Assembly (NCBI GenBank): GCA_964513465.1 | Contig: CAZEMR010000005.1 | Coordinates: 14,948-78,947, forward strand | Direction: 5' to 3' | DNA from: an uncultured Hyphomicrobiales bacterium | GTDB lineage: Bacteria; Bacteroidota; Ignavibacteria; Kapaibacteriales; UBA2268 | DNA: 64,000 bases | Shown here: positions 1 to 64,000 of the stretch, piece after piece | Position numbering within the stretch: position 1 is the first letter of the stretch | How the letters are laid out: each line of letters begins with the position of its first letter | The notes under the pieces: generated by a model | Database searches by the model: none | What the model was told of the DNA's origin: nothing | What the model saw: only the letters and a program-made list of their open reading frames with translations | Translations under genes and position numbers: made by a program

Positions 1-1
1 C

Positions 2-1135
2 GGCGGCCCGGGCCATTTCGATTCATTATGGCCTGCTTATATATTTTTAATAATCACAATGGCCCTCAATTTCTATGTGCTGGGGCGCGGAATCAGCCGG
101 GGGATCGAGATATTCGCCAAAATCGCAATGCCTATGCTGCTTCTGTTCGGCGTTGCGCTTGCCGTATGGGTATTCACAGTCGGCGCGCCCGATCCGGTCA
201 ATCACCCCGACCGCACGGTTGCAAAGGGCTTTGCGTTTATATGGAATCCCGACTTCAGCTTATTGAGCGACAGCAGCATCTGGCTGGCCGCAGCCGGCCA
301 GGTATTCTTTACGCTCAGCGTCGGAATGGGCACGCTTCAGGCATACGCAAGCTATTTGCCGCAGGATACCGACATCGCGCTTAGCGGCCTTGCCACCGCA
401 TCCATCAACGAATTCACCGAAGTCGTGCTCGGCGGAACGATCGCCATACCGATTGCTGTAGCGTTCTTCGGATTGGTGCAAACCCAGATGATAGCCTCGG
501 GCGACGCCTACGACCTCGGCTTCGTATCCATGCCGGTGATATTCCAGCAGATCCCATTCGGCAATCTGCTCGGTTTTATGTGGTTCTTCCTGCTATTTTT
601 CGCCGGGATAACCAGCTCGGTGGCTATGGCCCAGCCGCTGATCTCGTTCCTAAAGGAGCAGTTCCATCTGACCCATCGCAAAGCGACATGGATAATTGCA
701 TCGCTTATATTCATATCCGTCCATTTCGTGATGTTTTATTACCAATACGGATTCCTCGAAGAAATGGACTACTGGGCCGGCACGTTTGCGCTGGTCATAG
801 TGGCTCTGGTCGAAGTCATCGTATTTGCATGGATATTCGGCATCGACAACGGCTGGCGAGAGCTTACGCGCGGCGCCGACATCAAGGTGCCCCGATTCTT
901 CCGGCATGTTATCAAATACGTGACTCCGGCATATCTGCTGTTCATCCTCATATTCTGGACATGGCAGGAAGCAATCCCGACATTTATGATGGAAAAAGTC
1001 GACCCCGGAGAAATCACTTATCGCTGGGGCTCACGCGCCATGATGCTGGCGATACTGATAACGCTGCTGCTGATGATACGCGCAGGCTGGAAGCGCAACC
1101 AGAACAAAAATACTCATTTATATCCGGAGAAATAA
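2..1135 (+). CDS. NSS (neurotransmitter:sodium symporter) family sodium-dependent transporter, 5'-truncated at window edge
   Basis: Reading frame is open from nt 2, with no stop upstream of the listed Met at 59, so the gene begins before the window. Multiple hydrophobic TM segments. NSS-like TM6 region (QVFFTLSVGMGTLQAYASYLP) and FGNLLGFMWFFLLFFAGITSS. Stop TAA at 1133-1135. Confidence 0.8.
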   Translation, partial: GGPGHFDSLWPAYIFLIITMALNFYVLGRGISRGIEIFAKIAMPMLLLFGVALAVWVFTVGAPDPVNHPDRTVAKGFAFIWNPDFSLLSDSSIWLAAAGQVFFTLSVGMGTLQAYASYLPQDTDIALSGLATASINEFTEVVLGGTIAIPIAVAFFGLVQTQMIASGDAYDLGFVSMPVIFQQIPFGNLLGFMWFFLLFFAGITSSVAMAQPLISFLKEQFHLTHRKATWIIASLIFISVHFVMFYYQYGFLEEMDYWAGTFALVIVALVEVIVFAWIFGIDNGWRELTRGADIKVPRFFRHVIKYVTPAYLLFILIFWTWQEAIPTFMMEKVDPGEITYRWGSRAMMLAILITLLLMIRAGWKRNQNKNTHLYPEK

Positions 1136-1136
1136 T

Positions 1137-1262
1137 ATGCTTAGCGAACTAACTATTCCTGGATTGATTTTCTGGATAATCGGCTGGGGAGGCGTAAGCC
1201 TGATGGTCGGATACTGCATTTATAAAGTAATGCGCACCGGCCACCGCATCGACGAAGAATAG
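1137..1262 (+). CDS. MetS-like small membrane subunit of the NSS transporter (41 aa, not in the ORF track)
   Basis: ATG at 1137 lies 1 nt after the transporter stop, giving tight coupling. It encodes MLSELTIPGLIFWIIGWGGVSLMVGYCIYKVMRTGHRIDEE, a single TM helix with GWGG plus a basic tail. This is typical of the small subunits found downstream of MetP-type NSS transporters. Confidence 0.5.
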   Translation: MLSELTIPGLIFWIIGWGGVSLMVGYCIYKVMRTGHRIDEE

Positions 1263-1357
1263 CCCCTTTCGGCGAATTATGAAAATAATCCACCGATTCC
1301 AACGTGCTTATATAAATATAAGACCATTTTTCAATCTCTGAAATTTCCAGATTAATT

Positions 1358-2134
1358 ATGAATAAAAAAAGAGCAGGCCGCGGCCCAAAATTACCCCGGC
1401 CAACCCGGAAAGATACGTCCTCCGGATTAGTAAGATTAAACAAATTTCTCGCCGACGCAGGAATTGCATCGCGCCGCAAAGCCGACGAAATTATTGAATC
1501 AGGCGCAGTCAAAGTAAACAGCAAAGTCGTCACCGAGCTTGGCACAAAAGTGCGGCTCTCGGATTTTGTCACCGTCAAAGGCGATCCCGTCAGTATGCCC
1601 GAGAAAGATGTATATATTTTATTAAATAAGCCAAAAGATTATATCACAACGACTAAGGACGAATTCAACCGCAAAACGGTGATGGACATCGTCCGCAAAA
1701 AGCAGCGCCTCTTTCCGGTCGGGCGGCTCGACCGCAACACCACCGGCGCGCTGCTGATAACCAACGATGGCGAGCTGGCACACCGGCTGACACATCCCTC
1801 GTACCAGATAGTGCGCTCATATGCCGTGCGGCTCGACAAACCGCTCGAAACAGAGCACGCTTACAAAATTGCAAAAGGCGTGGAGTTCGAAGATTTCAAA
1901 AGCGCAACCGCTGAGATATTAATCGACCCCAAAGACAAAACCCAGGTTTTTATCAGCCTGATCGAAGGCAAAAACCACGAAGTAAAACGACTGTTCGAGC
2001 ACTTCGACTATCGCGTTAAACAGCTCGACCGCAAAAGCTTCGCCACTTTGGATACAGCCGGCCTCAGGCGCGGCGAATACCGCCATCTGCAAGGCCGCGA
2101 AATAGCCAATCTGAGGCGTTTGGTCGGATTATAA
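1358..2134 (+). CDS. rRNA pseudouridine synthase, RsuA/RluB family (S4 domain plus PseudoU_synth_2)
   Basis: N-terminal S4-like segment (LNKFLADAGIASRRKADEIIESGAVKVN). Catalytic motif RLDRNTTGALLITNDGELAHRL. Confidence 0.85.
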   Translation: MNKKRAGRGPKLPRPTRKDTSSGLVRLNKFLADAGIASRRKADEIIESGAVKVNSKVVTELGTKVRLSDFVTVKGDPVSMPEKDVYILLNKPKDYITTTKDEFNRKTVMDIVRKKQRLFPVGRLDRNTTGALLITNDGELAHRLTHPSYQIVRSYAVRLDKPLETEHAYKIAKGVEFEDFKSATAEILIDPKDKTQVFISLIEGKNHEVKRLFEHFDYRVKQLDRKSFATLDTAGLRRGEYRHLQGREIANLRRLVGL

Positions 2135-2168
2135 TAATTATATCGTAATTTTAAACAATATCAGAGTA

Positions 2169-2642
2169 TTGGAAATGATCCGAAAATTATTGCTGATAAT
2201 CATTTGCATTGGAATTGCATTCCCTGTATTTGCACAAACCGACATACCCGAATTCCCTATTGAGCGCAGAGCAAATATCAATATACCGCCGGAAATTAAG
2301 GATAGAACGGAACAATTTTTTAATACAATTCTCGAAGGCCGCGTTGAGTCTGCCTACCGCCAGTTTCTTAAAAACAGTCCGCTTGCCGAAAAAGAAAGCG
2401 ATATTGCCAATCTGATCACCGAAACCCGCAAATCATTCGAGCTTTACGGCAAAGCGCTGGAATTCGAGGCGGTCGAGGCCGAATACGTGACACCCTCTTA
2501 TATTCGATTGAAATACCTCGGGCTTAACGAGGATTATCCCACGCGATGGATGTTCACATTCTATAAATCACCATCCAAAGGATGGATCGTCACACAAGTC
2601 AAATTCGACGACCTTGCTCAATTCTATTTTTCTGATCAATAA
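2169..2642 (+). CDS. Hypothetical secreted protein (signal peptide)
   Basis: N-terminal hydrophobic leader MEMIRKLLLIIICIGIAFPVFAQ. No recognisable domain. Confidence 0.45.
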   Translation: MEMIRKLLLIIICIGIAFPVFAQTDIPEFPIERRANINIPPEIKDRTEQFFNTILEGRVESAYRQFLKNSPLAEKESDIANLITETRKSFELYGKALEFEAVEAEYVTPSYIRLKYLGLNEDYPTRWMFTFYKSPSKGWIVTQVKFDDLAQFYFSDQ

Positions 2643-2659
2643 CCCACAGGAGGTTATCC

Positions 2660-3367
2660 ATGCAAAACCGCAGACAATTTCTTACCGCAGCCGGCGCTAT
2701 GGCGGTCGCTACCGCTGCCTCGGGTGCATTCCCGGAGCCGGCTTCCGCACAGGACAAATCAGGCGGCTACGCCAACCACAAGCTCCCGCCGCTCCCTTAT
2801 GACTACAATGCGCTGGAGCCCGTCATCGACGAAACAACGCTCAGAACCCACCACGATATCCACCACCAGGGATACGTCAACGGCCTGAACAACGCCGAAG
2901 AGCAGCTTGCTATCGCACGAGTCAAAGGCGACTTTTCGATGGTCGATTACTGGTCGCAAAAATCCGCATTCCACGGCGGCGGCCACACTTTGCACTCGCT
3001 ATACTGGAAGTCAATGTCGCCCGATGGCGGAGGAATGCCAACCGGCAAAATTGCAGAGGCCATTTCGAAAAGCTTCGGCACATTCGACAAATTCAAACAG
3101 CAATTCTCCGCAGCGGCCAAATCCGTCGAGGGCAGCGGCTGGGCCATACTCGCGGCGCGCCCCGGAGACGACACTCTGCTCGTATTCCAGGTGGAAAACC
3201 ACCAGAAGCAGATTCCCCCGAATATAATGCCAATCATGGCAATCGACGTCTGGGAGCACGCCTACTATTTGAAATATATGAACAAACGCGGCGACTACGT
3301 CGACAAATGGTGGGACATCGCCAACTGGGAGCAGGCCGAGCAGTGCATGATGCGCCACAAAAAATAA
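2660..3367 (+). CDS. Fe/Mn superoxide dismutase with twin-arginine (Tat) signal peptide
   Basis: Tat motif RRQFLTAAGAMAVATAASG...ASAQ. SOD metal-binding motifs HHDIHHQGYVNGLN and DVWEHAYYLKY. Confidence 0.9.
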   Translation: MQNRRQFLTAAGAMAVATAASGAFPEPASAQDKSGGYANHKLPPLPYDYNALEPVIDETTLRTHHDIHHQGYVNGLNNAEEQLAIARVKGDFSMVDYWSQKSAFHGGGHTLHSLYWKSMSPDGGGMPTGKIAEAISKSFGTFDKFKQQFSAAAKSVEGSGWAILAARPGDDTLLVFQVENHQKQIPPNIMPIMAIDVWEHAYYLKYMNKRGDYVDKWWDIANWEQAEQCMMRHKK

Positions 3368-3424
3368 TCCGATTAACGCACAATCAAAAGGGGCAGCCGA
3401 ATCATCCGGCCGCCCCTTTTTAAA
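3312..3424. repeat. Direct repeat copy 1 (113 bp): native 3' end of sod plus its terminator
   Basis: Identical to 4848-4960 by direct comparison of the two stretches. Confidence 0.9.
3386..3424 (+). terminator. Rho-independent terminator of sod (GC hairpin plus T-run); part of direct repeat copy 1
   Basis: aaaaGGGGCAGCCGaatcatcCGGCCGCCCCttttt. Confidence 0.7.
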
Positions 3425-3443
3425 ATGACATTAATTCATATAA

Positions 3444-4748
3444 CTAATTTGTTTGAAGGTGGCCTTCTTTTTTCAATAATGAGATAGTTTCATTATATTC
3501 TTTTGCCTCAGCAATTTTTGTGAATTCAATTTTAGAACCATTGTGATTTGCAATTTGTTCAATTTCATTAAGAGTAACTCGGAAAAATTCTTTTCTAATA
3601 TTGATCCGGTTAACTCTCATTCTATCAAATGCTTTATGTAATTTATTTTCCAATTCCGGGGCATTATCAGAATAAATCATGGCATGAACATCGAAAGGGA
3701 AAGGTACAGATGCGTCGCCTAGTTCTTTAACTCTATCTAACGGATCAAGTCGGCGAGTCATACCAATTTTATATACATCTTTTCCGAAGGAGCCAATATT
3801 TGAAATAATATAAACATGACCGGATTTTGTAAGTTCTGCCTGTGAAATAGCTCTTTGGTTTTTCTCTTCGGCTTCTTTTAATTTTTCTTCAAGTTCAGTC
3901 ATTTTTTGCTGTATAGAGCTAATCTCTTCATCGGAAGCAATTTCCATTTCTTTTCTGGCTTGCTCAAGAGCCCGTATATACTGCTGTTCTTCCATTTGGG
4001 CTTCTTTTAATGCTTTTTCAATTTCTTGCTTCCGTCTGGCTTCTTCTTTCATCATTTCGCGAATTTCTCTTTGTTCTTCACGTTCTTCTTCCTTTTTCTC
4101 ATGATATTCATGAACAAGTTTTAGCTCTTCGATTTTTAAATTCAGGTAATCTACCGTAATATCACTATTTATACGAGTGGCAAGTTTATTAATTATTTCG
4201 AAATTTTTATTAATTCTTTCAATCATTTTAGTAATATTTTTATAGTTGACCTGGGAAGTGGCAGCGTCACATTCACCATTAAATGCCCTTAGCATTAATT
4301 TAAGATTTTCATTCGCCATTTTTTTGCCCTCGGCTTTGCTGCCGCCTAATGTCCATTCCGAATGGCACACCACTGCGGTCTTGTTCCTGATCATTGATTT
4401 TTGCTTTTCTCTTATTTCACTGATTTTTGATTTATATAATTCAGAATTTTCGAAGTTATATTCCGGTTCGTAATATCCGAATTCTATTGCTTCTTCATCT
4501 TCCTTAAAAATCGCGACGAGTTTTTTTAGATGTTCTCGTTCAGCTTCGAGAGCTTTGATTTCTTCTAAAAGAACTCTTTTTTTGGCGTTTATTTCTTCGT
4601 ATTCTTTTTCCGTATCTTCAATTTTTTGGTAGGGCTCAAAACGTTTTTTTAAGGTGTTTTTCTCTTTCAGTAGAGTAAATAAATATATCAGCACACAGAT
4701 TAAGACTAATAATAAAAATAATACCATATCGAGACTCCTATAAAACAA
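3444..4748 (-). CDS. Membrane-anchored DUF4041 coiled-coil protein with C-terminal T5orf172 / GIY-YIG-like nuclease domain (SNIPE-like candidate anti-phage nuclease)
   Basis: N-terminal TM helix (MVLFLLLVLICVLIYLFTLL). About 250 aa of E/K-rich coiled coil. C-terminal GHVYIISNIGSFGKDVYKIGMTRRLDPLDRVKELG...LHKAFDRMRVNRINIRKEFFRVTLNEIEQI, matching the T5orf172 (GIY-YIG-like) pattern. Strongly AT-rich codon usage unlike the neighbouring genes. Confidence 0.8.
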   Translation of the reverse strand: MFYRSLDMVLFLLLVLICVLIYLFTLLKEKNTLKKRFEPYQKIEDTEKEYEEINAKKRVLLEEIKALEAEREHLKKLVAIFKEDEEAIEFGYYEPEYNFENSELYKSKISEIREKQKSMIRNKTAVVCHSEWTLGGSKAEGKKMANENLKLMLRAFNGECDAATSQVNYKNITKMIERINKNFEIINKLATRINSDITVDYLNLKIEELKLVHEYHEKKEEEREEQREIREMMKEEARRKQEIEKALKEAQMEEQQYIRALEQARKEMEIASDEEISSIQQKMTELEEKLKEAEEKNQRAISQAELTKSGHVYIISNIGSFGKDVYKIGMTRRLDPLDRVKELGDASVPFPFDVHAMIYSDNAPELENKLHKAFDRMRVNRINIRKEFFRVTLNEIEQIANHNGSKIEFTKIAEAKEYNETISLLKKEGHLQTN

Positions 4749-4847
4749 ATAATTATGATATCATAAACTAATAATATTTTTTTATTTTTACTAAAAATTT
4801 CTTATTTCGCAAGATAATAAAGAGAATTTTGTATTAATTTGCGTAAG

Positions 4848-4960
4848 GGGACATCGCCAACTGGGAGCAGGCCGAGCAGTGCATGATGCGCCACAAAAAA
4901 TAATCCGATTAACGCACAATCAAAAGGGGCAGCCGAATCATCCGGCCGCCCCTTTTTAAA
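4848..4960. repeat. Direct repeat copy 2 (113 bp): duplicated sod 3' fragment (last 17 codons) plus terminator, now abutting the 3' end of the minus-strand OMP gene
   Basis: Exact copy of 3312-3424. The sod fragment here has no upstream coding sequence. Confidence 0.9.
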
Positions 4961-4979
4961 TAGCTTATATATAAATGAC

Positions 4980-5642
4980 CTAGAAGTAAATGCCGAGGGT
5001 CAGGGTGTAGTATGCCTTGGCTTCCTCGTCGCTTTCCTTGCCAATCAGATTGGCCTGATTGTATTTGCCCTCGAGATTGATCGTCAGAAGGCCGAGATCG
5101 AGGTCGGCGCCTGCGCCGAGTCCGAACCCAACGCGGTTATCCGTCGGCGAACTCGACAGCGGAATCGGAATGCCCTCGGATTCGTAATCCACCGAGGATG
5201 TTATATAATTATATGTCAGATCGCCGGTGGCGTAAACCCCGATGAAACTGCGCAAAAGATAGAAATTAATACCAGCGCCGATCGGGATAATATTCTGCGA
5301 CGATTTGAGAGTTGTCAGCACTTCGCCGGTTTCGGGATCAGTGACGTAGATATCGGTCTGCGGGAATTTGTTCCATGCGATACTTCCGACGAAAAGGACG
5401 TTGTCGGTCAGGCTCACACGGGCTTTCATTCCGATATGGTAGCCGGCTTTTGTGCCGTCTCGAACGAAATTGCGGGCAGAGTCGTTGTCTTCGAATCTGT
5501 CGCGGTTGTAAATATCATTGACCTGATCATTGGGTGTCGATAGTCCGAGGTGGAATCCGATATCGACCTGGGCATGAAGCCCGAATGCGGGAGCAAGCAT
5601 AAATGCTGCTGCAATGAGGAAAAATTTGATTGATTTGTACAT
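4980..5642 (-). CDS. Outer-membrane beta-barrel protein (OmpA-like/porin-family barrel, OMP_b-brl type)
   Basis: Signal peptide MYKSIKFFLIAAAFMLAPAFGLHAQ. Alternating amphipathic strands. C-terminal aromatic residue (…LGIYF). Confidence 0.7.
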   Translation of the reverse strand: MYKSIKFFLIAAAFMLAPAFGLHAQVDIGFHLGLSTPNDQVNDIYNRDRFEDNDSARNFVRDGTKAGYHIGMKARVSLTDNVLFVGSIAWNKFPQTDIYVTDPETGEVLTTLKSSQNIIPIGAGINFYLLRSFIGVYATGDLTYNYITSSVDYESEGIPIPLSSSPTDNRVGFGLGAGADLDLGLLTINLEGKYNQANLIGKESDEEAKAYYTLTLGIYF

Positions 5643-5803
5643 AAGGTCTCCAAAAATTTATAAACAAAAATAGGTTTCCGGAGAGAAAAGTAAAAAAAAT
5701 TATAAATGAGGCCGGAATTGATGCGTCAATATCTCAAATGCAAATTAATGAAATAATTGTTATCTTGCGAAAAAGAAATTTCAGCATCTATAAATATATA
5801 GGA

Positions 5804-7750
5804 ATGGCAATGAGGAAAATTATTTTAATCGCAGCATCACTGCTTTTGATCGCAAGCATGCTTTTAGCCCAGGAAAACGAGAGCCGAACAAGGCTGGGCG
5901 CATTTCTCGGCGGGAATTTTAATATGCACAGCCCCACGATGGAATATGATTATTCGCTCACAGGCGGCGGCAATTCGATATTCGATTTCGATCAGAACTC
6001 CACCAGTCTCGGCATTAACGGCGGGCTGATCGGCATTTTTCCGCTGAACCGCATACTCTCGATTTCGGGCCGTATCGGCTACCACGGCATGGGCGCCACG
6101 CTCGAAGGCCGCCAGGCGGGAATCGTTAATCCCGACGCCAACGAGATGGACGTCTCGCTTCATTATCTCGAAATTTCGCCTATTCTGCATTTTCATAATC
6201 TTATCCCCACAGAGGGCCTGTATTTCCTTGCCGGAATTGAAGTCGGAGTGCCGATTGTGGCCAATTACAACTGGCCTGTGGTATATGACGACGGCACCGG
6301 CGCCGCAACGCTCGAAACCATCGACTCTGATATCCCCGACAAAAGCGTCCGAGTGGCGTTTGCCCTCGGCGCGGGGTATGATATTCAATTAAGCAAAGAC
6401 ATGTTCCTGACGCCCGAGGTGTCCTTCCGGCTGCCGATGACCAATGTGTCGGCCAATGATAATTTTATGACATGGAACGTGCCGCAGCTCCGGCTTGGCG
6501 TTAATCTGACATTCTCCCTCGGCGGCGACGAAGAGGCAGCCGAATACGAAGATCATTTCCTCGAAGTCGGATTCGAAGACGTCCGCTATTACGACCAGAC
6601 GGGCGCTCCGCGCAAATTGGACAAAATCACGGTCGAGGAAGTCCAATACACCGAGATGTTTCCGATTGTGCCCTATGTATTCTGCGCAGAAAATCAGGCG
6701 AAGCCCGCACCTGCCACCCAGGATCTGGCCGCAGGCAGCGAAGCAGGCGAATTCACGATGAACAGCCTCAAACCCGACGCTCTCTCGATCAACCGCTCCA
6801 CGCTCGATATAATCGGCCGCAGGATGCAGGAAAACGAGCGCTACCAGGTGACCATCACCGGCACCCGCGACAGCAAAGCCGAACAGGGCAAGGAAGACCT
6901 TTCGTCGAACAGAGCGGAATTTGCAAAAAAATATCTTGTAGATAATTATAATATTATGCCCGGACGAATCACAACCAAAAGCCGCGGCCTGCCCGAAAAG
7001 GCATCCTCGACCCGCGTGCCCGACGGAGTCGCCGAAAACCGCCGGATCGAATTCACCAGCCCCAGCGGCGACCTTCTGAAGCCGATCACAATCGAGCGCG
7101 ACAAGCAGACAGTCGCCGAGCCGCGCATGATCGAATTCATCCCGTACACCGTCACCACCGACTTGGTCACAAGATGGCAGCTCGAAATAGTCCAGGCCGA
7201 CAAAACGATCCAGGACTACCGCGGCGCCGGATTCCCCGATACTCTGCAGTGGCTGATCATGCCCAACCAGCTTCAGCCCAGCCAGATACCGCTGGATTAT
7301 ATATTCACCGCCGAGACCGATTACGGAATGAAGGAAATGGCCACCGGCTCGATCCCGGTAGAATACTACTCGATTACACGCAAGAAAACCGAAGACCGCC
7401 CGGACAAAACGATATCGAAATTCAGCCTCATCGTGTTTGATTTCGACAGCCCGGAAGTATCCGCAAAGGATCGCGAAATTATTAACGACAACGTAATTCC
7501 CGCGATTAAATATAATTCAACGGTGCAGATATACGGATATACCGACCGCATCGGCGAGGATGAATACAACAAACGCCTTGCGAAATCGCGCGCCGAAAAC
7601 GTACGCAAAATACTCGAGAAAAGCGCCCCCACCGCGCAGTTCGAGGTCTATGGCGTTGGCGAGAACATCCTGCTCTACAACAACGAACTGCCCACCGGGC
7701 GCCACCTGTCGCGCACGGTGCAGATATACGTAATCACCCCAAAGGAATAG
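5804..7750 (+). CDS. OmpA family outer-membrane protein (N-terminal beta-barrel, central domain, C-terminal OmpA peptidoglycan-binding domain)
   Basis: Probable start MAMRKIILIAASLLLIASMLLAQ (ORF track Met at 5738 lies upstream). C-terminal OmpA_C signature (…NKRLAKSRAENVRKILEK…RHLSRTVQIYV). The TDRIGEDEYN segment aligns to the OmpA_C consensus region that usually reads GHTD. Confidence 0.75.
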   Translation: MAMRKIILIAASLLLIASMLLAQENESRTRLGAFLGGNFNMHSPTMEYDYSLTGGGNSIFDFDQNSTSLGINGGLIGIFPLNRILSISGRIGYHGMGATLEGRQAGIVNPDANEMDVSLHYLEISPILHFHNLIPTEGLYFLAGIEVGVPIVANYNWPVVYDDGTGAATLETIDSDIPDKSVRVAFALGAGYDIQLSKDMFLTPEVSFRLPMTNVSANDNFMTWNVPQLRLGVNLTFSLGGDEEAAEYEDHFLEVGFEDVRYYDQTGAPRKLDKITVEEVQYTEMFPIVPYVFCAENQAKPAPATQDLAAGSEAGEFTMNSLKPDALSINRSTLDIIGRRMQENERYQVTITGTRDSKAEQGKEDLSSNRAEFAKKYLVDNYNIMPGRITTKSRGLPEKASSTRVPDGVAENRRIEFTSPSGDLLKPITIERDKQTVAEPRMIEFIPYTVTTDLVTRWQLEIVQADKTIQDYRGAGFPDTLQWLIMPNQLQPSQIPLDYIFTAETDYGMKEMATGSIPVEYYSITRKKTEDRPDKTISKFSLIVFDFDSPEVSAKDREIINDNVIPAIKYNSTVQIYGYTDRIGEDEYNKRLAKSRAENVRKILEKSAPTAQFEVYGVGENILLYNNELPTGRHLSRTVQIYVITPKE

Positions 7751-7780
7751 TGTATAGCCCGAAAAATGATGTAAATACAA

Positions 7781-7816
7781 GGCTGCTTCGGAACTCTCCG
7801 GAGCAGCTTTTTTTGA
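7781..7816 (+). terminator. Rho-independent terminator after the OmpA-family gene
   Basis: GGCTGCTTCGGaactctCCGGAGCAGC followed by ttttttt. Confidence 0.65.
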
Positions 7817-7924
7817 TTAATCGTTTAAAAATATATGATTTTCTACTTGTATTAGGTTGGTCCTAAGAGTATATCGCAAATTTTACAAGTGTTCCGCACA
7901 ATAATGACCGGAATCTCAATTTAA

Positions 7925-8152
7925 AAAGCCTCGCCGAATCCTTCGCAGGACGAAACATTTATTTCATTTAATATTCCAGCAGGGGGCTTTGTCTCGCTGG
8001 ACATTTATGATATTTATGGGAAACGCCTGAATACACTAATCGACAATGAATTCATATCCGAAGGGCACAAAAGTATACGTCTGAATTCGGCTAAACTAAG
8101 CAATGGTATATATGTCTGCGTACTGAAATCAGGTGCTGAATTGAGCATATAA
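7925..8152 (+). pseudogene. Orphan T9SS C-terminal sorting domain (type A CTD) fragment with no start codon or upstream ORF
   Basis: Open frame KASPNPSQDETFISFNIPAGGFVSLDIYDIYGKRLNTLIDNEFISEGHKSIRLNSAKLSNGIYVCVLKSGAELSI* matches the Por secretion tail pattern. An in-frame TAA sits at 7922 and no ATG is present. Confidence 0.6.
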
Positions 8153-8176
8153 GATTGATGATTATGAGATAATTTC

Positions 8177-8216
8177 GTCAAAATTCCCAACTAAAAAAGG
8201 GATGTGGCCGATGCCT
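8177..8216. terminator. Probable bidirectional terminator between the CTD fragment (+) and the Rieske-like gene (-)
   Basis: aaaaAAGGGATGtggccgatgcctCATCCCTTaattttttt. Confidence 0.55.
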
Positions 8217-8263
8217 CATCCCTTAATTTTTTTGATATGCTGCTTTGTCGGTGCCGGATAAAA

Positions 8264-8725
8264 TCAGACGCTTACCAATATGTAGTCATCTTCCGTCGTT
8301 ACGGTGTATTTCGTAAGTGGCTTATCGGCCGGGCCCGCAAGCACGGAGCCAACTTTGCTGAATTTCGAACCACCAAAGCTGACGCATTCGAAACGGTTTT
8401 TGTCGTGCTGATACTCCAGCTCGCGGCCGCCGTGGGTGCATTTGTCCTCAAATGCCAGGTAGCTGTCGGCGTCGTCGCGTGCGATGATCATTTTGTGGCC
8501 TTTGCCGTCGGCCTCGAAGGAGAGCTTGACCGCGCCGCCGGCTTTTTCTAGCGGTTTGTTTTTGGCGAGTTCCAGCCGCAGCTTGCCGCCCTCGTAAGTG
8601 TAGCTGCCCGCTTCGGCGGTGGGGGTGGACGAAGTACCTGTGATAGCCGAACACGAACCCAGCGTACCGCATGCGCATACCGCCGCCGCCGCGCCGCCGA
8701 TTTTAATGAAATCTCTGCGTCTCAT
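8264..8725 (-). CDS. Tat-exported Rieske-like domain protein with a degenerate second cluster-binding box
   Basis: Tat signal MRRRDFIKIGGAAAAVCA. Box I CTHGG, then 15 residues, then CVSFGGSKF where canonical Rieske proteins read CPCHGSxF. The second His is replaced by Phe. Confidence 0.55.
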   Translation of the reverse strand: MRRRDFIKIGGAAAAVCACGTLGSCSAITGTSSTPTAEAGSYTYEGGKLRLELAKNKPLEKAGGAVKLSFEADGKGHKMIIARDDADSYLAFEDKCTHGGRELEYQHDKNRFECVSFGGSKFSKVGSVLAGPADKPLTKYTVTTEDDYILVSV

Positions 8726-8860
8726 AAATTCCTTTCCCTATTTATAATATCAGAATTTTTTGGAAAATAAGGGAGAAATATTAATTTTCAATAAATTTAA
8801 ATATAAATACCGTCCGAAGACGGTATTCTGTAAATGAAATGTTGCTAACGGGTTGCAGGA

Positions 8861-9415
8861 TTATTTGCCCTTATTGGGCTGATCCATCTGCTGGAGCTGC
8901 TGCAATTCTTTGATTTGCATTATTTCCGAGAGCTTCGAAATCTTGTCGAGCGACATCGCGCCGCTGATATTGACCAGAGTGGCTTCGTTTTCCTCGCCGA
9001 CCAGCACGAGTAACTCCTTGATTTCCTTTTGTGTTTGTTTGGCAAGTATCCTCACATTCGAGCCTTCGTCGTTGACCAGCACGAGGCTTTTGTATTCGCT
9101 CATCGGAACTTTCGAAAGGAAATCCTTATAAACTTCGCGGGCAAGACTTTTCTCGCGCTTCAGCTCTTTGTCGAATTTATAAGTCAATACGAGCATTGCG
9201 TTGATTCCGCTGAGCATTTCGTTGACTGCGCCATTTGTGCTGTCGCTCTTCATCATTTCGCCCATAGTTTCGAACATTTCCTTATTGATCAGTACGGTTG
9301 TGAAGCCCTTTTTGCCGGTGTATTTGTCGAACAGGCTGATATAGGGCGAGTCCTGTGCCAGTGCGGTTGCGGCAGTCATGACAACTGCCAGTGCGATTAC
9401 GATTATCTTTTTCAT
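8861..9415 (-). CDS. DUF4252-like secreted protein (the third gene of an ECF-sigma module, Bacteroidetes style)
   Basis: Signal peptide MKKIIVIALAVVMTAATALAQ. Pattern ...FDKY..KKGFTTVLINKEMFE...LVLT...DKISKLSEIM is typical of DUF4252. Position is immediately downstream of the anti-sigma gene. Confidence 0.5.
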   Translation of the reverse strand: MKKIIVIALAVVMTAATALAQDSPYISLFDKYTGKKGFTTVLINKEMFETMGEMMKSDSTNGAVNEMLSGINAMLVLTYKFDKELKREKSLAREVYKDFLSKVPMSEYKSLVLVNDEGSNVRILAKQTQKEIKELLVLVGEENEATLVNISGAMSLDKISKLSEIMQIKELQQLQQMDQPNKGK

Positions 9416-9921
9416 AGCGCTACCTTTGAAATATTAAAAAACTTGGTTTGATATTCATATATAATGGATAATTCTTTTGCGGGTTCAATGCTTTCGTTCA
9501 GTTTGCCGGATACATAGCCCAAAGTCTCAACTGCTTGTTTATACGCAATTTCGGGGTCTTTTGTTGCATACTTTTCGGCAATTACTTCCCCGGATTCATT
9601 ATTTTCGGAATTCTGATTTAAAAAGAAAACACCGAGCATAATAAATGCGCAGGCTGCGGCTGCCGCGGCGAACCACTGGATATTATACAGTTTGCTTAGC
9701 GGACGACGACTGATGCGCGAGATCGTGCGTTCGTCGAAGTCCTCGGATTCGATTCGTCCATCGCGTTGGGTGGTCATATACCGGAACAATTCCGAATACG
9801 GCTCAAGTTCGGGATCGATATGCTGAGAATCGAAATATTCGCGGAGCAATGCTTCTTCTGCGAGCGAGGTGTCGCCCTCGAAATATCTTTCGATTAATGG
9901 TTTAATGCTTGTAGTATTCAT
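9412..9921 (-). CDS. Putative anti-sigma factor (single-pass membrane protein)
   Basis: Overlaps the ECF sigma gene upstream and the DUF4252 gene downstream. Short cytoplasmic N-domain, one TM helix (WFAAAAAACAFIMLGVFFL), periplasmic tail. Confidence 0.55.
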   Translation of the reverse strand: MNTTSIKPLIERYFEGDTSLAEEALLREYFDSQHIDPELEPYSELFRYMTTQRDGRIESEDFDERTISRISRRPLSKLYNIQWFAAAAAACAFIMLGVFFLNQNSENNESGEVIAEKYATKDPEIAYKQAVETLGYVSGKLNESIEPAKELSIIYEYQTKFFNISKVAL

Positions 9922-10420
9922 ATTTATATGCCTTAAGTATTCTTTCTCTGATTAATTTCCGGGCGCGCGAAAGATTGGTACGAACCGCCTCGGACGTCAT
10001 GCCCATTATCTCTGCAATCCTTTGATTGGTAAGGCCTTCGATGTCGCGCAGATGAATGATTATCTTCTGCTTTTCGGGGAGCTTTTCAATTAATGTATTG
10101 ATTCGGTTCATTGTTTCGCTGCTCTCCATTTTTTCATCGGGTCTGATTGTATATATATTCGCATCATAATTCTCCCGAATTAATTCCCTGCGATTCCGGT
10201 CGGTCCGGATATAATCCAGACACAGATTCTTAGTACACCTGAACGCAAATGCCTCGAGCGATTCGATCTCCCGTTCATCCGGCGACTTCTGCCATAGCCG
10301 GACAAGAGTCTCCTGCACAGCGTCCTCGGCGTCGTCGGGACGGCCGAGCAGCCTCAGCGCCAGCCTGTATAATTTATCCCGGAGCGGGACTACCTTATTT
10401 ACAAATTCTTTCTCATTCAT
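9902..10420 (-). CDS. RNA polymerase sigma-70 ECF-subfamily sigma factor
   Basis: Region 2 (DAEDAVQETLVRLW) and region 4 (GLTNQRIAEIMGMTSEAVRTNLSRAR) motifs. Confidence 0.85.
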   Translation of the reverse strand: MNEKEFVNKVVPLRDKLYRLALRLLGRPDDAEDAVQETLVRLWQKSPDEREIESLEAFAFRCTKNLCLDYIRTDRNRRELIRENYDANIYTIRPDEKMESSETMNRINTLIEKLPEKQKIIIHLRDIEGLTNQRIAEIMGMTSEAVRTNLSRARKLIRERILKAYKYEYYKH

Positions 10421-10430
10421 CTTACTTATA

Positions 10431-10457
10431 AGACGAGTGGAATTTGCAAACGTTACA
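10431..10457 (-). promoter_or_regulatory. Candidate ECF-type promoter (AAC-N16-CGTC) upstream of the ECF sigma gene
   Basis: Minus-strand reads tGTAACgtttgcaaattccactCGTCTtataagtaagATG. GTAAC and CGTC are 16 nt apart, about 11 nt before the start codon. Confidence 0.35.
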
Positions 10458-10473
10458 TTCTGTGGATTTTTGG

Positions 10474-11571
10474 TTAAAATGCGAACATAAGCGAAAGGTT
10501 GTGTGATATTCCGCTTATCGAAACATATTCGTTCGATACGGAATAATCCAGATGCATGCGGAATGGGAGGTTTTCGATTTCGGGGCGAATTGAAGCGCCT
10601 GCGCCCCAGTAAGTCATCGGGAATAATTGAGATTCGCCCATTTTCGAGCCATATAAGGATATGCCGCCGCGAAAGACGATCATTTCGTGGGCAGCGGCTT
10701 CTACTCCGAGCACGAAGGTGGGGGCGGGCTCATGCTGGGTCAGAACTGCGTCGATGCCAACCAGCACATATCGTGTGGCGGGCACGTAGACCTGCTCGAT
10801 CTCGCCGGTGGCAGTCGAGCGTGTCGTGTAAACTTCGTCATTCAGGCCGTATTCCATCGCAACGCCGGCCCGGACGGTGTAGGGGATCATCTCGGTGCTT
10901 TCGGCGGGGTTGTTCCACATCATCATGCCGCTCAGGTTCTGTACGGCGACTCCGACGGAGAACATGTCCAATACGTTGAATTTAGTGCCGACGTCGATTG
11001 CGAATCCGTCGCCGTAATACTGCGAACCTATCAGGTTATTAGTCAGATATTTAAGGCCTACGCCGATAGAGGCGAATTCCTGACGGTAGGCGGCCACTGC
11101 CGAGATAGCGTATTGCCAGTTGGAATATTCGCCATAGGAATGTCCCATAGCGTCGCGGGCTTCGAACGAACCGGAATTGAAGCTGTTTATGCCGAATCCC
11201 AGGCCGATGCGGTCGTAGACCTCCTGACCCCAGGCGATTGTCGACTGGGTGCGGCCGAGCGAAAGGATCGAGACTCCGGTGCTGACCATAGGCTCAGGCC
11301 CGAAGAATCCCACCCCGGCGGGATTGTAAAATATTGCAGTGGGTTCATTGACGATTGCAGAATAAGCGCCGGCCATCGAAATAGCGCGTGCGCCCACATT
11401 GCGGAAGAGGTATGCCTCGGCGTATCCGCCGTCGGAAGTCTGCGCGAAAGCAGGGGAGGCCATCAGCAACGCTATAAAAAATGCTGCGATGCGCTTTGAG
11501 TATCGACAAATTGCTACCCGTTCGGCTGTAAGATTATAGCCAAAAGCATTTCGCTGGCGAATATTGGACAT
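10474..11571 (-). CDS. PorV/PorQ-family outer-membrane beta-barrel protein (T9SS-associated)
   Basis: Signal peptide. N-terminal motif LFRNVGARAISMAGAYSAIVNEPTAIFYNPAGVGFF resembles the PorV signature (DARSxGMG...WNPAGLA). Beta-barrel character. C-terminal aromatic residue (MFAF). Confidence 0.5.
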   Translation of the reverse strand: MSNIRQRNAFGYNLTAERVAICRYSKRIAAFFIALLMASPAFAQTSDGGYAEAYLFRNVGARAISMAGAYSAIVNEPTAIFYNPAGVGFFGPEPMVSTGVSILSLGRTQSTIAWGQEVYDRIGLGFGINSFNSGSFEARDAMGHSYGEYSNWQYAISAVAAYRQEFASIGVGLKYLTNNLIGSQYYGDGFAIDVGTKFNVLDMFSVGVAVQNLSGMMMWNNPAESTEMIPYTVRAGVAMEYGLNDEVYTTRSTATGEIEQVYVPATRYVLVGIDAVLTQHEPAPTFVLGVEAAAHEMIVFRGGISLYGSKMGESQLFPMTYWGAGASIRPEIENLPFRMHLDYSVSNEYVSISGISHNLSLMFAF

Positions 11572-11573
11572 TT

Positions 11574-12101
11574 TTACCTCGATACAATGAATTTCTCAGT
11601 ATCCCGGAAATTCGGTCCGTTGAGTATACATATATATACTCCGTTCGGAAGGTTGTAGGAATCGAACCTGTATTCGGCTCCTTCTGGCATAGCCGCGCCC
11701 CGGTGTATATCCTTGACTTTTTTGCCAAGCAGGTTGTATACGCTCAGTTCGATAGTTACATCATAGCTCGCAAGTTCGACTTTAACATAATAAATATCGT
11801 TCTGATGCCTTACCTGCGAAATATGATTGCCTGCAGTCGTTGTGTCCGAGTTCACTGCGTCGGCGTTTACCTTCGAATTTCCTTTACCGGAATTATCAGC
11901 AAATACTATGCCAGGGGGAGTAGGCGGGAGGTACATTGCGCGCTCAAGCAGGTTGCGGGCGTAACTGTTCAGCGGTATAGTCGGCTTGCTCTGGGCGATT
12001 GCCCCGGAGATAGCCGCCACCGCGAATAATATATATATAATCAGCCTGCTGATAGCTTCTGCCATTTTGTGTTTATAAACTATACTATAAATATAAGTCA
12101 A
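11574..12101 (-). CDS. Small secreted protein with T9SS C-terminal sorting domain
   Basis: Signal peptide. C-terminal IELSVYNLLGKKVKDIHRGAAMPEGAEYRFDSYNLPNGVYICILNGPNFRDTEKFIVSR matches the type A CTD. The true start may be the internal Met (MAEAISRL…). Confidence 0.65.
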   Translation of the reverse strand: MTYIYSIVYKHKMAEAISRLIIYILFAVAAISGAIAQSKPTIPLNSYARNLLERAMYLPPTPPGIVFADNSGKGNSKVNADAVNSDTTTAGNHISQVRHQNDIYYVKVELASYDVTIELSVYNLLGKKVKDIHRGAAMPEGAEYRFDSYNLPNGVYICILNGPNFRDTEKFIVSR

Positions 12102-12163
12102 ATTTACAAAATTTTACTTATAGAAAATTAACTATTCAGAAGATTTTTTATTGTCGATGATTA

Positions 12164-13729
12164 TTATTTTTTAGAAAACTTTGATTTCAATTTTTCGATT
12201 AATTCTTTGTCATCTTTAAGATTTTCCATTGCTTTACGCGTTTCCAGACTGCCCTTTTCTATCCCGAGTTTGCGGGCAATGTCGCTCAGCTTTCCTACAT
12301 CCGTCGGCAGCTCCTCACGGTCGAGGCTGCTAAGGTTCTGCTTCTTCAGTTTCTGCTGTTCATTGCGCAGATGCATAGCCAGCTCGATTTTTGGCGAATA
12401 CCCCAAAGATTTCTCCGATTCTTCATCACTATCTTCCGATTCCTCGATATCTTCCGGTTCTTCGTCGGATGTGTCGATTTTGCTGCGAATCTGCGAAAGC
12501 ATATCCTCCAGCTCTTTTTGCTCGAGCTTTTTGAGCTCTTCGGGCGATGGCCGCGAGAGCTTCGGCTCTTCCTCTTCGGGTTCGGGCTGCGGCTCGGGCC
12601 TCCCCCCATGAATACGTTCGGATTTCTTATATGTTTCGCTGGCGCGCTTTGCCCCAGTGCTGGCGTTTGCTTTTGCGCTTTCCAGGCTTTTGCGGAATTT
12701 TTCGCTGCGAGCGGGCTTTTTGGCGATTTTGTTCATCTCGTTTTTGCGCCAGCGGAAATAAAGCAACAACACTATTGCGGCCAGCGCAACTCCCGCCATA
12801 ATTATATAAGTCATCACAGTGAAATACCAGGGCTTTGCCGTAGATTCGATAGGCAATAGCGCCGAATCAGCGCGCGCGGTGTCCGCCGCCGGAGAATCGG
12901 CCGCAAGGTCGAAGCTCATGGAATCGCCGGTGAGCGCATGTATCGAATCGCCCGAAAATGGATCGTTCAGCCGGGCAACATGCGAGTATGCCTCGCTGCG
13001 GAGAGTGTCGTCGTCGGCAATCGGCGATATTTTTATTTTTGGGAATGATTTGATGCCGGTCATTTCTGCGAATTTCTGAGAATATTTATTCGCATTCTCA
13101 GTATCATTTTTAATTGAATAAATCTGGGATAATCCGGCGTATGCGTCCGGAATCTGCGTACCGTTGTTTACTGCGAATGTCAGATTATCCAACGCGTCGT
13201 CCAGCTCGCCCTCGCGGATGAGCAGTATTCCGAGCATTGCCGCAGCGTCTGCCGAGCCCTCCTTGACTGCGCGAACGAGCTGCTTTTTGGCTACCTGTCG
13301 GATGCCGTCCTCGATAGCGAGCAATCCGACCCGGTAGCTGTCCTCGGCTGCCGAAAGCGCATCCCATTTAAATACATCGATCATAAGAGAGCGGGAGTAG
13401 GGCAGCGGCACTGCGGTATAGCCCCGCTTGTCCTTCATTACTATATTGATCTCGAGGTCATCCTCTTTGGTCTGGACGTATACATCCTCGATGATTCCAC
13501 CGCCGCGGGTGATACGGGCCGAATCAACCACCCCGGCGTTATTGATTTTTACATTGACTTTCTTTTTATCTTCGGATAAATATGACTGGAATCCCGAGGG
13601 GATATCGCTGAAATAGATCATAGCCCTGTTCAGCGGGTCGATCTTGGTCCGCACCACCCTGAGCTGGCCGAACGACCTGAGCGGTAGTACGAGAATCGCT
13701 GCAATCAGAATGATGATCTTAATTTTCAT
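12164..13729 (-). CDS. Bitopic membrane protein: periplasmic AMIN-like plus TPR-like region, one TM helix, cytoplasmic K/E/S/D-rich acidic tail
   Basis: Signal peptide. N-terminal roughly 120 aa AMIN-like (…MIYFSD…KVNVKINNAGV…DDLEINIVMKD…). TM helix WYFTVMTYIIMAGVALAAIVLLLYF. C-terminal low-complexity acidic region. Confidence 0.6.
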   Translation of the reverse strand: MKIKIIILIAAILVLPLRSFGQLRVVRTKIDPLNRAMIYFSDIPSGFQSYLSEDKKKVNVKINNAGVVDSARITRGGGIIEDVYVQTKEDDLEINIVMKDKRGYTAVPLPYSRSLMIDVFKWDALSAAEDSYRVGLLAIEDGIRQVAKKQLVRAVKEGSADAAAMLGILLIREGELDDALDNLTFAVNNGTQIPDAYAGLSQIYSIKNDTENANKYSQKFAEMTGIKSFPKIKISPIADDDTLRSEAYSHVARLNDPFSGDSIHALTGDSMSFDLAADSPAADTARADSALLPIESTAKPWYFTVMTYIIMAGVALAAIVLLLYFRWRKNEMNKIAKKPARSEKFRKSLESAKANASTGAKRASETYKKSERIHGGRPEPQPEPEEEEPKLSRPSPEELKKLEQKELEDMLSQIRSKIDTSDEEPEDIEESEDSDEESEKSLGYSPKIELAMHLRNEQQKLKKQNLSSLDREELPTDVGKLSDIARKLGIEKGSLETRKAMENLKDDKELIEKLKSKFSKK

Positions 13730-13833
13730 TGAATAGAATTTCCCCGGGACTAACCGAATATGTAAATGAAGAATATTTACAATTATATAAAAAATATTTA
13801 ATAAAGCAGCAAAAAATATAAGATATTATTGGG

Positions 13834-15192
13834 CTATTTCGATTTTTGGGGAAATGTGATACGATAGGTGGCGCCTTTGCCCGGATGGGAGTGAACAGAA
13901 ATCTCGCCGCGATGCTGGCCGATAATACTGTTCGATAGAAACAATCCGCGTCCGGTGGGCTCATCGCCCGGCCTTAGCGAGAAGTTCGGGTCGAATATCC
14001 GCGCAAGCATATCCTCGTCGAGCCCGATGCCGGTATCGCGTATGCTGATGACGATTTTTTTGCGTTCTCCTGCGAAAACGCCGATATATATAGTGCCGCC
14101 GTCGGGCATGGTGTCGCGCGCATTAAGCAATATATTCAAAAATGCCTGCTCGAGCTGCGGCTTGAATCCGAATACAATCGGTTTTTCGATTGCATAATCG
14201 CGCTCGAATCGAATGCCGTCGCGTTGCATTTGGGCTTCGGAAAACAGCAGAACCTCGTCGATAATCTGGCAAATATTTATATCCGAGGGCTTTTGCTGAG
14301 GCGATGTGCCCGCCAGCTCTGATAGCTTGCGGTTGATCTGTCTCATGCGGTCGAGCTCTTTGCGGATAAGCTCGAATCTGCGTGCGGGATCGCCTACGCC
14401 TGTTTCGATGAATGTCAGATTGCCGTCGATAATATCGAGCGGAGACTTCAGCTCCGAGGCGATCGACGCTGCCAGCTCGCCAATAGAGAAGTAGCGCGAT
14501 GATTGCAGCATCTGCTTATTAAGAGTGCTCAGGCGTTGATTCATACGGGTGATTTCGCGCGCCGAGCGGATATTGTCCACCGCGGCTGCGGCGTGACCGG
14601 ATATTTCGAGCAGATCATAAAGCTCTTCGCCGGGGATTTCATCAGGCGTTCGGGTTGTCAGTGCGGCGAACAGCCCGATTTCGCGGCCACGAAGAAATAC
14701 CGGTATCAGAATAATGTGTTGTGGGATAGTCGCATCGGCAGAAGCAAGATCGGGCACCACACTTGTCTCGCCTTGTTCTATAGCCCAGTCGAGTATGCCT
14801 TCCTCTTCCATATGCAGTATGCTTTTATCCATACGGCTGGCGGCATCTCCGGGGGCCACAGGCGCAATCCTGCGGTCGGCGCTGAAAAAATACAGATTGC
14901 TCTCGGCAATATTCAGATCGCGGGAGATATTCTCGTGCATTCGCGCAATGACTTGCTCTTCCGAAGCGGCTGCATAGAATTGCCGCGCATCGAATGATAT
15001 ATGATGCGGCTGGGGCTTGTCTTCCGGATGGGGGGGGGTGCCGCCGGATATGCTGCGTAAATGCTCAACCTCGCGTTGCAACAGGTCGAGCGCCGACTCC
15101 AGCGAGCGGATGTATTCATCGCGGTCGTGCACGAACTCGTCCATTTTGGCGAGGCCGGAGTGTGTGTTTTTATTGTTGCTGGATTCGGACAT
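13834..15192 (-). CDS. Cytoplasmic sensor histidine kinase with GAF-like sensory domain
   Basis: HATPase_c motifs (IRDTGIGLDEDMLARIFDPNF…GRGLFLSNSIIGQHRGEISVHSHPGKGATYRITFP). HisKA segment (SIASELKSPL). No TM segment. No cognate response regulator adjacent. Confidence 0.8.
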   Translation of the reverse strand: MSESSNNKNTHSGLAKMDEFVHDRDEYIRSLESALDLLQREVEHLRSISGGTPPHPEDKPQPHHISFDARQFYAAASEEQVIARMHENISRDLNIAESNLYFFSADRRIAPVAPGDAASRMDKSILHMEEEGILDWAIEQGETSVVPDLASADATIPQHIILIPVFLRGREIGLFAALTTRTPDEIPGEELYDLLEISGHAAAAVDNIRSAREITRMNQRLSTLNKQMLQSSRYFSIGELAASIASELKSPLDIIDGNLTFIETGVGDPARRFELIRKELDRMRQINRKLSELAGTSPQQKPSDINICQIIDEVLLFSEAQMQRDGIRFERDYAIEKPIVFGFKPQLEQAFLNILLNARDTMPDGGTIYIGVFAGERKKIVISIRDTGIGLDEDMLARIFDPNFSLRPGDEPTGRGLFLSNSIIGQHRGEISVHSHPGKGATYRITFPQKSK

Positions 15193-15200
15193 AAATTAAA

Positions 15201-16136
15201 TCAGAATAATGGTTTTTCGGGTAATTCGCTGAGCACACCGGCCTTTTGATATTCTTCGTCGATTTCGAATTTCAGAGCCTCGATAGCGCTGTCGGCTTCG
15301 TAAATATTACTGTCGGAGATCGACTCAAGAGTCTCGTTCGCCAGATAAAGCGGCGAAAACGTTTGTTCCTGAGTCCAGTTCATATATCCCATCTCGCGTG
15401 CGAACCATTCTGTCATTGCTACTATCACTGCAAGCGTCTGCTCGGCCGATTCGGGCATCAGCACCGGCCCTTCGGCGGCCTCGATTTCGTTCAACTCGCG
15501 GTAGGGGGTATGATGGAAACGTATCGCATTGCCCAGGTGTGCCGGGAGGTTCCACTTTTCCGACAGCCATGCGCCGATTTCGGCATGAGTGCCGCCGAGT
15601 ATTTCGGTTTCCGCCTGACAAAGAGAAAGGGATTGCGAATTTTGTAATTCTCTGATTTTTTTAAATTTATTCGAAAAATATTCTATCATAATAAGATAGC
15701 CGATGTCGTGCATCAGTCCCGCAACAAAAGCTTCCCCGGCCAGCCGGTAGCCCATCTTGCGTGCCAGCAGCCTGGCCGCCGCGCCGCAAAATACGGAATA
15801 CTTCCAGAAATCGCGCACATCGAACGTACCACGGCCGATATTTGCAAAAAATCTTTGAATAATCAGGCTCATCACGATTTCCTTGATCGCATTTGTGCCC
15901 ATTACGACCACCGCAAGGTCGATGGTCGATATCCTCCTCGAAAACCCGTAGAATGGAGAATTCGCCACCCTCAGAACTCGGGCGGTAAGAGTCTGGTCCT
16001 GTTCTATAAGACGCGCTATCTGCCCTGCGCTGGTATCGGGATTATCCAGAATATCCAGCACGCGGGAAATTACATGCGGAATTGCCGGAAGCTCGCTGAG
16101 CGACTCCAGCTTGCGGGTGACCGGACGCTCAAGCAT
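15201..16136 (-). CDS. HDOD domain protein
   Basis: LPAIPHVISRVLDIL…TLTARVLRVANSPFYG…MHDIGYLIM. The 5' end overlaps the fliA stop by 8 nt. Confidence 0.8.
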   Translation of the reverse strand: MLERPVTRKLESLSELPAIPHVISRVLDILDNPDTSAGQIARLIEQDQTLTARVLRVANSPFYGFSRRISTIDLAVVVMGTNAIKEIVMSLIIQRFFANIGRGTFDVRDFWKYSVFCGAAARLLARKMGYRLAGEAFVAGLMHDIGYLIMIEYFSNKFKKIRELQNSQSLSLCQAETEILGGTHAEIGAWLSEKWNLPAHLGNAIRFHHTPYRELNEIEAAEGPVLMPESAEQTLAVIVAMTEWFAREMGYMNWTQEQTFSPLYLANETLESISDSNIYEADSAIEALKFEIDEEYQKAGVLSELPEKPLF

Positions 16137-16908
16137 TATCGAACTCGTACAATTTCTTGCGCATATCCGATACGACCTGGGTATGGATCTGGCATATCCG
16201 GCTTTCTGATACGTTAAGCACCTTGCCGATGTCTTTAAATGTCAGATTCTCGTAATAATATAGCATCATCACCAGGCGTTTGCGTTCGTTTAGGTTTTTG
16301 AGCATATCTGTCAGAAAATTAATCCGCTCTTCGTTTTCGATTTTCGTCAGGAAGTCTTCCTGGTTCATATCGGCTATTTCCTCGAGTGGATCCGTATCTT
16401 CGTCGCCGCCTCGACTTAGCGAGGTTGGCTCCGATAGCGATAGCGAAGCTTTTGCGGCAGCGGCCGCATGAAGGTACGACTGATATTTCTCCGGAGATAC
16501 GTCAAGCTTGCGGCGGATTTCCTCGGCGGAGACCTCGCGGCCGACCTGACTGCGTAGCTCGTCGGATACCGTCAGGTATTCGTGGGCTTTCTTGCGGGCA
16601 GTTCGCGAGAGCCAGTCGAGCTTGCGCAATTCGTCCTGAATTATTCCCCTGATCCGCGGAATGGCATATGATTCGAATTTTACCCCACGCTCGGGTTCGA
16701 ATCTCTCTATTGACTCATGAAGCCCGAGTATGCCGATATTCAGGAAATCTTCGTCGGTAAGTATCGAATTGCTCGGAAGCGTCATCTGATGGAGGACGTA
16801 CTTCACCAGCCAGATGTAATTAAGCAGCAGGGAGTGCTTATACTCCAGCTCGCGTCTTTCTGTATATTCTAACCAAATTTGCTGTATTTTAGGGTCTACC
16901 GGGGTCAT
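16129..16908 (-). CDS. fliA: Flagellar sigma factor FliA (sigma-28, group 3 sigma-70)
   Basis: Region 2.4-3 (YAIPRIRGIIQDELRKLDW) and region 4 (LTFKDIGKVLNVSESRICQIHTQ). Genomic context with flhF/flhG. The likely start is the internal Met MTPVDP at 16908, preceded by GGAAG. The ORF track starts at 16995. Confidence 0.8.
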   Translation of the reverse strand: MTPVDPKIQQIWLEYTERRELEYKHSLLLNYIWLVKYVLHQMTLPSNSILTDEDFLNIGILGLHESIERFEPERGVKFESYAIPRIRGIIQDELRKLDWLSRTARKKAHEYLTVSDELRSQVGREVSAEEIRRKLDVSPEKYQSYLHAAAAAKASLSLSEPTSLSRGGDEDTDPLEEIADMNQEDFLTKIENEERINFLTDMLKNLNERKRLVMMLYYYENLTFKDIGKVLNVSESRICQIHTQVVSDMRKKLYEFDNA

Positions 16909-17015
16909 ATTCTTCCAGTTTTCAAATAAATATAATTCACAGACTAAAATAGTGTTTTGCCGATATTTAATCAAGCTGTACCGAATAAAAATCATTCTGG
17001 CTATATTGTTTCGTT

Positions 17016-17783
17016 TTAGCTTTTACCGCTTTCGGATTCTTCGAACTCCTCCATCGACGGTGGCTCCTCGGGGAAAGGCATTTCTTCCTGATTCATGCTC
17101 TGCTCGGGATATTCATCATGCATTTTGCTGAATATTTCCTGGTCTTCGTCGTCGCCGGGGAAATCGGAAATATCTTCCATTTCGAATTCGGGCAGCATAT
17201 GGCCTTCGAGCTCTTCATCCTCGCCTTCGGAGGATTGTGCTGCGGATTTGCCGGGCAGTTTCTTGCTTTCCTTCATTTCTTTACGGCGCCGGGCTTCGAT
17301 TTCGCGCTGGATATTTTCAAGTTCGGTCAGCTCTGCTTCGTGGCGGGCCTCTTCTTCTTTTTCGAGTTCGGCCTGTTTGCGAAGCTCTTCCTCGAGCTCT
17401 TTCTCCTTATCGAGCGAAATCAGATAGAACACGCTGACCATAGCGATGCCGCCTCCGCCATAGAACAGAAAAAATACGAGAAATACGTAAAACACGATCT
17501 CGCGCGGAGTATAGGTGCCCGGATAAACGAAAAAAATCAGAAACAAAGTGGCAGCCAGCACACTTATATAAAAATGGATTTTGTACGGAAAATTGATTTT
17601 CTTTTTAATCCGCTTTTGCTCCTGCTTCAGCTTTTTTTTCTGACGGGCTTCGCGGCGCTTCTGGCGTTTCTGCTTTTCTTTCTGCTTTTTCTTAAGTTCG
17701 GCATACTCCTTCTTTTCGCGCTCGCGGCGTTCCTGTTCCCGCTTTTTTTCTTCGGGGGTCAGTTGTTTTTTTTCTTTAGCCAT
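17016..17783 (-). CDS. Charge-dipolar membrane protein (basic K/R/E-rich N-terminus, 2 TM helices, acidic C-terminus) inserted between flhG and fliA
   Basis: Low-complexity charged regions flank hydrophobic helices (YISVLAATLFLIFFVY; VFYVFLVFFLFYGGGGIAMVSVFYLI). No domain recognised. Confidence 0.55.
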   Translation of the reverse strand: MAKEKKQLTPEEKKREQERREREKKEYAELKKKQKEKQKRQKRREARQKKKLKQEQKRIKKKINFPYKIHFYISVLAATLFLIFFVYPGTYTPREIVFYVFLVFFLFYGGGGIAMVSVFYLISLDKEKELEEELRKQAELEKEEEARHEAELTELENIQREIEARRRKEMKESKKLPGKSAAQSSEGEDEELEGHMLPEFEMEDISDFPGDDEDQEIFSKMHDEYPEQSMNQEEMPFPEEPPSMEEFEESESGKS

Positions 17784-17801
17784 AATTTGGCAAATCCTTG
17801 A

Positions 17802-18575
17802 TTATGCTAAATATTGTTTTTCCGTGACCGCGATCATTGACGTTAATTTGTCAGCAATCTTTTCTATCGATACACTCACTTCGCTTGCTGGGTCGGTTTC
17901 CGTAAGTAATTCCTGACGAATGATCGACTGACGCACAACCCGATCGTAGGGGACGAATCCCACAAGATCGAGCTCGAGCCCGAGGAATTTCCCCGTGGCC
18001 AGATTCAGCTTAGTCGAGATTTCGTCGGCGTCTTCCATATCAATCACATTGTTGACCAGCATCCGGATGCGCTCCGGCGGCGTCATACCGAGCAATATCT
18101 TGATCAGCGCATAGGCATCGATAAGCGACGTCGGCTCGTCTGTTATAACCACATTGACAAAATCGGCCAGCCTGCAGCATTCGATAACTTCGTCGGATGC
18201 GCCCGCCGGGGTATCTATCAATATAAAATCCATTTCGGTGAATGCAAGTATTTCGTTATATATTTTGCGAATTTCCTGCGGCTCGAAGTCCTCGTGGCGA
18301 CCGGAAGCGGGCAAATCCGCCAGCAGTCTGAAATTCTTCCTGACCCGGAACATTGCGTCTTCTACTGATACATGCCCGGCATAAACGTCGCTCATCCTCA
18401 CTGGCGGCTCGACCCCCATAAGAAGATGCTGATTGGGGAAATTCATGTTTGCATCCCACACCAGCACCCGATGACTGCGGGCGAGCATATTCGCCAGATT
18501 GGCAGTGAGCACGCTTTTGCCGACTCCGCCTTTGCCGCTTGCTATTGTGATTGTAATAGGTCTGTTAATTTCCAT
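17802..18575 (-). CDS. flhG: Flagellar number regulator FlhG (MinD/ParA-family ATPase)
   Basis: Deviant Walker A SGKGGVGKS. MinD-like fold. Immediately downstream of flhF. Confidence 0.8.
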   Translation of the reverse strand: MEINRPITITIASGKGGVGKSVLTANLANMLARSHRVLVWDANMNFPNQHLLMGVEPPVRMSDVYAGHVSVEDAMFRVRKNFRLLADLPASGRHEDFEPQEIRKIYNEILAFTEMDFILIDTPAGASDEVIECCRLADFVNVVITDEPTSLIDAYALIKILLGMTPPERIRMLVNNVIDMEDADEISTKLNLATGKFLGLELDLVGFVPYDRVVRQSIIRQELLTETDPASEVSVSIEKIADKLTSMIAVTEKQYLA

Positions 18576-18614
18576 ATTATTTCATTGTAAATTAAATGGT
18601 CATATTTGGATAAA

Positions 18615-19748
18615 TTATTTGGCTTCTGCAGAATAAAAGCCAATATCATCCGGCAGCAGCAGCTCTCCGAGTTTCTCTGCCGACGCAGGCTCGATATCCT
18701 CCGGTATCTGCTGGCCGGTGGTGAAATACATCAGCGGAATCGGCTGCGATTCGAGCGCCGATATTGCCTCGCCCACTCCCGGGGTCTCGTCCAGCTTAGT
18801 CAGTATCATCGATGTCGGGCCGGTCGCCCCGAATTTGCGGATTACCTCTGCCAGCATAGATTGACTGGCGCCCGCCGGCTGCACGAGAAACACGTTGTCG
18901 GCCGAGGACTTACGAACGTATTCGCTGATTTCCTGCAAATGCTTTTTATTCTGCTGGCTGCGGCCTGTTGTGTCTATATATATAAAATCAAAATTTTTCT
19001 CCGAACGAACGATTTCATCCAGCTCCTCCGGCGAATATGCCGAACGATAGGGGAGATTGGCAATCGAGGCGTAAGTCTCGAGCTGCTCGGCGCCGCCTAC
19101 CTTATGCGTATCGGCCGATACGACAAGCACCCGCGCCTGCATTACCAATCTTGTGATAATGGCCAGCTTAACGAGGGTCGTAGTCTTGCCAGAGCCCGTT
19201 GTGCCAGTAAATACGGCAATCTTACGGCCATCGGCCTGCTGAAGCGGCTCGACGCACCGGATATGCTCTGTGGCCAGCCTCCGTCCCTCCCTGATTGCCT
19301 CGGTCAGATCGCCCGGGTCTGCGCTGCCGCTTATCTTTCCGGCAATCCGGAGCGCGAGATTTTCCTCCATGCCGGACTTGCGCAATGCGAGGAAAATCCG
19401 CCCGGGAATGTCGCCGAGCGAGGCAGCATATTTATATTTCACCGAATCGGACACACCGCTCAGCAGCGTTCTGATCTTCTCGATTTCAGAGAAAATATCG
19501 CCTGCAGTTTTGACAAATGTCCGGGCGTCGGAATGCACCTCAGGGCGCGGCTCTTTTGGCGGTGCTTTCGCAGTTCTACGGTTTTTGCCGGGGCGGTCGT
19601 CTATGGCTGCCACGAGCTCTACACCCTCTCCATTCTCGGAGTCGTGCACCGTGCGGCTGGAGAGCACCACTGCGTCTTCGCCGAGCTCGGACTTGATCAG
19701 CGCTTTGCCTTCGGCGAGCGATTTTGCTTTATATTTTTTAATTCTCAT
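18615..19748 (-). CDS. flhF: Flagellar biosynthesis GTPase FlhF (SRP-type GTPase)
   Basis: G-motifs GTTGSGKTTT, DTTGR, TKLDE. B-N-G domain layout. Confidence 0.85.
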   Translation of the reverse strand: MRIKKYKAKSLAEGKALIKSELGEDAVVLSSRTVHDSENGEGVELVAAIDDRPGKNRRTAKAPPKEPRPEVHSDARTFVKTAGDIFSEIEKIRTLLSGVSDSVKYKYAASLGDIPGRIFLALRKSGMEENLALRIAGKISGSADPGDLTEAIREGRRLATEHIRCVEPLQQADGRKIAVFTGTTGSGKTTTLVKLAIITRLVMQARVLVVSADTHKVGGAEQLETYASIANLPYRSAYSPEELDEIVRSEKNFDFIYIDTTGRSQQNKKHLQEISEYVRKSSADNVFLVQPAGASQSMLAEVIRKFGATGPTSMILTKLDETPGVGEAISALESQPIPLMYFTTGQQIPEDIEPASAEKLGELLLPDDIGFYSAEAK

Positions 19749-20011
19749 ATTGCATTAAATATAATATTCCCATGGTATTTTCAGGGAATCAACAAGAAAA
19801 AACTATGCCAGAGTTAATTCCATTATTTTTGCAAATTAATTTCAAAATTCCGATCCATCAAGTGGTAAAAGTACGTAAAACCATGAAGGATATTATTTTG
19901 AGTAAATATAATCTTAATATAAGATTAAAAATGTGTTAATCAACAAGGTAAATTTGATAAATTTTCGTACCTTTGAGTTTCCGTATTTTACAGAATTTGC
20001 GAGAAAGGATC

Positions 20012-20893
20012 ATGGCAATAAAAGTTGAATTTCCCGACACTACTTTCGAGAACAAACGGCGCTCGCCCGACGAATTTGCGCCAATCGCCAACGAAATCCG
20101 CCAGGATATTATAAAAAGCCTCGTGCTCGCCGGATCCGGCCACAGCGGCGGTCCGCTCGGCATCAGCGACATCATGGCCGTCCTCTATTTCGGCGGATAT
20201 ATGCGCTATAAATCAGACGACCCGCGCTGGAACGGCCGCGACCGTTTCGTGCTAAGTGCCGGCCACATGGCGCCCGTGCTCTATTCCACGCTCGCCCGCG
20301 CAGGATTTTTCCCCGCAGAAGAGCTTTCGACTCTGCGCAAATACGGCAGCCGGCTGCAGGGCCACCCCGGATTCGATATGGAGCTTCCAGGCATCGAGAC
20401 TTCGAGCGGCTCGCTGGGCCAGGGCATCTCGATTGCCGTCGGAATGGCCATGAGCGACAAACTCGTCGATAAGTCCGACCGCCTCGTGTTTTCGATCACC
20501 GGCGATGGCGAAATCCAGGAAGGCTCGGCATGGGAGGCCGCTATGAGCGCTGGCAATTATAAATTGAACAACCTATGCTGGATTGTCGACAACAACGACT
20601 GCCAGATAGACGGCCGGGTGAAGGATGTCATGAGCATCTATCCCGTGGATAAAAAATTCGAGGCCTTCAATTTCGATGTAATCAATATCGACGGCCATAA
20701 TTACGAAGAAATTGTAGCAGCATTCGATAAATTCATCGAAAACAGCAAAGCCGAATCCGGCCGCCCGACCTGCATAATAGCGCAGACATATATGGGCAAG
20801 GGCGTTTCGTTCATGCACGACCAGTTTTCCTGGCACGGCAATCCGCCCAACGAACAGCAGGCCGAAAAAGCGCTCGCGGAATTAAATAAATAA
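20012..20893 (+). CDS. Transketolase, N-terminal (TPP-binding) subunit of a split enzyme
   Basis: GHSGGPLGISDIMAVLYF and GDGEIQEGSAWEA motifs. Start at 20012 is preceded by AAAGGA. The ORF track Met is at 19973. Confidence 0.85.
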   Translation: MAIKVEFPDTTFENKRRSPDEFAPIANEIRQDIIKSLVLAGSGHSGGPLGISDIMAVLYFGGYMRYKSDDPRWNGRDRFVLSAGHMAPVLYSTLARAGFFPAEELSTLRKYGSRLQGHPGFDMELPGIETSSGSLGQGISIAVGMAMSDKLVDKSDRLVFSITGDGEIQEGSAWEAAMSAGNYKLNNLCWIVDNNDCQIDGRVKDVMSIYPVDKKFEAFNFDVINIDGHNYEEIVAAFDKFIENSKAESGRPTCIIAQTYMGKGVSFMHDQFSWHGNPPNEQQAEKALAELNK

Positions 20894-20927
20894 GAAATTA
20901 TGTTGAAATAAATATATCAGAATTGTA

Positions 20928-21947
20928 ATGAAAAAGTTTGAAAAGCTTGGCAAAAAGCCCACACGCCATGGATTCGGCGAAGGACTGGTCGAACTCGGCC
21001 GGCGCCACGACAACGTAGTCGTGCTCGGCGGCGATATCACCGGCTCGGTGATGACATCGTATTTCCGGGATGAATTCCCCGATCGCTTCTTCTCTATCGG
21101 AGTGGCCGAACAAAACGCCACCACAATCGCCGCGGGAATGGCCCTTTCAGGCAAGATCGCGTTTTTCTCGAGCTACAGCGCATTTGCCGCCTTCCGCAAT
21201 GCCGACCAGCTCCGGATTTCCGTTTGTTATAACAATATCGACGTCAAAATCGGCGGCGGACACTCCGGCATCACCGTCGGCCCGGACGGCGCCACCCATC
21301 AGTCGCTCGAAGAAGTCTCCCTATTGCGCGCGCTTCCGAATCTGACGCTCGTCGTTCCCTGCGATTTTGCGGAAGCCAAAAAAGCCACAATCGCCGTCGG
21401 CGAAAAGCCCGGTCCGGCATATATCCGCTTCGGACGCTCGGCAGTGCCCAAATTCACGACCGAGGATACCCCATTTGAGCTTGGCCGCGCTGAAGTATTC
21501 CGCGAGGGCAATGACGTTACGCTCGTCGCCTGCGGACTGCTCGTATGGGAGGCGCTGCTCGCAGCCGAGGAACTCGAAAAACGACACGGAATCCAGGCCC
21601 GAGTGATTAATAATCATACGATTAAGCCGATCGACAGCCTGACCCTTACCCAGGCCGCCCGCGAAACCGGCGCAATAGTCACAGCCGAAGAGCACCAGGT
21701 GCACGGCGGACTCGGCGCAGCGGTAGCCGAAGTAGTCGTCAAAAATTATCCCGTGCCGATGGAATTCGTCGGAGTCAAGGATCAATTCGGCGGCAGCGGC
21801 GAACCCGAAGAGCTTCAGGTCAAATTCGGCCTGACTTGGAAAGAAATATACGCATCGGCCATCCGCGCGATCGAGCGCAAAGACCGCGGATTCAACGGCG
21901 AAGTACGTAAATTGACCGACATTGCCGAATTTTCCGAAGGATTATAA
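20928..21947 (+). CDS. Transketolase, C-terminal (pyrimidine-binding and C-terminal domain) subunit
   Basis: FFSIGVAEQNATTIAAGMALSGK… Directly follows the N-terminal subunit gene. Confidence 0.85.
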   Translation: MKKFEKLGKKPTRHGFGEGLVELGRRHDNVVVLGGDITGSVMTSYFRDEFPDRFFSIGVAEQNATTIAAGMALSGKIAFFSSYSAFAAFRNADQLRISVCYNNIDVKIGGGHSGITVGPDGATHQSLEEVSLLRALPNLTLVVPCDFAEAKKATIAVGEKPGPAYIRFGRSAVPKFTTEDTPFELGRAEVFREGNDVTLVACGLLVWEALLAAEELEKRHGIQARVINNHTIKPIDSLTLTQAARETGAIVTAEEHQVHGGLGAAVAEVVVKNYPVPMEFVGVKDQFGGSGEPEELQVKFGLTWKEIYASAIRAIERKDRGFNGEVRKLTDIAEFSEGL

Positions 21948-22060
21948 TTTTTTGAGAAAATAATTTTTAAATTTAATAGTTTTATATATATAACACATGA
22001 TTAAGGCGGTTCGGGGAATCGCCTTTCATGTTTTACCCAAAAATTATCCCGGCAAACAAA

Positions 22061-23572
22061 ATGAAACAGTTTTTAATCATAAATCTCCTCGTAATTTTTA
22101 TGTTATCACCCCTTTTTTCACAGGATGCTCCCGGCCCGGACGCAATCAGCTATCGCCCGGCGGCTCTGGCCGGCGCTTTCTATCCGGCCGACCCGGATAC
22201 TCTCCGCAAACGAATCAATGAATATCTCGACCCCGACAAAGCCAAACGAATCCGCCCCGAAGCCGCAATCCACGGCATCGTAGTGCCCCATGCCGGCTAT
22301 GACTACAGCGGATGGGTGGCCGGCCGCGCCTTTCGCGAGATCGAAGGCCGCGGCTATGACGCAGTCGTCGTAATCGGGCCCAGCCACCGCGAGGTATTCG
22401 AAGGCGCGTCTATATACGACGGCGAGGCATACACCACCCCGCTCGGCAATGCGATGATCGACCAGGAGCTGGCCGATTCGATCGCCGCGGCGGATAATAC
22501 GATAATGCGTTCCCGCAAGGGCCACAGCCACGACCGCGGCAATTTCGAGAATTCGATCGAGGTGCAGATACCATTTCTGCAGGTCGTATTGCCGGATGTG
22601 CCGATTGTCCCCATCGCAATGGGAGCGCAGAATTACCACTCATCCGACGTACTGATGCAGGCAATCGTAAAGGCCGCCGAAGAGACCGGTCGCAGAATCC
22701 TGCTCGTCGGCAGCACCGATCTCTCGCATTATCATGATGTTACCGGCGCCCGCGAAATGGACATCCCGCTGGTGCAGACATTCGATAATTATGATTATAT
22801 GAAATTGTCATATAAATTATTTGCGCGCGAATGGGAGGCCTGCGGCGCCGCACCGATGATCGCGGTTATGCTCACCGCAGAGCAGCTTGGCGCAAACAAC
22901 GCAACCCCTTTGCTGTACGCAACATCAGCCGAAGCCCCCGGCGTAAAAACCAGCGACGACCGCGTCGTCGGCTATATGAGCGGCCTTTTGATGGAAGCGG
23001 ATTTTGACCCCTTCGGTAAATTCCCCGAACTCGACGAAGAGGAACGCGCGCGGCTGCTCGAAGCCGCAAAGGAATCCGTCAGCCGGAGCGTTGGCGCCGA
23101 CACCACAGCCGAACCCGGTGTGAGACTGGTCGATAAAGACCTGAGCGGACAATCTGCCGCATTCGTAACCCTTAAGAAAGAAGGCCAGTTGCGCGGGTGC
23201 ATGGGCCACACTATTGCCGAAAAGAATTTATTGATGGAGGTCGAGGAATCCGCACGGATGGCAGCCACCCGCGATATGCGATTCCGGCCGGTGGCCCCCG
23301 ACGAGCTCGATTCGCTCGATTTCGAAATCACCGTGCTGTCGCGCTTCAAACGCGTACTCGACACCGCTGAAGTCGAACCAGGCCGCGACGGCGTGTACCT
23401 CAGGCTTGGCCGCAGCGCAGGACTCTTCCTGCCGCAGGTGGCCACCGAACAGGGCTGGGACCGCGAGGCGCTGCTCGAAAACCTCGGCCAGAAGGCGGGG
23501 CTATCCCAAAACGCATACCAAATGCCCGAGGCCGAGCTGTTCATCTTCCGCTCTCTGATAATCGAGGAATAA
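22061..23572 (+). CDS. Fusion of MEMO1-like (AmmeMemoRadiSam system protein B) and AMMECR1 domains with predicted N-terminal signal peptide
   Basis: N-terminal MKQFLIINLLVIFMLSPLFSQ. Memo-like region (IVVPHAGYDYSGWVA…VVVIGPSHRE). C-terminal AMMECR1 region (AAFVTLKKEGQLRGCMG…GLFLPQVATEQGW). Confidence 0.75.
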   Translation: MKQFLIINLLVIFMLSPLFSQDAPGPDAISYRPAALAGAFYPADPDTLRKRINEYLDPDKAKRIRPEAAIHGIVVPHAGYDYSGWVAGRAFREIEGRGYDAVVVIGPSHREVFEGASIYDGEAYTTPLGNAMIDQELADSIAAADNTIMRSRKGHSHDRGNFENSIEVQIPFLQVVLPDVPIVPIAMGAQNYHSSDVLMQAIVKAAEETGRRILLVGSTDLSHYHDVTGAREMDIPLVQTFDNYDYMKLSYKLFAREWEACGAAPMIAVMLTAEQLGANNATPLLYATSAEAPGVKTSDDRVVGYMSGLLMEADFDPFGKFPELDEEERARLLEAAKESVSRSVGADTTAEPGVRLVDKDLSGQSAAFVTLKKEGQLRGCMGHTIAEKNLLMEVEESARMAATRDMRFRPVAPDELDSLDFEITVLSRFKRVLDTAEVEPGRDGVYLRLGRSAGLFLPQVATEQGWDREALLENLGQKAGLSQNAYQMPEAELFIFRSLIIEE

Positions 23573-23703
23573 TCCGGCAAAATATCTATATATGGGGTGG
23601 CTGCGAACCGGCCATCCTTTTTTTGGGAATGTAATATATATTTCTTGATGAGTTCAGTTGGATTCTATTTAAGAGTATACATTATTATTCAATAATAAAA
23701 AAA

Positions 23704-24429
23704 TCAAATTAATAATACCCAGAAAATATTCGAAATAATATTAATAAGAATCGAAATTAATATAGTAAACAAAATTGAAGCAAGAGGATACTTTTTGATA
23801 AACAGTTCGAACTTTAGAAGTCTTGGCTTTCTTATTTTCTTAAGCTCCCTTTCTAATTTATGGATATATTTTTCTGGTAGAGCTTTCATTCCAAAAAAAG
23901 CCTTACAAGAATCGCAAATTACAGGATTTTCAGTATTATATATAACATCGTATTTATAGCCATTCATGTCAAATAAACATCCCCGTGTATCTCTATGTAC
24001 AATACTGTAAACATCATCATTTGATATATCTTTAAGTGCCATTTTGATTAAGATTATTTCATAGATATTCTTTAATATAAAGTTTTCTATAGAAATATTA
24101 TTGATAAATAGTAAATGATCAATATCCGCTATAGACAGGCAAGCACAATTTTGTCCGGTTCTATGCAGATAGAAATTATCATCGAAACGATAATTCATAA
24201 TACCTAAAACAATATCAGAATATTTAATATTCTTCATGATATCCTCAGTCTCATCTCTTGAATAAACGATATCATATGTACCATAATCATTCGTTGGCCT
24301 GGGAAGATTATCAAGTGTTTCGATCTGATCGATTATAAACAATTTTGATTTGAATTTCTTAAGTTTTTTTAAATCAAGTTCATGCCGCAGATTTCCCAGA
24401 ATGACTATTTTAATTTTTGTTATTGACAT
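23704..24429 (-). CDS. AT-rich orphan hypothetical protein with C-terminal TM anchor (likely horizontally acquired)
   Basis: Codon usage is visibly far more AT-rich than the flanking genes. Soluble N-domain with Cys pairs (…GQNCAC…, …CDSCKAFF). C-terminal hydrophobic helix YPLASILFTILISILINIISNIFWVLLI. Confidence 0.55.
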   Translation of the reverse strand: MSITKIKIVILGNLRHELDLKKLKKFKSKLFIIDQIETLDNLPRPTNDYGTYDIVYSRDETEDIMKNIKYSDIVLGIMNYRFDDNFYLHRTGQNCACLSIADIDHLLFINNISIENFILKNIYEIILIKMALKDISNDDVYSIVHRDTRGCLFDMNGYKYDVIYNTENPVICDSCKAFFGMKALPEKYIHKLERELKKIRKPRLLKFELFIKKYPLASILFTILISILINIISNIFWVLLI

Positions 24430-24888
24430 TCCTTCCTCCTGTTAAGCTGTTTACGACTGATAATATGATTTTCGGTTAAAAATATTTTGGAATTAACTGG
24501 TAAAGATGATATTTAAATAAGATACGAAATATTATAAAAATATATTCGATAAATATTGAAATCTTGCTTTATTACAAAATATTAGAAATATGTGGTTTTA
24601 AAATTAGAAATGTCTTGCAAAGATTGCATGGACTGAGTGCTTGATTATTTCAATTACAGAAATTTCATGAAAAACTGGCGAACTTCCCGCCGGCACTCAC
24701 GAATTCCGCTGGAACTCCGCGGCCATAGCCCCCGGCGCATATAATTGCGTGATAACAGGCAGGGGAGATGTCAGCGCAGAAAGAATCATCATCACGAGGT
24801 GAGCCGATGCCCGCGTGAAATATTATCCGAAAAAATTCGTTTCTTAATAACTTATCGGATATGATTTCAAACGCTGACTTATATATTT

Positions 24889-26418
24889 ATGGCAAATTTC
24901 GAATCGAATGAATCCCCCAAAAAACGTCCCCGCATGAGGCGCCGGACGGTGGTCTCGCAGTCAAAAATCGATAATTTGAACATCCCGCTCGATGAGGATA
25001 TTTTCCGCCGGCTCGGGCGGCTGGCCGAGGACGCAGGCTATAGGATATACCTCGTCGGCGGCTATGTCCGCGACCATTTTCTGAAGCGCCCGAATACGGA
25101 TATCGACTGCTCGGTGATCGGCGATTCGATTGATTTTGCCAAACGCGCCGCAGAGCGGTTTAATTCCAAAGCCGTGCTCTACGAAAAATTCCGCACCGCG
25201 CTTGTGCCGGTCGGGGAGTACAAGATCGAATTCGTGGGCACCCGCAAGGAGGAATATCTGCCCGATTCGCGCAAGCCGATCGTCACGGTCGGCACGCTCG
25301 AGGACGACCTTCGCCGCCGCGATTTTACGGTCAATGCGATGGCCGTTTCGCTGAACGAAGACAATTTCGGAGAAGTGATCGACCTCTTCGGCGGGCTTCG
25401 CGACCTCGACGCAAAGCTATTGCGAACGCCGCTCGATCCGGTGGAAACATACAGCGACGACCCGCTGCGGATGATGCGGGCCGCAAGGTTTGCCGCGCAG
25501 CTCGGATTCACAGTCGATCCGCCTTCGTTCGACGCAATCGGGAGAATGGCCGAACGCATCAAAATCGTATCGCAGGAGCGGGTCACGGACGAAATGCTGA
25601 AAATCCTCGAATCGCCCAATCCGGCTCATGGCTTCCGCATACTTCACGCAAGCGGCCTGCTTAAATATATATTCCCCGAACTCGAAGAGCTTGCCGGGGT
25701 GGACATCGTCCAGGAAGACAGCAAAACATTCGGCCACAAAGACGTATTCAACCACACGCTGCAGGTGCTCGAGAACGTCGCAGGGCGTTCGGATAATCTC
25801 TGGCTGCGCTTCGCAGCTCTGGTGCACGATATTGCCAAGCCCCGCACCAAGAAATACGTGCCCGGCACCGGCTGGACATTCCACGGCCACGAAGAGCTCG
25901 GCGCGCGATATATGAAAAAATTATTCCGAAAAATGAAGCTTCCGATGGAGCATCTGCCGTACGTCGAAAAGCTCGTCCGGCTGCACCAGCGCCCGATGGC
26001 CCTCGTTGACGAGGGCGTTACCGATTCCGCTGTCCGCCGCCTGGCCGTTGCCGCCGACGATGCGCTCGACGACCTCTTTCTGCTATGCCGTTCGGACATC
26101 ACCACCGGCAACCCGCGGCTGACCGAGCAGTATATGAATAATTACGAAATCGTCTGGCATAAGGTGCTCGAGGTGCAGGAAAAAGACCGCCTGCGCGCAT
26201 TCCAGTCGCCCGTGCGTGGCGATGAGATCATGGAGGTGCTGGGTATCGAACCCTCGCGGATAGTCGGTGCAATCAAATCGGAGATAGAGGAGGCAATACT
26301 CGACGGCGTAATCCCGAACGAATACGATCCCGCCCGCGAATATTTTATGTCCCACAAGGACGAATGGCTGGAAAAATATCGAATGGAATTTAAGAATTTC
26401 CGGAAAAACCGGAATTAA
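24889..26418 (+). CDS. cca: CCA-adding tRNA nucleotidyltransferase / poly(A) polymerase family with HD domain
   Basis: Head domain GGYVRDHFL…DIDCSV…RRDFTVNAMAV. HD motif HDIAKP. Confidence 0.8.
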   Translation: MANFESNESPKKRPRMRRRTVVSQSKIDNLNIPLDEDIFRRLGRLAEDAGYRIYLVGGYVRDHFLKRPNTDIDCSVIGDSIDFAKRAAERFNSKAVLYEKFRTALVPVGEYKIEFVGTRKEEYLPDSRKPIVTVGTLEDDLRRRDFTVNAMAVSLNEDNFGEVIDLFGGLRDLDAKLLRTPLDPVETYSDDPLRMMRAARFAAQLGFTVDPPSFDAIGRMAERIKIVSQERVTDEMLKILESPNPAHGFRILHASGLLKYIFPELEELAGVDIVQEDSKTFGHKDVFNHTLQVLENVAGRSDNLWLRFAALVHDIAKPRTKKYVPGTGWTFHGHEELGARYMKKLFRKMKLPMEHLPYVEKLVRLHQRPMALVDEGVTDSAVRRLAVAADDALDDLFLLCRSDITTGNPRLTEQYMNNYEIVWHKVLEVQEKDRLRAFQSPVRGDEIMEVLGIEPSRIVGAIKSEIEEAILDGVIPNEYDPAREYFMSHKDEWLEKYRMEFKNFRKNRN

Positions 26419-29400
26419 AAATCTTCGATTTCGCCCATTTCTTTCTTCCGGCATAAAGGCCCGAAAGCGCAGTAAGTGCATGAATTTCCCGAAGGATCGA
26501 CGGGGAATTGCCCCGCGCGGATATCCTCCACGATTTCTTTTGCCATTTTGATACTTGATTCCACGGCATCTTCGGCGGAAACCAAATTTCTCGAACCTGA
26601 TATATTTATATTTTTTTTAAGCCCGGTATTCATTGATAATTTTGATCGATCATCTGCCAGAACGGCTTGCTCGTATTTAAATTTCGAATTCTTTTTATCA
26701 TAATACGGATCAAAGGGATAATATGCTGCGCCGCCGAATTCAATGGAAGTATGATACTTATCACTCATAAATTGTTTGGCCGCAGCAAGGTATAACGGCA
26801 TCTGAAAAGATTTTCCCTCAAGTATGTTTCCGGTCGATGATGCGCTGCCAAGCGATGTTTTGTAATCGCCAATGAGCAGTTGGGGCGTGTCCGTATCGGG
26901 GTCAATTTCGATGCGGTCGATTTTCCCCCTCAGGCGGAATCCGTCGAATTCGACCGGCGGCAGTGACTGTGCGTGGTTTCGCGACGGCATACCGAACGAG
27001 AATTCGAATAAACCCGGCGTATATGGCCAGCCCATTCGTATTCGGCGGAGCTCGGCGCTGAGCCACGACCTAAGATACCCCGGGGTGGTCGGTGTGCCCA
27101 TTATCCTCTGCTCTTCGAGACCGAAGAACGGGTGATCGAATTTCAGGCGTTCGATCTCCTCGCGTGCAATTTCCATCAGCCTTTCGCGGTATTCATCCTC
27201 GCGGTCGGGATCGAGCCTTGTTAATATGAAATCCGGCAGATATAACTCTGTTGGATTTATCCGGCGTCCGCCCTCGGATTCACGCAATTCGGAATAGAAT
27301 CGAAAAACGATTTTGTGGAGCGTATTGCCGGTTTCAAGCGGCGATAGCGCCAGCTCTGGCTCTTCGTATTTTTTAATGCGCAGCTTTTTTTCTACGAAAT
27401 AGGCGTAAGGGCATTTGGCGTATGAATCCAGATCGGAGACTGATATTGCCAGATTCGTACTCTTCGAATAATCTGCGGCGATTTGCTCAGGCAGCTTCGA
27501 AACGAGTATCACACCTTCGGGAACGGCATCCTGTTTTCTGATTCTGGCTTGGTCGATAAACCGGATTTTATCGCCAAGTCCGGTTTTTTCGGCTATGTCG
27601 CGCAGCTCCCGGTTTTCGGGATCAATATTTTGAAATTCGCAGTATTTTTGTAATAATTCCTGGCGCGAGGTGATTGTATTTACAAATTCATAGCCACCCG
27701 GAATCTGTCCTCCCGATAGATCGGCCAGGCAGCCATCGGCCTGAAGCGTGGTGATTTTGAGCAGTTCGTCGACGAAGGAGGAGCGCACCAGTTCGCGTTC
27801 GTTTTCGCGGGCGGGAAAGGTAATATATATTTTTTTCGATCCGGAATTAATTATCTCCGGGGCATTGGCAAGGAACTGGTAGAATTGCAGGCGTTCGGAC
27901 TGTATATGCCTCAATTCGCTGCCGTAAAGCTCTTTGCCGAGAAATCGCTCGGAGCGGAATGCCAGAGGAAATTCCCCATCGAGCGCCCCGCAAAGTATCA
28001 TTACTTTATAAGGAATTGAGCGCGTCTGCTCGATGGCGGTCACAGTCACGCCATATCTCTGCTTTTCGCGGATCTGATATTTTGCGCCCGAAACGGCCGT
28101 TCGCAGCCTGTCGGCATAGAAAGCGGGGGAATAACCGCTGACCGGATTTCCCATGCCCGAATCGGCGTCGGCGGTGGCGCGGTCTTCGAGTATGAAGGTC
28201 ATTTCGTCGATAGCTTCGTTCAGCGCTGCGAGGGCGTGAGCATTTTTTTCGGCATCTTCCTGGTAATAAATGAATTCGGTGTTTGTTCCGATTTCCGATC
28301 TGTTGATGCTTTGTTCGTAATAATCGCGAATATTTCCGGCCACATGATGCCGCATGATTATATCATTTTTTATAAAATCGGAGAATTCACGCGGGCGAAG
28401 CTTACCGGCCGATAGCGGCAGCGAATTGATGAAAATATTAAAATCATACAGCGCCAGGCGGACTTTTTCAAGCTGAGTCCGTGCCACCATCATATCTATT
28501 TCTTCGGTCTCCTGGTACTTTTCCATCAATTCGATTTCTTTTTCAATTCGGTCGATAGTGCTCTCCAGACGGGCAATCCAGCCCTTATGAGCTCCGCGGG
28601 CATATCCGCCGATTATTCGTAAATCCTGGGCGACTTGTATCAGGTTTATAGTGTTGATTTCTTCGTCGGCGTTTTCGTCGCGATAAAATTTCAGATATTT
28701 GCTTTCGAGTGCGCGCTGGACGTCTGAGCCTCGGAAGCCTTTTGCGATGCAGTCCAGCAGAGCGAATACGCCCACAGTCACAGGCGATTTTTCCAGCGGA
28801 AATCGGTCGCTGATATTGACAGGTATATTATGCAGAAAAAATATTTCTCGGAACAAATCCGAGTAATTTTCTGGCTTTCGCATCGTGACGCATATATCCG
28901 AAGGGCGATAGCCGTTTGCGCAGAGATAGCGGATCAATTTGGCGAGAAATCGAACTTCCTCGATTCGGTCTTCGGTTTTTACAATACGGATCATCTCAGA
29001 AAAATTCGGATTGCGAATATCTTTTTCCGCGTTGAACAGCCATTTGCGAAGGTATTCCGTCCGTTTTGATTTGTCGAATTCTTCCTTCTCTTCGGATTCA
29101 ATCACGAATTTATCCGTGGACCTCTTTGCGAATCCGGATTTTTCGAGCGCAGCCATAGTCTCTCGAAGATTGCCGTAAAGCGGGCCGTTGTCGTGGCGAT
29201 AGTCAATATTGAGCGCAAGTCCGGCCTGGGCATCAACGAAAGCAGATAGGAATTCTCTTTCGGGCAGGCGGAATTCGGTGAATTCATCCAGAAATATCAC
29301 ATTATCGGAACCGAATATTTCGTTCAGCCTGTCATTTCCGTCCGATTTGCTCAGAATAGAATTCACCAGGTAGATCATGCCTGGTTCGTCGAGATATTTA

Positions 29401-29942
29401 TCGCCGAGCAGCTTTTCATATTCTTCATATATATTCGCAATATCCTGCAAACGCGTGGGATCGAAGATCGTATCGTGTGTGATGTCGGAATCTTCCAGCT
29501 CTTTGCGCAATTCTTTGGTTCTGATCCCATCTTTTCTGAGACCATATATCACATTGGCCAGACGCTGGATCAGAGCGGTTGAAACCCGCTGACCACCCTG
29601 CTTATAGAATTGTAAATCAGCGTTGGAAATCGCCTCGCCGAACATCGCAAGGCGATAGGCTTCGCTGACGATATGGTACTGTCCCAGATCGACCAGACTA
29701 CCAGCGCAGCGTTCAACGAATTGCGAGAATGTATATATACCAAAAGTTCCGGCGGGCTTTTTGTGATAATCGAAATATCTGCGGATCGAATCGAAGCGTA
29801 GCTTTCGAACCAGCCGGCCGGTTGGCACTATTAGACTAAGGCAGTCGATTGCGCCGTTTTTCAGAAAATGATCCAATATCCCGGCAGCTTCATCAGGATA
29901 TGCATCAATTGCGTAAGCTTTATTATATAATATCTGGGCCAT
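26415..29942 (-). CDS. AddB/RexB-like PD-(D/E)XK nuclease family protein with C-terminal Fe-S nuclease domain (no AddA-like partner in window)
   Basis: Degenerate N-terminal P-loop-like LIVPTGRL. C-terminal Cys ligands (…KCPYAYF… CTYCAFGPLC). About 1175 aa. Confidence 0.6.
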   Translation of the reverse strand: MAQILYNKAYAIDAYPDEAAGILDHFLKNGAIDCLSLIVPTGRLVRKLRFDSIRRYFDYHKKPAGTFGIYTFSQFVERCAGSLVDLGQYHIVSEAYRLAMFGEAISNADLQFYKQGGQRVSTALIQRLANVIYGLRKDGIRTKELRKELEDSDITHDTIFDPTRLQDIANIYEEYEKLLGDKYLDEPGMIYLVNSILSKSDGNDRLNEIFGSDNVIFLDEFTEFRLPEREFLSAFVDAQAGLALNIDYRHDNGPLYGNLRETMAALEKSGFAKRSTDKFVIESEEKEEFDKSKRTEYLRKWLFNAEKDIRNPNFSEMIRIVKTEDRIEEVRFLAKLIRYLCANGYRPSDICVTMRKPENYSDLFREIFFLHNIPVNISDRFPLEKSPVTVGVFALLDCIAKGFRGSDVQRALESKYLKFYRDENADEEINTINLIQVAQDLRIIGGYARGAHKGWIARLESTIDRIEKEIELMEKYQETEEIDMMVARTQLEKVRLALYDFNIFINSLPLSAGKLRPREFSDFIKNDIIMRHHVAGNIRDYYEQSINRSEIGTNTEFIYYQEDAEKNAHALAALNEAIDEMTFILEDRATADADSGMGNPVSGYSPAFYADRLRTAVSGAKYQIREKQRYGVTVTAIEQTRSIPYKVMILCGALDGEFPLAFRSERFLGKELYGSELRHIQSERLQFYQFLANAPEIINSGSKKIYITFPARENERELVRSSFVDELLKITTLQADGCLADLSGGQIPGGYEFVNTITSRQELLQKYCEFQNIDPENRELRDIAEKTGLGDKIRFIDQARIRKQDAVPEGVILVSKLPEQIAADYSKSTNLAISVSDLDSYAKCPYAYFVEKKLRIKKYEEPELALSPLETGNTLHKIVFRFYSELRESEGGRRINPTELYLPDFILTRLDPDREDEYRERLMEIAREEIERLKFDHPFFGLEEQRIMGTPTTPGYLRSWLSAELRRIRMGWPYTPGLFEFSFGMPSRNHAQSLPPVEFDGFRLRGKIDRIEIDPDTDTPQLLIGDYKTSLGSASSTGNILEGKSFQMPLYLAAAKQFMSDKYHTSIEFGGAAYYPFDPYYDKKNSKFKYEQAVLADDRSKLSMNTGLKKNINISGSRNLVSAEDAVESSIKMAKEIVEDIRAGQFPVDPSGNSCTYCAFGPLCRKKEMGEIEDF

Positions 29943-30952
29943 TAATATTTCCGCTTATCGATTTTGTCGACCAGCCAGCGCAGCATGTCCACATAAAATC
30001 CGTCGCTGAATTCGCTGATATATTTCCGCGCATTATCGAAATGCAATTTGATCTCTTCGCCAGCGCTGTCGAATACTCCGAGCCGTTCGAACAATTCGCG
30101 CATAACCGGCGCTTTATCAATGGGGAGACCGTTATTTTTGTAAAATTCATTGATTAATTCAACATCTTCCTGGCTGGTGGCGCGCTCTTTAGCCGTTATA
30201 ATCAGAAATGTTTTTTTGCCTTCGGCAATATCAAGGCCGATTGTTTTGCCAAGCTCCGCCTGGTCTGCGAGTATATCCAGCAGGTCGTCCTGAAGCTGGA
30301 AGCCGAGGCCCAACTCGCGGGCGAATAATTCTGCCGCACTGGCGATACGCTCCGGAGCATTTGCGCAGTGAACGCCGATAACTGCAGCGGTCTCGAGCAG
30401 ACGCGAGGTTTTTTTGCCGATCATATTCATATAATCATCGATCGATACATCTCGGCGCTCGTTGAATTGCATATCGAATGCCTGGCCTTCGCATACCTCG
30501 ATTAGCCCGCGAGTGAATGCCCGGTTGATCTCGGTGGCGCGGGCATGTTCATTGCATCCGGGCAGCAGGGCATAAGCATGGCCGACCATGACATCGCCGA
30601 GCAGGATGGCGGTCGGGGTGTCCCATTTTTCGTGGACTGTCTGGCGGCCGCGTCGCATAGGCGAGTCGTCCATGATATCGTCATGGACGAGTGTGAAATT
30701 ATGCATAATCTCCACAGCGGCGGCGGGCTTCAGTGCGGATTCCGGCGGCGCACCGCATGCCCCTGCGCAGATCATCGCCAGCACCGGACGGATACGCTTG
30801 CCTCCGGCTGTAAGTATATAATTAAACGGGTCGTACATGCAATCCGGATTATCGCCCTTGTGATAATTCGCCAGCAGATTTTCGACCAGCAGCAGCAGTT
30901 CGTTATATTTTTCCTGGAATAGATTGTTGTCCTTCATGTCATTCTGTTTCAT
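29942..30952 (-). CDS. Polyprenyl diphosphate synthase (trans-isoprenyl diphosphate synthase family)
   Basis: FARM motif LVHDDIMDDSPMRRG. SARM motif FQLQDDLLD. Confidence 0.85.
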   Translation of the reverse strand: MKQNDMKDNNLFQEKYNELLLLVENLLANYHKGDNPDCMYDPFNYILTAGGKRIRPVLAMICAGACGAPPESALKPAAAVEIMHNFTLVHDDIMDDSPMRRGRQTVHEKWDTPTAILLGDVMVGHAYALLPGCNEHARATEINRAFTRGLIEVCEGQAFDMQFNERRDVSIDDYMNMIGKKTSRLLETAAVIGVHCANAPERIASAAELFARELGLGFQLQDDLLDILADQAELGKTIGLDIAEGKKTFLIITAKERATSQEDVELINEFYKNNGLPIDKAPVMRELFERLGVFDSAGEEIKLHFDNARKYISEFSDGFYVDMLRWLVDKIDKRKY

Positions 30953-30963
30953 ATATTTATATA

Positions 30964-32097
30964 CTATTTATTTCTGATATAATATTTCCCTGGAAGCTGC
31001 CGCGCAAGGCCTTCGAATTCGAGATTCAACAGGCGTGGCAGGATTTCCGGCATGTCTAATCCTGTGCGGTCGGCCAGCTCGTCAATATGCAATGGCTCGA
31101 GATTGAGATTTTCGTAAATAATTTTGTCCAGCTTATTCGTAAAGCTGATCACCTGCTGGGAATTGCCGTTCTTCTGAGCGGCGGTCAGCCCCAGCTCGCC
31201 GAGCACCATTTCGGGGTTTAATGCGATATGCGCCATTTGTTTATGGATTAATTTATTAGTGCCCTCGCTCTTTTCGGCATTGATATTACCCGGCACCGCG
31301 AAAAGCTCGCGCTGGTGATCGAATGCGAAGTTTGCCGTAATCAGAGCTCCGCCCCGGGCCGCGCTTTCGACCACGAGAGTGGCCATAGAAATCCCGCTGA
31401 TAATGCGGTTGCGCTGGGGGAAATATCCCGGCCTCGCCTTGGTGCCGCATGGATATTCCGAAATAATTGCCCCGCCGGATTCGACAATTTTCTCCGCATT
31501 GCGTACGGAAACTGCCGGAGAGATCGAGTCGACCCCAGAGGCGATAACCGCATAAGTCGTTCCGCCAGCATCGATTGCGGCCATATGCGAGGCGGTGTCG
31601 ATGCCATAGGCCAGGCCGCTGGTGACGATTACACCCGCGCGCACGAATTCTTTAGCAAAGCGCTCGGCGGTCAGTTTGCCGTACGTTGTGCAGCGCCGTG
31701 TGCCAACCATCGCGATCGAAACGGTTTCAGGCGATTCCAGCCGCCCCTTTATATATAAAACGACCGGTGGATAGGGGATATCGCGCATCAACCCGGGATA
31801 TTCATCGTCCCATATTGTGATAATATCGACATCTTCGCGGCGGCATAGCTCAAGCTGCTGTCTTGAGGCCGCCTGCGCCGGGCCGACGGGCGACGAAAAG
31901 AGATCGCCCTGGCTGAGCTTTGCGGCGAGCGCCGGAGGCAGATCGGCGTCCAGCACATGATCGAGCGATTCGTAGGTCTCGATGGTCTGCCGCTGGATAT
32001 TTACGTTGATGCCGCGTATATAGCTAAGCGCGAGTATATTTTCGAGAGTCCAGTTGCCGGGTAGTGACATATTCGATTTTTTTGATTTTTTCTGCAA
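30964..32097 (-). CDS. dprA: DNA-processing protein DprA (Smf)
   Basis: Rossmann-like DprA core (VGTRRCTTYG…SGLAYGIDTASH…GGALITA). Confidence 0.85.
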   Translation of the reverse strand: MQKKSKKSNMSLPGNWTLENILALSYIRGINVNIQRQTIETYESLDHVLDADLPPALAAKLSQGDLFSSPVGPAQAASRQQLELCRREDVDIITIWDDEYPGLMRDIPYPPVVLYIKGRLESPETVSIAMVGTRRCTTYGKLTAERFAKEFVRAGVIVTSGLAYGIDTASHMAAIDAGGTTYAVIASGVDSISPAVSVRNAEKIVESGGAIISEYPCGTKARPGYFPQRNRIISGISMATLVVESAARGGALITANFAFDHQRELFAVPGNINAEKSEGTNKLIHKQMAHIALNPEMVLGELGLTAAQKNGNSQQVISFTNKLDKIIYENLNLEPLHIDELADRTGLDMPEILPRLLNLEFEGLARQLPGKYYIRNK

Positions 32098-32113
32098 TTT
32101 ACGAAAAAATGTA

Positions 32114-32899
32114 TTAAATAATTAATCCCGCGCGGTGCAAAAATATTCCCGATGCCGCAGCCACATTGATCGAGGGGATATTAGCGGAAATCGGGATATG
32201 CACCACATGATCGGCGCTTTCGACGATTGCCGGATCGATGCCCGGGCCTTCACTGCCGAATACGAGAGCGAATTTTTCGGGAAACCTGAATTCATTTAAG
32301 GGAATCGACTTCGGCGTAATCTCAGCCGCGATTATTTTTATATTATTTTTATAAAAATATTCATAGCAATCAGAAATTTCCGTAACAGAAGAAATATGCG
32401 TGTAAAAAACTCCGCCCATCGATACCCTTACGGCGCGGCGCAGCCAGGGCGATGATGTCGCGTTGTCGTGAACGATCGATCGGATGCCAAACCCGGCGCA
32501 ATTGCGGACTATGGCGCCGACGTTTTCGGAATCGACAATGGCATTCATCATTACGAACGGTGGCTCAAGCGAGCGATAATCAATTGGCGCTGGTATTTCG
32601 CCGATAGCCATAATGCCCGAGTGCAGGCGGAACCCCACGATTTGATTCATTAATTCAATTCCGGCGAAGTATTGATTATCTTCCGGAATATTTTTATTAT
32701 TGATTAATTCCGAATATTCTTCATAGAACTCCGGCAATGCGAACACCGAGCGCACACGGACGGAGCTATGCATCAGCCGCTCGAAAACAAGCCGCCCCTC
32801 GGCGACGAATACATCGTTATCGATATGCGACTGCGGTGTGCGGCGCAGCGTGCGATACAGCGCAATCCGCGGATCGTTAATATCTGTTATTTCTGTCAT
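32114..32899 (-). CDS. TrmH/SpoU-family RNA 2'-O-methyltransferase
   Basis: SPOUT motifs (FALVFGSEGPGI…HIPISANIPSINVAAASGI). Confidence 0.8.
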   Translation of the reverse strand: MTEITDINDPRIALYRTLRRTPQSHIDNDVFVAEGRLVFERLMHSSVRVRSVFALPEFYEEYSELINNKNIPEDNQYFAGIELMNQIVGFRLHSGIMAIGEIPAPIDYRSLEPPFVMMNAIVDSENVGAIVRNCAGFGIRSIVHDNATSSPWLRRAVRVSMGGVFYTHISSVTEISDCYEYFYKNNIKIIAAEITPKSIPLNEFRFPEKFALVFGSEGPGIDPAIVESADHVVHIPISANIPSINVAAASGIFLHRAGLII

Positions 32900-32963
32900 A
32901 AATGATTATTCAAATAACCAACTATACCCTCTACCCCAAAGTAGTGGCTGGTGGTTAAATTAC

Positions 32964-32997
32964 AAAAAAGCCCCCGATATATATAACCGGAGGCTTT
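32964..32997 (-). terminator. Rho-independent terminator downstream of the P5C dehydrogenase gene (minus strand)
   Basis: Minus strand reads aaaGCCTCCGgttatatatatCGGGGGCtttttt. Confidence 0.55.
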
Positions 32998-33018
32998 GAT
33001 TTATTCGATCAAATTTGA

Positions 33019-34584
33019 TTATTTGACTTTTTCGCTGATTGCTTTGCCCTGCATGAAGAGCGAGAGATAGTCGCGGCTTCCGGCTTTGGAGTCGGTACCG
33101 CTCATATTGAATCCGCCGAAGGGGTGGACGTCGACCACAGCGCCGGTACTCTTACGGTTGAAGTAGAGGTTGCCGACGTGGAATTCGCTGCGTGCACGAT
33201 TCAGCTTGTAGCGGTTTTCGGAATATACCGAGCCGGTGAGGCCATAAATCGTGTTGTTGGCGATTTCGAGTGCGTTGTCGTAGTCCTCGGCTTTGAGAAT
33301 TGCGAGCACGGGGCCGAATATCTCTTCCTGGGAGATTCGGGCGTCCGGGGCGATATCCTTGATGATCGTCGGCTGGATAAAGAATCCGTCCATATCTTTG
33401 ACCTTTTCGCCGCCAAGGATCAGTTTGCCTTCTTCTTTGCCGATTTCGATATAGGAAAGGATCGATGCTTCTGCGCGCTCGTTTACAACCGGGCCGCAGT
33501 AGTAATTGTCGACCGGGTCGCCGCTTTCGAGCTTGCGGGTGGCTTCGACGAGTTTTTCGCAGAATTCGTCATAAATCATTTTGTCGACTACTGCGCGAGA
33601 GCATGCCGAGCACTTCTGGCCCTGGAATCCGAATGCGGATACCATAACGCCATGGACTGCTGCGTCTATGTCGGCTTCGGAATCCACGATGATGGTGTCT
33701 TTGCCGCCCATTTCGGCGATTACGCGTTTGATCCAGATCTGCTCCGGCGGTGTCTGAGCGGCCAGCTCATTGATGCGCAGACCGACTTCCATCGAACCGG
33801 TGAAGGAGATAAAGCGTGTATGAGGATGCTTGACCAGATAGTCGCCTGCTTCGGCGCCGCTGGCCACAAAGAAGTTCAGCACGCCCTTGGGCAGACCGAC
33901 TTCGTGCATTATGTCTGCGAACAGATAGCCCATCATCGGCGCGTCGGACGAAGGTTTCATCACAACTGTATTGCCGGCTGCGATTGCCGCGCTGGTGATG
34001 CCAACCATAATGGCAAAGGGGAAGTTCCACGGCGGAATGCAGATGCCAACGCCAAGCGGCACATAGAAGTATTCGTTCTTTTCGCCGGGATAGGGTGTAA
34101 GCGGCTGCGGTTCGGAATAGCGTATCGCCTCGCGTGCGTAGAATTCGAGAAAGTCGATTGCTTCGCAGGTATCTGCGTCGGCTTCGGCGTAGTTTTTGCC
34201 AACTTCCGCGATCATCCATGCGTTGATTTCGAGGCGGCGCTGACGGCATACTTCGGCTGCTTTAAGCAGGAATTCCGCACGGTCTTCCGCGCGGGTATAG
34301 CGCCAGATGTCGAATGCATTATAAGCGGCCTGGATGGCTGCTTCGGCGTCTTCTGCGCCGCCGCGCTGCAATCCGCGCTGGAACAGTCCGACCAGCTCTT
34401 TTGGGTGCGCCGGGTTATAAGATTCGGTTTTGCTCTGCGTAAAGACGCGCTCGCCGTCGATAATATTCGGGTATTCCTTGCCGAATTGCGAACGAACTTT
34501 GTCGATAGCTTCTTTTTGCTTCTTAGCGATTTCCGGATCGGAAAAATCGTAAGGCGTAAGGTTTTCAAAAGGTTTTAAATCCAT
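33019..34584 (-). CDS. L-glutamate gamma-semialdehyde (1-pyrroline-5-carboxylate) dehydrogenase, RocA/PruA type aldehyde dehydrogenase
   Basis: Aldehyde dehydrogenase catalytic motifs (ELGGKD-like IAEMGGKD; FGFQGQKCSACSR). Length and N-terminal extension are typical of RocA-type P5CDH. Confidence 0.8.
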   Translation of the reverse strand: MDLKPFENLTPYDFSDPEIAKKQKEAIDKVRSQFGKEYPNIIDGERVFTQSKTESYNPAHPKELVGLFQRGLQRGGAEDAEAAIQAAYNAFDIWRYTRAEDRAEFLLKAAEVCRQRRLEINAWMIAEVGKNYAEADADTCEAIDFLEFYAREAIRYSEPQPLTPYPGEKNEYFYVPLGVGICIPPWNFPFAIMVGITSAAIAAGNTVVMKPSSDAPMMGYLFADIMHEVGLPKGVLNFFVASGAEAGDYLVKHPHTRFISFTGSMEVGLRINELAAQTPPEQIWIKRVIAEMGGKDTIIVDSEADIDAAVHGVMVSAFGFQGQKCSACSRAVVDKMIYDEFCEKLVEATRKLESGDPVDNYYCGPVVNERAEASILSYIEIGKEEGKLILGGEKVKDMDGFFIQPTIIKDIAPDARISQEEIFGPVLAILKAEDYDNALEIANNTIYGLTGSVYSENRYKLNRARSEFHVGNLYFNRKSTGAVVDVHPFGGFNMSGTDSKAGSRDYLSLFMQGKAISEKVK

Positions 34585-34806
34585 TATGCCATCTCCTGAT
34601 GTTGTTATATAAATATTAGATCAAACATTACATTCCGGATAAATTATAAAAAACCGCACAAAATGCGGTTTCATCGGACTGCGATCCTTTATAGATTACA
34701 AAGTTAACAAAATCTTAGAAATTTAAAACACTTCGAGAGAAAAATCGGTAGATTTTTGAATCTTTTATTCAAATTCTTTTTGTTTAAACGATTGGGAATA
34801 ATGGAA

Positions 34807-36531
34807 TTACTTTTTGGGATTGATTTCAATCATTACCCGTCTTTTGTATTCATTATCGACCGCGGTGCGGCGGTCGACTCCCTCGCCCATTATTTCCCAT
34901 CTGACCTTGTCAGAAATTTTCCGGTATTCGGGGAATTCCCTCAGCCTGCGTTCCAGGTAGCGGGCGGTATAATACGCCCTCAGCGAGGACAGCAGCCGGT
35001 TGTTCATTTTGGCTCCCCGATCTATCCGGAATCCGAATTTCTCGTCGTCGATGCTTTCTTCCGCAAATCGCGCAACTGACGAAATTTCGCGCGGATCGGA
35101 ATACCCTCGAAGACGAAGATGCAGATTTTCTATTTGCCTGCCGCAGCCCGCATCAGGAATTTTGACGTGTTTAAGTATGAATTTCATAGCGTCGCTTAGT
35201 GCGGATTCGACCTGTGGGACGTACTGGTTATAACGCTCGCCGGGGTCTTCGATATACCTCGTCGAGTCGCTAATGCCGAGCAGTCCGTAATCGAATTTCA
35301 GGCGCAGCGAGGATAGATTCTCGGTGGTGTTGGGTTTATAATATCCGGTTACAAAAAAGGGGATATCATATTTTTCGAATGTGAATTTTCCGGGAATTGT
35401 CCGGAAAGATTCTTTTACCGTATAAACAAAAGATGTGTTATCGGAGCATTCCGCATGGAAACGAAAAACCTTGTCGTTGCCGGGGAAGCAATCATGCGAG
35501 ATAATTAATTCATATTCGTCGCCCGGATTAAGCTGGTTTTCGAAATGTCCGTCGGCAGCTTCTATTGTTTCTTCTATGCCGGAGCTGATGTTTATCAGCG
35601 CCACATCGGCCGGGTAATCGACCGCATCGGGCAGGGAAATTTCGCCGCGAATAAGGGCGGCTTTGCAAATAGGATAGCGGTAGATATCATAGCCGCCCAT
35701 CCCACCTGGCCGATTCGAAGCGAAATATATATAATTATGATAAATCGCGGGGCCGGTTTCGTCCGAAGGGCTGTTGACAGGGGCTGGCAAAATTTCTGGA
35801 GATGTCCACGATCCGGCTTCGTCCGGATGCGCTCTGATTATCTGAAAATCACCATTTTCGCCGAATCCGCGTGATGCGTAATATAAATTGCCATTAGCGC
35901 CGATATATGGCGAAAGCTCCCGATCGGCGGTGTTAATCGGCTCGGGAAGCAGAGCAGGATCGCTCCATATCCCGTCAGCGCCTCGCCGGCTAATCCATAT
36001 ATCAATATCTCCGATGCTGCCCGGACGGTCGGAAGTAAACATAAGTATATTTCCGTCCGGCGAAATCGTCGGATGAGATTCGTAGTATGGCGAATTTATT
36101 TCCTCGAGGGCAATCGGGGCAGACCATAACCCGCCCTCGCGGATAGCAAAATATATATCGCGGTGGGTCCGGCCAGTTGATTCATTAGTTGCTGCAAAAT
36201 ATATCTCAGCCCGGTTGTTCAGAGTGTCCGAGTAAAAAGATGGCACACCGCCTGCTGGCAGGCTGTGCAAAGGCAGCGATTTATCCGGCCGTGGATCGAC
36301 AAAATCGTTTTTGATAATTTCAGTTCTGTAAACCTTTTCGATTTTGTCTTCGGCCGAAAGCACCGCGTAAAACATAGTGCTGTCGAGAAACGAGGGCTCG
36401 TATTCATCCGATGGAGTATTTACAGACATATTGCCGCCCATAGTAATTCCTCCGGACTGACCTGTGGAGCCGCACCCAGCGGCCAATCCGAGCAAACCCA
36501 TGAAAAACAGCGCTGTATAAATATATTTCAT
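34807..36531 (-). CDS. Lipoprotein with PD40/TolB-like beta-propeller and C-terminal degenerate OmpA-like domain (PorE-like architecture)
   Basis: Lipobox LAAGC. PD40 repeats (FTSDRPG…DIWIS…; YYASRGFG…). C-terminal …LRLRGYSDPR…NNRLLSSLRAYYTARYL…RRVMIEI aligns to the OmpA_C pattern. Confidence 0.55.
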   Translation of the reverse strand: MKYIYTALFFMGLLGLAAGCGSTGQSGGITMGGNMSVNTPSDEYEPSFLDSTMFYAVLSAEDKIEKVYRTEIIKNDFVDPRPDKSLPLHSLPAGGVPSFYSDTLNNRAEIYFAATNESTGRTHRDIYFAIREGGLWSAPIALEEINSPYYESHPTISPDGNILMFTSDRPGSIGDIDIWISRRGADGIWSDPALLPEPINTADRELSPYIGANGNLYYASRGFGENGDFQIIRAHPDEAGSWTSPEILPAPVNSPSDETGPAIYHNYIYFASNRPGGMGGYDIYRYPICKAALIRGEISLPDAVDYPADVALINISSGIEETIEAADGHFENQLNPGDEYELIISHDCFPGNDKVFRFHAECSDNTSFVYTVKESFRTIPGKFTFEKYDIPFFVTGYYKPNTTENLSSLRLKFDYGLLGISDSTRYIEDPGERYNQYVPQVESALSDAMKFILKHVKIPDAGCGRQIENLHLRLRGYSDPREISSVARFAEESIDDEKFGFRIDRGAKMNNRLLSSLRAYYTARYLERRLREFPEYRKISDKVRWEIMGEGVDRRTAVDNEYKRRVMIEINPKK

Positions 36532-36700
36532 CGCAGTAGAATTTTTTTAATTTATTATAATTATTTAATTTACAAAAATTTTACGAGAGTTCCTTCGCAA
36601 AGGGGGCCCGGCGAGAATAAAACAGCGTCCGGAATTGACAAGGAACTAAAATAATTCGATACAATTTCGTAATTAATTCTTTTGGAATTCGTATAAGTAT

Positions 36701-36735
36701 TTATCGGCATAAAAGGGAAGAAAATTAGTCATGCG
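36701..36735 (-). promoter_or_regulatory. Candidate sigma-28 (FliA)-type promoter on the minus strand upstream of the PorE-like lipoprotein gene
   Basis: Minus strand reads cTAATTTTCttcccttttatGCCGATAAata. There is a perfect GCCGATAA -10 element with a TAAtTTTc -35 element 11 nt upstream. It lies about 170 nt upstream of the start codon, and a chance 8-mer match is not excluded. Confidence 0.25.
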
Positions 36736-37843
36736 CAGCACAATTGCAGAGATCGACCTCTCGGCCATCAGGGACAATTTGCGTTCCATCAGAAGCTATA
36801 ACTCAGGAATTCCGATAGTTGCCATCGTCAAGGCCAATGCCTATGGCCATGGAATTATCGAAATATCTCGCGTATTGCGTAGCCAGAATGTGCGCTTTTT
36901 GGGCGTTGCATTCGCCGAAGAGGCAGCCGCCCTACGCGATTCCGGAGACAATGGCGATATTATGCTAATCGTGCCGCCCACGGCGTTCGATGCCGAACTC
37001 GTTGTGCGCCACCGCCTGCATATTGCCGCTGCCGACTGCTCCGCGCTAGAAGCCATATCCGCCCGCGCCGCCGATGAGAATATAAAAATCCCCGCCCATA
37101 TATTTATAGATACCGGAATGCACCGCGACGGAATTCATCCCGACGAGGCATCCGATTTTTGCGCATTCGCTAAATCTTTGCCAGGTATATATATAGCTGG
37201 GGTAATGACTCATTTTGCCACAGCAGATAGCCCCGACCGCGCTTTTGCGCTCGGACAGCTTGCCGTGTTTAATCGAACAGTTGCCGCGCTACGCGCAGGC
37301 GGGTACGAATTCGAATTCGTTCATGCCTGCAATTCCGCCGGAATGATCAATTTCCCCGAGGCATGGTTCAATCTCATCCGGCCGGGAATATCATTATACG
37401 GGATGCTGCCCGACCCCGCGCTGCACGGGAAAATCGAGCTGCGGCCCGCGCTGCGCCTTGTCTCGCGCGTGATCAAGACCAAATCCGTCCAGCCGGGCGA
37501 AACAGTCGGCTACAGTATGAAATTTGTCGCCGAATCGCCCACCCGTATAGCAGTGGTACCAATCGGTTATGGCGACGGATATTTTCGCGCGCTGACCAAT
37601 AAAGCGCAATGTATTATCAAAGGGTGCAGTTATAATCTTATCGGGTCTGTTTGTATGGATCAATTGATGGTCGATATCGGCGACGGCGACGTCGAAGTGG
37701 GCGACGAAGTTGTGCTCATCGGCACCGGCGGCGGGGAATCTGTCACTGCGAACGATCTGGCCGGGCTGGTCGATACGATCCCCTACGAGATAACGACGTC
37801 GATCCTCCAGCGGACTCCGCGGCGTTATATCAATGCGGAATAA
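36731..37843 (+). CDS. alr: Alanine racemase
   Basis: PLP-lysine motif VKANAYGHG. Fold-type III layout with C-terminal beta domain. Confidence 0.9.
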   Translation: MRSTIAEIDLSAIRDNLRSIRSYNSGIPIVAIVKANAYGHGIIEISRVLRSQNVRFLGVAFAEEAAALRDSGDNGDIMLIVPPTAFDAELVVRHRLHIAAADCSALEAISARAADENIKIPAHIFIDTGMHRDGIHPDEASDFCAFAKSLPGIYIAGVMTHFATADSPDRAFALGQLAVFNRTVAALRAGGYEFEFVHACNSAGMINFPEAWFNLIRPGISLYGMLPDPALHGKIELRPALRLVSRVIKTKSVQPGETVGYSMKFVAESPTRIAVVPIGYGDGYFRALTNKAQCIIKGCSYNLIGSVCMDQLMVDIGDGDVEVGDEVVLIGTGGGESVTANDLAGLVDTIPYEITTSILQRTPRRYINAE

Positions 37844-37967
37844 GCGGGTTATGCACATTTTGGGTCTGTGCGTCTGGAAGAATTGTGGAAAACTTCTGCG
37901 CCGCGCCGACCAGAAAATCCGTAAATTTGAAATTATATTTATAAAATAATTAAATATATTTAATTAA

Positions 37968-38690
37968 ATGTATAACATAAAACTGCCGAATTTCGAGGGG
38001 CCATTCGACCTTTTGCTGTATTTCATCAAAAGGGACGAGATCAATATATACGATATCCCCATCGCCAGGATCACCGAGGAATTCCTCAATTACATCCGGC
38101 TGATGAAGATATTCGATCTCGAGCTGGCCGGCGAATTCGTACTGATGGCAGCAAATCTGATGTATATCAAAACTCAGATGCTGCTGCCGCGCTATAAGGA
38201 CGAAGAAGGCGAGGAGATCGAAGACCCGCGTACCCAGCTTGTGCAGCGCCTGCTCGAATATAAGCAGTTCAAAGAGGCCTCCGGCGAAATGGCCGAAATG
38301 GCCGAAGAGCAGCGCTATGTCTATTATCGCGAAGTCTTCGAGGCCGACGAGAATCAGGCCAATCCATCTGGATTTTACAAAAATGCCTCGCTTTTCGATC
38401 TCGTGAAGGCTTTCGGTCAGGTTATCAATCGCGGCGGCAAAGAGGAACCCCAGGAGCATGTGGTCAACTTGTTCCCGATTACGGTGGACGAAAAGAAGGG
38501 GTATATCCTTAAAGTGCTCGGCAAGCGCCATCGCATCAGCTTTTTCGATATTACCAAAGGCGAGAGCAGGCCGGGCATCGTGGTCACCGTATTGTCCCTG
38601 CTGGAGCTGATGCGCAGCCAAAAAATAATTTGTATGCAGGGCGAAGTATTCGACGACATCGTGATTGCGCTTAATCCGGATTTGAATTAA
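37968..38690 (+). CDS. scpA: Segregation and condensation protein A
   Basis: N-terminal FEGPFDLLLYFIKRDEINIYDIPIARITEEF. Confidence 0.85.
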   Translation: MYNIKLPNFEGPFDLLLYFIKRDEINIYDIPIARITEEFLNYIRLMKIFDLELAGEFVLMAANLMYIKTQMLLPRYKDEEGEEIEDPRTQLVQRLLEYKQFKEASGEMAEMAEEQRYVYYREVFEADENQANPSGFYKNASLFDLVKAFGQVINRGGKEEPQEHVVNLFPITVDEKKGYILKVLGKRHRISFFDITKGESRPGIVVTVLSLLELMRSQKIICMQGEVFDDIVIALNPDLN

Positions 38691-38704
38691 TCAGGTAAAT
38701 ATAT

Positions 38705-39526
38705 ATGCAGCAGGCAGATAAACCATATTTTCTAAAACTCGGCAAGGACGAACAAAAAGCCGCCCTCGAGGCCGTCATTTTTTCGGCCGAGGAGCCGCTT
38801 TCCGCCCGGGCATTGCTCACCATACTGATAGGAGAAGAGCTTCCGCTCGATGTAAGCGAAACCCCCGAATCCGACGAATCCGGCAAGCCGCGCGGCGGCC
38901 AGATGTCGCTCGAGCAGGCAATATTCGACCGCTACCAGATTTCCCGCGAAACGATTTCAGATATGGTCGCCGAGATAAATGCCGATCTGGCAATCACCGG
39001 GCGGCCGTTCCAGATAGTGCATTACGGCGGGGGATACCAGTTTGCCACCCGCCAGGAATACGGCGAGCTTGTTACCCGCTTGATGAAATCCCGCACACGT
39101 CGCCGGCTTTCGCAGGCCGCGCTCGAATCGCTCGCGATTATCGCATACCGCCAGCCCGTCACCAAACCCGAAGTGGAGCAGATTCGCGGCGTCAATTCAA
39201 ATGAAGTAATCAATTCTCTCGTAGAAAAGAAGCTGGTGCGCACAGTCGGACGCAAGGATGTGCTCGGCAAACCGCTGCTGTATGGCACAACGCCCGAATT
39301 TCTGATAACCTTCGGACTAAACACACTGGAAGACCTGCCCAAGCTCCGCGAGATCGAAGAGCTTGCCGGCGATCTCTCGTCGATGAAAGAGAATTTGCAA
39401 GATATCACCATCAATATCGTCGATAAAGATAAAGACGAAGCCGCGGAAAACACCGAAAATGATTCTAAAGCAGAAGAAAACCCCCGGATTGAAGAATCCC
39501 AAGATATTGAAAATTCAAACGATTAG
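38705..39526 (+). CDS. scpB: Segregation and condensation protein B (with acidic C-terminal extension)
   Basis: Winged-helix motifs (ALEAVIFSAEEPLS…LESLAIIAYRQPVTKPEVEQIRGV). Confidence 0.85.
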   Translation: MQQADKPYFLKLGKDEQKAALEAVIFSAEEPLSARALLTILIGEELPLDVSETPESDESGKPRGGQMSLEQAIFDRYQISRETISDMVAEINADLAITGRPFQIVHYGGGYQFATRQEYGELVTRLMKSRTRRRLSQAALESLAIIAYRQPVTKPEVEQIRGVNSNEVINSLVEKKLVRTVGRKDVLGKPLLYGTTPEFLITFGLNTLEDLPKLREIEELAGDLSSMKENLQDITINIVDKDKDEAAENTENDSKAEENPRIEESQDIENSND

Positions 39527-39539
39527 ATGAATCTTATAT

Positions 39540-39600
39540 AAACTATATTACTGCACAGCAATATAGTTTTCATGTCTACGTCATTTCTCTCAAATGACGT
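39540..39600. promoter_or_regulatory. Two perfect inverted repeats upstream of trxA (candidate operator sites)
   Basis: AAACTATATT-N10-AATATAGTTT (39540-39569). ACGTCAT-N9-ATGACGT (39578-39600). Confidence 0.4.
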
Positions 39601-39642
39601 GCTTCTTATTTTTTTAATAAATATCCATAAGGAATAACTCGT

Positions 39643-40026
39643 ATGGAACATCTCACAAAAGACGAATTTCTCAGCAAAGTTTTCGATTATGAAAACAACA
39701 AAGAGTGGAATTTCCAGGGCGACAAACCCTGCGTGATCGACTTCTACGCCGATTGGTGCGGCCCCTGCAAAATGGTCAGCCCTATCATGGAAGAGCTTTC
39801 GAAAGAATACGAAGGCAAGGTCGATGTATATAAAATCGACACGGAAACCGAACAGGAACTCGCCGCGGTATTCGGCATTCGCAGCATCCCCTCGGTGCTC
39901 TTCTGCCCGACCGACGACAAGCCGCGCATGGCCGTTGGCGCTCTGCCCAAAGACGGCTATATCCAGGCCATCAAAGATGTTTGCGGTGTGGAACATCCCG
40001 AAAAAGGCGACACCCGCAATAACTAA
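39643..40026 (+). CDS. trxA: Thioredoxin
   Basis: Active site WCGPC. Confidence 0.9.
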   Translation: MEHLTKDEFLSKVFDYENNKEWNFQGDKPCVIDFYADWCGPCKMVSPIMEELSKEYEGKVDVYKIDTETEQELAAVFGIRSIPSVLFCPTDDKPRMAVGALPKDGYIQAIKDVCGVEHPEKGDTRNN

Positions 40027-40040
40027 TTTGCGAGCAGACA

Positions 40041-40265
40041 ATGAATAAATATATTCAGATAGTAATCGGCGGAATCATGGGCGCGCTGCTCGGATATGCA
40101 TACTTTTATTTTATTGGATGCAACACCGGGAGCTGCCCGATCACGTCGAAGTGGGAGGTATCCACCCTCTATGGCGCTTTTGCCGGAGCGATTGTGGCAT
40201 GGCCATCCCGCAAAAAGAACAAGAAAGATTATGGAAAAGACACAGCAGAAACCAAAGATAACTAA
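40041..40265 (+). CDS. Small membrane protein with conserved Cys pair (CNTGSC)
   Basis: Two hydrophobic helices flank IGCNTGSCPI. Basic C-terminal tail. Confidence 0.4.
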   Translation: MNKYIQIVIGGIMGALLGYAYFYFIGCNTGSCPITSKWEVSTLYGAFAGAIVAWPSRKKNKKDYGKDTAETKDN

Positions 40266-40449
40266 GGACACATCGATCGAGGAGATGACCAATCTCATTC
40301 CTCAGTCGGTTACCTATCTGATGAAAGAAGGCATCAGGTGTATTCGCTGCGGCGACCCGATATGGGGTACACTCGAATCCGCCGCAATCGAGAAAGGCTT
40401 TACGCCACAGGATGTCGAACGATTCGTCAGAGAGATCAACCAGCTTTAG
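40231..40449 (+). CDS. DUF1858-like redox-disulfide domain protein (ScdA N-domain / hybrid-cluster-protein-associated type)
   Basis: MEKTQQ… with the characteristic LMKEGIRCIRCGDPIWGTLESAA motif. The ORF track Met at 40096 is an out-of-frame overlap with the previous gene, and the likely real start is 40231. Confidence 0.55.
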   Translation: MEKTQQKPKITKDTSIEEMTNLIPQSVTYLMKEGIRCIRCGDPIWGTLESAAIEKGFTPQDVERFVREINQL

Positions 40450-40576
40450 AATAACCCCTTTTCTATCGAACTGCCGCGAATGCCTAAGAGGCGTTCGCGG
40501 TTTTTTATTTACTGCATTGCTTCTTTTTTTATATTTTTGCTGATACTGATTTCGTGAATATATAAACCGGAGGATA

Positions 40577-42040
40577 ATGCTCGCCCGCCTGAAATCGCTT
40601 TTATCCGATACAATGATCTACGGTCTGTTCAATATCGTGGGGCGTTTTCTGGCGTTTCTGATATATCCATTCTATTCGAATTACCTTGCCCAGGGCGTAA
40701 TCGGCGATATTTCGAACATTTTCGCAATAATTGCATTCCTCAATATAATATATTCATTCGGGCTTGAATCCGCATTTTTCCGATTCTACAAAAATGATGA
40801 CCCGGAATACAGCAAAGTCGTTTTTACTCAATGTCTTGGCGGAATACTAATCGTCAGCGGACTCGCGTCGCTTGCGATCTATCTCTCGGCAGAGCGGATC
40901 GCGCCCGCAATGACCAGCTTTGGCGATCCGGTGGCGGTAGTGCGCATGGCCGCATTCATCCCGTTTTTCGATGCGATGATCCTTGTGCCCTACGCGCTTT
41001 TGCGGATGACCCGCCAGGCGATGAAATTCGCATTAACCCGCTTTCTGCTGATCGTAATATATGTAGTTATGAATCTCTGGCTGGTAATCGCAATGCGGAT
41101 GGGCATCGAAGGCGTATTTTTGGCCAATCTGATCTCATCGGTCAGCGGAGCGGTGATTTTTGCCGGATTAATAATTAAGCATCTTAAATTCAGATTAGAT
41201 AAAGATTTATTAAAAAAATTGCTGCGATTCGGAATTCCGACAATCCCCGCAAGCCTGGCCGCAATCATACTTCAGGTGGCCGATAAGCCCATACTCAAAT
41301 CGCTGGCAGGATCCGCCGAACTGGGCATTTACAGCATTAATTACAAGCTCGGCATCCCGATGATGATGATGGTCACCATATTCGAATACGCATGGAAGCC
41401 GTTCTATTTGAATTACTACAAGGAGGAAGGCTCGGGCGGGATGTTCGCGCGGGTGCTGACCTACTTCACGATGGCCTGTGCGGGGCTGTTCCTTGCCGTA
41501 TCTTTGTTTATCGATTATATCGTCCGGATACCATCGCTGGGCGGCCCGTTTATCAATCCGAAATTCTGGGAGGGGCTGGGCATTGTGCCGATAATCCTCG
41601 CGGGGTATTATTTCAACGGAATGTTCAATAATTTCGCCGCCGGGATTCAGATAAGCAAGCGCACGGAGTTTTTCCCGATTGCAGTCGGCGCTGCGGCAGC
41701 AGTCAATATCGGCATGAACTTCGCTCTGATCCCCGTATTCGGATATGTGGCGGCGGCATGGGCAACCCTTGTGGCCTATCTCGTCAGCGCTGGAGTATTA
41801 TATATATTCTCCCGGAAATTATACGAAATAAAATATGAATGGAAGCGCATCGGGATAATCATCGCCGCTACGATGCTGGTTTATTTCGGCTCGCAGATCG
41901 TGACCTCGGGCATGACGCTATGGCCGGCCTTTTTCGTCAAAATCGCCTTTCTGATTGTATTTTTTATATTATTAAAAATAATGAAATTCTTCACCGCCGG
42001 AGAGATAGCCCGCATCAAAAAAATATTCCGCCGGGGATAA
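40577..42040 (+). CDS. Oligosaccharide/polysaccharide flippase (Wzx/MOP-superfamily) membrane protein
   Basis: About 14 TM helices. N-terminal MIYGLFNIVGRFLAFLIYPFY pattern of polysaccharide biosynthesis (PST) proteins. Confidence 0.7.
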   Translation: MLARLKSLLSDTMIYGLFNIVGRFLAFLIYPFYSNYLAQGVIGDISNIFAIIAFLNIIYSFGLESAFFRFYKNDDPEYSKVVFTQCLGGILIVSGLASLAIYLSAERIAPAMTSFGDPVAVVRMAAFIPFFDAMILVPYALLRMTRQAMKFALTRFLLIVIYVVMNLWLVIAMRMGIEGVFLANLISSVSGAVIFAGLIIKHLKFRLDKDLLKKLLRFGIPTIPASLAAIILQVADKPILKSLAGSAELGIYSINYKLGIPMMMMVTIFEYAWKPFYLNYYKEEGSGGMFARVLTYFTMACAGLFLAVSLFIDYIVRIPSLGGPFINPKFWEGLGIVPIILAGYYFNGMFNNFAAGIQISKRTEFFPIAVGAAAAVNIGMNFALIPVFGYVAAAWATLVAYLVSAGVLYIFSRKLYEIKYEWKRIGIIIAATMLVYFGSQIVTSGMTLWPAFFVKIAFLIVFFILLKIMKFFTAGEIARIKKIFRRG

Positions 42041-42041
42041 A

Positions 42042-42788
42042 TCAAAACACTCCAAGCAGCTTCAGAGACATAATAAATATGGCAACGATCAGCACGTAGC
42101 GGATCAGCTTGTCGCCTTTTTTGACAGAGAACTTAGCTGCGAACCAGCCGCCTGTGGCGTTGCCCGCTGCCAGCGCAAGCCCCAGCCCCCAGTTGACGTT
42201 ATCAGTTAAAATGAAGACCACCAGAGCGGGAATTGTATAGACCAGCACGACGAAAACCTTGTGCATATTCACGTTCGCGAGCGAGATTTTCAGGAGGTTA
42301 TAGATCGCGGCCATAAGCAGGAATCCCACGCCGACCTGGATGAACCCGCCATAAAATCCGATGCCGAACATCGCCGCATAAATCCAGGGCGAGGTCTTTT
42401 CGGCGGGAGCCTCGCCGGTGATCTTTTTACGCGGTATCAGCATACTTATCACAACGCCGATCATAACAAAGCCGAGGATGGTCTGGAATAATTCGTCGGA
42501 AATCCGCACAGCGAAAATCGCGCCGGCGATGCCTCCGGGCAACGTGAATATCGCCATTTTCATACTCGTTTTGAATTCACTGTATTTTTCCTGGCGGAAC
42601 GAAGCAATAGCCGATACGTTTTGCAGCGCGATTGCCACGCGGTTGGTGCCGTTCGCCACCGAGGGGTCAAGCCCGAGAAATATCAGAATCGGCAGGGCAA
42701 TCGTCGAGCCGCCGCCCGCCATTACGTTCATAAACCCGGCCGCTATACCGACCCCAAGGAGAAGGAGGATGCTGGAGATGTCGATCAT
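42042..42788 (-). CDS. TauE/SafE (TSUP) family sulfite/anion exporter
   Basis: GVGIAAGFMNVMAGGGSTIALPIL and internal repeat. Confidence 0.8.
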   Translation of the reverse strand: MIDISSILLLLGVGIAAGFMNVMAGGGSTIALPILIFLGLDPSVANGTNRVAIALQNVSAIASFRQEKYSEFKTSMKMAIFTLPGGIAGAIFAVRISDELFQTILGFVMIGVVISMLIPRKKITGEAPAEKTSPWIYAAMFGIGFYGGFIQVGVGFLLMAAIYNLLKISLANVNMHKVFVVLVYTIPALVVFILTDNVNWGLGLALAAGNATGGWFAAKFSVKKGDKLIRYVLIVAIFIMSLKLLGVF

Positions 42789-42880
42789 TGTCTGAATTTA
42801 TTAATTTCTGAAAAAATCTTGTATTTTTGAAAATCTCAAAAAGCAAAAATATCAAATTGACAGCAAATGGAGAAATCCTA

Positions 42881-43771
42881 ATGAAATATATATTGCCCGA
42901 CCACGACGAGCCTCTATTCCGTCCGCCAAGCGAGGCCGCATCGCTGATATTCCAGATCACCCGCGGCTGCTCGTGGAATCGATGCGCCTTCTGCGAGATG
43001 TACACCACCAAACGGTTCAGCGTCCGCCCCGAAGAGGAAACGCTCGAGGAAATCCGCCGGACTGCCGAAATCGCCGCGGACGCCCGCAAGATATTTCTCG
43101 CCGATGGCGACGCGATGGCGATATCCACCCGCCGGCTAATAAATATATTGAACGAAATAAATAAATATTACCCAAAAGCGAGGCGAATATCGGCTTATGC
43201 ATCGCCGCGGAATCTGCGCGACAAATCCGTCGATGAGCTGATCGAAATCCGCCGCGCAGGGCTGGAGCTGATTTACGTCGGCATCGAATCCGGCGACGAC
43301 GAGGTGCTTCGTATGGCAGATAAGGGCGAGACATACCAATCCACAGCCGAATCCATGCTGAAGGCAAAGGAGGCCGATATAAAAATCTCCTCGATGATAA
43401 TTACCGGCCTCGGCGGCAGGCGATACTCCGAGCAACACGCCATAAACTCCGCAAGGCTGGTCAGCCGGATCGGGCCGGAATTCCTGTCGACTCTGGTGCT
43501 CAGCTTCCCGTTCGGCGTCGATCATTTTCGGGGGCGCTTCGATGGTGAATTCGAGGAAATGGGGATGATGGATTTATTGCGCGAAATGCGCTTATTTATC
43601 GAAAATCTGGAGCTTGCAGGCTCGATATTCCGCAGCGACCATGCCTCGAATTATTTATCGCTCCGTGGAATTTTATCTCGGGATAAGGCGCGATTGCTTG
43701 AAAAAATTGATTATGCGCTAAATAATCCCGGTTCGGCTGGTTTGCGCCCCGAATGGATGCGCGGACTTTGA
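42881..43771 (+). CDS. Radical SAM domain protein with noncanonical Cx4Cx2C cluster motif
   Basis: QITRGCSWNRCAFCEMY. Downstream glycine-rich SAM-binding segment (IFLADGDAM) and IYVGIESGDDEVL. Start at 42881 is preceded by GGAGA. The ORF track Met is at 42827. Confidence 0.7.
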   Translation: MKYILPDHDEPLFRPPSEAASLIFQITRGCSWNRCAFCEMYTTKRFSVRPEEETLEEIRRTAEIAADARKIFLADGDAMAISTRRLINILNEINKYYPKARRISAYASPRNLRDKSVDELIEIRRAGLELIYVGIESGDDEVLRMADKGETYQSTAESMLKAKEADIKISSMIITGLGGRRYSEQHAINSARLVSRIGPEFLSTLVLSFPFGVDHFRGRFDGEFEEMGMMDLLREMRLFIENLELAGSIFRSDHASNYLSLRGILSRDKARLLEKIDYALNNPGSAGLRPEWMRGL

Positions 43772-43818
43772 AATTAATTTAATATATTTGTTTTTTTATT
43801 AATTATTAAAAATAAATA

Positions 43819-44658
43819 ATGTCAAATCTTAAGATCGAAGATAAATTACTTCCGACTCTTGCCCAGCCGGTTTCTCAGCTCGTTACCGAAAATCAATTCA
43901 ACGAGCCGGTTTATGACGAATGGCTCGACGAAATCCGCGAAGCAAAACGAATGCACCGCAAGCAGTGGGAATTTATTTATATACTCCGCTCGCTGGATTC
44001 GCACGGCCAGCTTCGCACCGGGCAAAAGGGCATCGGATTCGGAGTGGGGTCGGAGCCGCTGCCGGCCGCAATGGCAAAACGCGGCTGCAAGGTAGTCGCC
44101 ACAGAGATCAACATCCAGAAGCGCCACGAGAAGGGCTGGGTGCGCAACCAGACAGTCGAATCGCAGCTTGCCAAACTCAACGAACGCGATATTTGCCCGC
44201 CGGATCAGTTCCGCGAAAACGTCAGCTACCGCGATGTGGATATGAACGACATCCCTGCCGATCTGCGCCGAGGGGAGTTCGATTTCGTGTGGTCTTGCTG
44301 CGCGCTGGAGCACCTCGGTACTATGGAGAAATGCACCGAATTCATATTCAAAAGCCTCGAATGCCTGAAGCCCGGCGGGGTGGCATCGCATACGACAGAA
44401 TATAATACCTTCGGTTTCTGGACGGTGCGGCATGGCTCGACCGTTTTTTTCCGTCGGAAGGAAATCGTCGATATCGCGCGCCGACTGACCGAATCGGGCC
44501 ACCATATAGAGCTTAATCTTAACAAAGGCCGCACCAGGCTCGACCGCCACTACGACTGGCCGCCATACAAACAGGACAACCACCTGAAGCTGATGGTATC
44601 CAAGCAATGGAAATTTATCGGCGCGACCTCGATCGGGCTGACTATTCGCAAAAAATAA
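43819..44658 (+). CDS. Putative class I SAM-dependent methyltransferase-like protein
   Basis: Motif I-like GIGFGVGSEPL and acidic loop KVVATEI. The opposite-strand ORF was judged to be a shadow. Confidence 0.5.
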   Translation: MSNLKIEDKLLPTLAQPVSQLVTENQFNEPVYDEWLDEIREAKRMHRKQWEFIYILRSLDSHGQLRTGQKGIGFGVGSEPLPAAMAKRGCKVVATEINIQKRHEKGWVRNQTVESQLAKLNERDICPPDQFRENVSYRDVDMNDIPADLRRGEFDFVWSCCALEHLGTMEKCTEFIFKSLECLKPGGVASHTTEYNTFGFWTVRHGSTVFFRRKEIVDIARRLTESGHHIELNLNKGRTRLDRHYDWPPYKQDNHLKLMVSKQWKFIGATSIGLTIRKK

Positions 44659-44708
44659 AGCTGCCCCGCGCATTGCAGAGCAGCCTTAAGCAATTCAATT
44701 ATATATAT

Positions 44709-45770
44709 TTATGCGATCGTTATGCTGGTGTCCAGATAGACATCCTGGATCGTATTAAGCAGCTTGACGCCATCGGCCATCGGGCGCTGGAATGCCTTGC
44801 GGCCGGAGATAAGCCCCATGCCGCCTGCGCGCTTGTTGATCACCGCGGTTTTGGCTGCTTCTGCGAAGTCGTTTTCGCCGGATGCCCCGCCGCTGTTGAT
44901 CAGTCCGCAGCGTCCCATATAGCAATTCGCCACCTGGTAGCGCGCAAGGTCGATCGGGTGGTCGCTAGTAAGATCGGTATACATCTTTTCGCTGAATTTG
45001 CCATATTTTTCGTCCTTATTTATCGCTTTGTAACCGCCATTGTTCTGCGGCAGCTTCTGCTTGACGATATCCGCCTGGAGCGTAACGCCGAGGTGGTTGG
45101 CCTGGCCGGTCAGGTCGGCGGATGTGTGGTAATCCTTGTCCTTTTTGAAAGCGGAATTGCGCAGGTAGCACCACAGCACTGTCGCCATGCCCAGCTCGTG
45201 CGCATACTGGAAAGCTTCTGCGATTTCGACGATCTGCGGGTTGCTGCCGTCGCTGCCGAAGTAGATTGTTGCCCCCACTGCGGCCGCGCCCATGTCGTAG
45301 GCCTCCTCGATATTTCCGAACATAATCTGGTCGTAATCATTCGGATAGGAGAGCATTTCGTTGTGGTTGACCTTTACGAGGAAAGGAATCTTGTGGGCAT
45401 ATTTGCGCGACATAATGCCGAGCACGCCAAAAGTCGAAGCCACTGCATTGCAGCCGCCTTCGATAGCAAGCTCGATAATTTTTTCCGGATCGAAATAAGC
45501 CGGATTGGGCGCAAAGCTGGCGCCGGCGGAATGCTCGATGCCCTGGTCGACGGGCAGGATCGAGAGATAGCCCGAGCCGCCGAGCCGTCCGTTGTTGAAC
45601 ATCCACTGCAGATTGCCGAGCACGCGGTTGTTGCGGTCGGAATTCATCCAGATGCGGTCGACGAAGTCGTGACCGGGCTTATGAAGCTGTTCTTTAGAAA
45701 TTTTGGGATTATCAAATCCGAGCAAATATTCAGTCTCATTGCCGAGAAGCTGTTGAATATCAGTACTCAT
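44709..45770 (-). CDS. Class I fructose-bisphosphate aldolase (FbaB/DhnA type)
   Basis: …[46 protein letters not shown]… is typical of class I FBA. About 350 aa. Confidence 0.75.
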
Positions 45771-46035
45771 AAATACCTCCGGTTAGGGTTAAAAATATAT
45801 AAAAGAAGCGAGAGTGACTGGATTAGCCTGATGCAAAGATAACATTAAAACATAAAAAAAAATTTGCTAAAAGCAAAAAAAACATCCATAAAAATGCTAT
45901 TAAATGCGGAATGACACGGAAGATTCTACTCAATTATATAAATATTTTTCAACCAATTTGCTTCGTTTCTACAAAATTCTCTTTAAATTATTTATATTGA
46001 ATTAACCTAATTGCAATTAACGTATCGGAGAAATT

Positions 46036-46968
46036 ATGAATAATCCTTCCTCTGCTTCCACCTGGGCGGCGCAGTTCCGGGCGCCATTTTTGCTGCTGGC
46101 GGTAGTGCTTGTGCTGATTGGCCTTGCATTTGCAGTAAAATATCCCGGCCCCGACGGATTCAGTCTGCTCCGTGCCGTGCTGCTGATGATCGGCGTGGTT
46201 TCGGCGCATGCTTCGGTCAATCTATTCAATGAATATTCGGATTTCCGGACAAAAATCGATTTCCATACCCATCGCAATCCATTCAGTGGGGGCAGCGGTA
46301 TGCTGACCGAGGGCCGTACAACGCCGCGCGCTGTGCTGACTGCGGCGATCGTGATGCTCGCTATCGGCCTGGCGATTGGTATATATTTCATAATCGTATC
46401 GCACTGGATATTGCTGGCTTTGATAGCCCTCGGCGCGTTTGCGACTGTGTTCTATTCTTCGCTGCTGGCGCGGATTATGCTTGGAGAGCTGTTCGCAGGT
46501 CTGACCCTCGGGACATTTGTCGTGCTGGGCACATATATCGCTATGACGGCTACCCCGGGGATGGATTGGGGCGGACTGCTGCCGCGCGAAGTCTGGGTGC
46601 TGTCCATTTCGCCGGGCATTCTTACTGCGCTTTTGCTGCTGCTAAACGAATTCCCCGACGCCGAAGCCGATATCAAAGGGGGCCGCCGGCATCTGGTCAT
46701 TGTCTTTGGTATTCGCGGTGGAGCTATTATATATATAGCCGGGCTGATTGCGACTTATGCTATCATATTCTTTGCGCCGCTGGCAGAGATCAGCTCCTAC
46801 TGGACGTGGATTGCGCTTGCCACCATACCAATAGCTTCGAGAGCGAGCGATACGGCATGGAAACACGGCGGCGAGGTCGATCTTATCATCCCTGCTATGG
46901 GGCAGAATGTGATCGTAGTGCTCGCCACCGATCTGCTTATAGCTTTAAGTGTATTTGTTTCTGCGTGA
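46036..46968 (+). CDS. UbiA-family prenyltransferase (MenA-like)
   Basis: About 8-9 TM helices. Asp-rich motif NEYSDFRTKID. Second motif region with D/E cluster (NEFPDAEADIKGG). Confidence 0.7.
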   Translation: MNNPSSASTWAAQFRAPFLLLAVVLVLIGLAFAVKYPGPDGFSLLRAVLLMIGVVSAHASVNLFNEYSDFRTKIDFHTHRNPFSGGSGMLTEGRTTPRAVLTAAIVMLAIGLAIGIYFIIVSHWILLALIALGAFATVFYSSLLARIMLGELFAGLTLGTFVVLGTYIAMTATPGMDWGGLLPREVWVLSISPGILTALLLLLNEFPDAEADIKGGRRHLVIVFGIRGGAIIYIAGLIATYAIIFFAPLAEISSYWTWIALATIPIASRASDTAWKHGGEVDLIIPAMGQNVIVVLATDLLIALSVFVSA

Positions 46969-46978
46969 TTAATTACAA

Positions 46979-48061
46979 TTAATCCGATGTCTCATAAATT
47001 CTTTTTGCAAGGGTGCGTCCGGCGGGCGTGCTAAGCTGGAATTTGCCCTGCAGCTTTGCTTCAGTCGTTATTGCCACAATCAGCTCCTTATCCGGAAATA
47101 CGAATATCAACTGACGGCCATTGCCCGACATAAAGTATGTGCCATGCTCCGGATAACTCCACCAGAGATAACCGAATTTCTTGTCGCCTGCGTCATTAAG
47201 CGGCGAGATCATTTCGCTGACCCATTCACGGCTAACGATTTGCTCATCATTCCATTCGCCTCCGTTAAGCACGAACTGTGCGATTTTGGCCATTTCGCGC
47301 GGCGTGGAGAGTATGCCATAGCTGCCGATTGTGACGCCCGATTTGTAGCGCAGCCAGTCATAATTCGTAAACCCAATTTTGCTGAATAATACCTCGTTTG
47401 CCCATACATCAGTGGGTTCTCCGACGGTGTTCTGGATTGCAGCGGAAATAATCATCGGGTCGCTGTCTTTATAATCGAATACTTCGCCAGGCTGGCTGGC
47501 GTATGGTTTTGCGAGTGAATATTCGACAAAAGAATCGGGGATTTCCTGCAATACCTGGAAGTCGTCGCCATCAAGCCCATAATTATCAAACGCAAGGCCG
47601 GATTGCATCATCAATAAATTGCGGATTGTAATTTTGCCTTTGTCGGGATGCTTTTCAATAATTTCGGGTAAATACGCGGCTATGCTGTCCTCGATCGATC
47701 CTAAAACGCCGTTTTCGATAGCGATTCCGGCCAGTATGCCTGTGATCTGTTTGGTGCACGACCAAAAGCCCCGCGGGGTGACCCGGTCGGATTCGTCGCG
47801 GGTATAGGATTCGGCGACGATTTTGCCATGCCTGAATACGCTGAAGCTGCGTATCATCCAAAGGTCGGGATCGTTATGGACATCTTCGAATACTGCGGTC
47901 AGCGTATCGCGGTTGATTGCTGCGTCTTCAGGCGAGATGATTTCCCAGCCATCATTAATATCGACAGGCTCGAAACCTGCGAAATCGTTCCTGATCGGGT
48001 CCTCGGTCATACAGGCAGTCATCGAAATCAGCAATGCTATATATATTATTTTTGCTTTCAT
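46979..48061 (-). CDS. Serine hydrolase, beta-lactamase/transpeptidase-like family (lipoprotein)
   Basis: Lipobox MTAC. SxxK motif (SCTK). Confidence 0.7.
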   Translation of the reverse strand: MKAKIIYIALLISMTACMTEDPIRNDFAGFEPVDINDGWEIISPEDAAINRDTLTAVFEDVHNDPDLWMIRSFSVFRHGKIVAESYTRDESDRVTPRGFWSCTKQITGILAGIAIENGVLGSIEDSIAAYLPEIIEKHPDKGKITIRNLLMMQSGLAFDNYGLDGDDFQVLQEIPDSFVEYSLAKPYASQPGEVFDYKDSDPMIISAAIQNTVGEPTDVWANEVLFSKIGFTNYDWLRYKSGVTIGSYGILSTPREMAKIAQFVLNGGEWNDEQIVSREWVSEMISPLNDAGDKKFGYLWWSYPEHGTYFMSGNGRQLIFVFPDKELIVAITTEAKLQGKFQLSTPAGRTLAKRIYETSD

Positions 48062-48063
48062 GA

Positions 48064-48810
48064 TTATTTTTCTCCCCAGTAATATTTAAAATTCAGGCTG
48101 TGATTCAGGTAATCGAATTCGGGTTCGTCGAAATAATTCAGGAATCTGAATGAGTATCCGACCGATAGGAAGGGATCGTCCTTATCGAAAATATAATTCA
48201 TTTCGTAATAAAGATTATTGAAAAGATTTAAGCTCCCAGCGCGGAAATTAGAGTGCAGATCGGATATTATATCGCCAGTGCGCAGTGAAAAAATATACTC
48301 CGGCTTTTCCTTGTCGGGACGCGATACAAGCCCCAGTATCGAATTCGAGGGCTTTATTTCGATTTCGTCGTTGCGATAGGGGATATAAGCCCTTAGCTCC
48401 GGCGAAACCGAATACGAAGTAATCCAGAAATCATGGCCCATCTGCAGATCAGGATACAAAGACAACTGATAATATGCTTCGAAATTTGCGCCGGCATAGG
48501 TTGTGATATTATCCATCCAATCAGTCTTCCAGCCGTAAAATACTTTTATCGGAGTCAGCGCCAGATTGAGCCCGATAATGTCCTTGCCATGATTAAATCC
48601 GCCGCGAAGCCACGACTCAATCTCGAATTTATTATTGCCGCAGATTTCCGAATACGCGTAGCCCAGGCTGACTTCATAGCCGCTGAAAATTATTCCATGA
48701 TTGAATGCATCCTTATTCTGATGCCAGTCGAAATTGAGCATAACCTTGTTTTCCGCTCTGATCTGACTTGCAATCAGTAAAAAAAACAGCACAAAAATGA
48801 TTTTTTTCAT
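48064..48810 (-). CDS. Hypothetical secreted/outer-membrane protein
   Basis: Signal peptide MKKIIFVLFFLLIASQIRA. Tyr/Phe-rich alternating segments. No domain recognised. Confidence 0.45.
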   Translation of the reverse strand: MKKIIFVLFFLLIASQIRAENKVMLNFDWHQNKDAFNHGIIFSGYEVSLGYAYSEICGNNKFEIESWLRGGFNHGKDIIGLNLALTPIKVFYGWKTDWMDNITTYAGANFEAYYQLSLYPDLQMGHDFWITSYSVSPELRAYIPYRNDEIEIKPSNSILGLVSRPDKEKPEYIFSLRTGDIISDLHSNFRAGSLNLFNNLYYEMNYIFDKDDPFLSVGYSFRFLNYFDEPEFDYLNHSLNFKYYWGEK

Positions 48811-48905
48811 TTCTCCGAAACCTCATTTTTTTTGTATGAAATTATTTATGTACATTTGTAAGAACCCAAATATAAGGAATTTAGAAATACTAACAAAGTT
48901 AGTTT

Positions 48906-49493
48906 ATGCCAAGAAGAAATTATAAAGAAGATATTGTAAAGTCTGCCAAAGAATTATTATCCAAATATGGCTATGATCACATAAATATGCGCAAAATCGC
49001 CCAGGGTGCGGGCATAAAAGCGGCAAGTATATATAACCATTTCAAAAATAAAGACGAGATTTATTATACATTGATTCTCGATGGGCGATTGCTGCTTGCA
49101 AAAAGAATTCGCGAATACATAGATCAGTACGACGACGTCGAGAGCAAACTGAAAGCATATGTGGACGCATATCTCGATTTCGGATTCGAAAACCCCGAGT
49201 ATTATCGCATAATGTTCATGCAGTCATACCCCGAAAAAGCAATGGCGCCGGTGAAGGACAAAATCGCCCGCGAAATCGAGCCCGGACTGAATACGCTAGC
49301 TCAGTTTCTTCAGGAATATACCGGACTGGGCGCAAAAGAGGCCATGAACCTTGGCGAGGCTTTCTTTCATATACTTCATGGGCATGTATCGCTCTCCATT
49401 CTAAACCGCGCCGATTTTTTGTTCGACGTCGAAGCCGCCGGCAATAAAATCAGAGAAATCATCCGGGTATATTTGAGCAGCATCAAAAAGTAA
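48906..49493 (+). CDS. TetR/AcrR family transcriptional regulator
   Basis: HTH YGYDHINMRKIAQGAGIKAASIYNHFKNKDEIY. Confidence 0.85.
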   Translation: MPRRNYKEDIVKSAKELLSKYGYDHINMRKIAQGAGIKAASIYNHFKNKDEIYYTLILDGRLLLAKRIREYIDQYDDVESKLKAYVDAYLDFGFENPEYYRIMFMQSYPEKAMAPVKDKIAREIEPGLNTLAQFLQEYTGLGAKEAMNLGEAFFHILHGHVSLSILNRADFLFDVEAAGNKIREIIRVYLSSIKK

Positions 49494-49736
49494 CCCTACC
49501 CAAATATAAATGTACCCAAATTCATGGGAAATATTAATCTTCCGCCACAAAACAATTCGGCGGCGGGCTGTTCGTTGATTAATACAGACATCCGGACTTC
49601 ACAACCGGATTCCTCGTTTTTTTAATCCCGAATTTGCAAAACAAAATCACCGCTTTTTTTGATCTCTATAAATTATTGAAATAATAAGATTTATCCATAT
49701 ACCCACTTTTTATTCATCATACCACAGGAGCTATTT

Positions 49737-49988
49737 ATGCAACCAGCACTTCAAATCAGATTCGACGACGACAAACAGAAACTGCACTGGGATAGTATCG
49801 ACGGCGCCCAGGAATACCTGATCGAAGGTAAACCCGAAAAAAGCACTAACTGGGCGAAAATCTATCAGGGCACTGACACCGAGGCCAAATACACATTCCC
49901 GCCGGATATTCACGAAATCCGCGGCAAAGTTAAAAAGGATGGCGAGTGGAGCGACTTCAGCTTTGTGAGCAAGATCACCACCGTATGA
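49737..49988 (+). CDS. Small FN3-like hypothetical protein (83 aa)
   Basis: Strong RBS AGGAG. Pattern KLHWDSIDGAQEYLIEGK resembles a fibronectin type III strand pattern. Confidence 0.45.
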   Translation: MQPALQIRFDDDKQKLHWDSIDGAQEYLIEGKPEKSTNWAKIYQGTDTEAKYTFPPDIHEIRGKVKKDGEWSDFSFVSKITTV

Positions 49989-50016
49989 TTCGGCCAATTT
50001 AAAAAACATCAATGCG

Positions 50017-50046
50017 CATCGGAAATTGTCCGGTGCGCTTTTTTAT
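50017..50046 (+). terminator. Rho-independent terminator
   Basis: GCGCATCGGaaattgtCCGGTGCGCtttttt. Confidence 0.6.
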
Positions 50047-50124
50047 TGCTATATAATTTATTTATATGCTTAATCGGGATATTTTCATTAAATTTATGAA
50101 TTACCCACAAATAAAAATTCGGTT

Positions 50125-50607
50125 ATGTACAGACAGATTCTGATTGCAGCAATTATCGCTCTGGCTCTGGCAGGATGCGGCGAAGGCCTGGCGCCGACCG
50201 CCGACGACGGCCGCACAGCATTCGGCGGCACAATCCGCTTTATCCCGCATGATGGCTGGCCGCCTCCGGATTCGGTGATGGATGTGCGGGTGATCGCATT
50301 CAAAAAATTTCCGCCTGAAGATATCATCCAGGCAGTCCTCAGCGGCGATGCTTATTTCGTGCAGAACAGCATCCAATACGGTGTCGATTCCGCAAATTAC
50401 GAAATCGAAATCGAGGAGCCGCCGGAGACTCTCGAGTATATCGCAGTTGCGCTTCAATTCGGAGGTATCTACGACTGGCGGGCAATCGGGGTGTATTCGT
50501 CGCACGATGACTTCGCACCCGACTCGCTTCACCTCGAAGCCGGAGAAGTACGCATGGATATAAATATAACAGTCGATTTCAACAATCCGCCACCCCAGCC
50601 ATTCTGA
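50125..50607 (+). CDS. Hypothetical lipoprotein
   Basis: Lipobox LALAGC. No domain recognised. Confidence 0.55.
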   Translation: MYRQILIAAIIALALAGCGEGLAPTADDGRTAFGGTIRFIPHDGWPPPDSVMDVRVIAFKKFPPEDIIQAVLSGDAYFVQNSIQYGVDSANYEIEIEEPPETLEYIAVALQFGGIYDWRAIGVYSSHDDFAPDSLHLEAGEVRMDINITVDFNNPPPQPF

Positions 50608-50624
50608 TATAATGGAGTATAAGC

Positions 50625-52838
50625 ATGAATCTGAAAATATTTTCGATAGCTCTGATTTTTTCCCAGATAGTATTAATTCAAATAGCATCCGGGCAGCAAT
50701 ATGATTTAAATGGCCGGGTTCTCGACGAATCGGGCGAGCCGCTCGCGGGGGCGAGCGTCAGCATAGTTGGTGCGCCCAAAGGCTCATATGCCGATAAAGA
50801 CGGAGGGTTCAGTCTTACCGGGATTGAAGCCGGAACATATAAATTAAAAATATCAATGATTGGCTATTCTGTTAAATCGGTTACGATAAATGTGCCGCTG
50901 CCCGAGCCGCTGATTATCCGCATGGCTGAACAGCCGCTGCGCACCAGCGAGGTCGTCGTTTCGGCAAATAAACGCGTTCAGGCGGTGCAGGAGGTGCCCA
51001 TATCCATATCGGTGGTCAGCCTCGAAAGCATTATCGACCGCGGTGTGGTCAAACTCGACAATGCTCTGGCATATGTGCCCGGCGTGGAAATTTTGGGCGA
51101 AGACGTCAGCATCCGCGGATCGGCGGGGTTTACCTTCGGGCTGGGCTCGCGCGTAGCGATGCTGGTGGACGGCTTCCCGATGATGTCCGCCGATAATGGC
51201 GATATTAAATTCAACCAGTTGCCAATGTTCGAAATCGAGCGCATCGAGGTGGTCAAGGGCGCAGGATCGGCGCTATACGGCACCAGCGCTCTCGGCGGGG
51301 TTATAAATATAATCACGCGCGATCCGGAGAAAGATTTCGGAAAAATCAGGGGATTCACAGGATTTTATACACAGCCGCGATACGAGCAGTGGCAATATAC
51401 GGACAATATCCGCCAGCGCAGCGGAGTAGAGCTTGGCGGCGCAGCCGATCTTTTCGGGATCAGCACATTGGTTTCGGCCGGACTATTTACCGACGACAGC
51501 TACACACGGTATCACGACCAGAAGGGCGGGAATATTTTCGCAAAATTTTCCCGCGATTTAAGCGAACGGACCTCCGTATCGCTGACCACGAGCGGGGCTT
51601 TCGGCGACCGCGCCAATTGGGTCTACTGGAAAAGTCTCGACAGCGCGACAATCCCCTCAGAGGGCACAGACGAAAGCGTCCGGCTTTTGTCGAATAATTC
51701 GACCATATTCGGCGAAGTTCGGCATTTCCTTTCGGATGAGGATTTTATGACATTTCGCGCGGGAGTGTTCAATTCATTTTTCGAGACCAGCCACTTAGAG
51801 AGCGATCCCGAGAAGCGGCGATCTCAGTCGAATTCAATAAATTCGATGCTGCAGTTTAATATTACCCTGGCCGAGAATTTGCTGCTTACCACTGGTGCGG
51901 ATTTCCGGTATAATTATGTAGAATCAATAATTTACGGTGGGGAGTCATGGCAATCGATTGTGGCGGCTTATGCCCAGGCCGAGGCGAAATATTTCGACGC
52001 ACTCAATCTTACGCTCGGCGCACGGGTCGACCAAGAGCAAACCGGCGAATACACAGGCGATACCGATTATCCTGATCATCTGGAAATTTCTCCCAAATTC
52101 GGGGCGAATTATGGATTGCCCTTCGGCATGATGCTGCGGGCCTCGGTTGGCAAGGGATTTCGCGCAGCGTCGATCGCCGAGAAATTCTCAGCAGTGCAGT
52201 TCCAGGGATTCGAAGTAGTGCCCAATCCCGATCTGGCCCCCGAGCAGAGCTGGAGCTACGAAATCGGCGCTTCGTATGAATTTACAAATGCAGGGTTCCC
52301 GATTGAATTAGATATATCTATATTCCGCAATGAATTGATTAATTTAATAGAGCCATCCATATTAAATCAGACCCAGGGATCGATCCGCTTCGAAAATGTC
52401 ACACGTGCCAGGGTAAGCGGTGTGGAATTCACCGCCCGAACGTTCCTGTTCAAAACGCTTGGCTTCGAGACGGGAATTACTTATATGGATCCGCGCGATC
52501 TGACCAACAACGAAATATTGAAATACCGATCAGAATTGCTATGGTACTCGCGGCTTTTATTGCCGCTCGGCGCAGTCGAGCTTCAGGCGGATTATCGATA
52601 TAAATCGGAATTCAAAAATATTGATGAAGAGCTTAAATTCCAGGTGCGCGATTACGATGCCCGGGTGCCGGTGCACGTGGTCGATGTCCGCGCTTCGCTC
52701 GATCTTGGCAAAATGACGGAATACCCGCTGAAGCTGACGCTGAACGCGGAGAATCTGCTGGATTATTATTATGTAAATATGGTGGGCAATCTGGCCCAGA
52801 CCCGCCATATCAGTCTTCAGATGGAGATGGATTTTTGA
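50625..52838 (+). CDS. TonB-dependent receptor with N-terminal carboxypeptidase-regulatory-like domain
   Basis: CarbopepD_reg-like NGRVLDESGEPLAGASVSIVGAPKGSYADKDGGFSL. Plug domain. 22-strand barrel. C-terminal Phe. Confidence 0.85.
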   Translation: MNLKIFSIALIFSQIVLIQIASGQQYDLNGRVLDESGEPLAGASVSIVGAPKGSYADKDGGFSLTGIEAGTYKLKISMIGYSVKSVTINVPLPEPLIIRMAEQPLRTSEVVVSANKRVQAVQEVPISISVVSLESIIDRGVVKLDNALAYVPGVEILGEDVSIRGSAGFTFGLGSRVAMLVDGFPMMSADNGDIKFNQLPMFEIERIEVVKGAGSALYGTSALGGVINIITRDPEKDFGKIRGFTGFYTQPRYEQWQYTDNIRQRSGVELGGAADLFGISTLVSAGLFTDDSYTRYHDQKGGNIFAKFSRDLSERTSVSLTTSGAFGDRANWVYWKSLDSATIPSEGTDESVRLLSNNSTIFGEVRHFLSDEDFMTFRAGVFNSFFETSHLESDPEKRRSQSNSINSMLQFNITLAENLLLTTGADFRYNYVESIIYGGESWQSIVAAYAQAEAKYFDALNLTLGARVDQEQTGEYTGDTDYPDHLEISPKFGANYGLPFGMMLRASVGKGFRAASIAEKFSAVQFQGFEVVPNPDLAPEQSWSYEIGASYEFTNAGFPIELDISIFRNELINLIEPSILNQTQGSIRFENVTRARVSGVEFTARTFLFKTLGFETGITYMDPRDLTNNEILKYRSELLWYSRLLLPLGAVELQADYRYKSEFKNIDEELKFQVRDYDARVPVHVVDVRASLDLGKMTEYPLKLTLNAENLLDYYYVNMVGNLAQTRHISLQMEMDF

Positions 52839-53697
52839 TGCCGCGACGGGCGATCATACGCATGACTCCGATAGTAACCGTTAGCCCGCCAAAGAAGAAT
52901 GCCAGCGAATACGATGGCGGCAAATCGGGCGTTGCCTGATCCATCTGCTCAAGTTCGGGGACATTGATTACGACAATTGCCAGCGCGTTATTAGCAAAAT
53001 GCAGTATTATCGGCACTATGATCGATTTTGTGTAATACGCGAAAAATCCGAGATAAAATCCGATATACATCAGCGGGATGACGTCGATCGGATTCAGATG
53101 AATAAGCCCGAAAATTGCGCCGGCGATCAGCATCGCCTTCCAGGGGCGCAGCTTTTCTTCCATCGTCCGCTGAAGGAATCCGCGGAACAGCAGCTCTTCG
53201 GCAATCGCCGGGATAGCGGCTCCGATAATCAGGCCGCGGATCATCGCCCAGGCGGTGCCGCCGCCGAGCATTGTTACGTATAAATCGCGGATATTTTCCC
53301 GCAGATTTTCGTAAATTCCAAGTAGTTTATCCGGCACAAGAAATTCCTGCAATCCGGCCCATCCACTGACGAGGAACTGCATTCCTATTATTCCGAACAA
53401 TCCGAGCAGGATTTCCCGCAGCCGCGGGTTTTCCGCCAGCCGGAAGAGCTCTGAGCGCGGAATGGGAATGAAACGCGCGGCCAGCATCACCGGCACAAGC
53501 ATAAACAATAACTGTGAAATTCCCTGAATATATGGAGCAAGTGCGCCCTTCGGGTCGAAATTCATCGCAAAGAATAATGATGCGCTGGCTGAGTGGTAGA
53601 GCATCATTATCCCCAGGGTGACTGCTATCGGAAAGAAAACATAGGGAAAATTTCTGACTTGCTGAATTTCCTGATAAATATCCGGCTTCTTATCCAT
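52810..53697 (-). CDS. CPBP family intramembrane glutamic endopeptidase (CAAX protease-like)
   Basis: Motif EELLFRGFLQ. Multiple TM helices. Confidence 0.8.
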   Translation of the reverse strand: MDKKPDIYQEIQQVRNFPYVFFPIAVTLGIMMLYHSASASLFFAMNFDPKGALAPYIQGISQLLFMLVPVMLAARFIPIPRSELFRLAENPRLREILLGLFGIIGMQFLVSGWAGLQEFLVPDKLLGIYENLRENIRDLYVTMLGGGTAWAMIRGLIIGAAIPAIAEELLFRGFLQRTMEEKLRPWKAMLIAGAIFGLIHLNPIDVIPLMYIGFYLGFFAYYTKSIIVPIILHFANNALAIVVINVPELEQMDQATPDLPPSYSLAFFFGGLTVTIGVMRMIARRGIKNPSPSED

Positions 53698-53777
53698 AAA
53701 TACTATTTTGATTTAATTTTACAATGTTTATATTGCCGCAATTACAAATCTAATTATAAAATATTATTTTATTAGCA

Positions 53778-56700
53778 ATGAAAAAAATCCTGCTCGTTTT
53801 TTCCGCAATATTCCTTCTGTCGATATACATTACGAAGGCCGATCCGGCTGTAGTCATCAGCGAATACGCCAATGGCGAGAGCGCCGGCGACGAATGGACC
53901 GAGCTGCTTGTCATAGGCGACCACGTCGATATGCGTGGCTGGAAGCTGCACGACAACAGCGCCACCGGAAGCTGGCAGCCCGGCGTCGAATTTGCCGATG
54001 TCCGGCTATGGTCCGACCTTCGACGCGGCACTGTGATAGTAATCCACCATCGCAGCAGCGTATTCTTTCGCGACGCTACCGGACTCGACGGCGCGATCGA
54101 AGTGGCCGCGCTCGATAGCGATATTTTCAACCGGGCGATGTTTGGCCATCCGGAGAACGAGTGGAATATTCGCGCGCTCAATATTAGCAAATCTCAGGAA
54201 ATAATCCAACTTGTTGATTCTGACGGCAACCATGTTCATGCGCTGGCGCACGGCCCGGAAAGCGATGACTACCGCAATATAAGCGGCCATAAGGCACGGT
54301 ATCCGGGCGGAATTCCGTCGATTTCGTCGGTCAGAATTGCGCCGGGGCTTAGCGTATCGTCATATTGGAACGGCGGCGCCCCAGCGACCGTTTATGCGGA
54401 TTCGCTGGAGACAACGGCGCTGCTGACAGGGCTGCCCAATCTGCGGCCCGGCGGCGATCCGGGTTATAATAATAATTATAAATTATGGCAAAAATTGCGC
54501 GAGCCCGAATGGGACGATCCTCAGACTTATGCCTGGCCCTCGAATAACGGGGTGAAACTCGACTGGAAGGCCTGCGAATCTATCGATCCCGACGGTTTCA
54601 ATGAGGGATATATTATTACGAAAACCTCGGAGGACAGCCTCTCGATGGCCGGGCACCCCAAGGACGGCTGGGTTTATAAAAAGCATGATATGATCGGCGC
54701 AACTCATGTGGTGGCAACCGTTTCGGCTGGTTCGACCACATTTATGGATAATTTTCCGATTCACGGCCAAAAATCATATTATTATCGCGTATATGCCTAC
54801 AGATATAATAAAGATGATCAGAATTTATTTACAAATCAGGAAAATGCTTATCTATACGGTCGCGGCCGTGCTTATAACCAGGATGATTTTGCCGAAATGC
54901 GGGTCACATTCTACAATCCGCCGGAGCCACATATCTGGGTGAAGGACGGCAGGGATACATTCTGCCTGGGCGATACGACGGTTCTGTACCTCGATCTCGA
55001 GGCGGGCGATTACCACGTCGAATGGTTTCGCGGCGGTTCCATCCAGGTGCAGAATCAGGATTCGCTGGTTGTGCGCCAGACCGGAACCTACCACGTCAAG
55101 GTCTCATATGGCGACGAGGAATATGTCTGGTCGAACGAAATATATATACATGTGATCGACAGCCCCGATGCGAAGATTTATACAGACGGCGGCCGGGCGA
55201 TTACGAGGGATACTTCGATAATCTCATGCGGAGCCGAGCCGATCAGGCTCGAAGCCGCCGGCGGCGACCGCTATGAATGGTACCGCGGCGGCCAGCTCGT
55301 CGATGACGGCCCGGCGGAATATCTGGCCGAAGAGGCCGGCAAGTATTATGCAATTGTCTGGATGGAGGATAAATGCTTCGATACGACTACCTCGGTGGAT
55401 GTTGTATTGAAAGATGTTGATTTTGCATTCCGCGAGGATACGGTCGCGATATATTTATATAATATGCAAAGCCAGCGCCAGGTGGACGCCGCATTGATTA
55501 ACAATTCCGACGCAGAGCTGACCATAACGCCGGAGGATCTGGATATTCCGGCTTCATTTTCGATTATCGCACCGTCATTTCCATGGAAGATAGCGCCGAA
55601 TTCCCAAATGACGTTTACTATTCGCTTCTCGCTATCGACTGTCGGTGTGATGAAGGGGCATTTGATATACAATGGTCCCTGCGACAAAAGCGACAGCCTC
55701 TGGCTTTACGGCGAAAAGCGCGACCAGCCATTCGACGCGAACCCGGCAAAGCTCGAGATTACCGACCTACTGCCATGCAATCCGCCGCTGGATACCACGC
55801 TGACAATCATTAACCGCGATAAATTCGAAATGACATTCGAAGAGCCGCAGCTTGGATTCCCGTTCGAAATCATCGAGCCGGAATTCCCTTACTCATTAGA
55901 AGCGGGAGATACATTATATATTAAATTGCGCATCTATACGGGTTTTGCGGGCTGGGAGAAGGTGAGCATGAGAATGCAATACAGCCATCCCCAGCAGAGC
56001 GGCGATGCATGGTTCGACCTCAGCGCATATTGCCATACCCTCAGATTCGAATTCGAAGAAGATACCCTTCGGCTGGGCGAATCGCTGGCCTGCAAGGATA
56101 CGATCGAAACAAGCGTAGTTATCAAAAATACAGGCACACATGAATTAATATTCGACCAGCAGCCCGCAGGAGGGAATATCGAAATCCTCGATTTACCGAT
56201 TTCGATTGCAGCGGCTCAGCAGCGGGAGGTATTCATACGCGTAAAGCCTTCGGGAGGTGGGGATTATACGATTGCCGACAGCATATTCGCAGAGCCATGC
56301 CAAACTGCATCGGAGATTATCTGCACCGGCAGCCTAAGCGGAGCATATACTATCGAAATGAAGGACACATTCAATCTGTGGGTTAGCAGCGTATGCTCGA
56401 GCGCGACCTTTATTACGCCAAGGGGGATTAAAATCGGGGGAGATGTGCCGGAGGATATTCAGGTCTCGATCGAAGGCAGCAATCCGAATTTCAGCTTGTT
56501 TGTTGTTTATGAAGAGGATCATCCGGATTCGTTGACATTATTTTCGCGGTTCCATCCGCAGGAAGGCGAAAGATATTATAGTCAGGAATATAAGCTTACT
56601 TTCCAGCCCTGCGGATTTGTAAAGAAAATATATGCCCAGGGACTGGTCACGGATATTTATTATACATATTCGCCCGCAGCCTGCGATTTCGGAGATATTG

Positions 56701-57683
56701 AAATCAACACGTCAAAAACGATGAGCATTAATATTAAAAATGATTCTCTGCTGGCGATCGAAATTATCGATATTCCCGACGTACCGCCATTCGAATACGT
56801 CGGCCCCGATTTGCCAGTATATATAAAAGGCGGCGAGGACGCCGATCTGGTATTCCGATTTTCACCCGGAATTGCGGGGTCTTATTCAAGGGATATCGAA
56901 TTCATCACCGACTGGCCCTGCGGCGATACATTGCATTATTCTCTGACCGGGCGTGGCTTCGATTATCCCGATCCGAATATATTTTTCTATCTGCCGGAAA
57001 TCATCGAATCCAAACCCGGCGAAATATTCGAGCTGCCGATTGGCATCCGCGGGGCATCGACCGAAACCCTGAACAGACTGGCGATGGATTCGATTTATCT
57101 GGAAATCGGATTCGACCGAAAACTCGTCGAGCCACTGTCCGTGCGTACGGGAAATATCAATGACGGAATTGATGTGGAATTCGAACACACAGCCGGCGGC
57201 GCGGCGGTAACTCTCGATATTTCAGGTGAATTCGCAAATGCCACTGGTGATCTTGTCTGGCTGCGCTGCCTGACGCTATGGGGCGATAAATACCGTTCCG
57301 ATCTGACAATTGATTCCATCATCATTCGCTCTGAATATAATACTGCTCCCACGGTAGAAAACGGCGAGCTAATAATCAAAGGTACCTGCCAGCCAGACCA
57401 GCGCCGGATCGCATTTGGCGAGGACGTCGCGCTTTATACCAGCGGCGGCAATCCGCTATCGGACGCCGGCTCGGCGATATTCCGCACGGCGGTCGAAACC
57501 CGCACCACTCTGGAATTATTCAGCAGTCTTGGGGTCAAACTTGCCACTCTGGCCGACGGCTCGTTTTCGCCAGGCGTTCACGAACGCCCTCTGCCAGTCG
57601 GGGAGCTGAATTCGGGAGTGTATTTCTTAATATTGCGCACCGGCAATGCTGAAATAGTCCGGCGGATAATCATTACCAAATAA
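53778..57683 (+). CDS. Giant (1301 aa) secreted protein with N-terminal lamin-tail domain (LTD), multiple beta-rich repeats and a T9SS C-terminal sorting domain
   Basis: Signal peptide. LTD pattern AVVISEYANGESAGDEWTELLVIGDHVDMRGWKLHDNS…FADVRLWSDLRRGTVIVI. C-terminus …SGVYFLILRTGNAEIVRRIIITK (type A CTD). Confidence 0.75.
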   Translation: MKKILLVFSAIFLLSIYITKADPAVVISEYANGESAGDEWTELLVIGDHVDMRGWKLHDNSATGSWQPGVEFADVRLWSDLRRGTVIVIHHRSSVFFRDATGLDGAIEVAALDSDIFNRAMFGHPENEWNIRALNISKSQEIIQLVDSDGNHVHALAHGPESDDYRNISGHKARYPGGIPSISSVRIAPGLSVSSYWNGGAPATVYADSLETTALLTGLPNLRPGGDPGYNNNYKLWQKLREPEWDDPQTYAWPSNNGVKLDWKACESIDPDGFNEGYIITKTSEDSLSMAGHPKDGWVYKKHDMIGATHVVATVSAGSTTFMDNFPIHGQKSYYYRVYAYRYNKDDQNLFTNQENAYLYGRGRAYNQDDFAEMRVTFYNPPEPHIWVKDGRDTFCLGDTTVLYLDLEAGDYHVEWFRGGSIQVQNQDSLVVRQTGTYHVKVSYGDEEYVWSNEIYIHVIDSPDAKIYTDGGRAITRDTSIISCGAEPIRLEAAGGDRYEWYRGGQLVDDGPAEYLAEEAGKYYAIVWMEDKCFDTTTSVDVVLKDVDFAFREDTVAIYLYNMQSQRQVDAALINNSDAELTITPEDLDIPASFSIIAPSFPWKIAPNSQMTFTIRFSLSTVGVMKGHLIYNGPCDKSDSLWLYGEKRDQPFDANPAKLEITDLLPCNPPLDTTLTIINRDKFEMTFEEPQLGFPFEIIEPEFPYSLEAGDTLYIKLRIYTGFAGWEKVSMRMQYSHPQQSGDAWFDLSAYCHTLRFEFEEDTLRLGESLACKDTIETSVVIKNTGTHELIFDQQPAGGNIEILDLPISIAAAQQREVFIRVKPSGGGDYTIADSIFAEPCQTASEIICTGSLSGAYTIEMKDTFNLWVSSVCSSATFITPRGIKIGGDVPEDIQVSIEGSNPNFSLFVVYEEDHPDSLTLFSRFHPQEGERYYSQEYKLTFQPCGFVKKIYAQGLVTDIYYTYSPAACDFGDIEINTSKTMSINIKNDSLLAIEIIDIPDVPPFEYVGPDLPVYIKGGEDADLVFRFSPGIAGSYSRDIEFITDWPCGDTLHYSLTGRGFDYPDPNIFFYLPEIIESKPGEIFELPIGIRGASTETLNRLAMDSIYLEIGFDRKLVEPLSVRTGNINDGIDVEFEHTAGGAAVTLDISGEFANATGDLVWLRCLTLWGDKYRSDLTIDSIIIRSEYNTAPTVENGELIIKGTCQPDQRRIAFGEDVALYTSGGNPLSDAGSAIFRTAVETRTTLELFSSLGVKLATLADGSFSPGVHERPLPVGELNSGVYFLILRTGNAEIVRRIIITK

Positions 57684-57828
57684 TTGAATAAAAAATTCGT
57701 GCGGAGACCGTCGCTTTCATTTTGCGACAATATCTTTTTTCCATATCTTTGAATTTTGGTTAAAAGCATATTTTTAACAGAAATACAGGCATTCGAAATA
57801 ATTTTTTAATAATTCAAAAGGAGAAAAG

Positions 57829-58734
57829 ATGAAAGTATTAGTAGCAGACGGAATCCACCCAAAAGGCGCGCAGATGCTGAAAGACGCCGGACTAGAAGTA
57901 GTCGAACAGAAGCTCAGCCCCGAAGAACTCATGGAGCAGATTAAGAATTACGACGCTATCATCGTTCGCTCGGCAACCAAAGTGCCCAAGGAAGTGATCG
58001 ATGCCGGCAATCTGAAATGCATCGCACGCGGCGGTGTTGGCCTCGACAATATCGATACGAAATATGCTGCCGAAAAGAATATCCCCGTGCTGAATACGCC
58101 CGGCGCATCCTCGATCTCGGTCGCAGAGCTGGCGATTGCGCATATGCTCGCATCGTGCCGCTTCCTGAACCGCAGCAACGTGGAAATGCTCGAGGGCAAA
58201 TGGCCCAAGAAAGATTACAAAAAAGGTATTGAGCTGACCGGCAAAACTCTCGGTCTGCTGGGTATTGGCAATATTGGCAAAGAAACCGCCAAGCGCGCCA
58301 TCGGCATGGGTATGAAAGCAATCGCATTCGATCCTTTCGTCAAGGAAGTCGATATCGACGTCGAAATGGTCGATAAGGACGAACTGCTTTCGCGCGCAGA
58401 CTTTATCTCGCTGCACATGCCCTTTATCAAAGAGCAGGGCCCGACGCTCGGTCAGGCCGAATTTGCCAAAATGAAGGACGGCGTTGTGCTCGTTAATTGC
58501 GCCCGCGGCGGTGTGGTTGACGAAAAAGCATTGCTCGAAGCCCTCAACAGCGGCAAGGTCGCCCGCGCAGGCGTGGACGTCTGGGAAAACGAACCGATCA
58601 CCGATGCGCAGATGGAACTCGTCCGCCACGATAACGTTAGCGTTACTCCGCACATCGGCGCCTCGACGCAGGAAGCCCAGGAACGCGTCGGCACCGAGAT
58701 TGCTCAGAAAGTAATTGATTGCTTGAAAAAGTAA
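57829..58734 (+). CDS. D-3-phosphoglycerate dehydrogenase-like 2-hydroxyacid dehydrogenase (short form, no ACT domain)
   Basis: NAD-binding GLLGIGNIGKETA. Catalytic RGG…H motif region. About 300 aa. Confidence 0.8.
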   Translation: MKVLVADGIHPKGAQMLKDAGLEVVEQKLSPEELMEQIKNYDAIIVRSATKVPKEVIDAGNLKCIARGGVGLDNIDTKYAAEKNIPVLNTPGASSISVAELAIAHMLASCRFLNRSNVEMLEGKWPKKDYKKGIELTGKTLGLLGIGNIGKETAKRAIGMGMKAIAFDPFVKEVDIDVEMVDKDELLSRADFISLHMPFIKEQGPTLGQAEFAKMKDGVVLVNCARGGVVDEKALLEALNSGKVARAGVDVWENEPITDAQMELVRHDNVSVTPHIGASTQEAQERVGTEIAQKVIDCLKK

Positions 58735-58835
58735 ATTCTTTATTTTAAAATAGTTATGTCATTCCTGCCAAACGGCGGGGATGACATACTTTGTGTTTAT
58801 TGTTTAAAATATATATATAATATTGAGGTAGTAAT

Positions 58836-60077
58836 ATGGCAACTTTCAAACCGTTCAAGGCATACAGACCGCAACCGGACGAAGCCAAAGATGTGGCAGC
58901 GCCGCCCTATGACGTAATCAATTCCGAAGAAGCCCGCGAATACGTAGAGGGCAAGCCGCTCTCTTTCCTGCATGTGGGCAAACCCGAAGTCGATCTTCCC
59001 GAAGATATAGATCATTACGACAAAGCAGTTTATCTGAAGGGCAAGGAAAACCTGCAGAAACTCATCGACGACGGCCACCTGGTCGAAGATCAGAAGCCCT
59101 GCTTCTATCTTTATGCACAGACGATGAATCACCGCACCCAGTACGGCCTGGTGGGCTGCGCTTCGGTCGATGATTACTGGGATGACACAATCAAAAAGCA
59201 CGAAAAAACCCGCAAAGTCAAGGAAGAAGACCGCGCCAACCATGTGCGCTTTACCAATGCCCACAGCGGCCCCATCTTCCTGACATATCGCGATGTGGAC
59301 GAAGTTAATCAGATCGTCGATAAAGTAAAAGCATCGACTCCGGCAAACGACCACATCGCCGAGGACGGCATTCGCCACACCTCCTGGGTGATCGACGATC
59401 CGGCGGTTATGCAGAAAATCGAAAAAGTGCTCGAAGGAGTGGATTATTTCTATGTGGCCGATGGCCATCATCGCTCGGCAGCCGCAGCAATCGTAGGCCG
59501 CGAGCGCCAGGAAGCCAATTCCGATCATAAGGGCGACGAGGAATATAATTACTTCCTTGCGGTGCTGTTTCCGGCCAGCCAACTGCAGATATTCGACTAC
59601 AACCGCGTTGTCAAAGACCTGCACGGTATGGACAAAGACCAGTTTATTGAAAAGCTGAAGAAGCATTTCTCGGTCGAGAAAGTCGATACGATATATAAAC
59701 CCGACAAAAAAGGCCGCATTGGTATGTATATCGGTGGTGAGTGGTATAAGCTCCAGGCGGAATCTGTACTCAGCAACAACCCCGATCCGGTCGAGTCCCT
59801 CGACGTAGCAATTCTGCAGAAATACGTGCTCGACGAAATTCTCGGCATCCAAGATCCCCGCACCGACGAGCGCATCGACTTCGTTGGCGGCATCCGCGGC
59901 CTGGGCGAACTCGAGCGCCGCGTTAACTCCGGCGAGATGAAGCTGGCGTTCTCGATGTATCCCACATCCGTCGGCGAGCTGATGGCAATTGCCGATGCCG
60001 GCGAAATCATGCCGCCCAAATCGACATGGTTCGAGCCTAAGCTCCGCGACGGCCTGTTCGTGCATTTCCTTGACTGA
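58836..60077 (+). CDS. DUF1015 family protein
   Basis: N-terminal FKPFKAYRPQPD…APPYDVI pattern typical of DUF1015. Gene neighbourhood with serA-like. Confidence 0.7.
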   Translation: MATFKPFKAYRPQPDEAKDVAAPPYDVINSEEAREYVEGKPLSFLHVGKPEVDLPEDIDHYDKAVYLKGKENLQKLIDDGHLVEDQKPCFYLYAQTMNHRTQYGLVGCASVDDYWDDTIKKHEKTRKVKEEDRANHVRFTNAHSGPIFLTYRDVDEVNQIVDKVKASTPANDHIAEDGIRHTSWVIDDPAVMQKIEKVLEGVDYFYVADGHHRSAAAAIVGRERQEANSDHKGDEEYNYFLAVLFPASQLQIFDYNRVVKDLHGMDKDQFIEKLKKHFSVEKVDTIYKPDKKGRIGMYIGGEWYKLQAESVLSNNPDPVESLDVAILQKYVLDEILGIQDPRTDERIDFVGGIRGLGELERRVNSGEMKLAFSMYPTSVGELMAIADAGEIMPPKSTWFEPKLRDGLFVHFLD

Positions 60078-60228
60078 TATATATTTATATAAAATCACAA
60101 TAGCCGCGGCGCCTGACTGGGTCGCGGCTTTTTTATTTTTTTCTCACAAATGATTGGCTGAAAACTGAAACTTTCGCTATTTTGTGTGCGTATTATTAAT
60201 AAAAAAGTTAATTAATAAATCCCGGCAT

Positions 60229-61860
60229 ATGAAAAAATTACTCTGGCTTATGCTTTTCCCCTCGATGCTTTTGCTCTGCGGCTGTCCGGGTATATTGGTC
60301 GATCAGCTCGAAAAAGCCGATAAGGAAATGACAAAGCAGCGCGAAAAAATGCCGGTCTATCTCAATCCATCCTCAACATATACCGATGTTTCGCATTTCG
60401 AACAATTAATGAATTCATACAAAGCGGACACCACGCGATTTGCGATGGATACCATGAGCCGTGATAGCCTTCCCGTCCGCAAAGTAGAGCGGAAGGGCGA
60501 TACTGTGTCGATTTCGATTTCGCTTCCATTTGGCGGCAAAGCCGATGTACCTGTTGTCGACACCTCCGCTAAAGCCGGTCGCAAACCTGCCAAGGCAAAG
60601 CAGCATGAGGATTATCCCGTCAATTTCGAGATTGCAAATATCGATGATTCTGATTATCCCGAAGAGATTCGCGTGCGTGCATTGGTTTACGACCGCGAAG
60701 GCCGATATATATATGGTCTGGCGCCGCCCTACTACAAAGGCGACGACTGGCATAAATACTGGCCGAAAGTCGAAGATTCATGCCTCGGTGAAAAAGCAGT
60801 TATCCGCGGCTTTTCGGTCGAGGAAATCCGAGAGGGCAGGGGGGCGCCTTATGCGCTGTCGTTCGTGCTCGATCATTCGCCGTCGATGGGCCAATCCCGG
60901 ACGCTACAGCTCCAGAAGGCCGTCAAGGTGATTCTTTATGCAATCAAAGAGGGCGATTATGTCTCTGCGATTAAATTCACCTCGGATATGTTCATCGAGG
61001 TGCCGCTGACCGACGACCGCCAGACATATCGCACAGGTTTTACAGTAGACGGCTTAAGCAAAAAATACGGTGGAGGAACGGCATTTTATGACGGAGCGAT
61101 TGCGGGTATAAATGAAGTTGCCAAAGCTCCCGCCAGTCACCGCCGTGTAGTCATTCTATTCAGCGATGGGATGGATAACACATCAAAAAATAATATCGAT
61201 TCTTTAAAAATTGCCGCCCAGCGAGAAGATGTATCTATATATACAATAGCTTACGGCCACGCTGCCGAAAAGCCCCTGCGCGAGCTTGCCGAATTCTCCG
61301 GCGGTCGGTTTTATCAGATATTTTCCAGCAATGAATTTCCTTATGTTTTCCGCGATATATATTTCTCTCTGAATAATTATTATTTAATCAAATATGCGCC
61401 GCCGCGCTGCGAGGATCTGCACACGGTGACCGCTTATCTCGCAACGCCGAATGCGGGTATCACTCCGATTGCGGCAAGCGGGGAGTACGACAAATCTCTA
61501 TTCACGCGCTACGATCCGGTGGGCACCACGGCATTTGTCAATATCGAATTCGAGACCGGAAGCGCCGAAATCCGCGACACCTCGATATATCTCGTCGAAA
61601 AAGTAGCGCGCTCGATGAAGAACAATCCCGAATTGAAGCTTCGAATCGCCGGCCATACGGACGATGTCGGCACCGATGAATTTAATCAGGAGCTAAGCGA
61701 ACAACGCGCAAAGGCGGTATTCGATGCGCTGGTCGGAATGGGCATAGACCCCGCGCGCTTGGAGACCGTCGGCTACGGCGAATCCCGGCCTCTGGCGCCG
61801 AATACGAGCGAAGCCAACAGACGAAAAAATCGCAGAACAGAATTAATTATCATAAGATGA
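60229..61860 (+). CDS. Lipoprotein with von Willebrand factor A domain and C-terminal OmpA peptidoglycan-binding domain
   Basis: Lipobox LLLCGC. vWA MIDAS motifs (VLDHSPSMG…GGGTAFYDG…ILFSDGMDN). C-terminal OmpA_C (LRIAGHTDDVGTDEFNQELSEQRAKAV…RRKNRRTELII). Confidence 0.8.
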   Translation: MKKLLWLMLFPSMLLLCGCPGILVDQLEKADKEMTKQREKMPVYLNPSSTYTDVSHFEQLMNSYKADTTRFAMDTMSRDSLPVRKVERKGDTVSISISLPFGGKADVPVVDTSAKAGRKPAKAKQHEDYPVNFEIANIDDSDYPEEIRVRALVYDREGRYIYGLAPPYYKGDDWHKYWPKVEDSCLGEKAVIRGFSVEEIREGRGAPYALSFVLDHSPSMGQSRTLQLQKAVKVILYAIKEGDYVSAIKFTSDMFIEVPLTDDRQTYRTGFTVDGLSKKYGGGTAFYDGAIAGINEVAKAPASHRRVVILFSDGMDNTSKNNIDSLKIAAQREDVSIYTIAYGHAAEKPLRELAEFSGGRFYQIFSSNEFPYVFRDIYFSLNNYYLIKYAPPRCEDLHTVTAYLATPNAGITPIAASGEYDKSLFTRYDPVGTTAFVNIEFETGSAEIRDTSIYLVEKVARSMKNNPELKLRIAGHTDDVGTDEFNQELSEQRAKAVFDALVGMGIDPARLETVGYGESRPLAPNTSEANRRKNRRTELIIIR

Positions 61861-62561
61861 AAATTTTAATTTTAAATATAATCCTCATGATATTAGTGGC
61901 GAATCCCGCTGCGGCATGGGATATTGCGGCTGGCGAGGCAAGCGGTAAGCCGGGCGATACACTCGGCATCAGGCTCACAGTTGACGGACTCGGGCCGGAC
62001 GCGGAATATGAAATTTCCGGGCGCATTAAGCTTGGCGGTCCCTCGATTTTTATTCCACTCTATGCAATGCCCGAGGGCTTAGCGCTCGATCAGCATTCGG
62101 ATTCGTTATATACATTCTCCGGGATGATCTCTTCGAATAATAATGAAATTGATATATATGGACTTGCGCTCGCAGGGGCTGATACGGTCTGCGAGATGAT
62201 TTTCCATAATATTTATATTGATTCAATTGTGGCGGGGGAGGCGACCGGCCGGATATTGGTCGATCGGCAGTATCACCAGCGCCCATATATCCGATTTTTA
62301 GATGTTGGTAACAATTATCCAAATCCTGTCTGGCCGGGGCAATCGACGCGCTGGTCATTCCGGCTCGATCAGGCATCGGATATTGATGTGAAGATTTATG
62401 ATAATGCGGGGAGAGCAATCCATAGCGAGAAATTCCGCCACGAATCCGGCGCCGCCGAATACATATATACTCCGCCGATCGGGATTTCCGCAGGAGTATA
62501 CTGGATTCGTTTCAAAACGGATGTGGGCAATAATGTCCGGAGGTTTATTATCCTGAAATGA
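61857..62561 (+). CDS. Secreted protein with T9SS C-terminal sorting domain
   Basis: ATGA start/stop overlap with the upstream gene. C-terminal NYPNPVWPGQSTRWSFRLDQASDIDVKIYDNAGRAIHSE…AGVYWIRFKTDVGNNVRRFIILK. Confidence 0.7.
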   Translation: MKILILNIILMILVANPAAAWDIAAGEASGKPGDTLGIRLTVDGLGPDAEYEISGRIKLGGPSIFIPLYAMPEGLALDQHSDSLYTFSGMISSNNNEIDIYGLALAGADTVCEMIFHNIYIDSIVAGEATGRILVDRQYHQRPYIRFLDVGNNYPNPVWPGQSTRWSFRLDQASDIDVKIYDNAGRAIHSEKFRHESGAAEYIYTPPIGISAGVYWIRFKTDVGNNVRRFIILK

Positions 62562-63559
62562 AAAAATTAATAATCATATTGATAATGATTGTTTGCGGCC
62601 AGCAGGTTTACGCGCAAAAACAGCAGTCGCGGCTTGATTCGCTGCTTTCGACCATTCCGGCGGATTCTACGCTCGATCTGAATACGATTATCCGCGATAG
62701 CGTGGTCGATCTGGGAACTGACTACGAAATGCGATATTCATACGGCTGGTTTCCGATGCCGTTCCCTGGGGATTTCAATCTTGAAATTTTGTTCGGGGAT
62801 GGTGATATATTCGATTCGGCCTTCGACATCCGACCGAAGGATTTCGCACCCGGAGGTCATTTTTATGGCGGCAATGACCCTACGCACGACGACGAGCGCG
62901 AAATTAAATATGCATATACTAAAGAGGGATGCGAGGACGAATATCCCGAGACCGATTACGAATCATATTTGCTTGAATTCCGGTTCTCGACCTATTTCCC
63001 GGCTCTGATTAATCTGAAAGCAGGCATTTCATTGCGCGAGGGGATATTGTTCGCAAAGCATCCCAAAAAGCCCTTCGTTAAGCCGGATGGCTCGGTCGAA
63101 TTATTCCGCGAGTACGGTATTGCCCACCTCGATGAAGTGATGTTCGACTATGGCGCTGGGTTTATCATCCCATTCTATGGTGCATTTATCGACGAATTCG
63201 TCCCGGTAAGCTCCTTTTATTATATATATTTAGGCTATCAGGGCAGCTACCCTCTGCAAAGCCGCCTGACCGAATTCGTGCAGATTGGAAATCACAAGGA
63301 ATATCTCCGGTTCGACAATGGCCGCGACACCGTTCGCCTGAGGAACAAAATCACGATGAGCCAGCTCGAATACAATCGGCATTTTATCGACATCGGGTTG
63401 GGGATGGAGGCGTCGGCGTCGAATATCGGGACGCGCTGGGAATTATTCATGAAGGTACCTGTCAATTCCGTAATCCGCGACGAGGAGTGGAAGCAATATG
63501 TTGTGGGGTTCAAATTCACCCTCGGAATTTATGGCATATTACGCGAGATTTTCGAATAA
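62558..63559 (+). CDS. Hypothetical secreted (probable outer-membrane) protein
   Basis: Signal peptide MKKLIIILIMIVCGQQVYAQ. ATGA overlap with the upstream gene. No domain recognised. Confidence 0.5.
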   Translation: MKKLIIILIMIVCGQQVYAQKQQSRLDSLLSTIPADSTLDLNTIIRDSVVDLGTDYEMRYSYGWFPMPFPGDFNLEILFGDGDIFDSAFDIRPKDFAPGGHFYGGNDPTHDDEREIKYAYTKEGCEDEYPETDYESYLLEFRFSTYFPALINLKAGISLREGILFAKHPKKPFVKPDGSVELFREYGIAHLDEVMFDYGAGFIIPFYGAFIDEFVPVSSFYYIYLGYQGSYPLQSRLTEFVQIGNHKEYLRFDNGRDTVRLRNKITMSQLEYNRHFIDIGLGMEASASNIGTRWELFMKVPVNSVIRDEEWKQYVVGFKFTLGIYGILREIFE

Positions 63560-63584
63560 ATTTATTTTGAATATTTTCCATAAA

Positions 63585-63617
63585 AAAAGCCCGGACCGCT
63601 ATCGGCCCGGGCATTTT
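63585..63617. terminator. Probable bidirectional rho-independent terminator
   Basis: aaaaaAGCCCGGaccgctatcggCCCGGGCatttt. Confidence 0.6.
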
Positions 63618-63636
63618 AATTGTCGGCTTCGGAGAA

Positions 63637-64000
63637 TTATTTATAATCATCCGAAAGCAGGGTATAAACCAGGTTGTCGTTATCTGCCGGAACATACGGA
63701 TTTGCATTGAGTTCGCTTTCCGGATAAATGAACCGGAAATTCGTTTCCGGAACGGGATCCGGCATCGTACCAGTGCGGCGCATATCATGATATGACTGCG
63801 CTTCCAGATAAAGCTCCATATGCTTCTGGTCGAGAATCTCCTGAATGACTGCTGCCTGGTCGTTGACGTCGATACCGAGGGTGGATTCTGCCAACTCGGG
63901 CAGTCCGTTCATCGTACGGACAATATCGACATCGGAGACTGCGCCGGGAAGATCGCCCGTGCGGGCTTTGCACTCGGCGCGAATAAGCAAATTCTCGGCA
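63637..64000 (-). CDS. RagB/SusD-family nutrient-binding outer-membrane lipoprotein, C-terminal part (gene continues beyond window)
   Basis: C-terminal SusD-like pattern …LIRAECKARTGDL…ELYLEAQSYHDMRRTG… The reading frame runs to the window edge. Confidence 0.55.
   Translation of the reverse strand, partial: AENLLIRAECKARTGDLPGAVSDVDIVRTMNGLPELAESTLGIDVNDQAAVIQEILDQKHMELYLEAQSYHDMRRTGTMPDPVPETNFRFIYPESELNANPYVPADNDNLVYTLLSDDYK

Follow-up and report, generated by a model that had tools for sequence, protein, structure and literature searches.

A SNIPE-family nuclease gene between perfect 113-bp repeats of a sod gene end in an uncultured Bacteroidota lineage: a probable insertion with long target duplication

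RESULTS

Genes and repeats at the locus

The window (the whole stretch of DNA that was analyzed, 64 kb) carries a gene for an Fe/Mn superoxide dismutase (sod) at positions 2660–3367 of the forward strand (Pfam Sod_Fe_N, 3e-27; Sod_Fe_C, 1e-36). Its product has 235 aa and a TAT-type signal. Convergent to sod, on the reverse strand at 4980–5642, lies a gene for an outer-membrane beta-barrel protein of 220 aa (OMP; Pfam OMP_b-brl, 8e-11). The two are separated by an inserted segment at 3425–4847 (1,423 bp, 31.8% GC) that contains one gene only, a homologue of SNIPE / PD-lambda-1 (3444–4727, reverse strand, 427 aa from ATG), which is codirectional with the OMP gene.

The segment is bracketed by two direct repeats. 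Copy 1 (3312–3424) holds the 3' end of sod, its 3' UTR and a terminator, and copy 2 (4848–4960) holds an untranslated sod tail (4848–4903) and the same hairpin (4922–4956). Direct comparison within the window showed 100% identity over 113 nt, exactly as the first-pass annotation had stated. A match of this length was absent from all 100 dinucleotide-preserving shuffles. The pair is the sole high-identity direct repeat of at least 25 nt in the 64-kb window, where the 113-bp sequence occurs twice only and is not multi-copy. Its edges are sharp, with T versus G just outside the left edge and A versus T just outside the right one, where the similarity stops. A 27-nt core of its hairpin had no exact match in metagenome contigs, a collection that does not contain this species.

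The coding part of copy 1 consists of a partial W codon followed by DIANWEQAEQCMMRHKK and the stop, that is, the last 17 codons of sod. The ORF at 2660–3367 and the hairpin at 3386–3420 bear out that this copy is the genuine end of sod with its terminator. In copy 2 the same 17-codon tail is preceded by an in-frame TAA. The insertion itself generated this fragment, which an annotator could mistake for a pseudogene of a separate sod copy. The GC content of the repeat (53%) is close to that of the flanks (50%) and far from that of the insert (31.8%), which marks the repeat as host DNA and the insert as foreign.

The hairpin at 3386–3420 is an inverted repeat preceded by an A-run and followed by a T-run; its RNA fold has −22.5 kcal/mol (z = −4.4). 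It is a predicted bidirectional intrinsic terminator, common to sod on the forward strand and SNIPE on the reverse strand. The SNIPE stop codon lies 19 nt from the end of copy 1, and the OMP stop codon lies 19 nt from the end of copy 2, where the second hairpin is found. This supports the earlier view that copy 2 now serves the OMP gene. All three genes would thus retain a terminator, copy 1 acting for sod and SNIPE and copy 2 for OMP; duplication of a bidirectional terminator means that no neighbouring gene loses termination. The hairpin in copy 2 would also shield SNIPE from read-through out of the OMP gene. In practice, a nuclease that is toxic if misregulated would be insulated from a porin-like gene that is probably strongly expressed.

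The inserted gene encodes a SNIPE homologue

The ORF has 434 aa if read from a TTG start, and the annotated protein begins at the ATG (427 aa). Its domain order is an N-terminal transmembrane helix, DUF4041 and a T5orf172/MUG113 nuclease domain of the GIY-YIG type. The PADLOC profile PD-Lambda-1 (PDLC03976) matched with an E-value of 2e-166, residues 38–428 aligning to profile positions 85–476 of 491, and phrog_1847 matched with 9e-155. Pfam DUF4041 (PF13250) was found at residues 150–205 over the entire length of the profile (3.1e-20), and the nuclease domain matched MUG113 (5.5e-20) and T5orf172 (1.1e-16). The N terminus, MVLFLLLVLICVLIYLFTLL, has the Kyte–Doolittle maximum, a mean of 3.26 over residues 2–20, which qualifies it as a membrane anchor.

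Every residue that is invariant across an alignment of 27 sequences (A1, with this protein as the first row) is present. These include Y306, G322, R325, R326, E335, H348, E360, N373 and E380, the last of which appears to be the counterpart of the catalytic E414 of the E. coli protein. The N-terminal 130 residues of the homologue are poorly conserved. From these matches, the cargo is a full-length homologue of the anti-phage nuclease SNIPE, and protection against phage is putative here.

Experiments have established SNIPE as a membrane-bound nuclease that cleaves the DNA of phages as it is injected and that works as a single-gene system; 59% of its homologues have one transmembrane helix in the first 70 residues (PMC13190303). 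The present protein resembles SNIPE / PD-lambda-1 in its identical domain order and its full-length HMM match. It differs in being only 58–61% identical to its nearest database homologue, and also in that the characterised E. coli protein has ManYZ and lambda-like tape-measure proteins as partners, whereas this homologue is known from its sequence.

The region upstream of the gene (4728–4847, reverse strand) is promoter-like and has 19% GC. A motif within it, at 4796–4820, also occurs upstream of a neighbouring ompA-like gene. We rejected this similarity as part of the same rearrangement: it amounts to about 75–80% identity with indels, against 100% in the repeat.

The SNIPE family is often found on plasmids and phages. 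The search for further copies of the insert in metagenomes, viral contigs, plasmids and phages revealed none, only distant coding similarity, at best ≤61% aa identity and about 65–76% nt identity over the nuclease domain. The non-coding ends of the insert had no similarity in these same collections, so the donor and the boundaries of the unit are not definable by conservation.

Flanking repeats at other SNIPE loci

Direct flanking repeats were present at 8 of the 50 metagenomic SNIPE loci and at 3 of the 74 control ORFs (Fisher p = 0.03). Most of the eight were imperfect repeat families or attC-like arrays, and flanking repeats occurred at none of the 21 viral SNIPE loci; on these grounds such repeats are not general among SNIPE genes, and repeat generation as a trait of the whole family is not supported. 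The homologues L050 and L090–L092 lie within same-strand arrays separated by attC-like imperfect palindromes. Two other loci look analogous to the present one: L087 has a 41-bp perfect repeat of the start of its host gene, and L083 has a 43-bp repeat with 98% identity.

Search for mobility functions

Neither the insert nor the called genes and large ORFs over about 13 kb to its left and 27 kb to its right yielded an integrase or transposase domain; several of these genes and ORFs have no Pfam match. The window contains no tRNA and no Rfam family, and readings based on a tRNA attachment site or a known RNA were rejected. The insert lacks terminal inverted repeats. The repeat shows no attC-like or dif-like architecture and has only a simple 35-nt terminator hairpin.

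A DNA transposon or insertion sequence was rejected, as there is neither a transposase nor terminal inverted repeats and the duplication is not short (<~15 bp). The earlier judgement that the repeat is too long for a transposase-type target-site duplication is supported. An integron cassette was also rejected, since there is no attC-type palindrome at the boundary, no array and no integrase, in contrast to L050 and L090.

The empty arrangement in a relative

A related metagenomic contig (L088) lacks the insert. It carries sod (76% aa identity), a 39-nt spacer with one hairpin, and then a convergent OMP gene (76% aa identity). When the insert and one repeat were removed from the window, the remaining sequence was colinear with this contig at 72% nt identity over 1,094 columns. 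In the repeat itself, the coding part aligns to this other species (72% nt identity) and the UTR is shorter. The insertion that had been proposed from the DNA alone is thus matched by an empty sod–hairpin–OMP arrangement in a relative. A conspecific empty allele was not found in the databases searched, and the pre-insertion sequence is a reconstruction.

One distant relative (L004, 46% identity), found by scanning genome contigs with a lineage-specific upstream protein, was rejected for the comparison of the site. It retains the rluB–hyp–sod synteny, but a different gene follows downstream, and it therefore says nothing about the insertion site.

The structure in other assemblies

A second MAG (GCA_046542925.1) has the identical repeat–insert–repeat structure and differs by three SNPs, all outside the element. 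The Logan contigs of SRR11308339 represent a third haplotype, and they break precisely where the repeat ends, overlapping by 30 nt.

These data bear on the third proposal of the first-pass annotation, an assembly artefact, in which the real chromosome would be sod–repeat–OMP and the insert would have been joined to it in silico via the shared 113 bp. The sequence data are metagenome-assembled, and a 113-bp repeat is near common k-mer and read lengths. In addition, one Logan contig runs continuously from sod into the repeat without a break at the repeat start, contrary to the prediction of a simple two-copy graph; this may be ascribed to loss of coverage in the adjacent stretch of 19% GC. Against an artefact, the second MAG shows the same structure with a different SNP haplotype, which makes a false join unlikely, and the Logan contigs branch precisely at the repeat end. 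Placement of the insert also requires reads that link it to the host-specific repeat on both sides, so that at least a real molecule of repeat plus insert exists. We consider an artefact very unlikely. As read from assembled contigs alone, the structure may be compatible with a mixture of empty chromosomes and circular or tandem molecules of repeat plus insert.

DISCUSSION

Our results showed an insertion between sod and OMP, its single-gene cargo, an exact duplication of the target, no mobility gene, and a relative that keeps the ancestral arrangement without the insert. We interpret the locus as an insertion with long target duplication (ILTD) of a SNIPE gene, with a probability of roughly 0.7.

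This type of insertion was described by Nobusato et al. (2000, Gene 259:99) and by Furuta, Abe, and Kobayashi (2010, NAR 38:2428; PMC2853133). The latter authors required a repeat of >30 bp, an insert of <20 kb and no other mobile element (PMC2853133). Here the repeat measures 113 bp with 100% identity, and the 1,423-bp insert holds a single gene and no mobility gene. They also called for restriction and modification genes as cargo, and SNIPE is alone at this locus. A solitary mcrA nuclease and orphan methyltransferases were nevertheless accepted as ILTD cargo (PMC2853133), and on that precedent the present locus would be an event of this class that carries a new cargo. Their cases include repeats of 46–423 bp, overlap with gene 3' ends, low-GC inserts and the single-gene mcrA (PMC2853133).

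The likeness to these cases lies in a small, foreign defence unit, often of low GC, that has no mobility gene and is flanked by direct repeats of tens to hundreds of bp, which in ILTD are single-copy at the empty site. As is often so in ILTD, the repeat overlaps the 3' end of a neighbouring gene. There are also differences: the cargo is SNIPE and not a restriction-modification (RM) or Type IV restriction gene; the insertion lies in an uncultured Bacteroidota lineage, whose phylum was outside the earlier surveys; the empty site comes from a relative at 72% nt identity and not from a conspecific genome; and the repeat coincides with a bidirectional terminator, which gives the duplication a clear transcriptional consequence.

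In the process that we propose, a horizontally acquired, self-contained SNIPE unit (promoter region and ORF) would have entered the short spacer between sod and OMP in a Kapaibacterium chromosome, and one illegitimate event would have created both 113-bp copies at once. The foreign DNA might have been captured at a break with 113-nt staggered ends that were then filled in. Alternatively, replication might have switched template to the foreign DNA and returned 113 nt upstream. No donor was found, so microhomology at the junctions is not assessable and the one-step mechanism stays a conjecture.

The same topology would be produced precisely by one crossover between the chromosome and a small circle that carries SNIPE and a second sod 3' end with its terminator. 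Such a Campbell-type integration could proceed by RecA through the 113-bp homology, or by a tyrosine or serine recombinase encoded elsewhere and acting in trans on an integrase-less, cis-mobilisable element. Repeats that restore the 3' end of a gene are typical of integrase attachment sites (PMC2853133), the two copies are identical, and this step is used in the cycle of excision and re-invasion via such repeats proposed by Kobayashi. Nevertheless, neither the insert nor the called genes and large ORFs over about 40 kb yielded a recombinase domain, there is no tRNA, the repeat resembles neither attC nor dif in its architecture and is a simple terminator hairpin, and a circle of 1.5 kb would have no replication function. 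The model also leaves unexplained how a foreign gene of 32% GC was first joined to a host-specific segment of 53% GC, and it therefore presupposes an earlier duplication event. The circle with a copy of the target, the first proposal of the earlier annotation, finds no support in the form of a recombinase, a tRNA or an att-like site; we regard it as unlikely.

Integrase-mediated islands at the 3' ends of genes or tRNAs, and their integrase-less, cis-mobilisable derivatives, share with this locus direct repeats that contain the target gene's 3' end and restore it. The present element differs in having no integrase in it or near it, no tRNA, no recognisable core site and an insert of 1.4 kb. Integron cassettes with defence genes likewise share a single-gene defence cargo between repeats, but the repeat at this locus is made of host coding sequence and a terminator and is not attC-like, and neither an array nor an integrase is present.

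A two-step origin has been drawn for rRNA genes as a formal alternative to ILTD (Lim et al., 2012; PMC3457768). Applied here, the insert would first have arrived beside the repeat, the repeat and insert would then have been duplicated in tandem, and recombination with an uninterrupted allele would have left the present structure. The pathway is thus formally described, and the three haplotypes point to a polymorphic population, which makes recombination between alleles plausible. It needs three events in place of one, and an allele with an unduplicated insert was not found in any database searched. This origin seems to us highly improbable.

The GIY-YIG superfamily, to which the T5orf172 and MUG113 domains belong, includes free-standing homing endonucleases. 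In fungal mitochondria (e.g., atp6 of Allomyces), free-standing GIY-YIG genes occur at the 3' ends of genes whose C-terminal coding part is duplicated; the two copies differ, one of them having been brought in by the element, and the nuclease is a homing enzyme. The present locus resembles these in having a GIY-YIG gene beside a duplicated host gene 3' end, and differs in its identical copies and its membrane-bound defence nuclease. The earlier annotation had offered homing or gene conversion as its second proposal: the GIY-YIG protein would cut the empty allele and its gene would be copied in by double-strand-break repair. The position of the gene between conserved genes would suit such a process. 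On the other hand, the match to the SNIPE defence family spans the whole protein, membrane anchor and DUF4041 included, and no further copy of the element was found in any collection searched. Moreover, in homing an element is copied between homologous flanks, and a 113-bp duplication does not result. We therefore give this explanation almost no weight.

Under insertion with long target duplication, the perfect 113-bp repeats would permit precise excision or amplification of the insert by homologous recombination. The defence gene could in this way be removed and regained scarlessly.

Little is understood of how defence genes move when no phage, plasmid, transposon or integron carries them. 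ILTD is a rare kind of insertion that has been catalogued since 2000 almost exclusively for RM genes. The locus offers a clean example outside the RM genes, with a characterised nuclease family, exact repeats and an empty site in a relative.

A more speculative idea, which we think has little chance of being correct, is that nuclease-type defence genes in general enter chromosomes by long target duplication at damage that they inflict themselves. A newly arrived SNIPE, expressed before it is restrained at the membrane, might nick the chromosome, and its own DNA might be captured at the staggered break. The unit of repeat, gene and repeat could later excise, amplify and spread. If this were true, the "virus-like life cycle" of RM genes proposed by Kobayashi would extend to a non-RM, single-gene nuclease and would gain a one-gene test system.

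Structure of the repeat and the inserted segment

The direct repeats lie at the boundary of sod, encoding an Fe/Mn superoxide dismutase (2660-3367; Pfam Sod_Fe_N and Sod_Fe_C), and a convergent OMP gene (5642-4980, minus strand). Positions 3312-3424 (copy 1) and 4848-4960 (copy 2) were identical over all 113 nt, as the first-pass annotation had claimed, and none of 100 shuffles produced a match to the repeat. Only these two copies were present in the window with three mismatches permitted, and a scan of the entire 64 kb revealed no other long direct repeat of high identity. The repeat edges are abrupt: the bases outside are unlike on both sides, and similarity stops there. The GC content was 53% in the repeat, 50% in the surrounding chromosome, and 31.8% in the 1,423-bp segment between the copies.

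Copy 1 starts within the third-last Trp codon of sod and spans the stop codon and a hairpin at 3386-3420 (-22.5 kcal/mol, z = -4.4), whose shape, with an A-run on the 5' side and a T-run on the 3' side, fits a bidirectional intrinsic terminator. The sod ORF end and this hairpin bear out the earlier description of copy 1 as the end of sod plus its terminator. In copy 2, the 17-codon sod tail recurs with its reading frame shut off by an in-frame TAA upstream, and so does the hairpin, at 4922-4956; the functional reading first given to this copy, a terminator for the OMP gene, was right.

The only substantial ORF in the segment (3444-4727, minus strand) encodes 427 aa from the ATG of the NCBI annotation. 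On the minus strand, the order is OMP gene, copy 2 hairpin, a 120-nt upstream region of 19% GC, inserted gene, and copy 1 hairpin, which sod reaches from the opposite side.

The inserted gene encodes a SNIPE homologue

The inserted protein matched the PADLOC PD-Lambda-1 profile over nearly its full length (2e-166) and phrog_1847 (9e-155). It contains the Pfam domains DUF4041, which precomputed Pfam annotations of contigs call SNIPE, and MUG113/T5orf172, has a 20-residue hydrophobic helix at the N-terminus, and carries every invariant residue of a 27-homologue alignment in which it is itself included. PD-lambda-1, now renamed SNIPE, is a GIY-YIG nuclease anchored in the inner membrane, where it cleaves phage DNA at genome injection; both DNA and the tape-measure protein are bound by its DUF4041, and without the membrane anchor the nuclease is toxic to the host (PMC13190303).

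SNIPE homologues were frequent on plasmids and phages. The closest protein among 5.8 billion was only 58-61% identical, and no match to the insert's non-coding ends was found in the collections searched. A low-GC member of the Bacteroidota may be the source of the insert, to judge from its 32% GC, the presence of Bacteroidota-type homologues in the match list, and a promoter of FCB-like shape.

Two likenesses between SNIPE and neighboring genes were observed. SNIPE and the OMP gene both have a TAG stop separated by exactly 19 nt from the end of a repeat copy (3425-3446 and 4961-4982), and ATGAC occurs in both spacers, which may be coincidence. The regions upstream of SNIPE (4796-4847, minus strand) and of an ompA-like gene (5735-5790, plus strand) have GCAAATTAAT ... 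TTATCTTGCGAAA ... AAGAAATT in common, in the same orientation relative to the gene; a 13-mer of this motif was exact at these two sites only in the window (BLAST E = 0.001 within the window). Both regions look like TTG-N20-TAnAAATA promoters, and the motif could be the site of a common regulator, part of a promoter typical of the lineage, or sequence captured from the host.

The empty site in a relative

The window's source is annotated as a Candidatus Kapaibacterium MAG. The empty site, for which a search in related genomes had been proposed, was found through the sod protein in a 1.1-kb JGI contig (L088) from another species, 76% identical to the window in both the C-terminal part of sod and the OMP protein. 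On this contig, only a 39-nt spacer containing one hairpin separates sod from the convergent OMP gene. Without the insert and one repeat copy, the window was colinear with this contig at 72% nucleotide identity over 1094 columns, which identifies the segment as an insertion into the sod/OMP spacer.

A more distant relative, L004, retains rluB-hyp-sod and has a different gene downstream and no SNIPE. This contig (CAYVVD010000020.1) is titled "uncultured Hyphomicrobiales bacterium"; as it has the same rluB-hyp-sod gene order as the Kapaibacterium window, with proteins 46-60% identical, its taxonomic label looks doubtful.

The structure in other assemblies

The same repeat-insert-repeat structure was present in GCA_046542925.1 (contig JBKHAK010000040.1), and the three positions at which this assembly and the window differed all lie outside the element. 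At 2023/4980/5754 the window has G/C/T, GCA_046542925.1 A/T/A, and the Logan assembly of SRR11308339 A/C/A; the variant at 4980 makes the stop codon of the OMP gene either TAG or TAA. Inside the repeats and the insert, no variation was seen.

One Logan contig runs from sod through exactly the last repeat base, and a second, which extends into the OMP gene, has the final 30 nt of the repeat as its start. Since contigs from a k = 31 graph overlap by 30 nt at a branch point, a second continuation of the repeat end, the insert, existed in that sample. The sod contig had no break at the repeat start, probably because the assembly was thin and had lost the adjoining 19%-GC sequence.

A false join of the insert to the chromosome through the repeat is unlikely: it would need reads linking the insert to host-specific sequence on both sides, and a second assembly with a different SNP haplotype has the same structure. 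This narrows the origins first offered (integration of a circle, gene conversion or homing, assembly artefact) by disfavoring the last. The one alternative to a chromosomal insertion would then be an empty chromosome accompanied by circular or tandem repeat-plus-insert molecules.

Flanking repeats at other SNIPE loci

Of 80 metagenomic loci with SNIPE homologues, the 50 flanked on each side by 300 bp or more were evaluated for bracketing direct repeats (at least 30 bp, at least 80% identity). Such repeats occurred at eight of the 50, versus 3/74 control ORFs (Fisher p = 0.03), all three in one repeat-rich contig; this weakly suggests that flanking repeats are a habit of SNIPE genes. The majority of the eight were imperfect intergenic repeat families. 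L050 (28-2528), L090 (2716-6899), L091, and L092, the last three from the closest homologue, are same-strand arrays including a SNIPE homologue, with 120-135-nt imperfect palindromes ending ...ACAAC / GTTGT... as gene spacers, and look like integron cassette arrays carrying defence genes. In L090, Mrr-like restriction domains adjoin the SNIPE homologue.

Two loci resemble the present one. In L087, a perfect 41-bp direct repeat (341-381 and 2241-2281) corresponds to the beginning of a small gene downstream, from the start codon through the first 14 codons (MKHTLLIITALMLV), and its upstream copy is fused in frame as the N-terminus of a 624-aa SNIPE homologue, apparently a gene fusion produced by insertion with target duplication. 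In L083, a 43-bp repeat of 98% identity (5393-5435 and 7729-7771) surrounds a 2.3-kb segment of 53-60% GC, versus 62-70%, in which a SNIPE homologue is accompanied by a small ORF for a secreted protein. No bracketing repeat was found at the 21 evaluable viral SNIPE loci. Given this mixture of metagenomic cases and the viral result, SNIPE genes use several vehicles, with long target duplication an occasional one.

Class and mechanism of the insertion

What entered the ancestral convergent arrangement is a foreign single-gene cassette without mobility functions, bracketed by an exact 113-bp duplication of host sequence. A transposon was ruled out by the lack of terminal inverted repeats and of a second gene. 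Over ~13 kb left of the insert and ~27 kb right of it, neither the called genes nor the large ORFs had an integrase or transposase domain; the neighboring genes are housekeeping or regulatory where identifiable, and several had no Pfam match. No tRNA or Rfam family was found in the window. An integron attC site was rejected, as the repeat does not fold like one and is unlike the L050/L090-L092 repeats.

The locus fits insertion with long target duplication (ILTD), originally reported by Nobusato et al. (2000) and defined by Kobayashi's group by a repeat >30 bp, an insert <20 kb, and no other mobile element; among the known examples are repeats of 46 to ~420 bp, repeats that overlap the 3' end of the adjoining gene, an insert of low GC, and an mcrA nuclease gene on its own (PMC2853133). 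That group proposed that DNA breakage, a property common to such genes, underlies ILTD and that the repeats allow amplification. The entry step is hypothetical, and tandem duplication followed by recombination is a formal alternative (PMC3457768).

Most earlier ILTD cases are from competent species (PMC2853133). The window encodes an AddB-like helicase-nuclease (26415-29942) and DprA (30964-32070), a recombination mediator of natural transformation whose presence alone proves nothing.

We infer that both repeat copies arose in one illegitimate event, preferred because it needs the fewest steps and explains the perfect identity and sharp ends. Foreign DNA could have entered at a break with a 113-nt stagger that was then filled in, or replication could have switched template out and back. 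The right repeat edge lies just beyond the terminator T-run, speculatively a pause or break site.

A second low-GC island (23620-24660; 16-32% GC versus ~50%) directly follows a terminator hairpin at 23594-23625. Its ORF (23704-24429, minus strand, 241 aa) has a hydrophobic C-terminal tail and no Pfam or PADLOC match, and no direct repeat >9 bp was found flanking the island, which may represent a further lone gene acquisition, in this case with no duplication.

The sod/OMP locus is a new example of ILTD, a known insertion type, with a new cargo and in a new phylum. Had the 113 bp not been duplicated, OMP transcription would have no terminator and would run on into a nuclease gene that is toxic when mis-expressed; with both copies in place, all three genes would be terminated. 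The 113 bp of perfect homology would also be ample for RecA-mediated precise excision or amplification.

Follow-up and report, generated by a model that had tools for sequence, protein, structure and literature searches.

The closest described system to the gene analysed here is SNIPE, formerly PD-lambda-1, which is defined by a transmembrane (TM) segment, a DUF4041 domain and a nuclease domain of the GIY-YIG type (Saxton et al., Nature 2026, PMC13190303). The PD-lambda-1 family has been tested experimentally in E. coli (PMC13190303, PMC9519451), and only the E. coli protein is known to localise to the membrane, to cleave phage DNA while it is being injected and to protect without cell death (PMC13190303). 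In that protein, DUF4041 is the module that binds DNA and contacts the phage tape measure, the E414A change abolishes defence, and variants of the W257R and E223K type are common and alter the phage range (PMC13190303). Its association with the ManYZ entry proteins and with the phage tape measure is host- and phage-specific (PMC13190303). The PD-Lambda-1 of S. thermophilus has been tested experimentally as well and protects against siphoviruses, but two homologues from this species that are 98.5% identical differ entirely in activity (PMC12322248), so homology is no guarantee of function or target range. An N-terminal membrane anchor is present in about two thirds of SNIPE homologues, the characterised one included.

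Our analysis of a 64-kb stretch of DNA (hereafter the window) from a Candidatus Kapaibacterium lineage uncovered a homologue of this system between the superoxide dismutase gene sod and a gene for an outer-membrane protein (OMP). With a probability of about 0.82, we read this gene as encoding a SNIPE-family protein with an anti-phage mechanism that was horizontally acquired into the sod-OMP spacer. The features of the locus, in window coordinates, are as follows.

2660 to 3367, plus strand: sod, an Fe/Mn superoxide dismutase gene with a Tat-type signal (Pfam Sod_Fe_N/Sod_Fe_C; GC3 0.70), an intact host gene.
3312 to 3424, no strand assigned: direct repeat copy 1, 113 nt, comprising the last 56 nt of the sod coding sequence and 57 nt downstream, including a terminator hairpin.
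3386 to 3420, no strand assigned: bidirectional hairpin resembling an intrinsic terminator (RNA fold), which would serve sod on the plus strand and the SNIPE gene on the minus strand.
3425 to 4847, minus strand: inserted foreign cassette of 1,423 bp, in which the SNIPE gene is accompanied by 19 nt and by an AT-rich upstream region of 120 nt.
3444 to 4727, minus strand: coding sequence of the SNIPE/PD-lambda-1 homologue, 427 aa plus stop (PADLOC, PHROG and BLASTP matches).
3546 to 3821, minus strand: GIY-YIG nuclease domain (T5orf172/MUG113), aa 303-394.
3648 to 3650, minus strand: E360 codon, the residue being aligned with E414, the catalytic glutamate of E. coli SNIPE.
4134 to 4301, minus strand: DUF4041 domain, aa 143-198 in 427-aa numbering (Pfam PF13250).
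4668 to 4724, minus strand: N-terminal TM anchor, aa 2-20, VLFLLLVLICVLIYLFTLL (KD-19 hydropathy; helix in the AF2 model).
4728 to 4847, minus strand: AT-rich upstream region and presumed promoter, 120 nt, GC 0.19 (composition).
4735 to 4739, minus strand: Shine-Dalgarno sequence AGGAG, 7 nt 5' of the ATG (sequence reading).
4848 to 4960, no strand assigned: direct repeat copy 2, in which 56 nt from the 3' end of sod stand as an orphan fragment beside a second terminator hairpin; this copy would now terminate OMP.
4980 to 5642, minus strand: host outer-membrane beta-barrel (OMP) gene (Pfam OMP_b-brl), convergent with sod.

The minus-strand open reading frame from 3444 to 4748 comprises 434 aa when counted from an upstream TTG, and this is the protein that the first-pass annotation reported. 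The frame exists as described, but its start is likely the ATG at 4727, which is preceded by AGGAG with a 7-nt spacer and gives a protein of 427 aa. The choice of this start is consistent with the annotation of NCBI protein MFP4528004.1, which has 427 aa and to which the product is 100% identical. Residues 2-20 are the sole hydrophobic segment of the protein (Kyte-Doolittle-19 hydropathy 3.26), are followed by the basic stretch KEKNTLKKR and are helical in the AF2 model; by hydropathy and modelled helix the protein thus has the TM anchor of SNIPE/PD-lambda-1 and would be located in the membrane. Pfam scores exceeded the cut-offs for DUF4041 (PF13250; aa 150-205 in 434-aa numbering, E=3.1e-20, with a score of 72.3 bits where the cut-off is 27, and 56 of the 56 profile positions covered), for MUG113 (aa 326-401 in the same numbering, E=5.5e-20) and for T5orf172 (aa 310-401, likewise, E=1.1e-16). 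The AF2 model (pLDDT 80.7, with low confidence at aa 326-344 inside the nuclease domain) places a helix at residues 2-82, the DUF4041 module at 95-190, further helices over 192-301 and, for 303-402, a domain of alpha/beta type, an architecture that agrees with the description of SNIPE in PMC13190303. The PADLOC PD-Lambda-1 profile PDLC03976, which has 491 positions, was matched over nearly its whole length at E=2e-166: residues 38-428 aligned to positions 85-476, leaving the first 84 unmatched. PHROG 1847 was matched at E=8.6e-155. From the letters alone, the first-pass annotation had described an N-terminal TM helix and an E/K-rich stretch (Glu makes up 16% of the protein and Lys 12%), had expected significant DUF4041 and T5orf172 matches and had drawn a link to SNIPE; each of these has held up, the last through PMC13190303 together with the PADLOC match.

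The protein from the E. coli phage PhiR26_1, a PD-lambda-1 that has all five residues highlighted in the SNIPE paper in place (E414, W257, E223, I308 and N250), is 57% identical to the window protein over its C-terminal 355 aa (BLASTP, E=8e-137), and the nearest homologue beyond the identical record reaches only 58% identity. Pairwise alignment pairs E414 of E. coli SNIPE with E360 here, an offset of 54, and this glutamate does not vary across 33 homologues, nor do the Tyr, Arg, His and Asn positions of the GIY-YIG domain; the basic DUF4041 residues R147, K159, R171 and K181 are nearly invariant. With E. coli SNIPE the window protein therefore shares the catalytic Glu and the GIY-YIG core residues, as well as the organisation as a single gene with a single N-terminal TM helix followed by basic residues, a stalk, DUF4041 and a C-terminal GIY-YIG domain. 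It differs in lacking about 54 aa of the membrane-proximal helix, between the TM helix and DUF4041, in having only one residue ahead of the TM helix, and in carrying Lys at the W257 position and Ile at the E223 position. Its host, a Bacteroidota-related Kapaibacterium, is not an enterobacterium, and its gene is chromosomal and lies amid housekeeping genes, unlike the PhiR26_1 copy, which is in a prophage. The S. thermophilus PD-Lambda-1 has the same family call and is also a single chromosomal gene, with a locus that some strains have filled and others have empty, although its host is Gram-positive.

Searching the PDB by sequence returned nothing relevant and no match to any chain. Compared with the GIY-YIG nucleases Slx1, the UvrC N-terminal domain, I-TevI and R.Eco29kI, the window nuclease has a membrane anchor and DUF4041 joined to it in place of the partners or DNA-binding domains of those enzymes. 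The NCBIfam search gave only sub-threshold SMC-like coiled-coil noise. By its architecture, its conserved catalytic Glu and its GIY-YIG fold, the protein is a typical member of a known, widespread and experimentally characterised family and is not novel in kind; its defence activity would follow by homology. The helical stalk and DUF4041 would bind DNA and probably also the tape-measure complex of a siphovirus as it injects. The incoming phage genome would then be cut by the GIY-YIG nuclease at the C-terminus, and the membrane tether would hold the nuclease off the host chromosome.

The composition of the cassette is foreign to its surroundings. Its GC content is 0.318 against 0.491 for the whole window, and GC3 is 0.276 in the SNIPE gene and 0.58-0.70 in sod, OMP, OmpA-like, RluB and SNF, in line with the earlier statement that the block is more AT-rich than the sod and OMP flanks. 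The difference between gene and flank GC is -0.171 here, compared with a median of -0.044 over 76 homologous loci. The upstream region, which the first-pass annotation had called the gene's own AT-rich promoter, is indeed AT-rich, but neither a sigma-70 scan nor a search for the Bacteroidota-type TAnnTTTG motif found a consensus promoter in 4728-4847; because none was detected, the promoter from which the gene would be expressed is only presumed there.

In the closest sampled relative (L005/L006), the orthologous site is without the cassette: the stop codons of sod and OMP are 48 nt apart, and the OMP orthologue of L005, which is 76% identical, directly adjoins sod. Beyond this genome, sod relatives reach at most 55% identity in metagenomes and at most 60% in the protein database, and next to OMP relatives of at most 57% identity sod is no longer the neighbour. 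The neighbourhood in the window consists of genes for an SNF transporter, RluB, a hypothetical protein, sod, OMP, an OmpA-like protein, a Rieske protein and a DUF4252 protein and of histidine kinase, HDOD, sigma factor and ParA/SRP54-type genes. The ORFs examined to the left and right of the insert included no other defence gene, PADLOC having been run on a few of these neighbours, and a defence island was rejected, as the neighbours are of housekeeping type and show no clustering with defence systems among those ORFs. The insert holds the one gene, with sod and OMP as its flanks, and neither it nor the ORFs examined between the window start and about 20 kb showed an integrase, transposase or recombinase.

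The first-pass annotation had proposed a recently acquired, self-contained cassette in a housekeeping spacer, and had suggested checking in relatives whether OMP directly follows sod. Such an arrangement is found in L005/L006, so the gene is not present at this position in all relatives, and a GC3 of 0.276 is not host-like; together with the housekeeping neighbours, these observations support the proposal and the horizontal acquisition of the gene by the Candidatus Kapaibacterium lineage. The donor would have been much more AT-rich than the Kapaibacterium host, and the cassette would have landed in a short convergent sod-OMP spacer, in an event that either left or used a perfect 113-bp duplicate of the sod 3' end and its bidirectional terminator.

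This perfect 113-base duplication of the end of a neighbouring gene and its terminator is the only unusual aspect of the locus. The first-pass annotation had delimited 3425-4847, which is the exact stretch between the repeat copies, and had overlooked the repeat itself. The copies at 3312-3424 and 4848-4960 are 100% identical and host-like in composition, and their ends are abrupt, with no similarity beyond; they are the sole direct repeat of at least 35 nt in the whole window. As att-type sites would, they lie at both ends of the insert and overlap the sod 3' end. An integron gene cassette was considered and discarded, as the flanking repeat is the host sod 3' end with its terminator and no integrase occurs among the neighbouring ORFs examined. 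The hairpin folds at -22.3 kcal/mol on the plus strand (z -4.7) and at -30.1 kcal/mol on the minus strand (z -5.5), a U-run follows its stem in both directions, and its counterpart in copy 2 folds at -30.6 kcal/mol on the minus strand. As a result of the 113-bp duplication, sod is intact, and sod, the SNIPE gene and OMP would each have their own terminator. A second assembly, GCA_046542925.1, shows the same structure with the repeat, with 3 SNPs in 6 kb. The duplicated hairpin was missed by a terminator scanner because it has an internal mismatch, and was revealed by folding. The second AT-rich island of the window has no flanking repeat. Exact-pattern scans of JGI metagenomes with the terminator and the sod 3' end returned no empty allele, circle junction or attP of the same species, and no viral contig carried either pattern in such scans.

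Brackets of this kind were also sought around other SNIPE genes. A first, loose survey found flanking repeats at 6 of 77 SNIPE loci and at 4 of 201 random positions; with tight brackets and real long-ORF controls the counts became 2/66 and 5/164, and a more sensitive search gave 2 of the 83 SNIPE loci against 5 of 187 control genes (p=1). The enrichment of the loose survey thus disappeared with real ORF controls, and repeat brackets were rejected as a general property of SNIPE. One bracket (L068) proved to be the 3' ends of two paralogous genes and not an insertion. At L046, from an Ignavibacteriaceae MAG, a single SNIPE gene lies between 143-nt, 81%-identical duplicates of the 3' end of a NUDIX gene; the duplication has a 62-nt core of high identity and ends exactly at the stop codon. 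The adjacent DUF1254/DUF1214 gene of this locus also lies between copies of a duplicated terminator hairpin.

T5orf172/GIY-YIG domains are found in phage homing endonucleases, and the cassette, instead of being a working defence gene, could be a selfish or homing nuclease, an alternative that the first-pass annotation had named, or else a remnant that is inactive or decaying. Phages and plasmids frequently carry homologues (41 records from phages, 203 from plasmids), which would suit such an interpretation, as would the differing activity of the near-identical S. thermophilus pair (PMC12322248). However, the window protein has the full-length SNIPE architecture with a TM anchor, which homing endonucleases lack, and Pfam shows only DUF4041 and the nuclease and no homing-type sequence-specific DNA-binding module, so the selfish alternative is not supported. 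The open reading frame is intact, retains all the invariant residues including the catalytic Glu and is preceded by a strong Shine-Dalgarno sequence, all of which argues against inactivity, and the 113-bp perfect repeats should readily delete the gene unless it were recent or under selection; a selfish or inactive cassette is in our view highly unlikely. The integrated structure could also be an assembly artefact, formed for example from an empty chromosomal site and a separate molecule sharing the 113-nt segment. An integrated form and an empty site plus a circle yield identical de Bruijn graphs, the repeat interrupts the Logan contigs built at k=31, and the SNIPE protein has no Logan copy on record. 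Two separately deposited contigs (80,853 nt and 20,974 nt) that differ by the 3 SNPs nevertheless both have the cassette integrated, 113 nt falls below the usual read lengths and the largest k of metagenome assemblers, and a 1.5-kb circle would have no replication function, which leaves an artefact very improbable indeed.

The reading as an acquired SNIPE-family gene is compatible with a Campbell-type insertion-duplication, which concerns only the mode of arrival: a small circle carrying the SNIPE gene and a 113-bp host-identical segment would have entered by one crossover at the sod 3' region, and the resulting 1,536-bp unit could excise by repeat-by-repeat recombination and re-enter sibling cells. 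The perfect, host-like repeat with its abrupt ends and no residual similarity beyond them fits this course, as do the lack of a recombinase in the insert or among the nearby ORFs examined and a k-mer assembly of SRR11308339 whose fork coincides with the repeat's right end. It does not, however, explain how the foreign gene was first joined to a host fragment, and the scans turned up neither a circle junction nor an empty allele from the same strain; we hold it tentatively, at clearly less than even odds. The copies could instead be the attL and attR of a minimal non-autonomous CIME-like element that replaces the gene 3' end and depends on a tyrosine or serine recombinase elsewhere. Phage 21 and e14 integrate at icd, supplying a replacement 3' end, and a diverged 3'-end duplicate that ends at the stop codon is the classic signature of such an element-borne substitute; the L046 NUDIX duplication has this diverged-arm form. 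In those phages and in CIME-type elements, the insert lies between direct repeats of a protein gene's 3' end and the gene is left intact, likewise here, where the repeat begins inside sod. The window insert differs from them in its size of 1.4 kb with one gene, in having no integrase, either inside it or on the ORFs examined up to about 15 kb away, and in a repeat that is 100% identical and includes the terminator. It is atypical of att sites to be perfectly identical over 113 nt and to lack diverged arms, the sod 3' end and terminator were on no viral contig scanned, and bracketing repeats are not enriched at SNIPE genes, so att sites are an unlikely explanation. The duplication might also have been born at insertion, through repair of a staggered break or through a replication template switch near the stable terminator hairpin, in which the fork would stall, foreign DNA would be copied and synthesis would return 113 nt upstream. 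One repeat boundary lies directly after the very stable hairpin (-22 and -30 kcal/mol), the perfect identity and abrupt ends of the copies fit, and the DUF1254/DUF1214 gene of L046 offers a parallel. The junctions show no clear microhomology, however, and sequence alone does not separate this origin from the Campbell-type insertion; we give it a small chance.

The acquired SNIPE-family gene itself adds little, since SNIPE/PD-lambda-1 is mechanistically characterised, has been reported from about a third of well-sequenced clades and is picked up automatically by PADLOC. The locus does offer a clean, minimal case of the gain of a defence gene outside defence islands, with an exact boundary, an empty site in a relative and foreign composition, and it extends the family to the poorly studied lineage Kapaibacteria, where the shortened membrane-proximal region could inform what a minimal functional SNIPE is. 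The repeat raises the testable question of how single-gene defence cassettes enter and leave chromosomes without a recombinase of their own. The 113-bp duplication of a 3' end and terminator might mark an undescribed way of moving single defence genes, in which recombinase-less mini-cassettes may enter gene ends or terminators by insertion-duplication and pop out via the repeats; this is hinted at by the NUDIX 3'-end duplication of L046 and the duplicated terminator around its neighbour gene, and we consider it something of a long shot. If true, it would mean a reversible, island-independent gain and loss of immunity genes in Ignavibacteria/Kapaibacteria.

The open reading frame proposed in the first-pass annotation exists, and the interval drawn around it is precisely what separates two perfect copies of a 113-nt direct repeat; the repeat itself was absent from that annotation. 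The features are as follows.

3312-3424: copy 1 of the 113-nt direct repeat
3425-4847: AT-rich cassette between sod and the OMP gene
3444..4748, minus strand: ORF of the SNIPE homologue, 434 aa from TTG
4848-4960: copy 2 of the direct repeat

An AGGAG motif lies upstream of an ATG at 4727 with an ideal 7-nt spacing, and the 427-aa version is identical to MFP4528004.1, 'DUF4041 domain-containing protein [Candidatus Kapaibacterium sp.]'. On both grounds, the actual product is most likely 427 aa. The domains predicted for it were all recovered by Pfam: DUF4041 (E=3.1e-20), MUG113 (E=5.5e-20), and T5orf172 (E=1.1e-16). Its sole strongly hydrophobic segment covers residues 2-20 (Kyte-Doolittle hydropathy 3.26) and is directly followed by a basic stretch. 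In the AlphaFold2 model (pLDDT 80.7), a single long helix runs from the TM segment into a stalk, followed by a DUF4041 module, a long helical linker, and a C-terminal alpha/beta domain, a predicted arrangement that reproduces the published SNIPE architecture.

PD-lambda-1 was discovered by functional screening of the E. coli pangenome (PMC9519451) and given the new name SNIPE by Saxton et al., Nature 2026 (PMC13190303). E. coli SNIPE is a single-pass inner-membrane protein with DUF4041 and GIY-YIG domains on the cytoplasmic side; it cuts lambda DNA during injection, loses defence upon E414A or DUF4041 deletion, and is toxic as a TM-less nuclease because the chromosome gets cut (PMC13190303). 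The SNIPE identity proposed earlier was borne out by the PADLOC PD-Lambda-1 profile, which matched nearly the entire protein length (E=2e-166), and by PHROG 1847 (8.6e-155). Among phage genomes, tblastn picked out a gene of the E. coli phage PhiR26_1 that is annotated PD-lambda-1 and whose protein has E414, W257, E223, I308, and N250 at precisely the positions of the SNIPE paper and therefore has the characterised numbering. Across 355 residues the window protein shares 57% identity with it (E=8e-137), and E414 aligns pairwise with E360; neither this residue nor the Tyr, Arg, His, and Asn positions of the GIY-YIG domain vary among 33 diverse homologues. Given these profile matches, the identity, the core residues, and the predicted architecture, every testable defining feature of SNIPE is present, and the earlier observation and interpretation were essentially right. 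The nearest homologue outside the protein's own identical record is only 58% identical, and viral relatives reach 49% at most.

Compared with E. coli SNIPE, the protein is ~54 residues shorter in the membrane-proximal helix, has practically no periplasmic tail, and leaves positions 1-84 of the PADLOC profile unmatched. As the N-terminal region is reported to be the family's most variable part in both sequence and length (PMC13190303), this shortened N-terminus falls inside known variation. Some homologues carry an N-terminal TPR region that replaces, or is added to, the short anchor, exemplifying the diversification described for SNIPE (PMC13190303); the 574-aa protein of an Ignavibacteriaceae MAG (L046 5575..7299) has TPR_12 at residues 44-112, and the homologue P0078 is listed with several TPR families.

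The AT-richness noted earlier for the block was confirmed, with a GC of 0.318 in the cassette versus 0.491 in the window, and a third-codon-position GC of 0.276 in the SNIPE gene versus 0.58-0.70 in five genes beside it. The Glu/Lys-rich protein sequence does not by itself account for this, because across 76 homologous loci the gene is a median of only 0.044 below its flanks, versus 0.171 here, in the extreme tail. Upstream lie genes for an SNF-family transporter, a pseudouridine synthase, a hypothetical protein, and a Tat-signal Fe/Mn superoxide dismutase (sod); downstream are an OMP beta-barrel gene, an OmpA-like gene, and Rieske, DUF4252, histidine kinase, HDOD, sigma factor, and ParA/SRP54-type genes. 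Since these listed flanks are ordinary housekeeping genes, with no integrase, transposase, or further defence gene among them, the SNIPE gene is outside any defence island. The suggested comparison of sod/OMP adjacency was made: in the closest sampled relative (metagenome contigs L005 and L006; OMP protein 76% identical, DNA ~70% identical), sod and the OMP gene are convergent, with stop codons 48 nt apart and a terminator hairpin in the spacer, and the site is empty. No further close relatives of the lineage were found in the sampled data.

Two other low-GC stretches were seen in the window. Between an AmmeMemoRadiSam-type gene and a CCA-adding/HD-domain gene, the island at 23620-24640 (GC about 0.335) holds a lone 241-aa orphan gene (23704..24429, minus) that has a strong AGGAGG-type SD and whose product carries a hydrophobic helix at its C-terminus. 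Neither Pfam nor PADLOC matched it, no direct repeat flanks its island, and this may be a further case of a single gene gained by horizontal transfer. The other (48064..48810, minus; GC 0.386) adjoins a TetR-like gene; its 248-aa product has a signal-like sequence at the N-terminus and no match in Pfam or PADLOC.

The 113-nt repeat is the sole direct repeat of at least 35 nt within the 64-kb window and comprises the final 56 nt of the sod CDS plus 57 nt of downstream sequence, so that the sod reading frame is complete despite the insertion. Its downstream part folds into a hairpin (-22.3 and -30.1 kcal/mol on the two strands, z<=-4.7) with a U-run in each direction and therefore looks like a bidirectional terminator. 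Lacking its own terminator, the SNIPE gene stops 19 nt away from the copy 1 hairpin, and the copy 2 hairpin serves the OMP gene. Two findings support this structure. A second deposited assembly (GCA_046542925.1) has the identical repeat-flanked arrangement with 3 SNPs in 6 kb, and run SRR11308339, assembled from k-mers, has a sod contig that stops exactly at the repeat's last base and an OMP contig that stops 30 nt (k-1) inside it, the pattern expected for a repeat or fork. We take the repeat to be real; an assembly artefact, such as an empty chromosome and a separate molecule carrying the same segment, is unlikely. Logan (SRR11308339) has exact matches to the sod and OMP proteins on short contigs, L002 and L004, ending at the repeat's right-hand boundary (window 3424, 4931). 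No Logan SNIPE protein is on record, the protein's cluster having the NCBI member only; filled and empty alleles may coexist in the sample, it may hold a different insert, or its coverage may just be low.

We searched homologue-bearing loci, 80 of them genomic and 22 viral, for direct repeats on both sides of the gene. An enrichment hinted at by a loose first pass was gone with tight brackets and real long ORFs of the same loci as controls (2/66 SNIPE loci versus 5/164 controls), and a more sensitive search gave 2/83 versus 5/187; bracketing repeats are not a general property of SNIPE genes. A close analogue was found in L046 (CAVUCF010000028.1), where a lone SNIPE gene is flanked on both sides by a 143-nt, 81%-identical duplication of a NUDIX gene 3' end; the duplication contains a 62-nt near-perfect core and stops at the stop codon. 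This looks like classical integration by an element supplying a substitute 3' end, whereas the window repeat is perfectly identical, with abrupt ends and no diverged arms. Beside the SNIPE gene of L046, a duplicated terminator hairpin (7471-7515 and 9281-9324; 45 nt, 93% identical) surrounds a DUF1254/DUF1214 gene, so that two adjoining single genes each have their own flanking duplication.

Other repeats were noted near homologues. In a GC-rich Sericytochromatia MAG (L035), the homologue lies between two repeat copies (5080-5131 and 7264-7315) that match perfectly over 27 nt and at 85% identity over 52 nt, the first copy inside a 367-aa ORF. In a Leptospiraceae MAG (L015, JANYCR010000430.1), a ~110-nt palindromic element with GACTTTTAAACTC...GAGTTTAAAAGTC recurs between successive genes (119-228, 1875-1952, 2890-2998), the first being the SNIPE homologue, an arrangement that resembles gene-cassette arrays whose spacers are attC-like or REP-like. 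Recurring intergenic elements, 45-158 nt long, also separate successive genes in a Bacteroidetes MAG (L047 3615-3675, 5185-5301, 8334-8454, 10235-10355) and an Opitutaceae MAG (L053 8123-8280 and 9956-10113).

Three routes of insertion fit the window structure. A small circle carrying a host-identical segment could have entered the sod 3' region by a Campbell-type single crossover, which the 113-nt repeats would also permit to reverse; a recombinase whose gene lies elsewhere could have mobilised a minimal att-flanked element in trans; or the duplication could have arisen by break repair or template switching beside the stable hairpin. The metagenome and viral collections yielded no empty allele, circle junction, or attP-like sequence. 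As to function, the protein is unlikely to be a homing or selfish GIY-YIG endonuclease, as it shows the full SNIPE architecture with its membrane anchor, lacks a homing-type DNA-binding module, and belongs to a family with no insertion signature (the 2/83 versus 5/187 comparison). Nor do the data point to an inactive relic: the gene has an unbroken ORF with every invariant residue, and the 1.4-kb segment, lying as it does between perfect 113-bp repeats, would be easily lost unless recent or selected. The predicted anti-phage activity cannot be assumed, however, because a pair of S. thermophilus homologues 98.5% identical differ completely in protection (PMC12322248).

The window gene is an additional member of a known, widespread, and mechanistically characterised defence family that standard tools already detect. 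What remains of interest is an exceptionally clean insertion, with exact boundaries, an empty site, and a foreign composition, together with the perfectly duplicated 3' end and terminator of the gene next to it.

Follow-up and report, generated by a model that had tools for sequence, protein, structure and literature searches.

Organization of the locus

The window analyzed here, a 64-kb stretch of DNA from a metagenome-assembled genome named 'Candidatus Kapaibacterium sp.', carries on its minus strand the six packed open reading frames that a sequence-only reading had described between positions 13834 and 19748. All six were found at these coordinates, with an 8-nt overlap of fliA and the HDOD gene and with gaps of 8 to 107 nt otherwise. 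Past 13834, the packed block extends through three further conserved genes to 10474, the conserved unit thereby comprising nine tightly packed genes (19748 down to 10474, minus strand) in the order flhF, flhG-like gene, X, fliA, HDOD, GAF kinase-like gene, Y, Z and PorV/PorQ-family barrel gene.

19749..19972, no strand assigned: presumed operon promoter region, AT-rich and divergent, separating flhF from the split transketolase genes
18615..19748, minus strand: flhF, SRP-type GTPase, 377 aa (PF00448, SRP54 G domain, E 4.6e-36)
17802..18575, minus strand: flhG-like MinD-family ATPase, 257 aa (ParA/CbiA/MinD matches)
17016..17783, minus strand: X, lineage-restricted membrane protein, 255 aa (two transmembrane (TM) helices predicted, no Pfam family above cut-off)
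16129..16908, minus strand: fliA, sigma-28, 259 aa from the probable start Met30 (TIGR02479 FliA_WhiG, 208.7 against a cut-off of 189.6)
16129..16136, minus strand: fliA/HDOD overlap, 8 nt, ATGCTTGA (read from the sequence)
15201..16136, minus strand: stand-alone HDOD protein, 311 aa (PF08668 over its full length, E 4e-65)
13834..15192, minus strand: cytoplasmic pseudo-histidine kinase with GAF, degenerate DHp and HATPase_c, 452 aa (GAF, HisKA and HATPase_c domain matches)
12164..13729, minus strand: Y, bitopic envelope protein, 521 aa (no Pfam or NCBIfam match)
11574..12065, minus strand: Z, secreted mini-protein, 163 aa (TIGR04183, 30.9 against a cut-off of 23)
10474..11571, minus strand: PorV/PorQ-family outer-membrane beta-barrel, 365 aa (NF033709 PorV_fam, 85.8 bits, cut-off 90; PorQ 53.8)

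Eight of the nine genes recur in the same order and with tight packing in five independent genomes whose flanks differ, and in which the kinase and HDOD genes are also adjacent. The stretch from 19748 to 10474 most likely represents one nine-gene operon of a Kapaibacterium, and its earlier interpretation as a flagellar-type regulatory operon is supported. Upstream of flhF, neither a sigma-54 nor a sigma-28 consensus was found in the window or in relatives; roughly half the Kapaibacteria-type relatives have TAnnTTTG boxes of the Bacteroidota type, which are absent at this position in the window. A scan for sigma-28 promoter motifs, which had been suggested along with the operon, yielded no signal (1 match against 0.92 expected).

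The first genes resemble the flhF-flhG-fliA unit of polar flagellates (Vibrio, Pseudomonas, Shewanella, Campylobacter; reviewed in PMC12826062), with the same order of SRP-type GTPase, MinD-type ATPase and sigma-28 on one strand. In contrast to that unit, the cassette in the window stands alone beside housekeeping genes, has X inserted in the flhG-fliA gap and continues after fliA with HDOD, pseudokinase and envelope genes instead of che genes. A second Bacteroidota lineage (group B) carries flhF-flhG-miniX-fliA-HDOD-HK-Y' within a complete flagellar gene cluster, the order being fliP-Q-R-flhB-flhA-flhF-flhG-fliA-HDOD-HK-Y'-flgF-G-A-H-I-J-N-K-L; flgM does not adjoin flgN in this cluster. As in many bacteria, flhF-flhG-fliA thus follows flhB-flhA in group B. 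Because the same module lies inside a complete flagellar cluster there, it is a flagellar one, and Kapaibacteria are not its only carriers. The idea of a lineage-specific extension of the operon is contradicted by this finding, since fliA-HDOD-HK-Y together with a small X is also part of the full flagellar cluster of group B.

FlhF, the FlhG-like ATPase and protein X

The best-matching family of FlhF is TIGR03499 (161.5 bits, cut-off 174), and the motifs GTTGSGKTT, DTTGRS, TKLD and GQ are all present in the window protein. The DTxR motif, usually DTYR in the polar flagellates' unit and also in group B, reads DTHK (Lys for Arg) in all Kapaibacteria-type orthologs. The FlhG-like protein has an intact deviant Walker A motif (SGKGGVGKS) preceded by only 12 residues, and the DQAxxLR enhancer helix is missing from this upstream segment; group B orthologs bear DQAxRLRE. 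The DQAxxLR helix of FlhG is the normal stimulator of the FlhF GTPase.

The extra membrane protein that had been noted inside the flhF-flhG-fliA trio is no accident of a single genome, as X occupies the flhG-fliA gap in 20 of 24 Kapaibacteria-type loci, and a mini form of 72-95 aa with two TM helices is found in the same gap in group B. X combines a pair of TM helices with a coiled coil and a conserved RIKxxINFPFK motif; its N-terminus is rich in K and E, and its tail is acidic. A word-indexed search found 14 homologs and a full profile search of 1.84e9 proteins 144 representatives, with no Pfam domain among the homologs checked.

FliA and the HDOD protein

In FliA, sigma-70 regions 2, 3 and 4 were detected, and identity to relatives amounts to 42-69%. 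The open frame extends up to 16995; the true start is probably Met30 (window position 16908), and the public gene call is 259 aa long. At the other end, the fliA stop and HDOD start lie in the context ...GATAATGCTTGA, with ATGCTTGA common to both frames, implying that the two genes would be translationally coupled. The linkage of fliA with the HDOD and kinase genes was borne out in relatives: HDOD is located directly downstream of fliA in 68 of 72 related loci (at least two of the remaining four being ORF-calling artefacts), and a kinase gene follows HDOD in 49 of 61. The commonest fliA/HDOD spacing is -8 (30 loci), followed by -14 (seven) and -20 (two). Group B also has an HDOD protein with a fused FliA-type region 4, encoded directly after fliA.

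HDOD homologs number 449 at E<=1e-10, of which the top 120 share 49-72% identity. The protein is about as conserved as FliA (46-72% identity), compared with 21-42% for the kinase, X and Y. Along its full length, its AF2 model (pLDDT 77) matches 3hc1, the structure of a stand-alone HDOD protein (TM 0.65, 316 columns). Invariant residues are H143, D144, H184, H208 and H209. In terms of the 3hc1 di-iron pocket (as described in PMC12075610), the Asp and all His ligands but the first of five are invariant, an equally invariant Tyr113 taking the place of that His in the HDOD orthologs.

The same all-helical fold is found in SadB (PMC12075610, PMC6543031), PSPTO_4229 (PMC11813219), Cj0248 (PDB 1vqr) and the GSU HDOD protein (PDB 3hc1), and some known HDOD proteins influence flagellar motility: deletion or over-expression of PSPTO_4229 alters swimming (PMC11813219), and SadB is an adaptor for proteolysis of the transcription regulator AmrZ (PMC12075610). 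In contrast to the window protein, for none of them is a shared locus with fliA reported, and SadB has lost most metal-site residues. A description of an HDOD protein as sigma partner was not found in the literature searched.

Dedicated partners of FliA/WhiG-family sigma factors comprise FlgM for sigma-28 and RsiG, with c-di-GMP, for sigma-WhiG. In the fliA-HDOD pair, likewise, a dedicated small partner accompanies a group 3 sigma factor, and the overlapping frames resemble typical sigma/anti-sigma gene pairs; a ligand-binding partner is plausible. However, the HDOD fold is unrelated to FlgM or RsiG, and the partnership of HDOD with sigma-28 is putative.

The kinase-like protein

The predicted GAF histidine kinase gene, its domains and its linkage to fliA stand, but the protein is a pseudokinase: its H-box reads ASELKSPL compared to SHELRTPL, placing Ser at the position of the phospho-acceptor His. 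This His is present in none of the Kapaibacteria-type orthologs, which share only 21-40% identity; the group B protein has AHEIKNPL. The window protein retains an intact N box and G1, which are eroded in many orthologs. As the phospho-acceptor His is lacking, there is probably no point in looking for its partner response regulator.

Such erosion of catalytic motifs, in the kinase as well as in FlhF and FlhG of some members, might indicate that the block is a decaying relic without current function. We disfavor this explanation as highly improbable, because many genomes that have diverged to 25-60% identity retain all nine frames undamaged, overlapping codons and gene order are kept, and HDOD, FliA and the PorV-like protein retain 44-72% identity class-wide.

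Envelope proteins Y, Z and the PorV-like barrel

Y has a signal/anchor and a periplasmic part with a beta-sandwich and three TPRs; a TM helix follows, and the charged tail in the cytoplasm terminates in a conserved (K/R)xLGIEKGSLE motif. Full-length homologs number 18. Y' of group B, encoded after the kinase, shares the N-domain (hhalign probability 84%, E 8e-6) and the C-terminal motif. The AF2 model of Y exceeds pLDDT 90 over residues 23-224, and the best Foldseek match is 9hmf_K, a periplasmic scaffold of the C. jejuni motor (E 1.4e-5, TM 0.17), all others being generic TPR proteins. Like Y, the Campylobacter/Helicobacter motor scaffold PflA (PDB 9HMF; PMC12222027) has an N-terminal periplasmic beta-sandwich followed by TPRs; unlike PflA with its 16 TPRs, Y has three, and only Y has a TM helix and a tail in the cytoplasm. 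The TM-score is 0.17, and the resemblance may be generic.

X and Y also resemble FipA, HubP and FimV, membrane landmarks partnering FlhF (PMC11620751, PMC12826062), in that they are membrane proteins whose cytoplasmic parts are charged or form coiled coils and whose genes accompany flhF and flhG; HubP and FimV share with Y a periplasmic domain, a single TM helix and an extended acidic region in the cytoplasm. However, X and Y have no detectable sequence relation to these proteins (no DUF2802, LysM or FimV motif), X has two TM helices, and a landmark role of X and Y would be suggested by position only.

These similarities bear on the view that the HDOD protein, the kinase-like protein and Y are flagellar and co-expressed with sigma-28 without acting on it, with the basal body/motor or the FlhF/FlhG switch as targets. 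The three proteins could then act, e.g., as an assembly checkpoint or brake, with Y as periplasmic scaffold or landmark and HDOD as a sensor or enzyme that depends on a metal or ligand. The domain order of Y, which is like that of PflA, its best Foldseek match, the location of group B Y' directly ahead of the rod and ring genes flgF-G-A-H-I, the largely intact metal pocket of HDOD and the precedent of the FlhF-partnering landmarks are in line with this. Still, we regard it as rather unlikely, as it is fliA, with overlapping codons, and not any structural gene to which HDOD is linked most tightly and invariantly, the FliA-type region 4 fused to HDOD points to the sigma factor, and the Foldseek match of Y is that low.

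Apart from its signal peptide and a short linker that is variable, Z consists of a type IX secretion system (T9SS) type A C-terminal sorting domain, to which good conservation among 12 orthologs is confined; its open frame extends up to 12101, the public gene call being 163 aa. The PorV-like gene starts 2 nt past the end of Z, and its orthologs in most relatives (44-61% identity, 38% in locus L084) always directly follow Z. Four sorting domains and a PorV-like gene had been assigned to the window, of which three type A sorting domains were confirmed (11574-12101, 53778-57683 and 61857-62561), the PorV-like protein scoring just below its cut-off. T9SS genes do not merely co-exist elsewhere with the flagellar regulators, as Z and the barrel gene close the regulatory block itself. 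The pair resembles T9SS cargo with its PorV shuttle in Bacteroidota; in contrast to such cargo, Z is almost without passenger domain, and the two genes form part of a flagellar regulatory operon. None of the kinase, Y, Z and PorV-like genes is indispensable beside the core, because among 19 Kapaibacteria-type loci seven have no kinase gene after HDOD, six no Y and nine no Z or PorV-like gene.

Flagellar genes in Kapaibacteria

The suggestion to look for other flagellar genes elsewhere in the genome led to a null result: flagellar structural genes were not seen in the window, the remaining source contigs and 547 kb of Kapaibacteria-type loci, where by a rough estimate only about one would be expected by chance. 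Similarly, no other flagellar or chemotaxis genes were seen among about 50 larger ORFs scanned in the window or in neighboring parts of the source assembly. For some Kapabacteria, as for Ignavibacterium, flagellar genes have been reported (PMC7509429, PMC6338057, PMC3362086), and one study reports Kapabacteria MAGs without flagellar assembly genes (PMC10576277). The flagellated Kapabacterium Ca. Thermonerobacter has a stand-alone cassette of flhF, MinD-like, hypothetical and sigma genes near transketolase, with the N-subunit gene two genes ahead of flhF, and its structural genes elsewhere; no HDOD gene is annotated behind the sigma gene.

It is conceivable, yet in our estimation improbable, that the Kapaibacterium clade has lost the structural genes and that FlhF, FlhG, sigma-28 and HDOD, along with Y, Z and the barrel protein, were repurposed for placing or regulating a non-flagellar, T9SS-linked envelope structure. 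FliA/WhiG-family sigma factors do govern non-flagellar programmes in Streptomyces and Chlamydia. Further points in favor are the derived features of the clade (FlhG without DQAxxLR, Lys for Arg in FlhF, a kinase without His), the addition of a sorting-domain gene and a PorV-family barrel gene to the block, the lack of flagellar gene matches across the 547 kb around the cassettes and of flagellar assembly genes in the reported MAGs (PMC10576277), and L084, which retains fliA-HDOD-Y-Z-PorV despite a destroyed FlhF P-loop. However, Thermonerobacter retains the stand-alone cassette near transketolase and does have flagellar genes, zero flank matches are close to the chance expectation for dispersed flagellar genes, incomplete MAGs and KEGG-module calls are weak evidence of absence, and the G motifs of FlhF and Walker A of FlhG are intact in the window.

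Proposed function

Our preferred interpretation, to which we assign an even chance, is that the nine-gene operon controls flagellar placement and number via FlhF and the FlhG-like ATPase and late flagellar transcription via sigma-28, with HDOD acting directly on sigma-28. Its core (flhF, flhG, small two-TM X, fliA, coupled stand-alone HDOD, GAF kinase-type gene and Y) is common to at least one other flagellated Bacteroidota lineage. HDOD would be made in step with sigma-28 and act on it post-translationally, possibly by holding, releasing or handing over the sigma factor in a role like that of FlgM or RsiG. The GAF protein and Y might tune HDOD/sigma-28 in response to a ligand in the cytoplasm and to the condition of the envelope or basal body, and X, perhaps also the cytoplasmic tail of Y, could be the membrane partner of FlhF and FlhG. 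Adjacency and coupling of fliA and HDOD would also fit simple co-expression.

Judged by its motifs and gene content, the Kapaibacteria version is derived, with X expanded by long charged tails, TPRs gained by Y and the outer-membrane pair of Z and PorV-like barrel appended. In this interpretation the whole circuit has been rewired: with its phospho-acceptor His lost, the pseudokinase would have to signal by binding instead of phosphotransfer, the GTPase-stimulating helix is gone from FlhG, and Lys replaces the catalytic Arg in FlhF. Taken as a whole, the nine-gene operon points to an undescribed mode of sigma-28 control.

Organization of the block

The sequence-only reading had described a flagellar regulatory operon with additional signaling genes, flhF-flhG-X-fliA-HDOD-GAF kinase, and all six minus-strand ORFs are present in the window as follows.

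Genes of the operon described by the sequence-only reading
18615-19748, minus strand, FlhF-like protein: SRP54-type G domain, best NCBIfam family TIGR03499 (161.5 bits)
17802-18575, minus strand, FlhG-like protein: MinD/ParA-type ATPase
17016-17783, minus strand, X: two-TM membrane protein, no family reaching cut-off
16129-16995, minus strand, FliA: FliA/WhiG sigma factor, TIGR02479 (208.7 bits, cut-off 189.6)
15201-16136, minus strand, HDOD protein: HDOD over full length (E 4e-65)
13834-15192, minus strand, kinase-like protein: GAF, HisKA and HATPase_c domains

The 8-nt overlap of fliA and the HDOD gene is likewise real, as the fliA stop and the HDOD start have ATGCTTGA in common; in public gene calls fliA starts at Met30 (window position 16908). 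The operon extent had been set too short, since the conserved unit comprises nine genes (19748 to 10474) and continues with a bitopic envelope protein (Y), a mini sorting-domain protein (Z) and a PorV-like protein. The public record of X is named 'Candidatus Kapaibacterium sp.', and the same genes are carried by the assemblies GCA_046542925.1 and GCA_048615515.1.

A scan of the about 50 larger ORFs of the window yielded genes that are housekeeping, envelope-related or without assignment, with no further flagellar or chemotactic gene among them, and extending the source contig on both sides did not reveal any flagellar gene either. Between 8000 and 20500, a generic sigma-70 and terminator scan yielded neither convincing internal terminators nor usable promoter calls, and no riboswitch or other RNA family of Rfam was detected in the window. 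Sigma-28-type promoters (TAAA-N15-GCCGATAA, scanned as TAAA-N14-16-CCGATA) matched once in the window, compared with 0.92 matches expected. Upstream of flhF and fliA in relatives, the search for sigma-54, sigma-28 and Bacteroidota -7 motifs returned just scattered TAnnTTTG boxes.

Around the block, an ECF sigma factor, a 169-aa protein and a DUF4252 protein (8861-10420, minus strand) directly follow the PorV-like gene on the same strand, but this trio is not kept beside the block in relatives. Divergent to flhF lies a split transketolase (N and C subunits; 19973-21947, plus strand), a neighborhood also seen in the relative loci L006, L020, and L022. A gene at 3444-4748 (minus strand), which combines DUF4041 and T5orf172/MUG113 (GIY-YIG-like) domains and is located in a low-GC patch (GC 0.40, 4001-6000), may be a mobile or defense gene.

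Conservation of the block in two lineages

A FliA search with one genome per species yielded three relatives with 65-68% identity, one of them a complete 'Candidatus Kapabacteria' chromosome. All three keep flhF-flhG-X-fliA-HDOD, one keeps all genes up to the PorV-like gene, and the flanks consist of unrelated housekeeping genes that differ in each. Three more genomes, found via distant X homologs (33-41% identity), contain the same nine genes in a compact arrangement, where in two genomes no gap exceeds a few tens of bases; here Y has about 545 aa, Z about 150 aa with a T9SS sorting domain, and the PorV/PorQ-family barrel about 365 aa. Among complete genomes of relatives, OY762428.1 has the five-gene form and OW818654.1 the nine-gene form.

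A metagenome scan with the HDOD alignment gave 481 candidate matches, from which 80 loci were retrieved, and the window proteins were compared with all ORFs in all of these loci. In 68 of the 72 loci whose upstream sequence is long enough, FliA lies directly 5′ of HDOD; of the four exceptions, at least two stem from ORF-calling artefacts, as FliA is visible in them. The two genes are most often spaced by -8 (30 loci) and next most often by -14 (7 loci), and a kinase-type gene follows HDOD in 49/61 loci. The linkage of the HDOD and kinase genes to fliA is hence found in relatives as well.

The loci fall into Kapaibacteria-type relatives (group A), with FliA 42-69% identical to that of the window, and a second flagellated Bacteroidota lineage (group B), with 35-39%. 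Upstream of HDOD, group A loci contain FliA in 24/24, FlhF and FlhG in 21/24 and X in 20/24 cases. Downstream, 19 loci have 5.5 kb of sequence or more; of these, 12 contain the kinase, 13 Y, 10 Z and 10 the PorV-like gene. Since the downstream genes are patchy and three group A loci contain fliA-HDOD alone, this pair represents the invariant core.

Group B loci show the order fliP-Q-R-flhB-flhA-flhF-flhG-fliA-(1 to 3 HDOD)-kinase-Y′-flgF-flgG-flgA-flgH-flgI-flgJ-flgN-flgK-flgL; one member of the corresponding FlgI cluster is named 'Bacteroidota bacterium'. The presence of the HDOD-kinase pair within a bona fide flagellar cluster is the strongest evidence for a flagellar module. Contrary to the earlier suggestion, the extension is not lineage-specific, as both groups carry it. 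The general outline of that reading, i.e., a flagellar regulatory operon with extra signaling genes in conserved linkage, is correct.

The names of MAGs with near-identical blocks conflict (Hyphomicrobiales, Desulfobulbaceae, Chloroflexota, Chlorobiota, Bacteroidota, Kapabacteria), and several of them are probably binning or labeling errors. The 'Hyphomicrobiales' labels of loci L004 and L006 were rejected as taxonomy, because gene content and named homologs point to Kapaibacteria. In two group A genomes, chemotaxis-type genes are located less than 10 kb from the cassette, namely a receiver-domain gene, a weak CheX match and a PAS kinase (L007:19137-20714), and a CheW-CZB protein (L010:18046-18852).

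The membrane proteins X and Y

X has no Pfam match except a weak one to DUF3464 and none above cut-off in NCBIfam. In a full profile search covering 1.84 billion representatives, only 144 matches turned up, some of which, 113-127 aa in length, comprise nothing but the two-TM core. Such short versions match the flhG-fliA gap of three group A loci with 43-44% identity and, weakly (E about 1e-4), that of three group B loci; nearly all group B loci examined contain a conserved two-TM ORF of 72-95 aa in this gap of 250-320 nt. When scanned against Pfam in search of a Rosetta-stone fusion, long X-like proteins showed just an extra TM pair and no domains. The X and Y profiles, run against PDB sequences, matched nothing beyond generic TPR proteins or noise.

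Y matches nothing in Pfam or NCBIfam. Its AF2 model comprises a signal/anchor, a beta-sandwich (23-120) and three TPRs (127-224), both with pLDDT >90, followed by a disordered linker, a TM helix and a charged helical cytoplasmic tail. Its 80 C-terminal residues are conserved and contain the motif (K/R)xLGIEKGSLE. Y′, encoded after the kinase gene in group B, has the layout of Y minus the TPRs and carries (K/R)KLGVGxGELE at its C-terminus, and the N-domains of Y′ and Y can be aligned (hhalign probability 84%, E 8e-6). Since X and Y are common to both groups, the ancestral module was flhF-flhG-miniX-fliA-HDOD-kinase-Y, and the Kapaibacteria version is, by comparison of the sequences, a derived one: X is long, with K/E-rich and acidic tails, Y has TPRs, and Z and the PorV-like barrel are appended.

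In Foldseek, the Y model best matches chain K of 9HMF, belonging to the motor periplasmic scaffold of C. jejuni (E 1.4e-5, TM 0.17); all remaining matches are generic TPR proteins. PflA of this scaffold has an N-terminal beta-sandwich followed by TPRs (PMC12222027), the same domain order as in the Y model, although the latter has three TPRs only. The likeness of the predicted structure is treated as a lead only.

FlhF and FlhG

The FlhF G domain of the window (PF00448, E 4.6e-36) contains the motifs GTTGSGKTT, DTTGRS, TKLD, and GQ of the G1 to G5 set. The whole protein stays below the TIGR03499 equivalog cut-off of 174.15 bits, but this is still by far its best family. The Arg of the DTxR motif is part of the composite active site of SRP GTPases. 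At this position the window protein reads DTHK and group A proteins mostly DT(Y/H)K, always with Lys and not Arg (the degenerate locus L084 aside); group B proteins read DTYR or DTFR.

The FlhG-like protein, which ends in ...IEKIADKLTSMIAVTEKQYLA, has a deviant Walker A motif (SGKGGVGKS, KGGxGK[ST] type) and matches MinD/ParA families. FlhG is defined by an N-terminal DQAxxLR enhancer helix that stimulates the FlhF GTPase, and its C-terminus is an amphipathic helix for membrane targeting (PMC12826062). The enhancer helix is absent from the window protein and every group A ortholog: only 12 residues precede the Walker A motif, and as the gene starts 39 nt after the end of flhF, there is no room upstream to accommodate it. 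Group B FlhG proteins contain the helix (DQAxRLRE).

In the GC-rich (63%) relative L084 (7109-13820), which has a FliA cluster named 'Chlorobiota bacterium', the P-loop Lys (GLPGAGVTT) and G3 are no longer present in FlhF, and the Walker A motif of FlhG reads SGRAGVGKS. This locus is without a kinase gene, yet fliA-HDOD-Y-Z-PorV-like is retained.

The kinase-like protein

The gene downstream of HDOD had been taken for a histidine kinase. The phospho-acceptor His is, however, missing in the window protein (ASELKSPL) and in 17/17 group A orthologs, so that it is not a working histidine kinase; the position is occupied by Ser in the window and by Arg, Ala, Asp, Lys, Met, Ile, or Asn in the others. 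Judged from these motifs, the window protein cannot autophosphorylate on the canonical His. Its ATP-binding boxes (LLNARD, DTGIG, GRGLFL) are mostly intact, and as the N and G1 boxes are kept, it may still bind ATP; many group A orthologs are without the N-box Asn or G2. Group B kinases all have the canonical H-box AHEIKNPL as well as canonical N, G1 and G2 boxes.

The best NCBIfam match of the window pseudokinase is AtoS. According to a review, E. coli MinD acts via AtoS to repress fliA (PMC12826062). The block likewise joins a MinD-like ATPase, an AtoS-like protein and fliA, a parallel that may be coincidence.

FliA and the HDOD protein

FliA exceeds its family cut-off and matches sigma-70 regions 2, 3 and 4 (PF04542, PF04539, PF04545). 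The HDOD protein covers positions 1-196 of the 196 in PF08668, and its predicted model resembles 3hc1 (E 7.5e-10, TM 0.65). An extra domain formed by the C-terminal 100 residues was considered and rejected, because the whole protein superposes on stand-alone HDOD structures. From the 3hc1 di-iron site, group A proteins invariably keep four His and the Asp, and throughout they have Tyr in place of the first His (PMC12075610).

Several observations suggest that the HDOD protein would act on sigma-28. Overlapping frames are typical of sigma/anti-sigma gene pairs, and fliA-HDOD is both the most invariant link in the block and one with overlapping frames. HDOD and FliA show a similar degree of conservation (46-72% identity), compared with 21-42% for kinase, X and Y. 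Group B also has, immediately 3′ of fliA, a gene in which HDOD is fused to a region 4 of the sigma-70 type, which is 37% identical to FliA's own, including the YYYE motif; the fusion looks like a tandem fliA-HDOD duplication collapsed into one gene. Examples are found at L081:8928-10001, in L063, L065, L071, and in other group B loci. Textbook sigma-28 control is built on FlgM secretion, and in group B clusters flgM is missing from its usual place beside flgN.

No report tying HDOD to fliA or flhF was found in the literature searched. By analogy, published HDOD proteins fit a role as regulatory partner: SadB acts as adaptor in the proteolytic degradation of the regulator AmrZ (PMC12075610), and deletion or over-expression of PSPTO_4229 alters swimming (PMC11813219). 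Based on position and architecture, the pseudokinase and Y would serve as input devices, and X, perhaps together with the Y tail, would be a membrane partner of FlhF and FlhG, analogous to FipA, HubP, and FimV (PMC11620751, PMC12826062). FipA combines a single TM helix with a DUF2802 coiled coil, whereas X has two TM helices and no DUF2802, which makes it an analogue by position only.

Type IX secretion genes and the flagellum

In the window, three proteins pass TIGR04183 (cut-off 23): Z with 30.9, a 1301-aa protein (53778-57683) with 30.3 and a 234-aa protein (61857-62561) with 32.9. Four T9SS sorting domains had been claimed, and a home-made HMM found no fourth in the window; apart from this count and the nature of the kinase, the earlier observation was accurate. 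In Z, a short variable linker joins a signal peptide to the sorting domain. The PorV-like protein covers profile positions 10-326 of the 326 in NF033709 with 85.8 bits, just below the cut-off of 90, and is on this match a family-level relative, neither canonical PorV nor PorQ. Of PorE, a 574-aa protein (34807-36531, minus strand) matches only the central PD40/propeller part (111 bits, cut-off 600). The sorting-domain protein and its 333-aa neighbor at 61857-63559 were checked as a second Z/PorV-like pair and showed no similarity. Given the three sorting-domain proteins and the PorV-like barrel, a T9SS is very likely present in this organism. In about half of the group A loci, a sorting-domain protein and a PorV-family barrel close the flagellar regulatory block.

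Another reading is that Kapaibacteria with the nine-gene block have no flagellum and that the FlhF/FlhG-type switch, sigma-28, HDOD, the pseudokinase and Y-Z-PorV-like were repurposed to position or regulate a T9SS-linked surface structure. It is in line with a paddy-soil study in which flagellar assembly genes were absent in all Bacteroidota MAGs except Ignavibacteriales, the set including Ca. Kapabacteria (PMC10576277), and with the destroyed FlhF P-loop of L084. Thirteen group B flagellar proteins gave zero matches in 547 kb of group A loci, which is not decisive as only about one match would be expected by chance (rough estimate). However, flagellar and chemotaxis genes have been reported for Kapabacteria Ch6 and Ca. 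Thermonerobacter, where they are dispersed and not clustered (PMC7509429, PMC6338057). Contig 1000104 in the gene table of Thermonerobacter lists transketolase N, a hypothetical protein, FlhF, a MinD-like ATPase, a hypothetical protein and a sigma factor, which corresponds to the stand-alone cassette of the window near transketolase, with the N-subunit gene two genes before flhF; FliD, FliS, FliE, FliK, MotA, FlgL, and FlgN are found on other contigs. We consider repurposing in flagellum-less Kapaibacteria quite improbable, and it appears unlikely that the organism of the window is devoid of flagella and uses the block for something else. If the no-flagellum reading were true, a flagellar placement-and-timing circuit would have outlived its organelle and been wired to another secretion machine.

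Implications

The whole picture offers testable leads from the sequence and synteny of uncultured organisms, with the mechanism as a proposal. The block constitutes a previously unreported physical link between flagellar regulators and type IX secretion-type genes. Its Kapaibacteria version, with no enhancer helix, a Lys in the active site of FlhF and an added membrane protein, may be regarded as a natural experiment in the rewiring of the FlhF-FlhG switch. The most valuable lead is the fliA-HDOD coupling: fliA appears hard-wired to HDOD rather than to the FlgM scheme in two deep Bacteroidota lineages, as seen in at least 68 of the loci retrieved. If HDOD is the partner of sigma-28, this domain would gain a concrete function and a new mechanism of sigma control would emerge.
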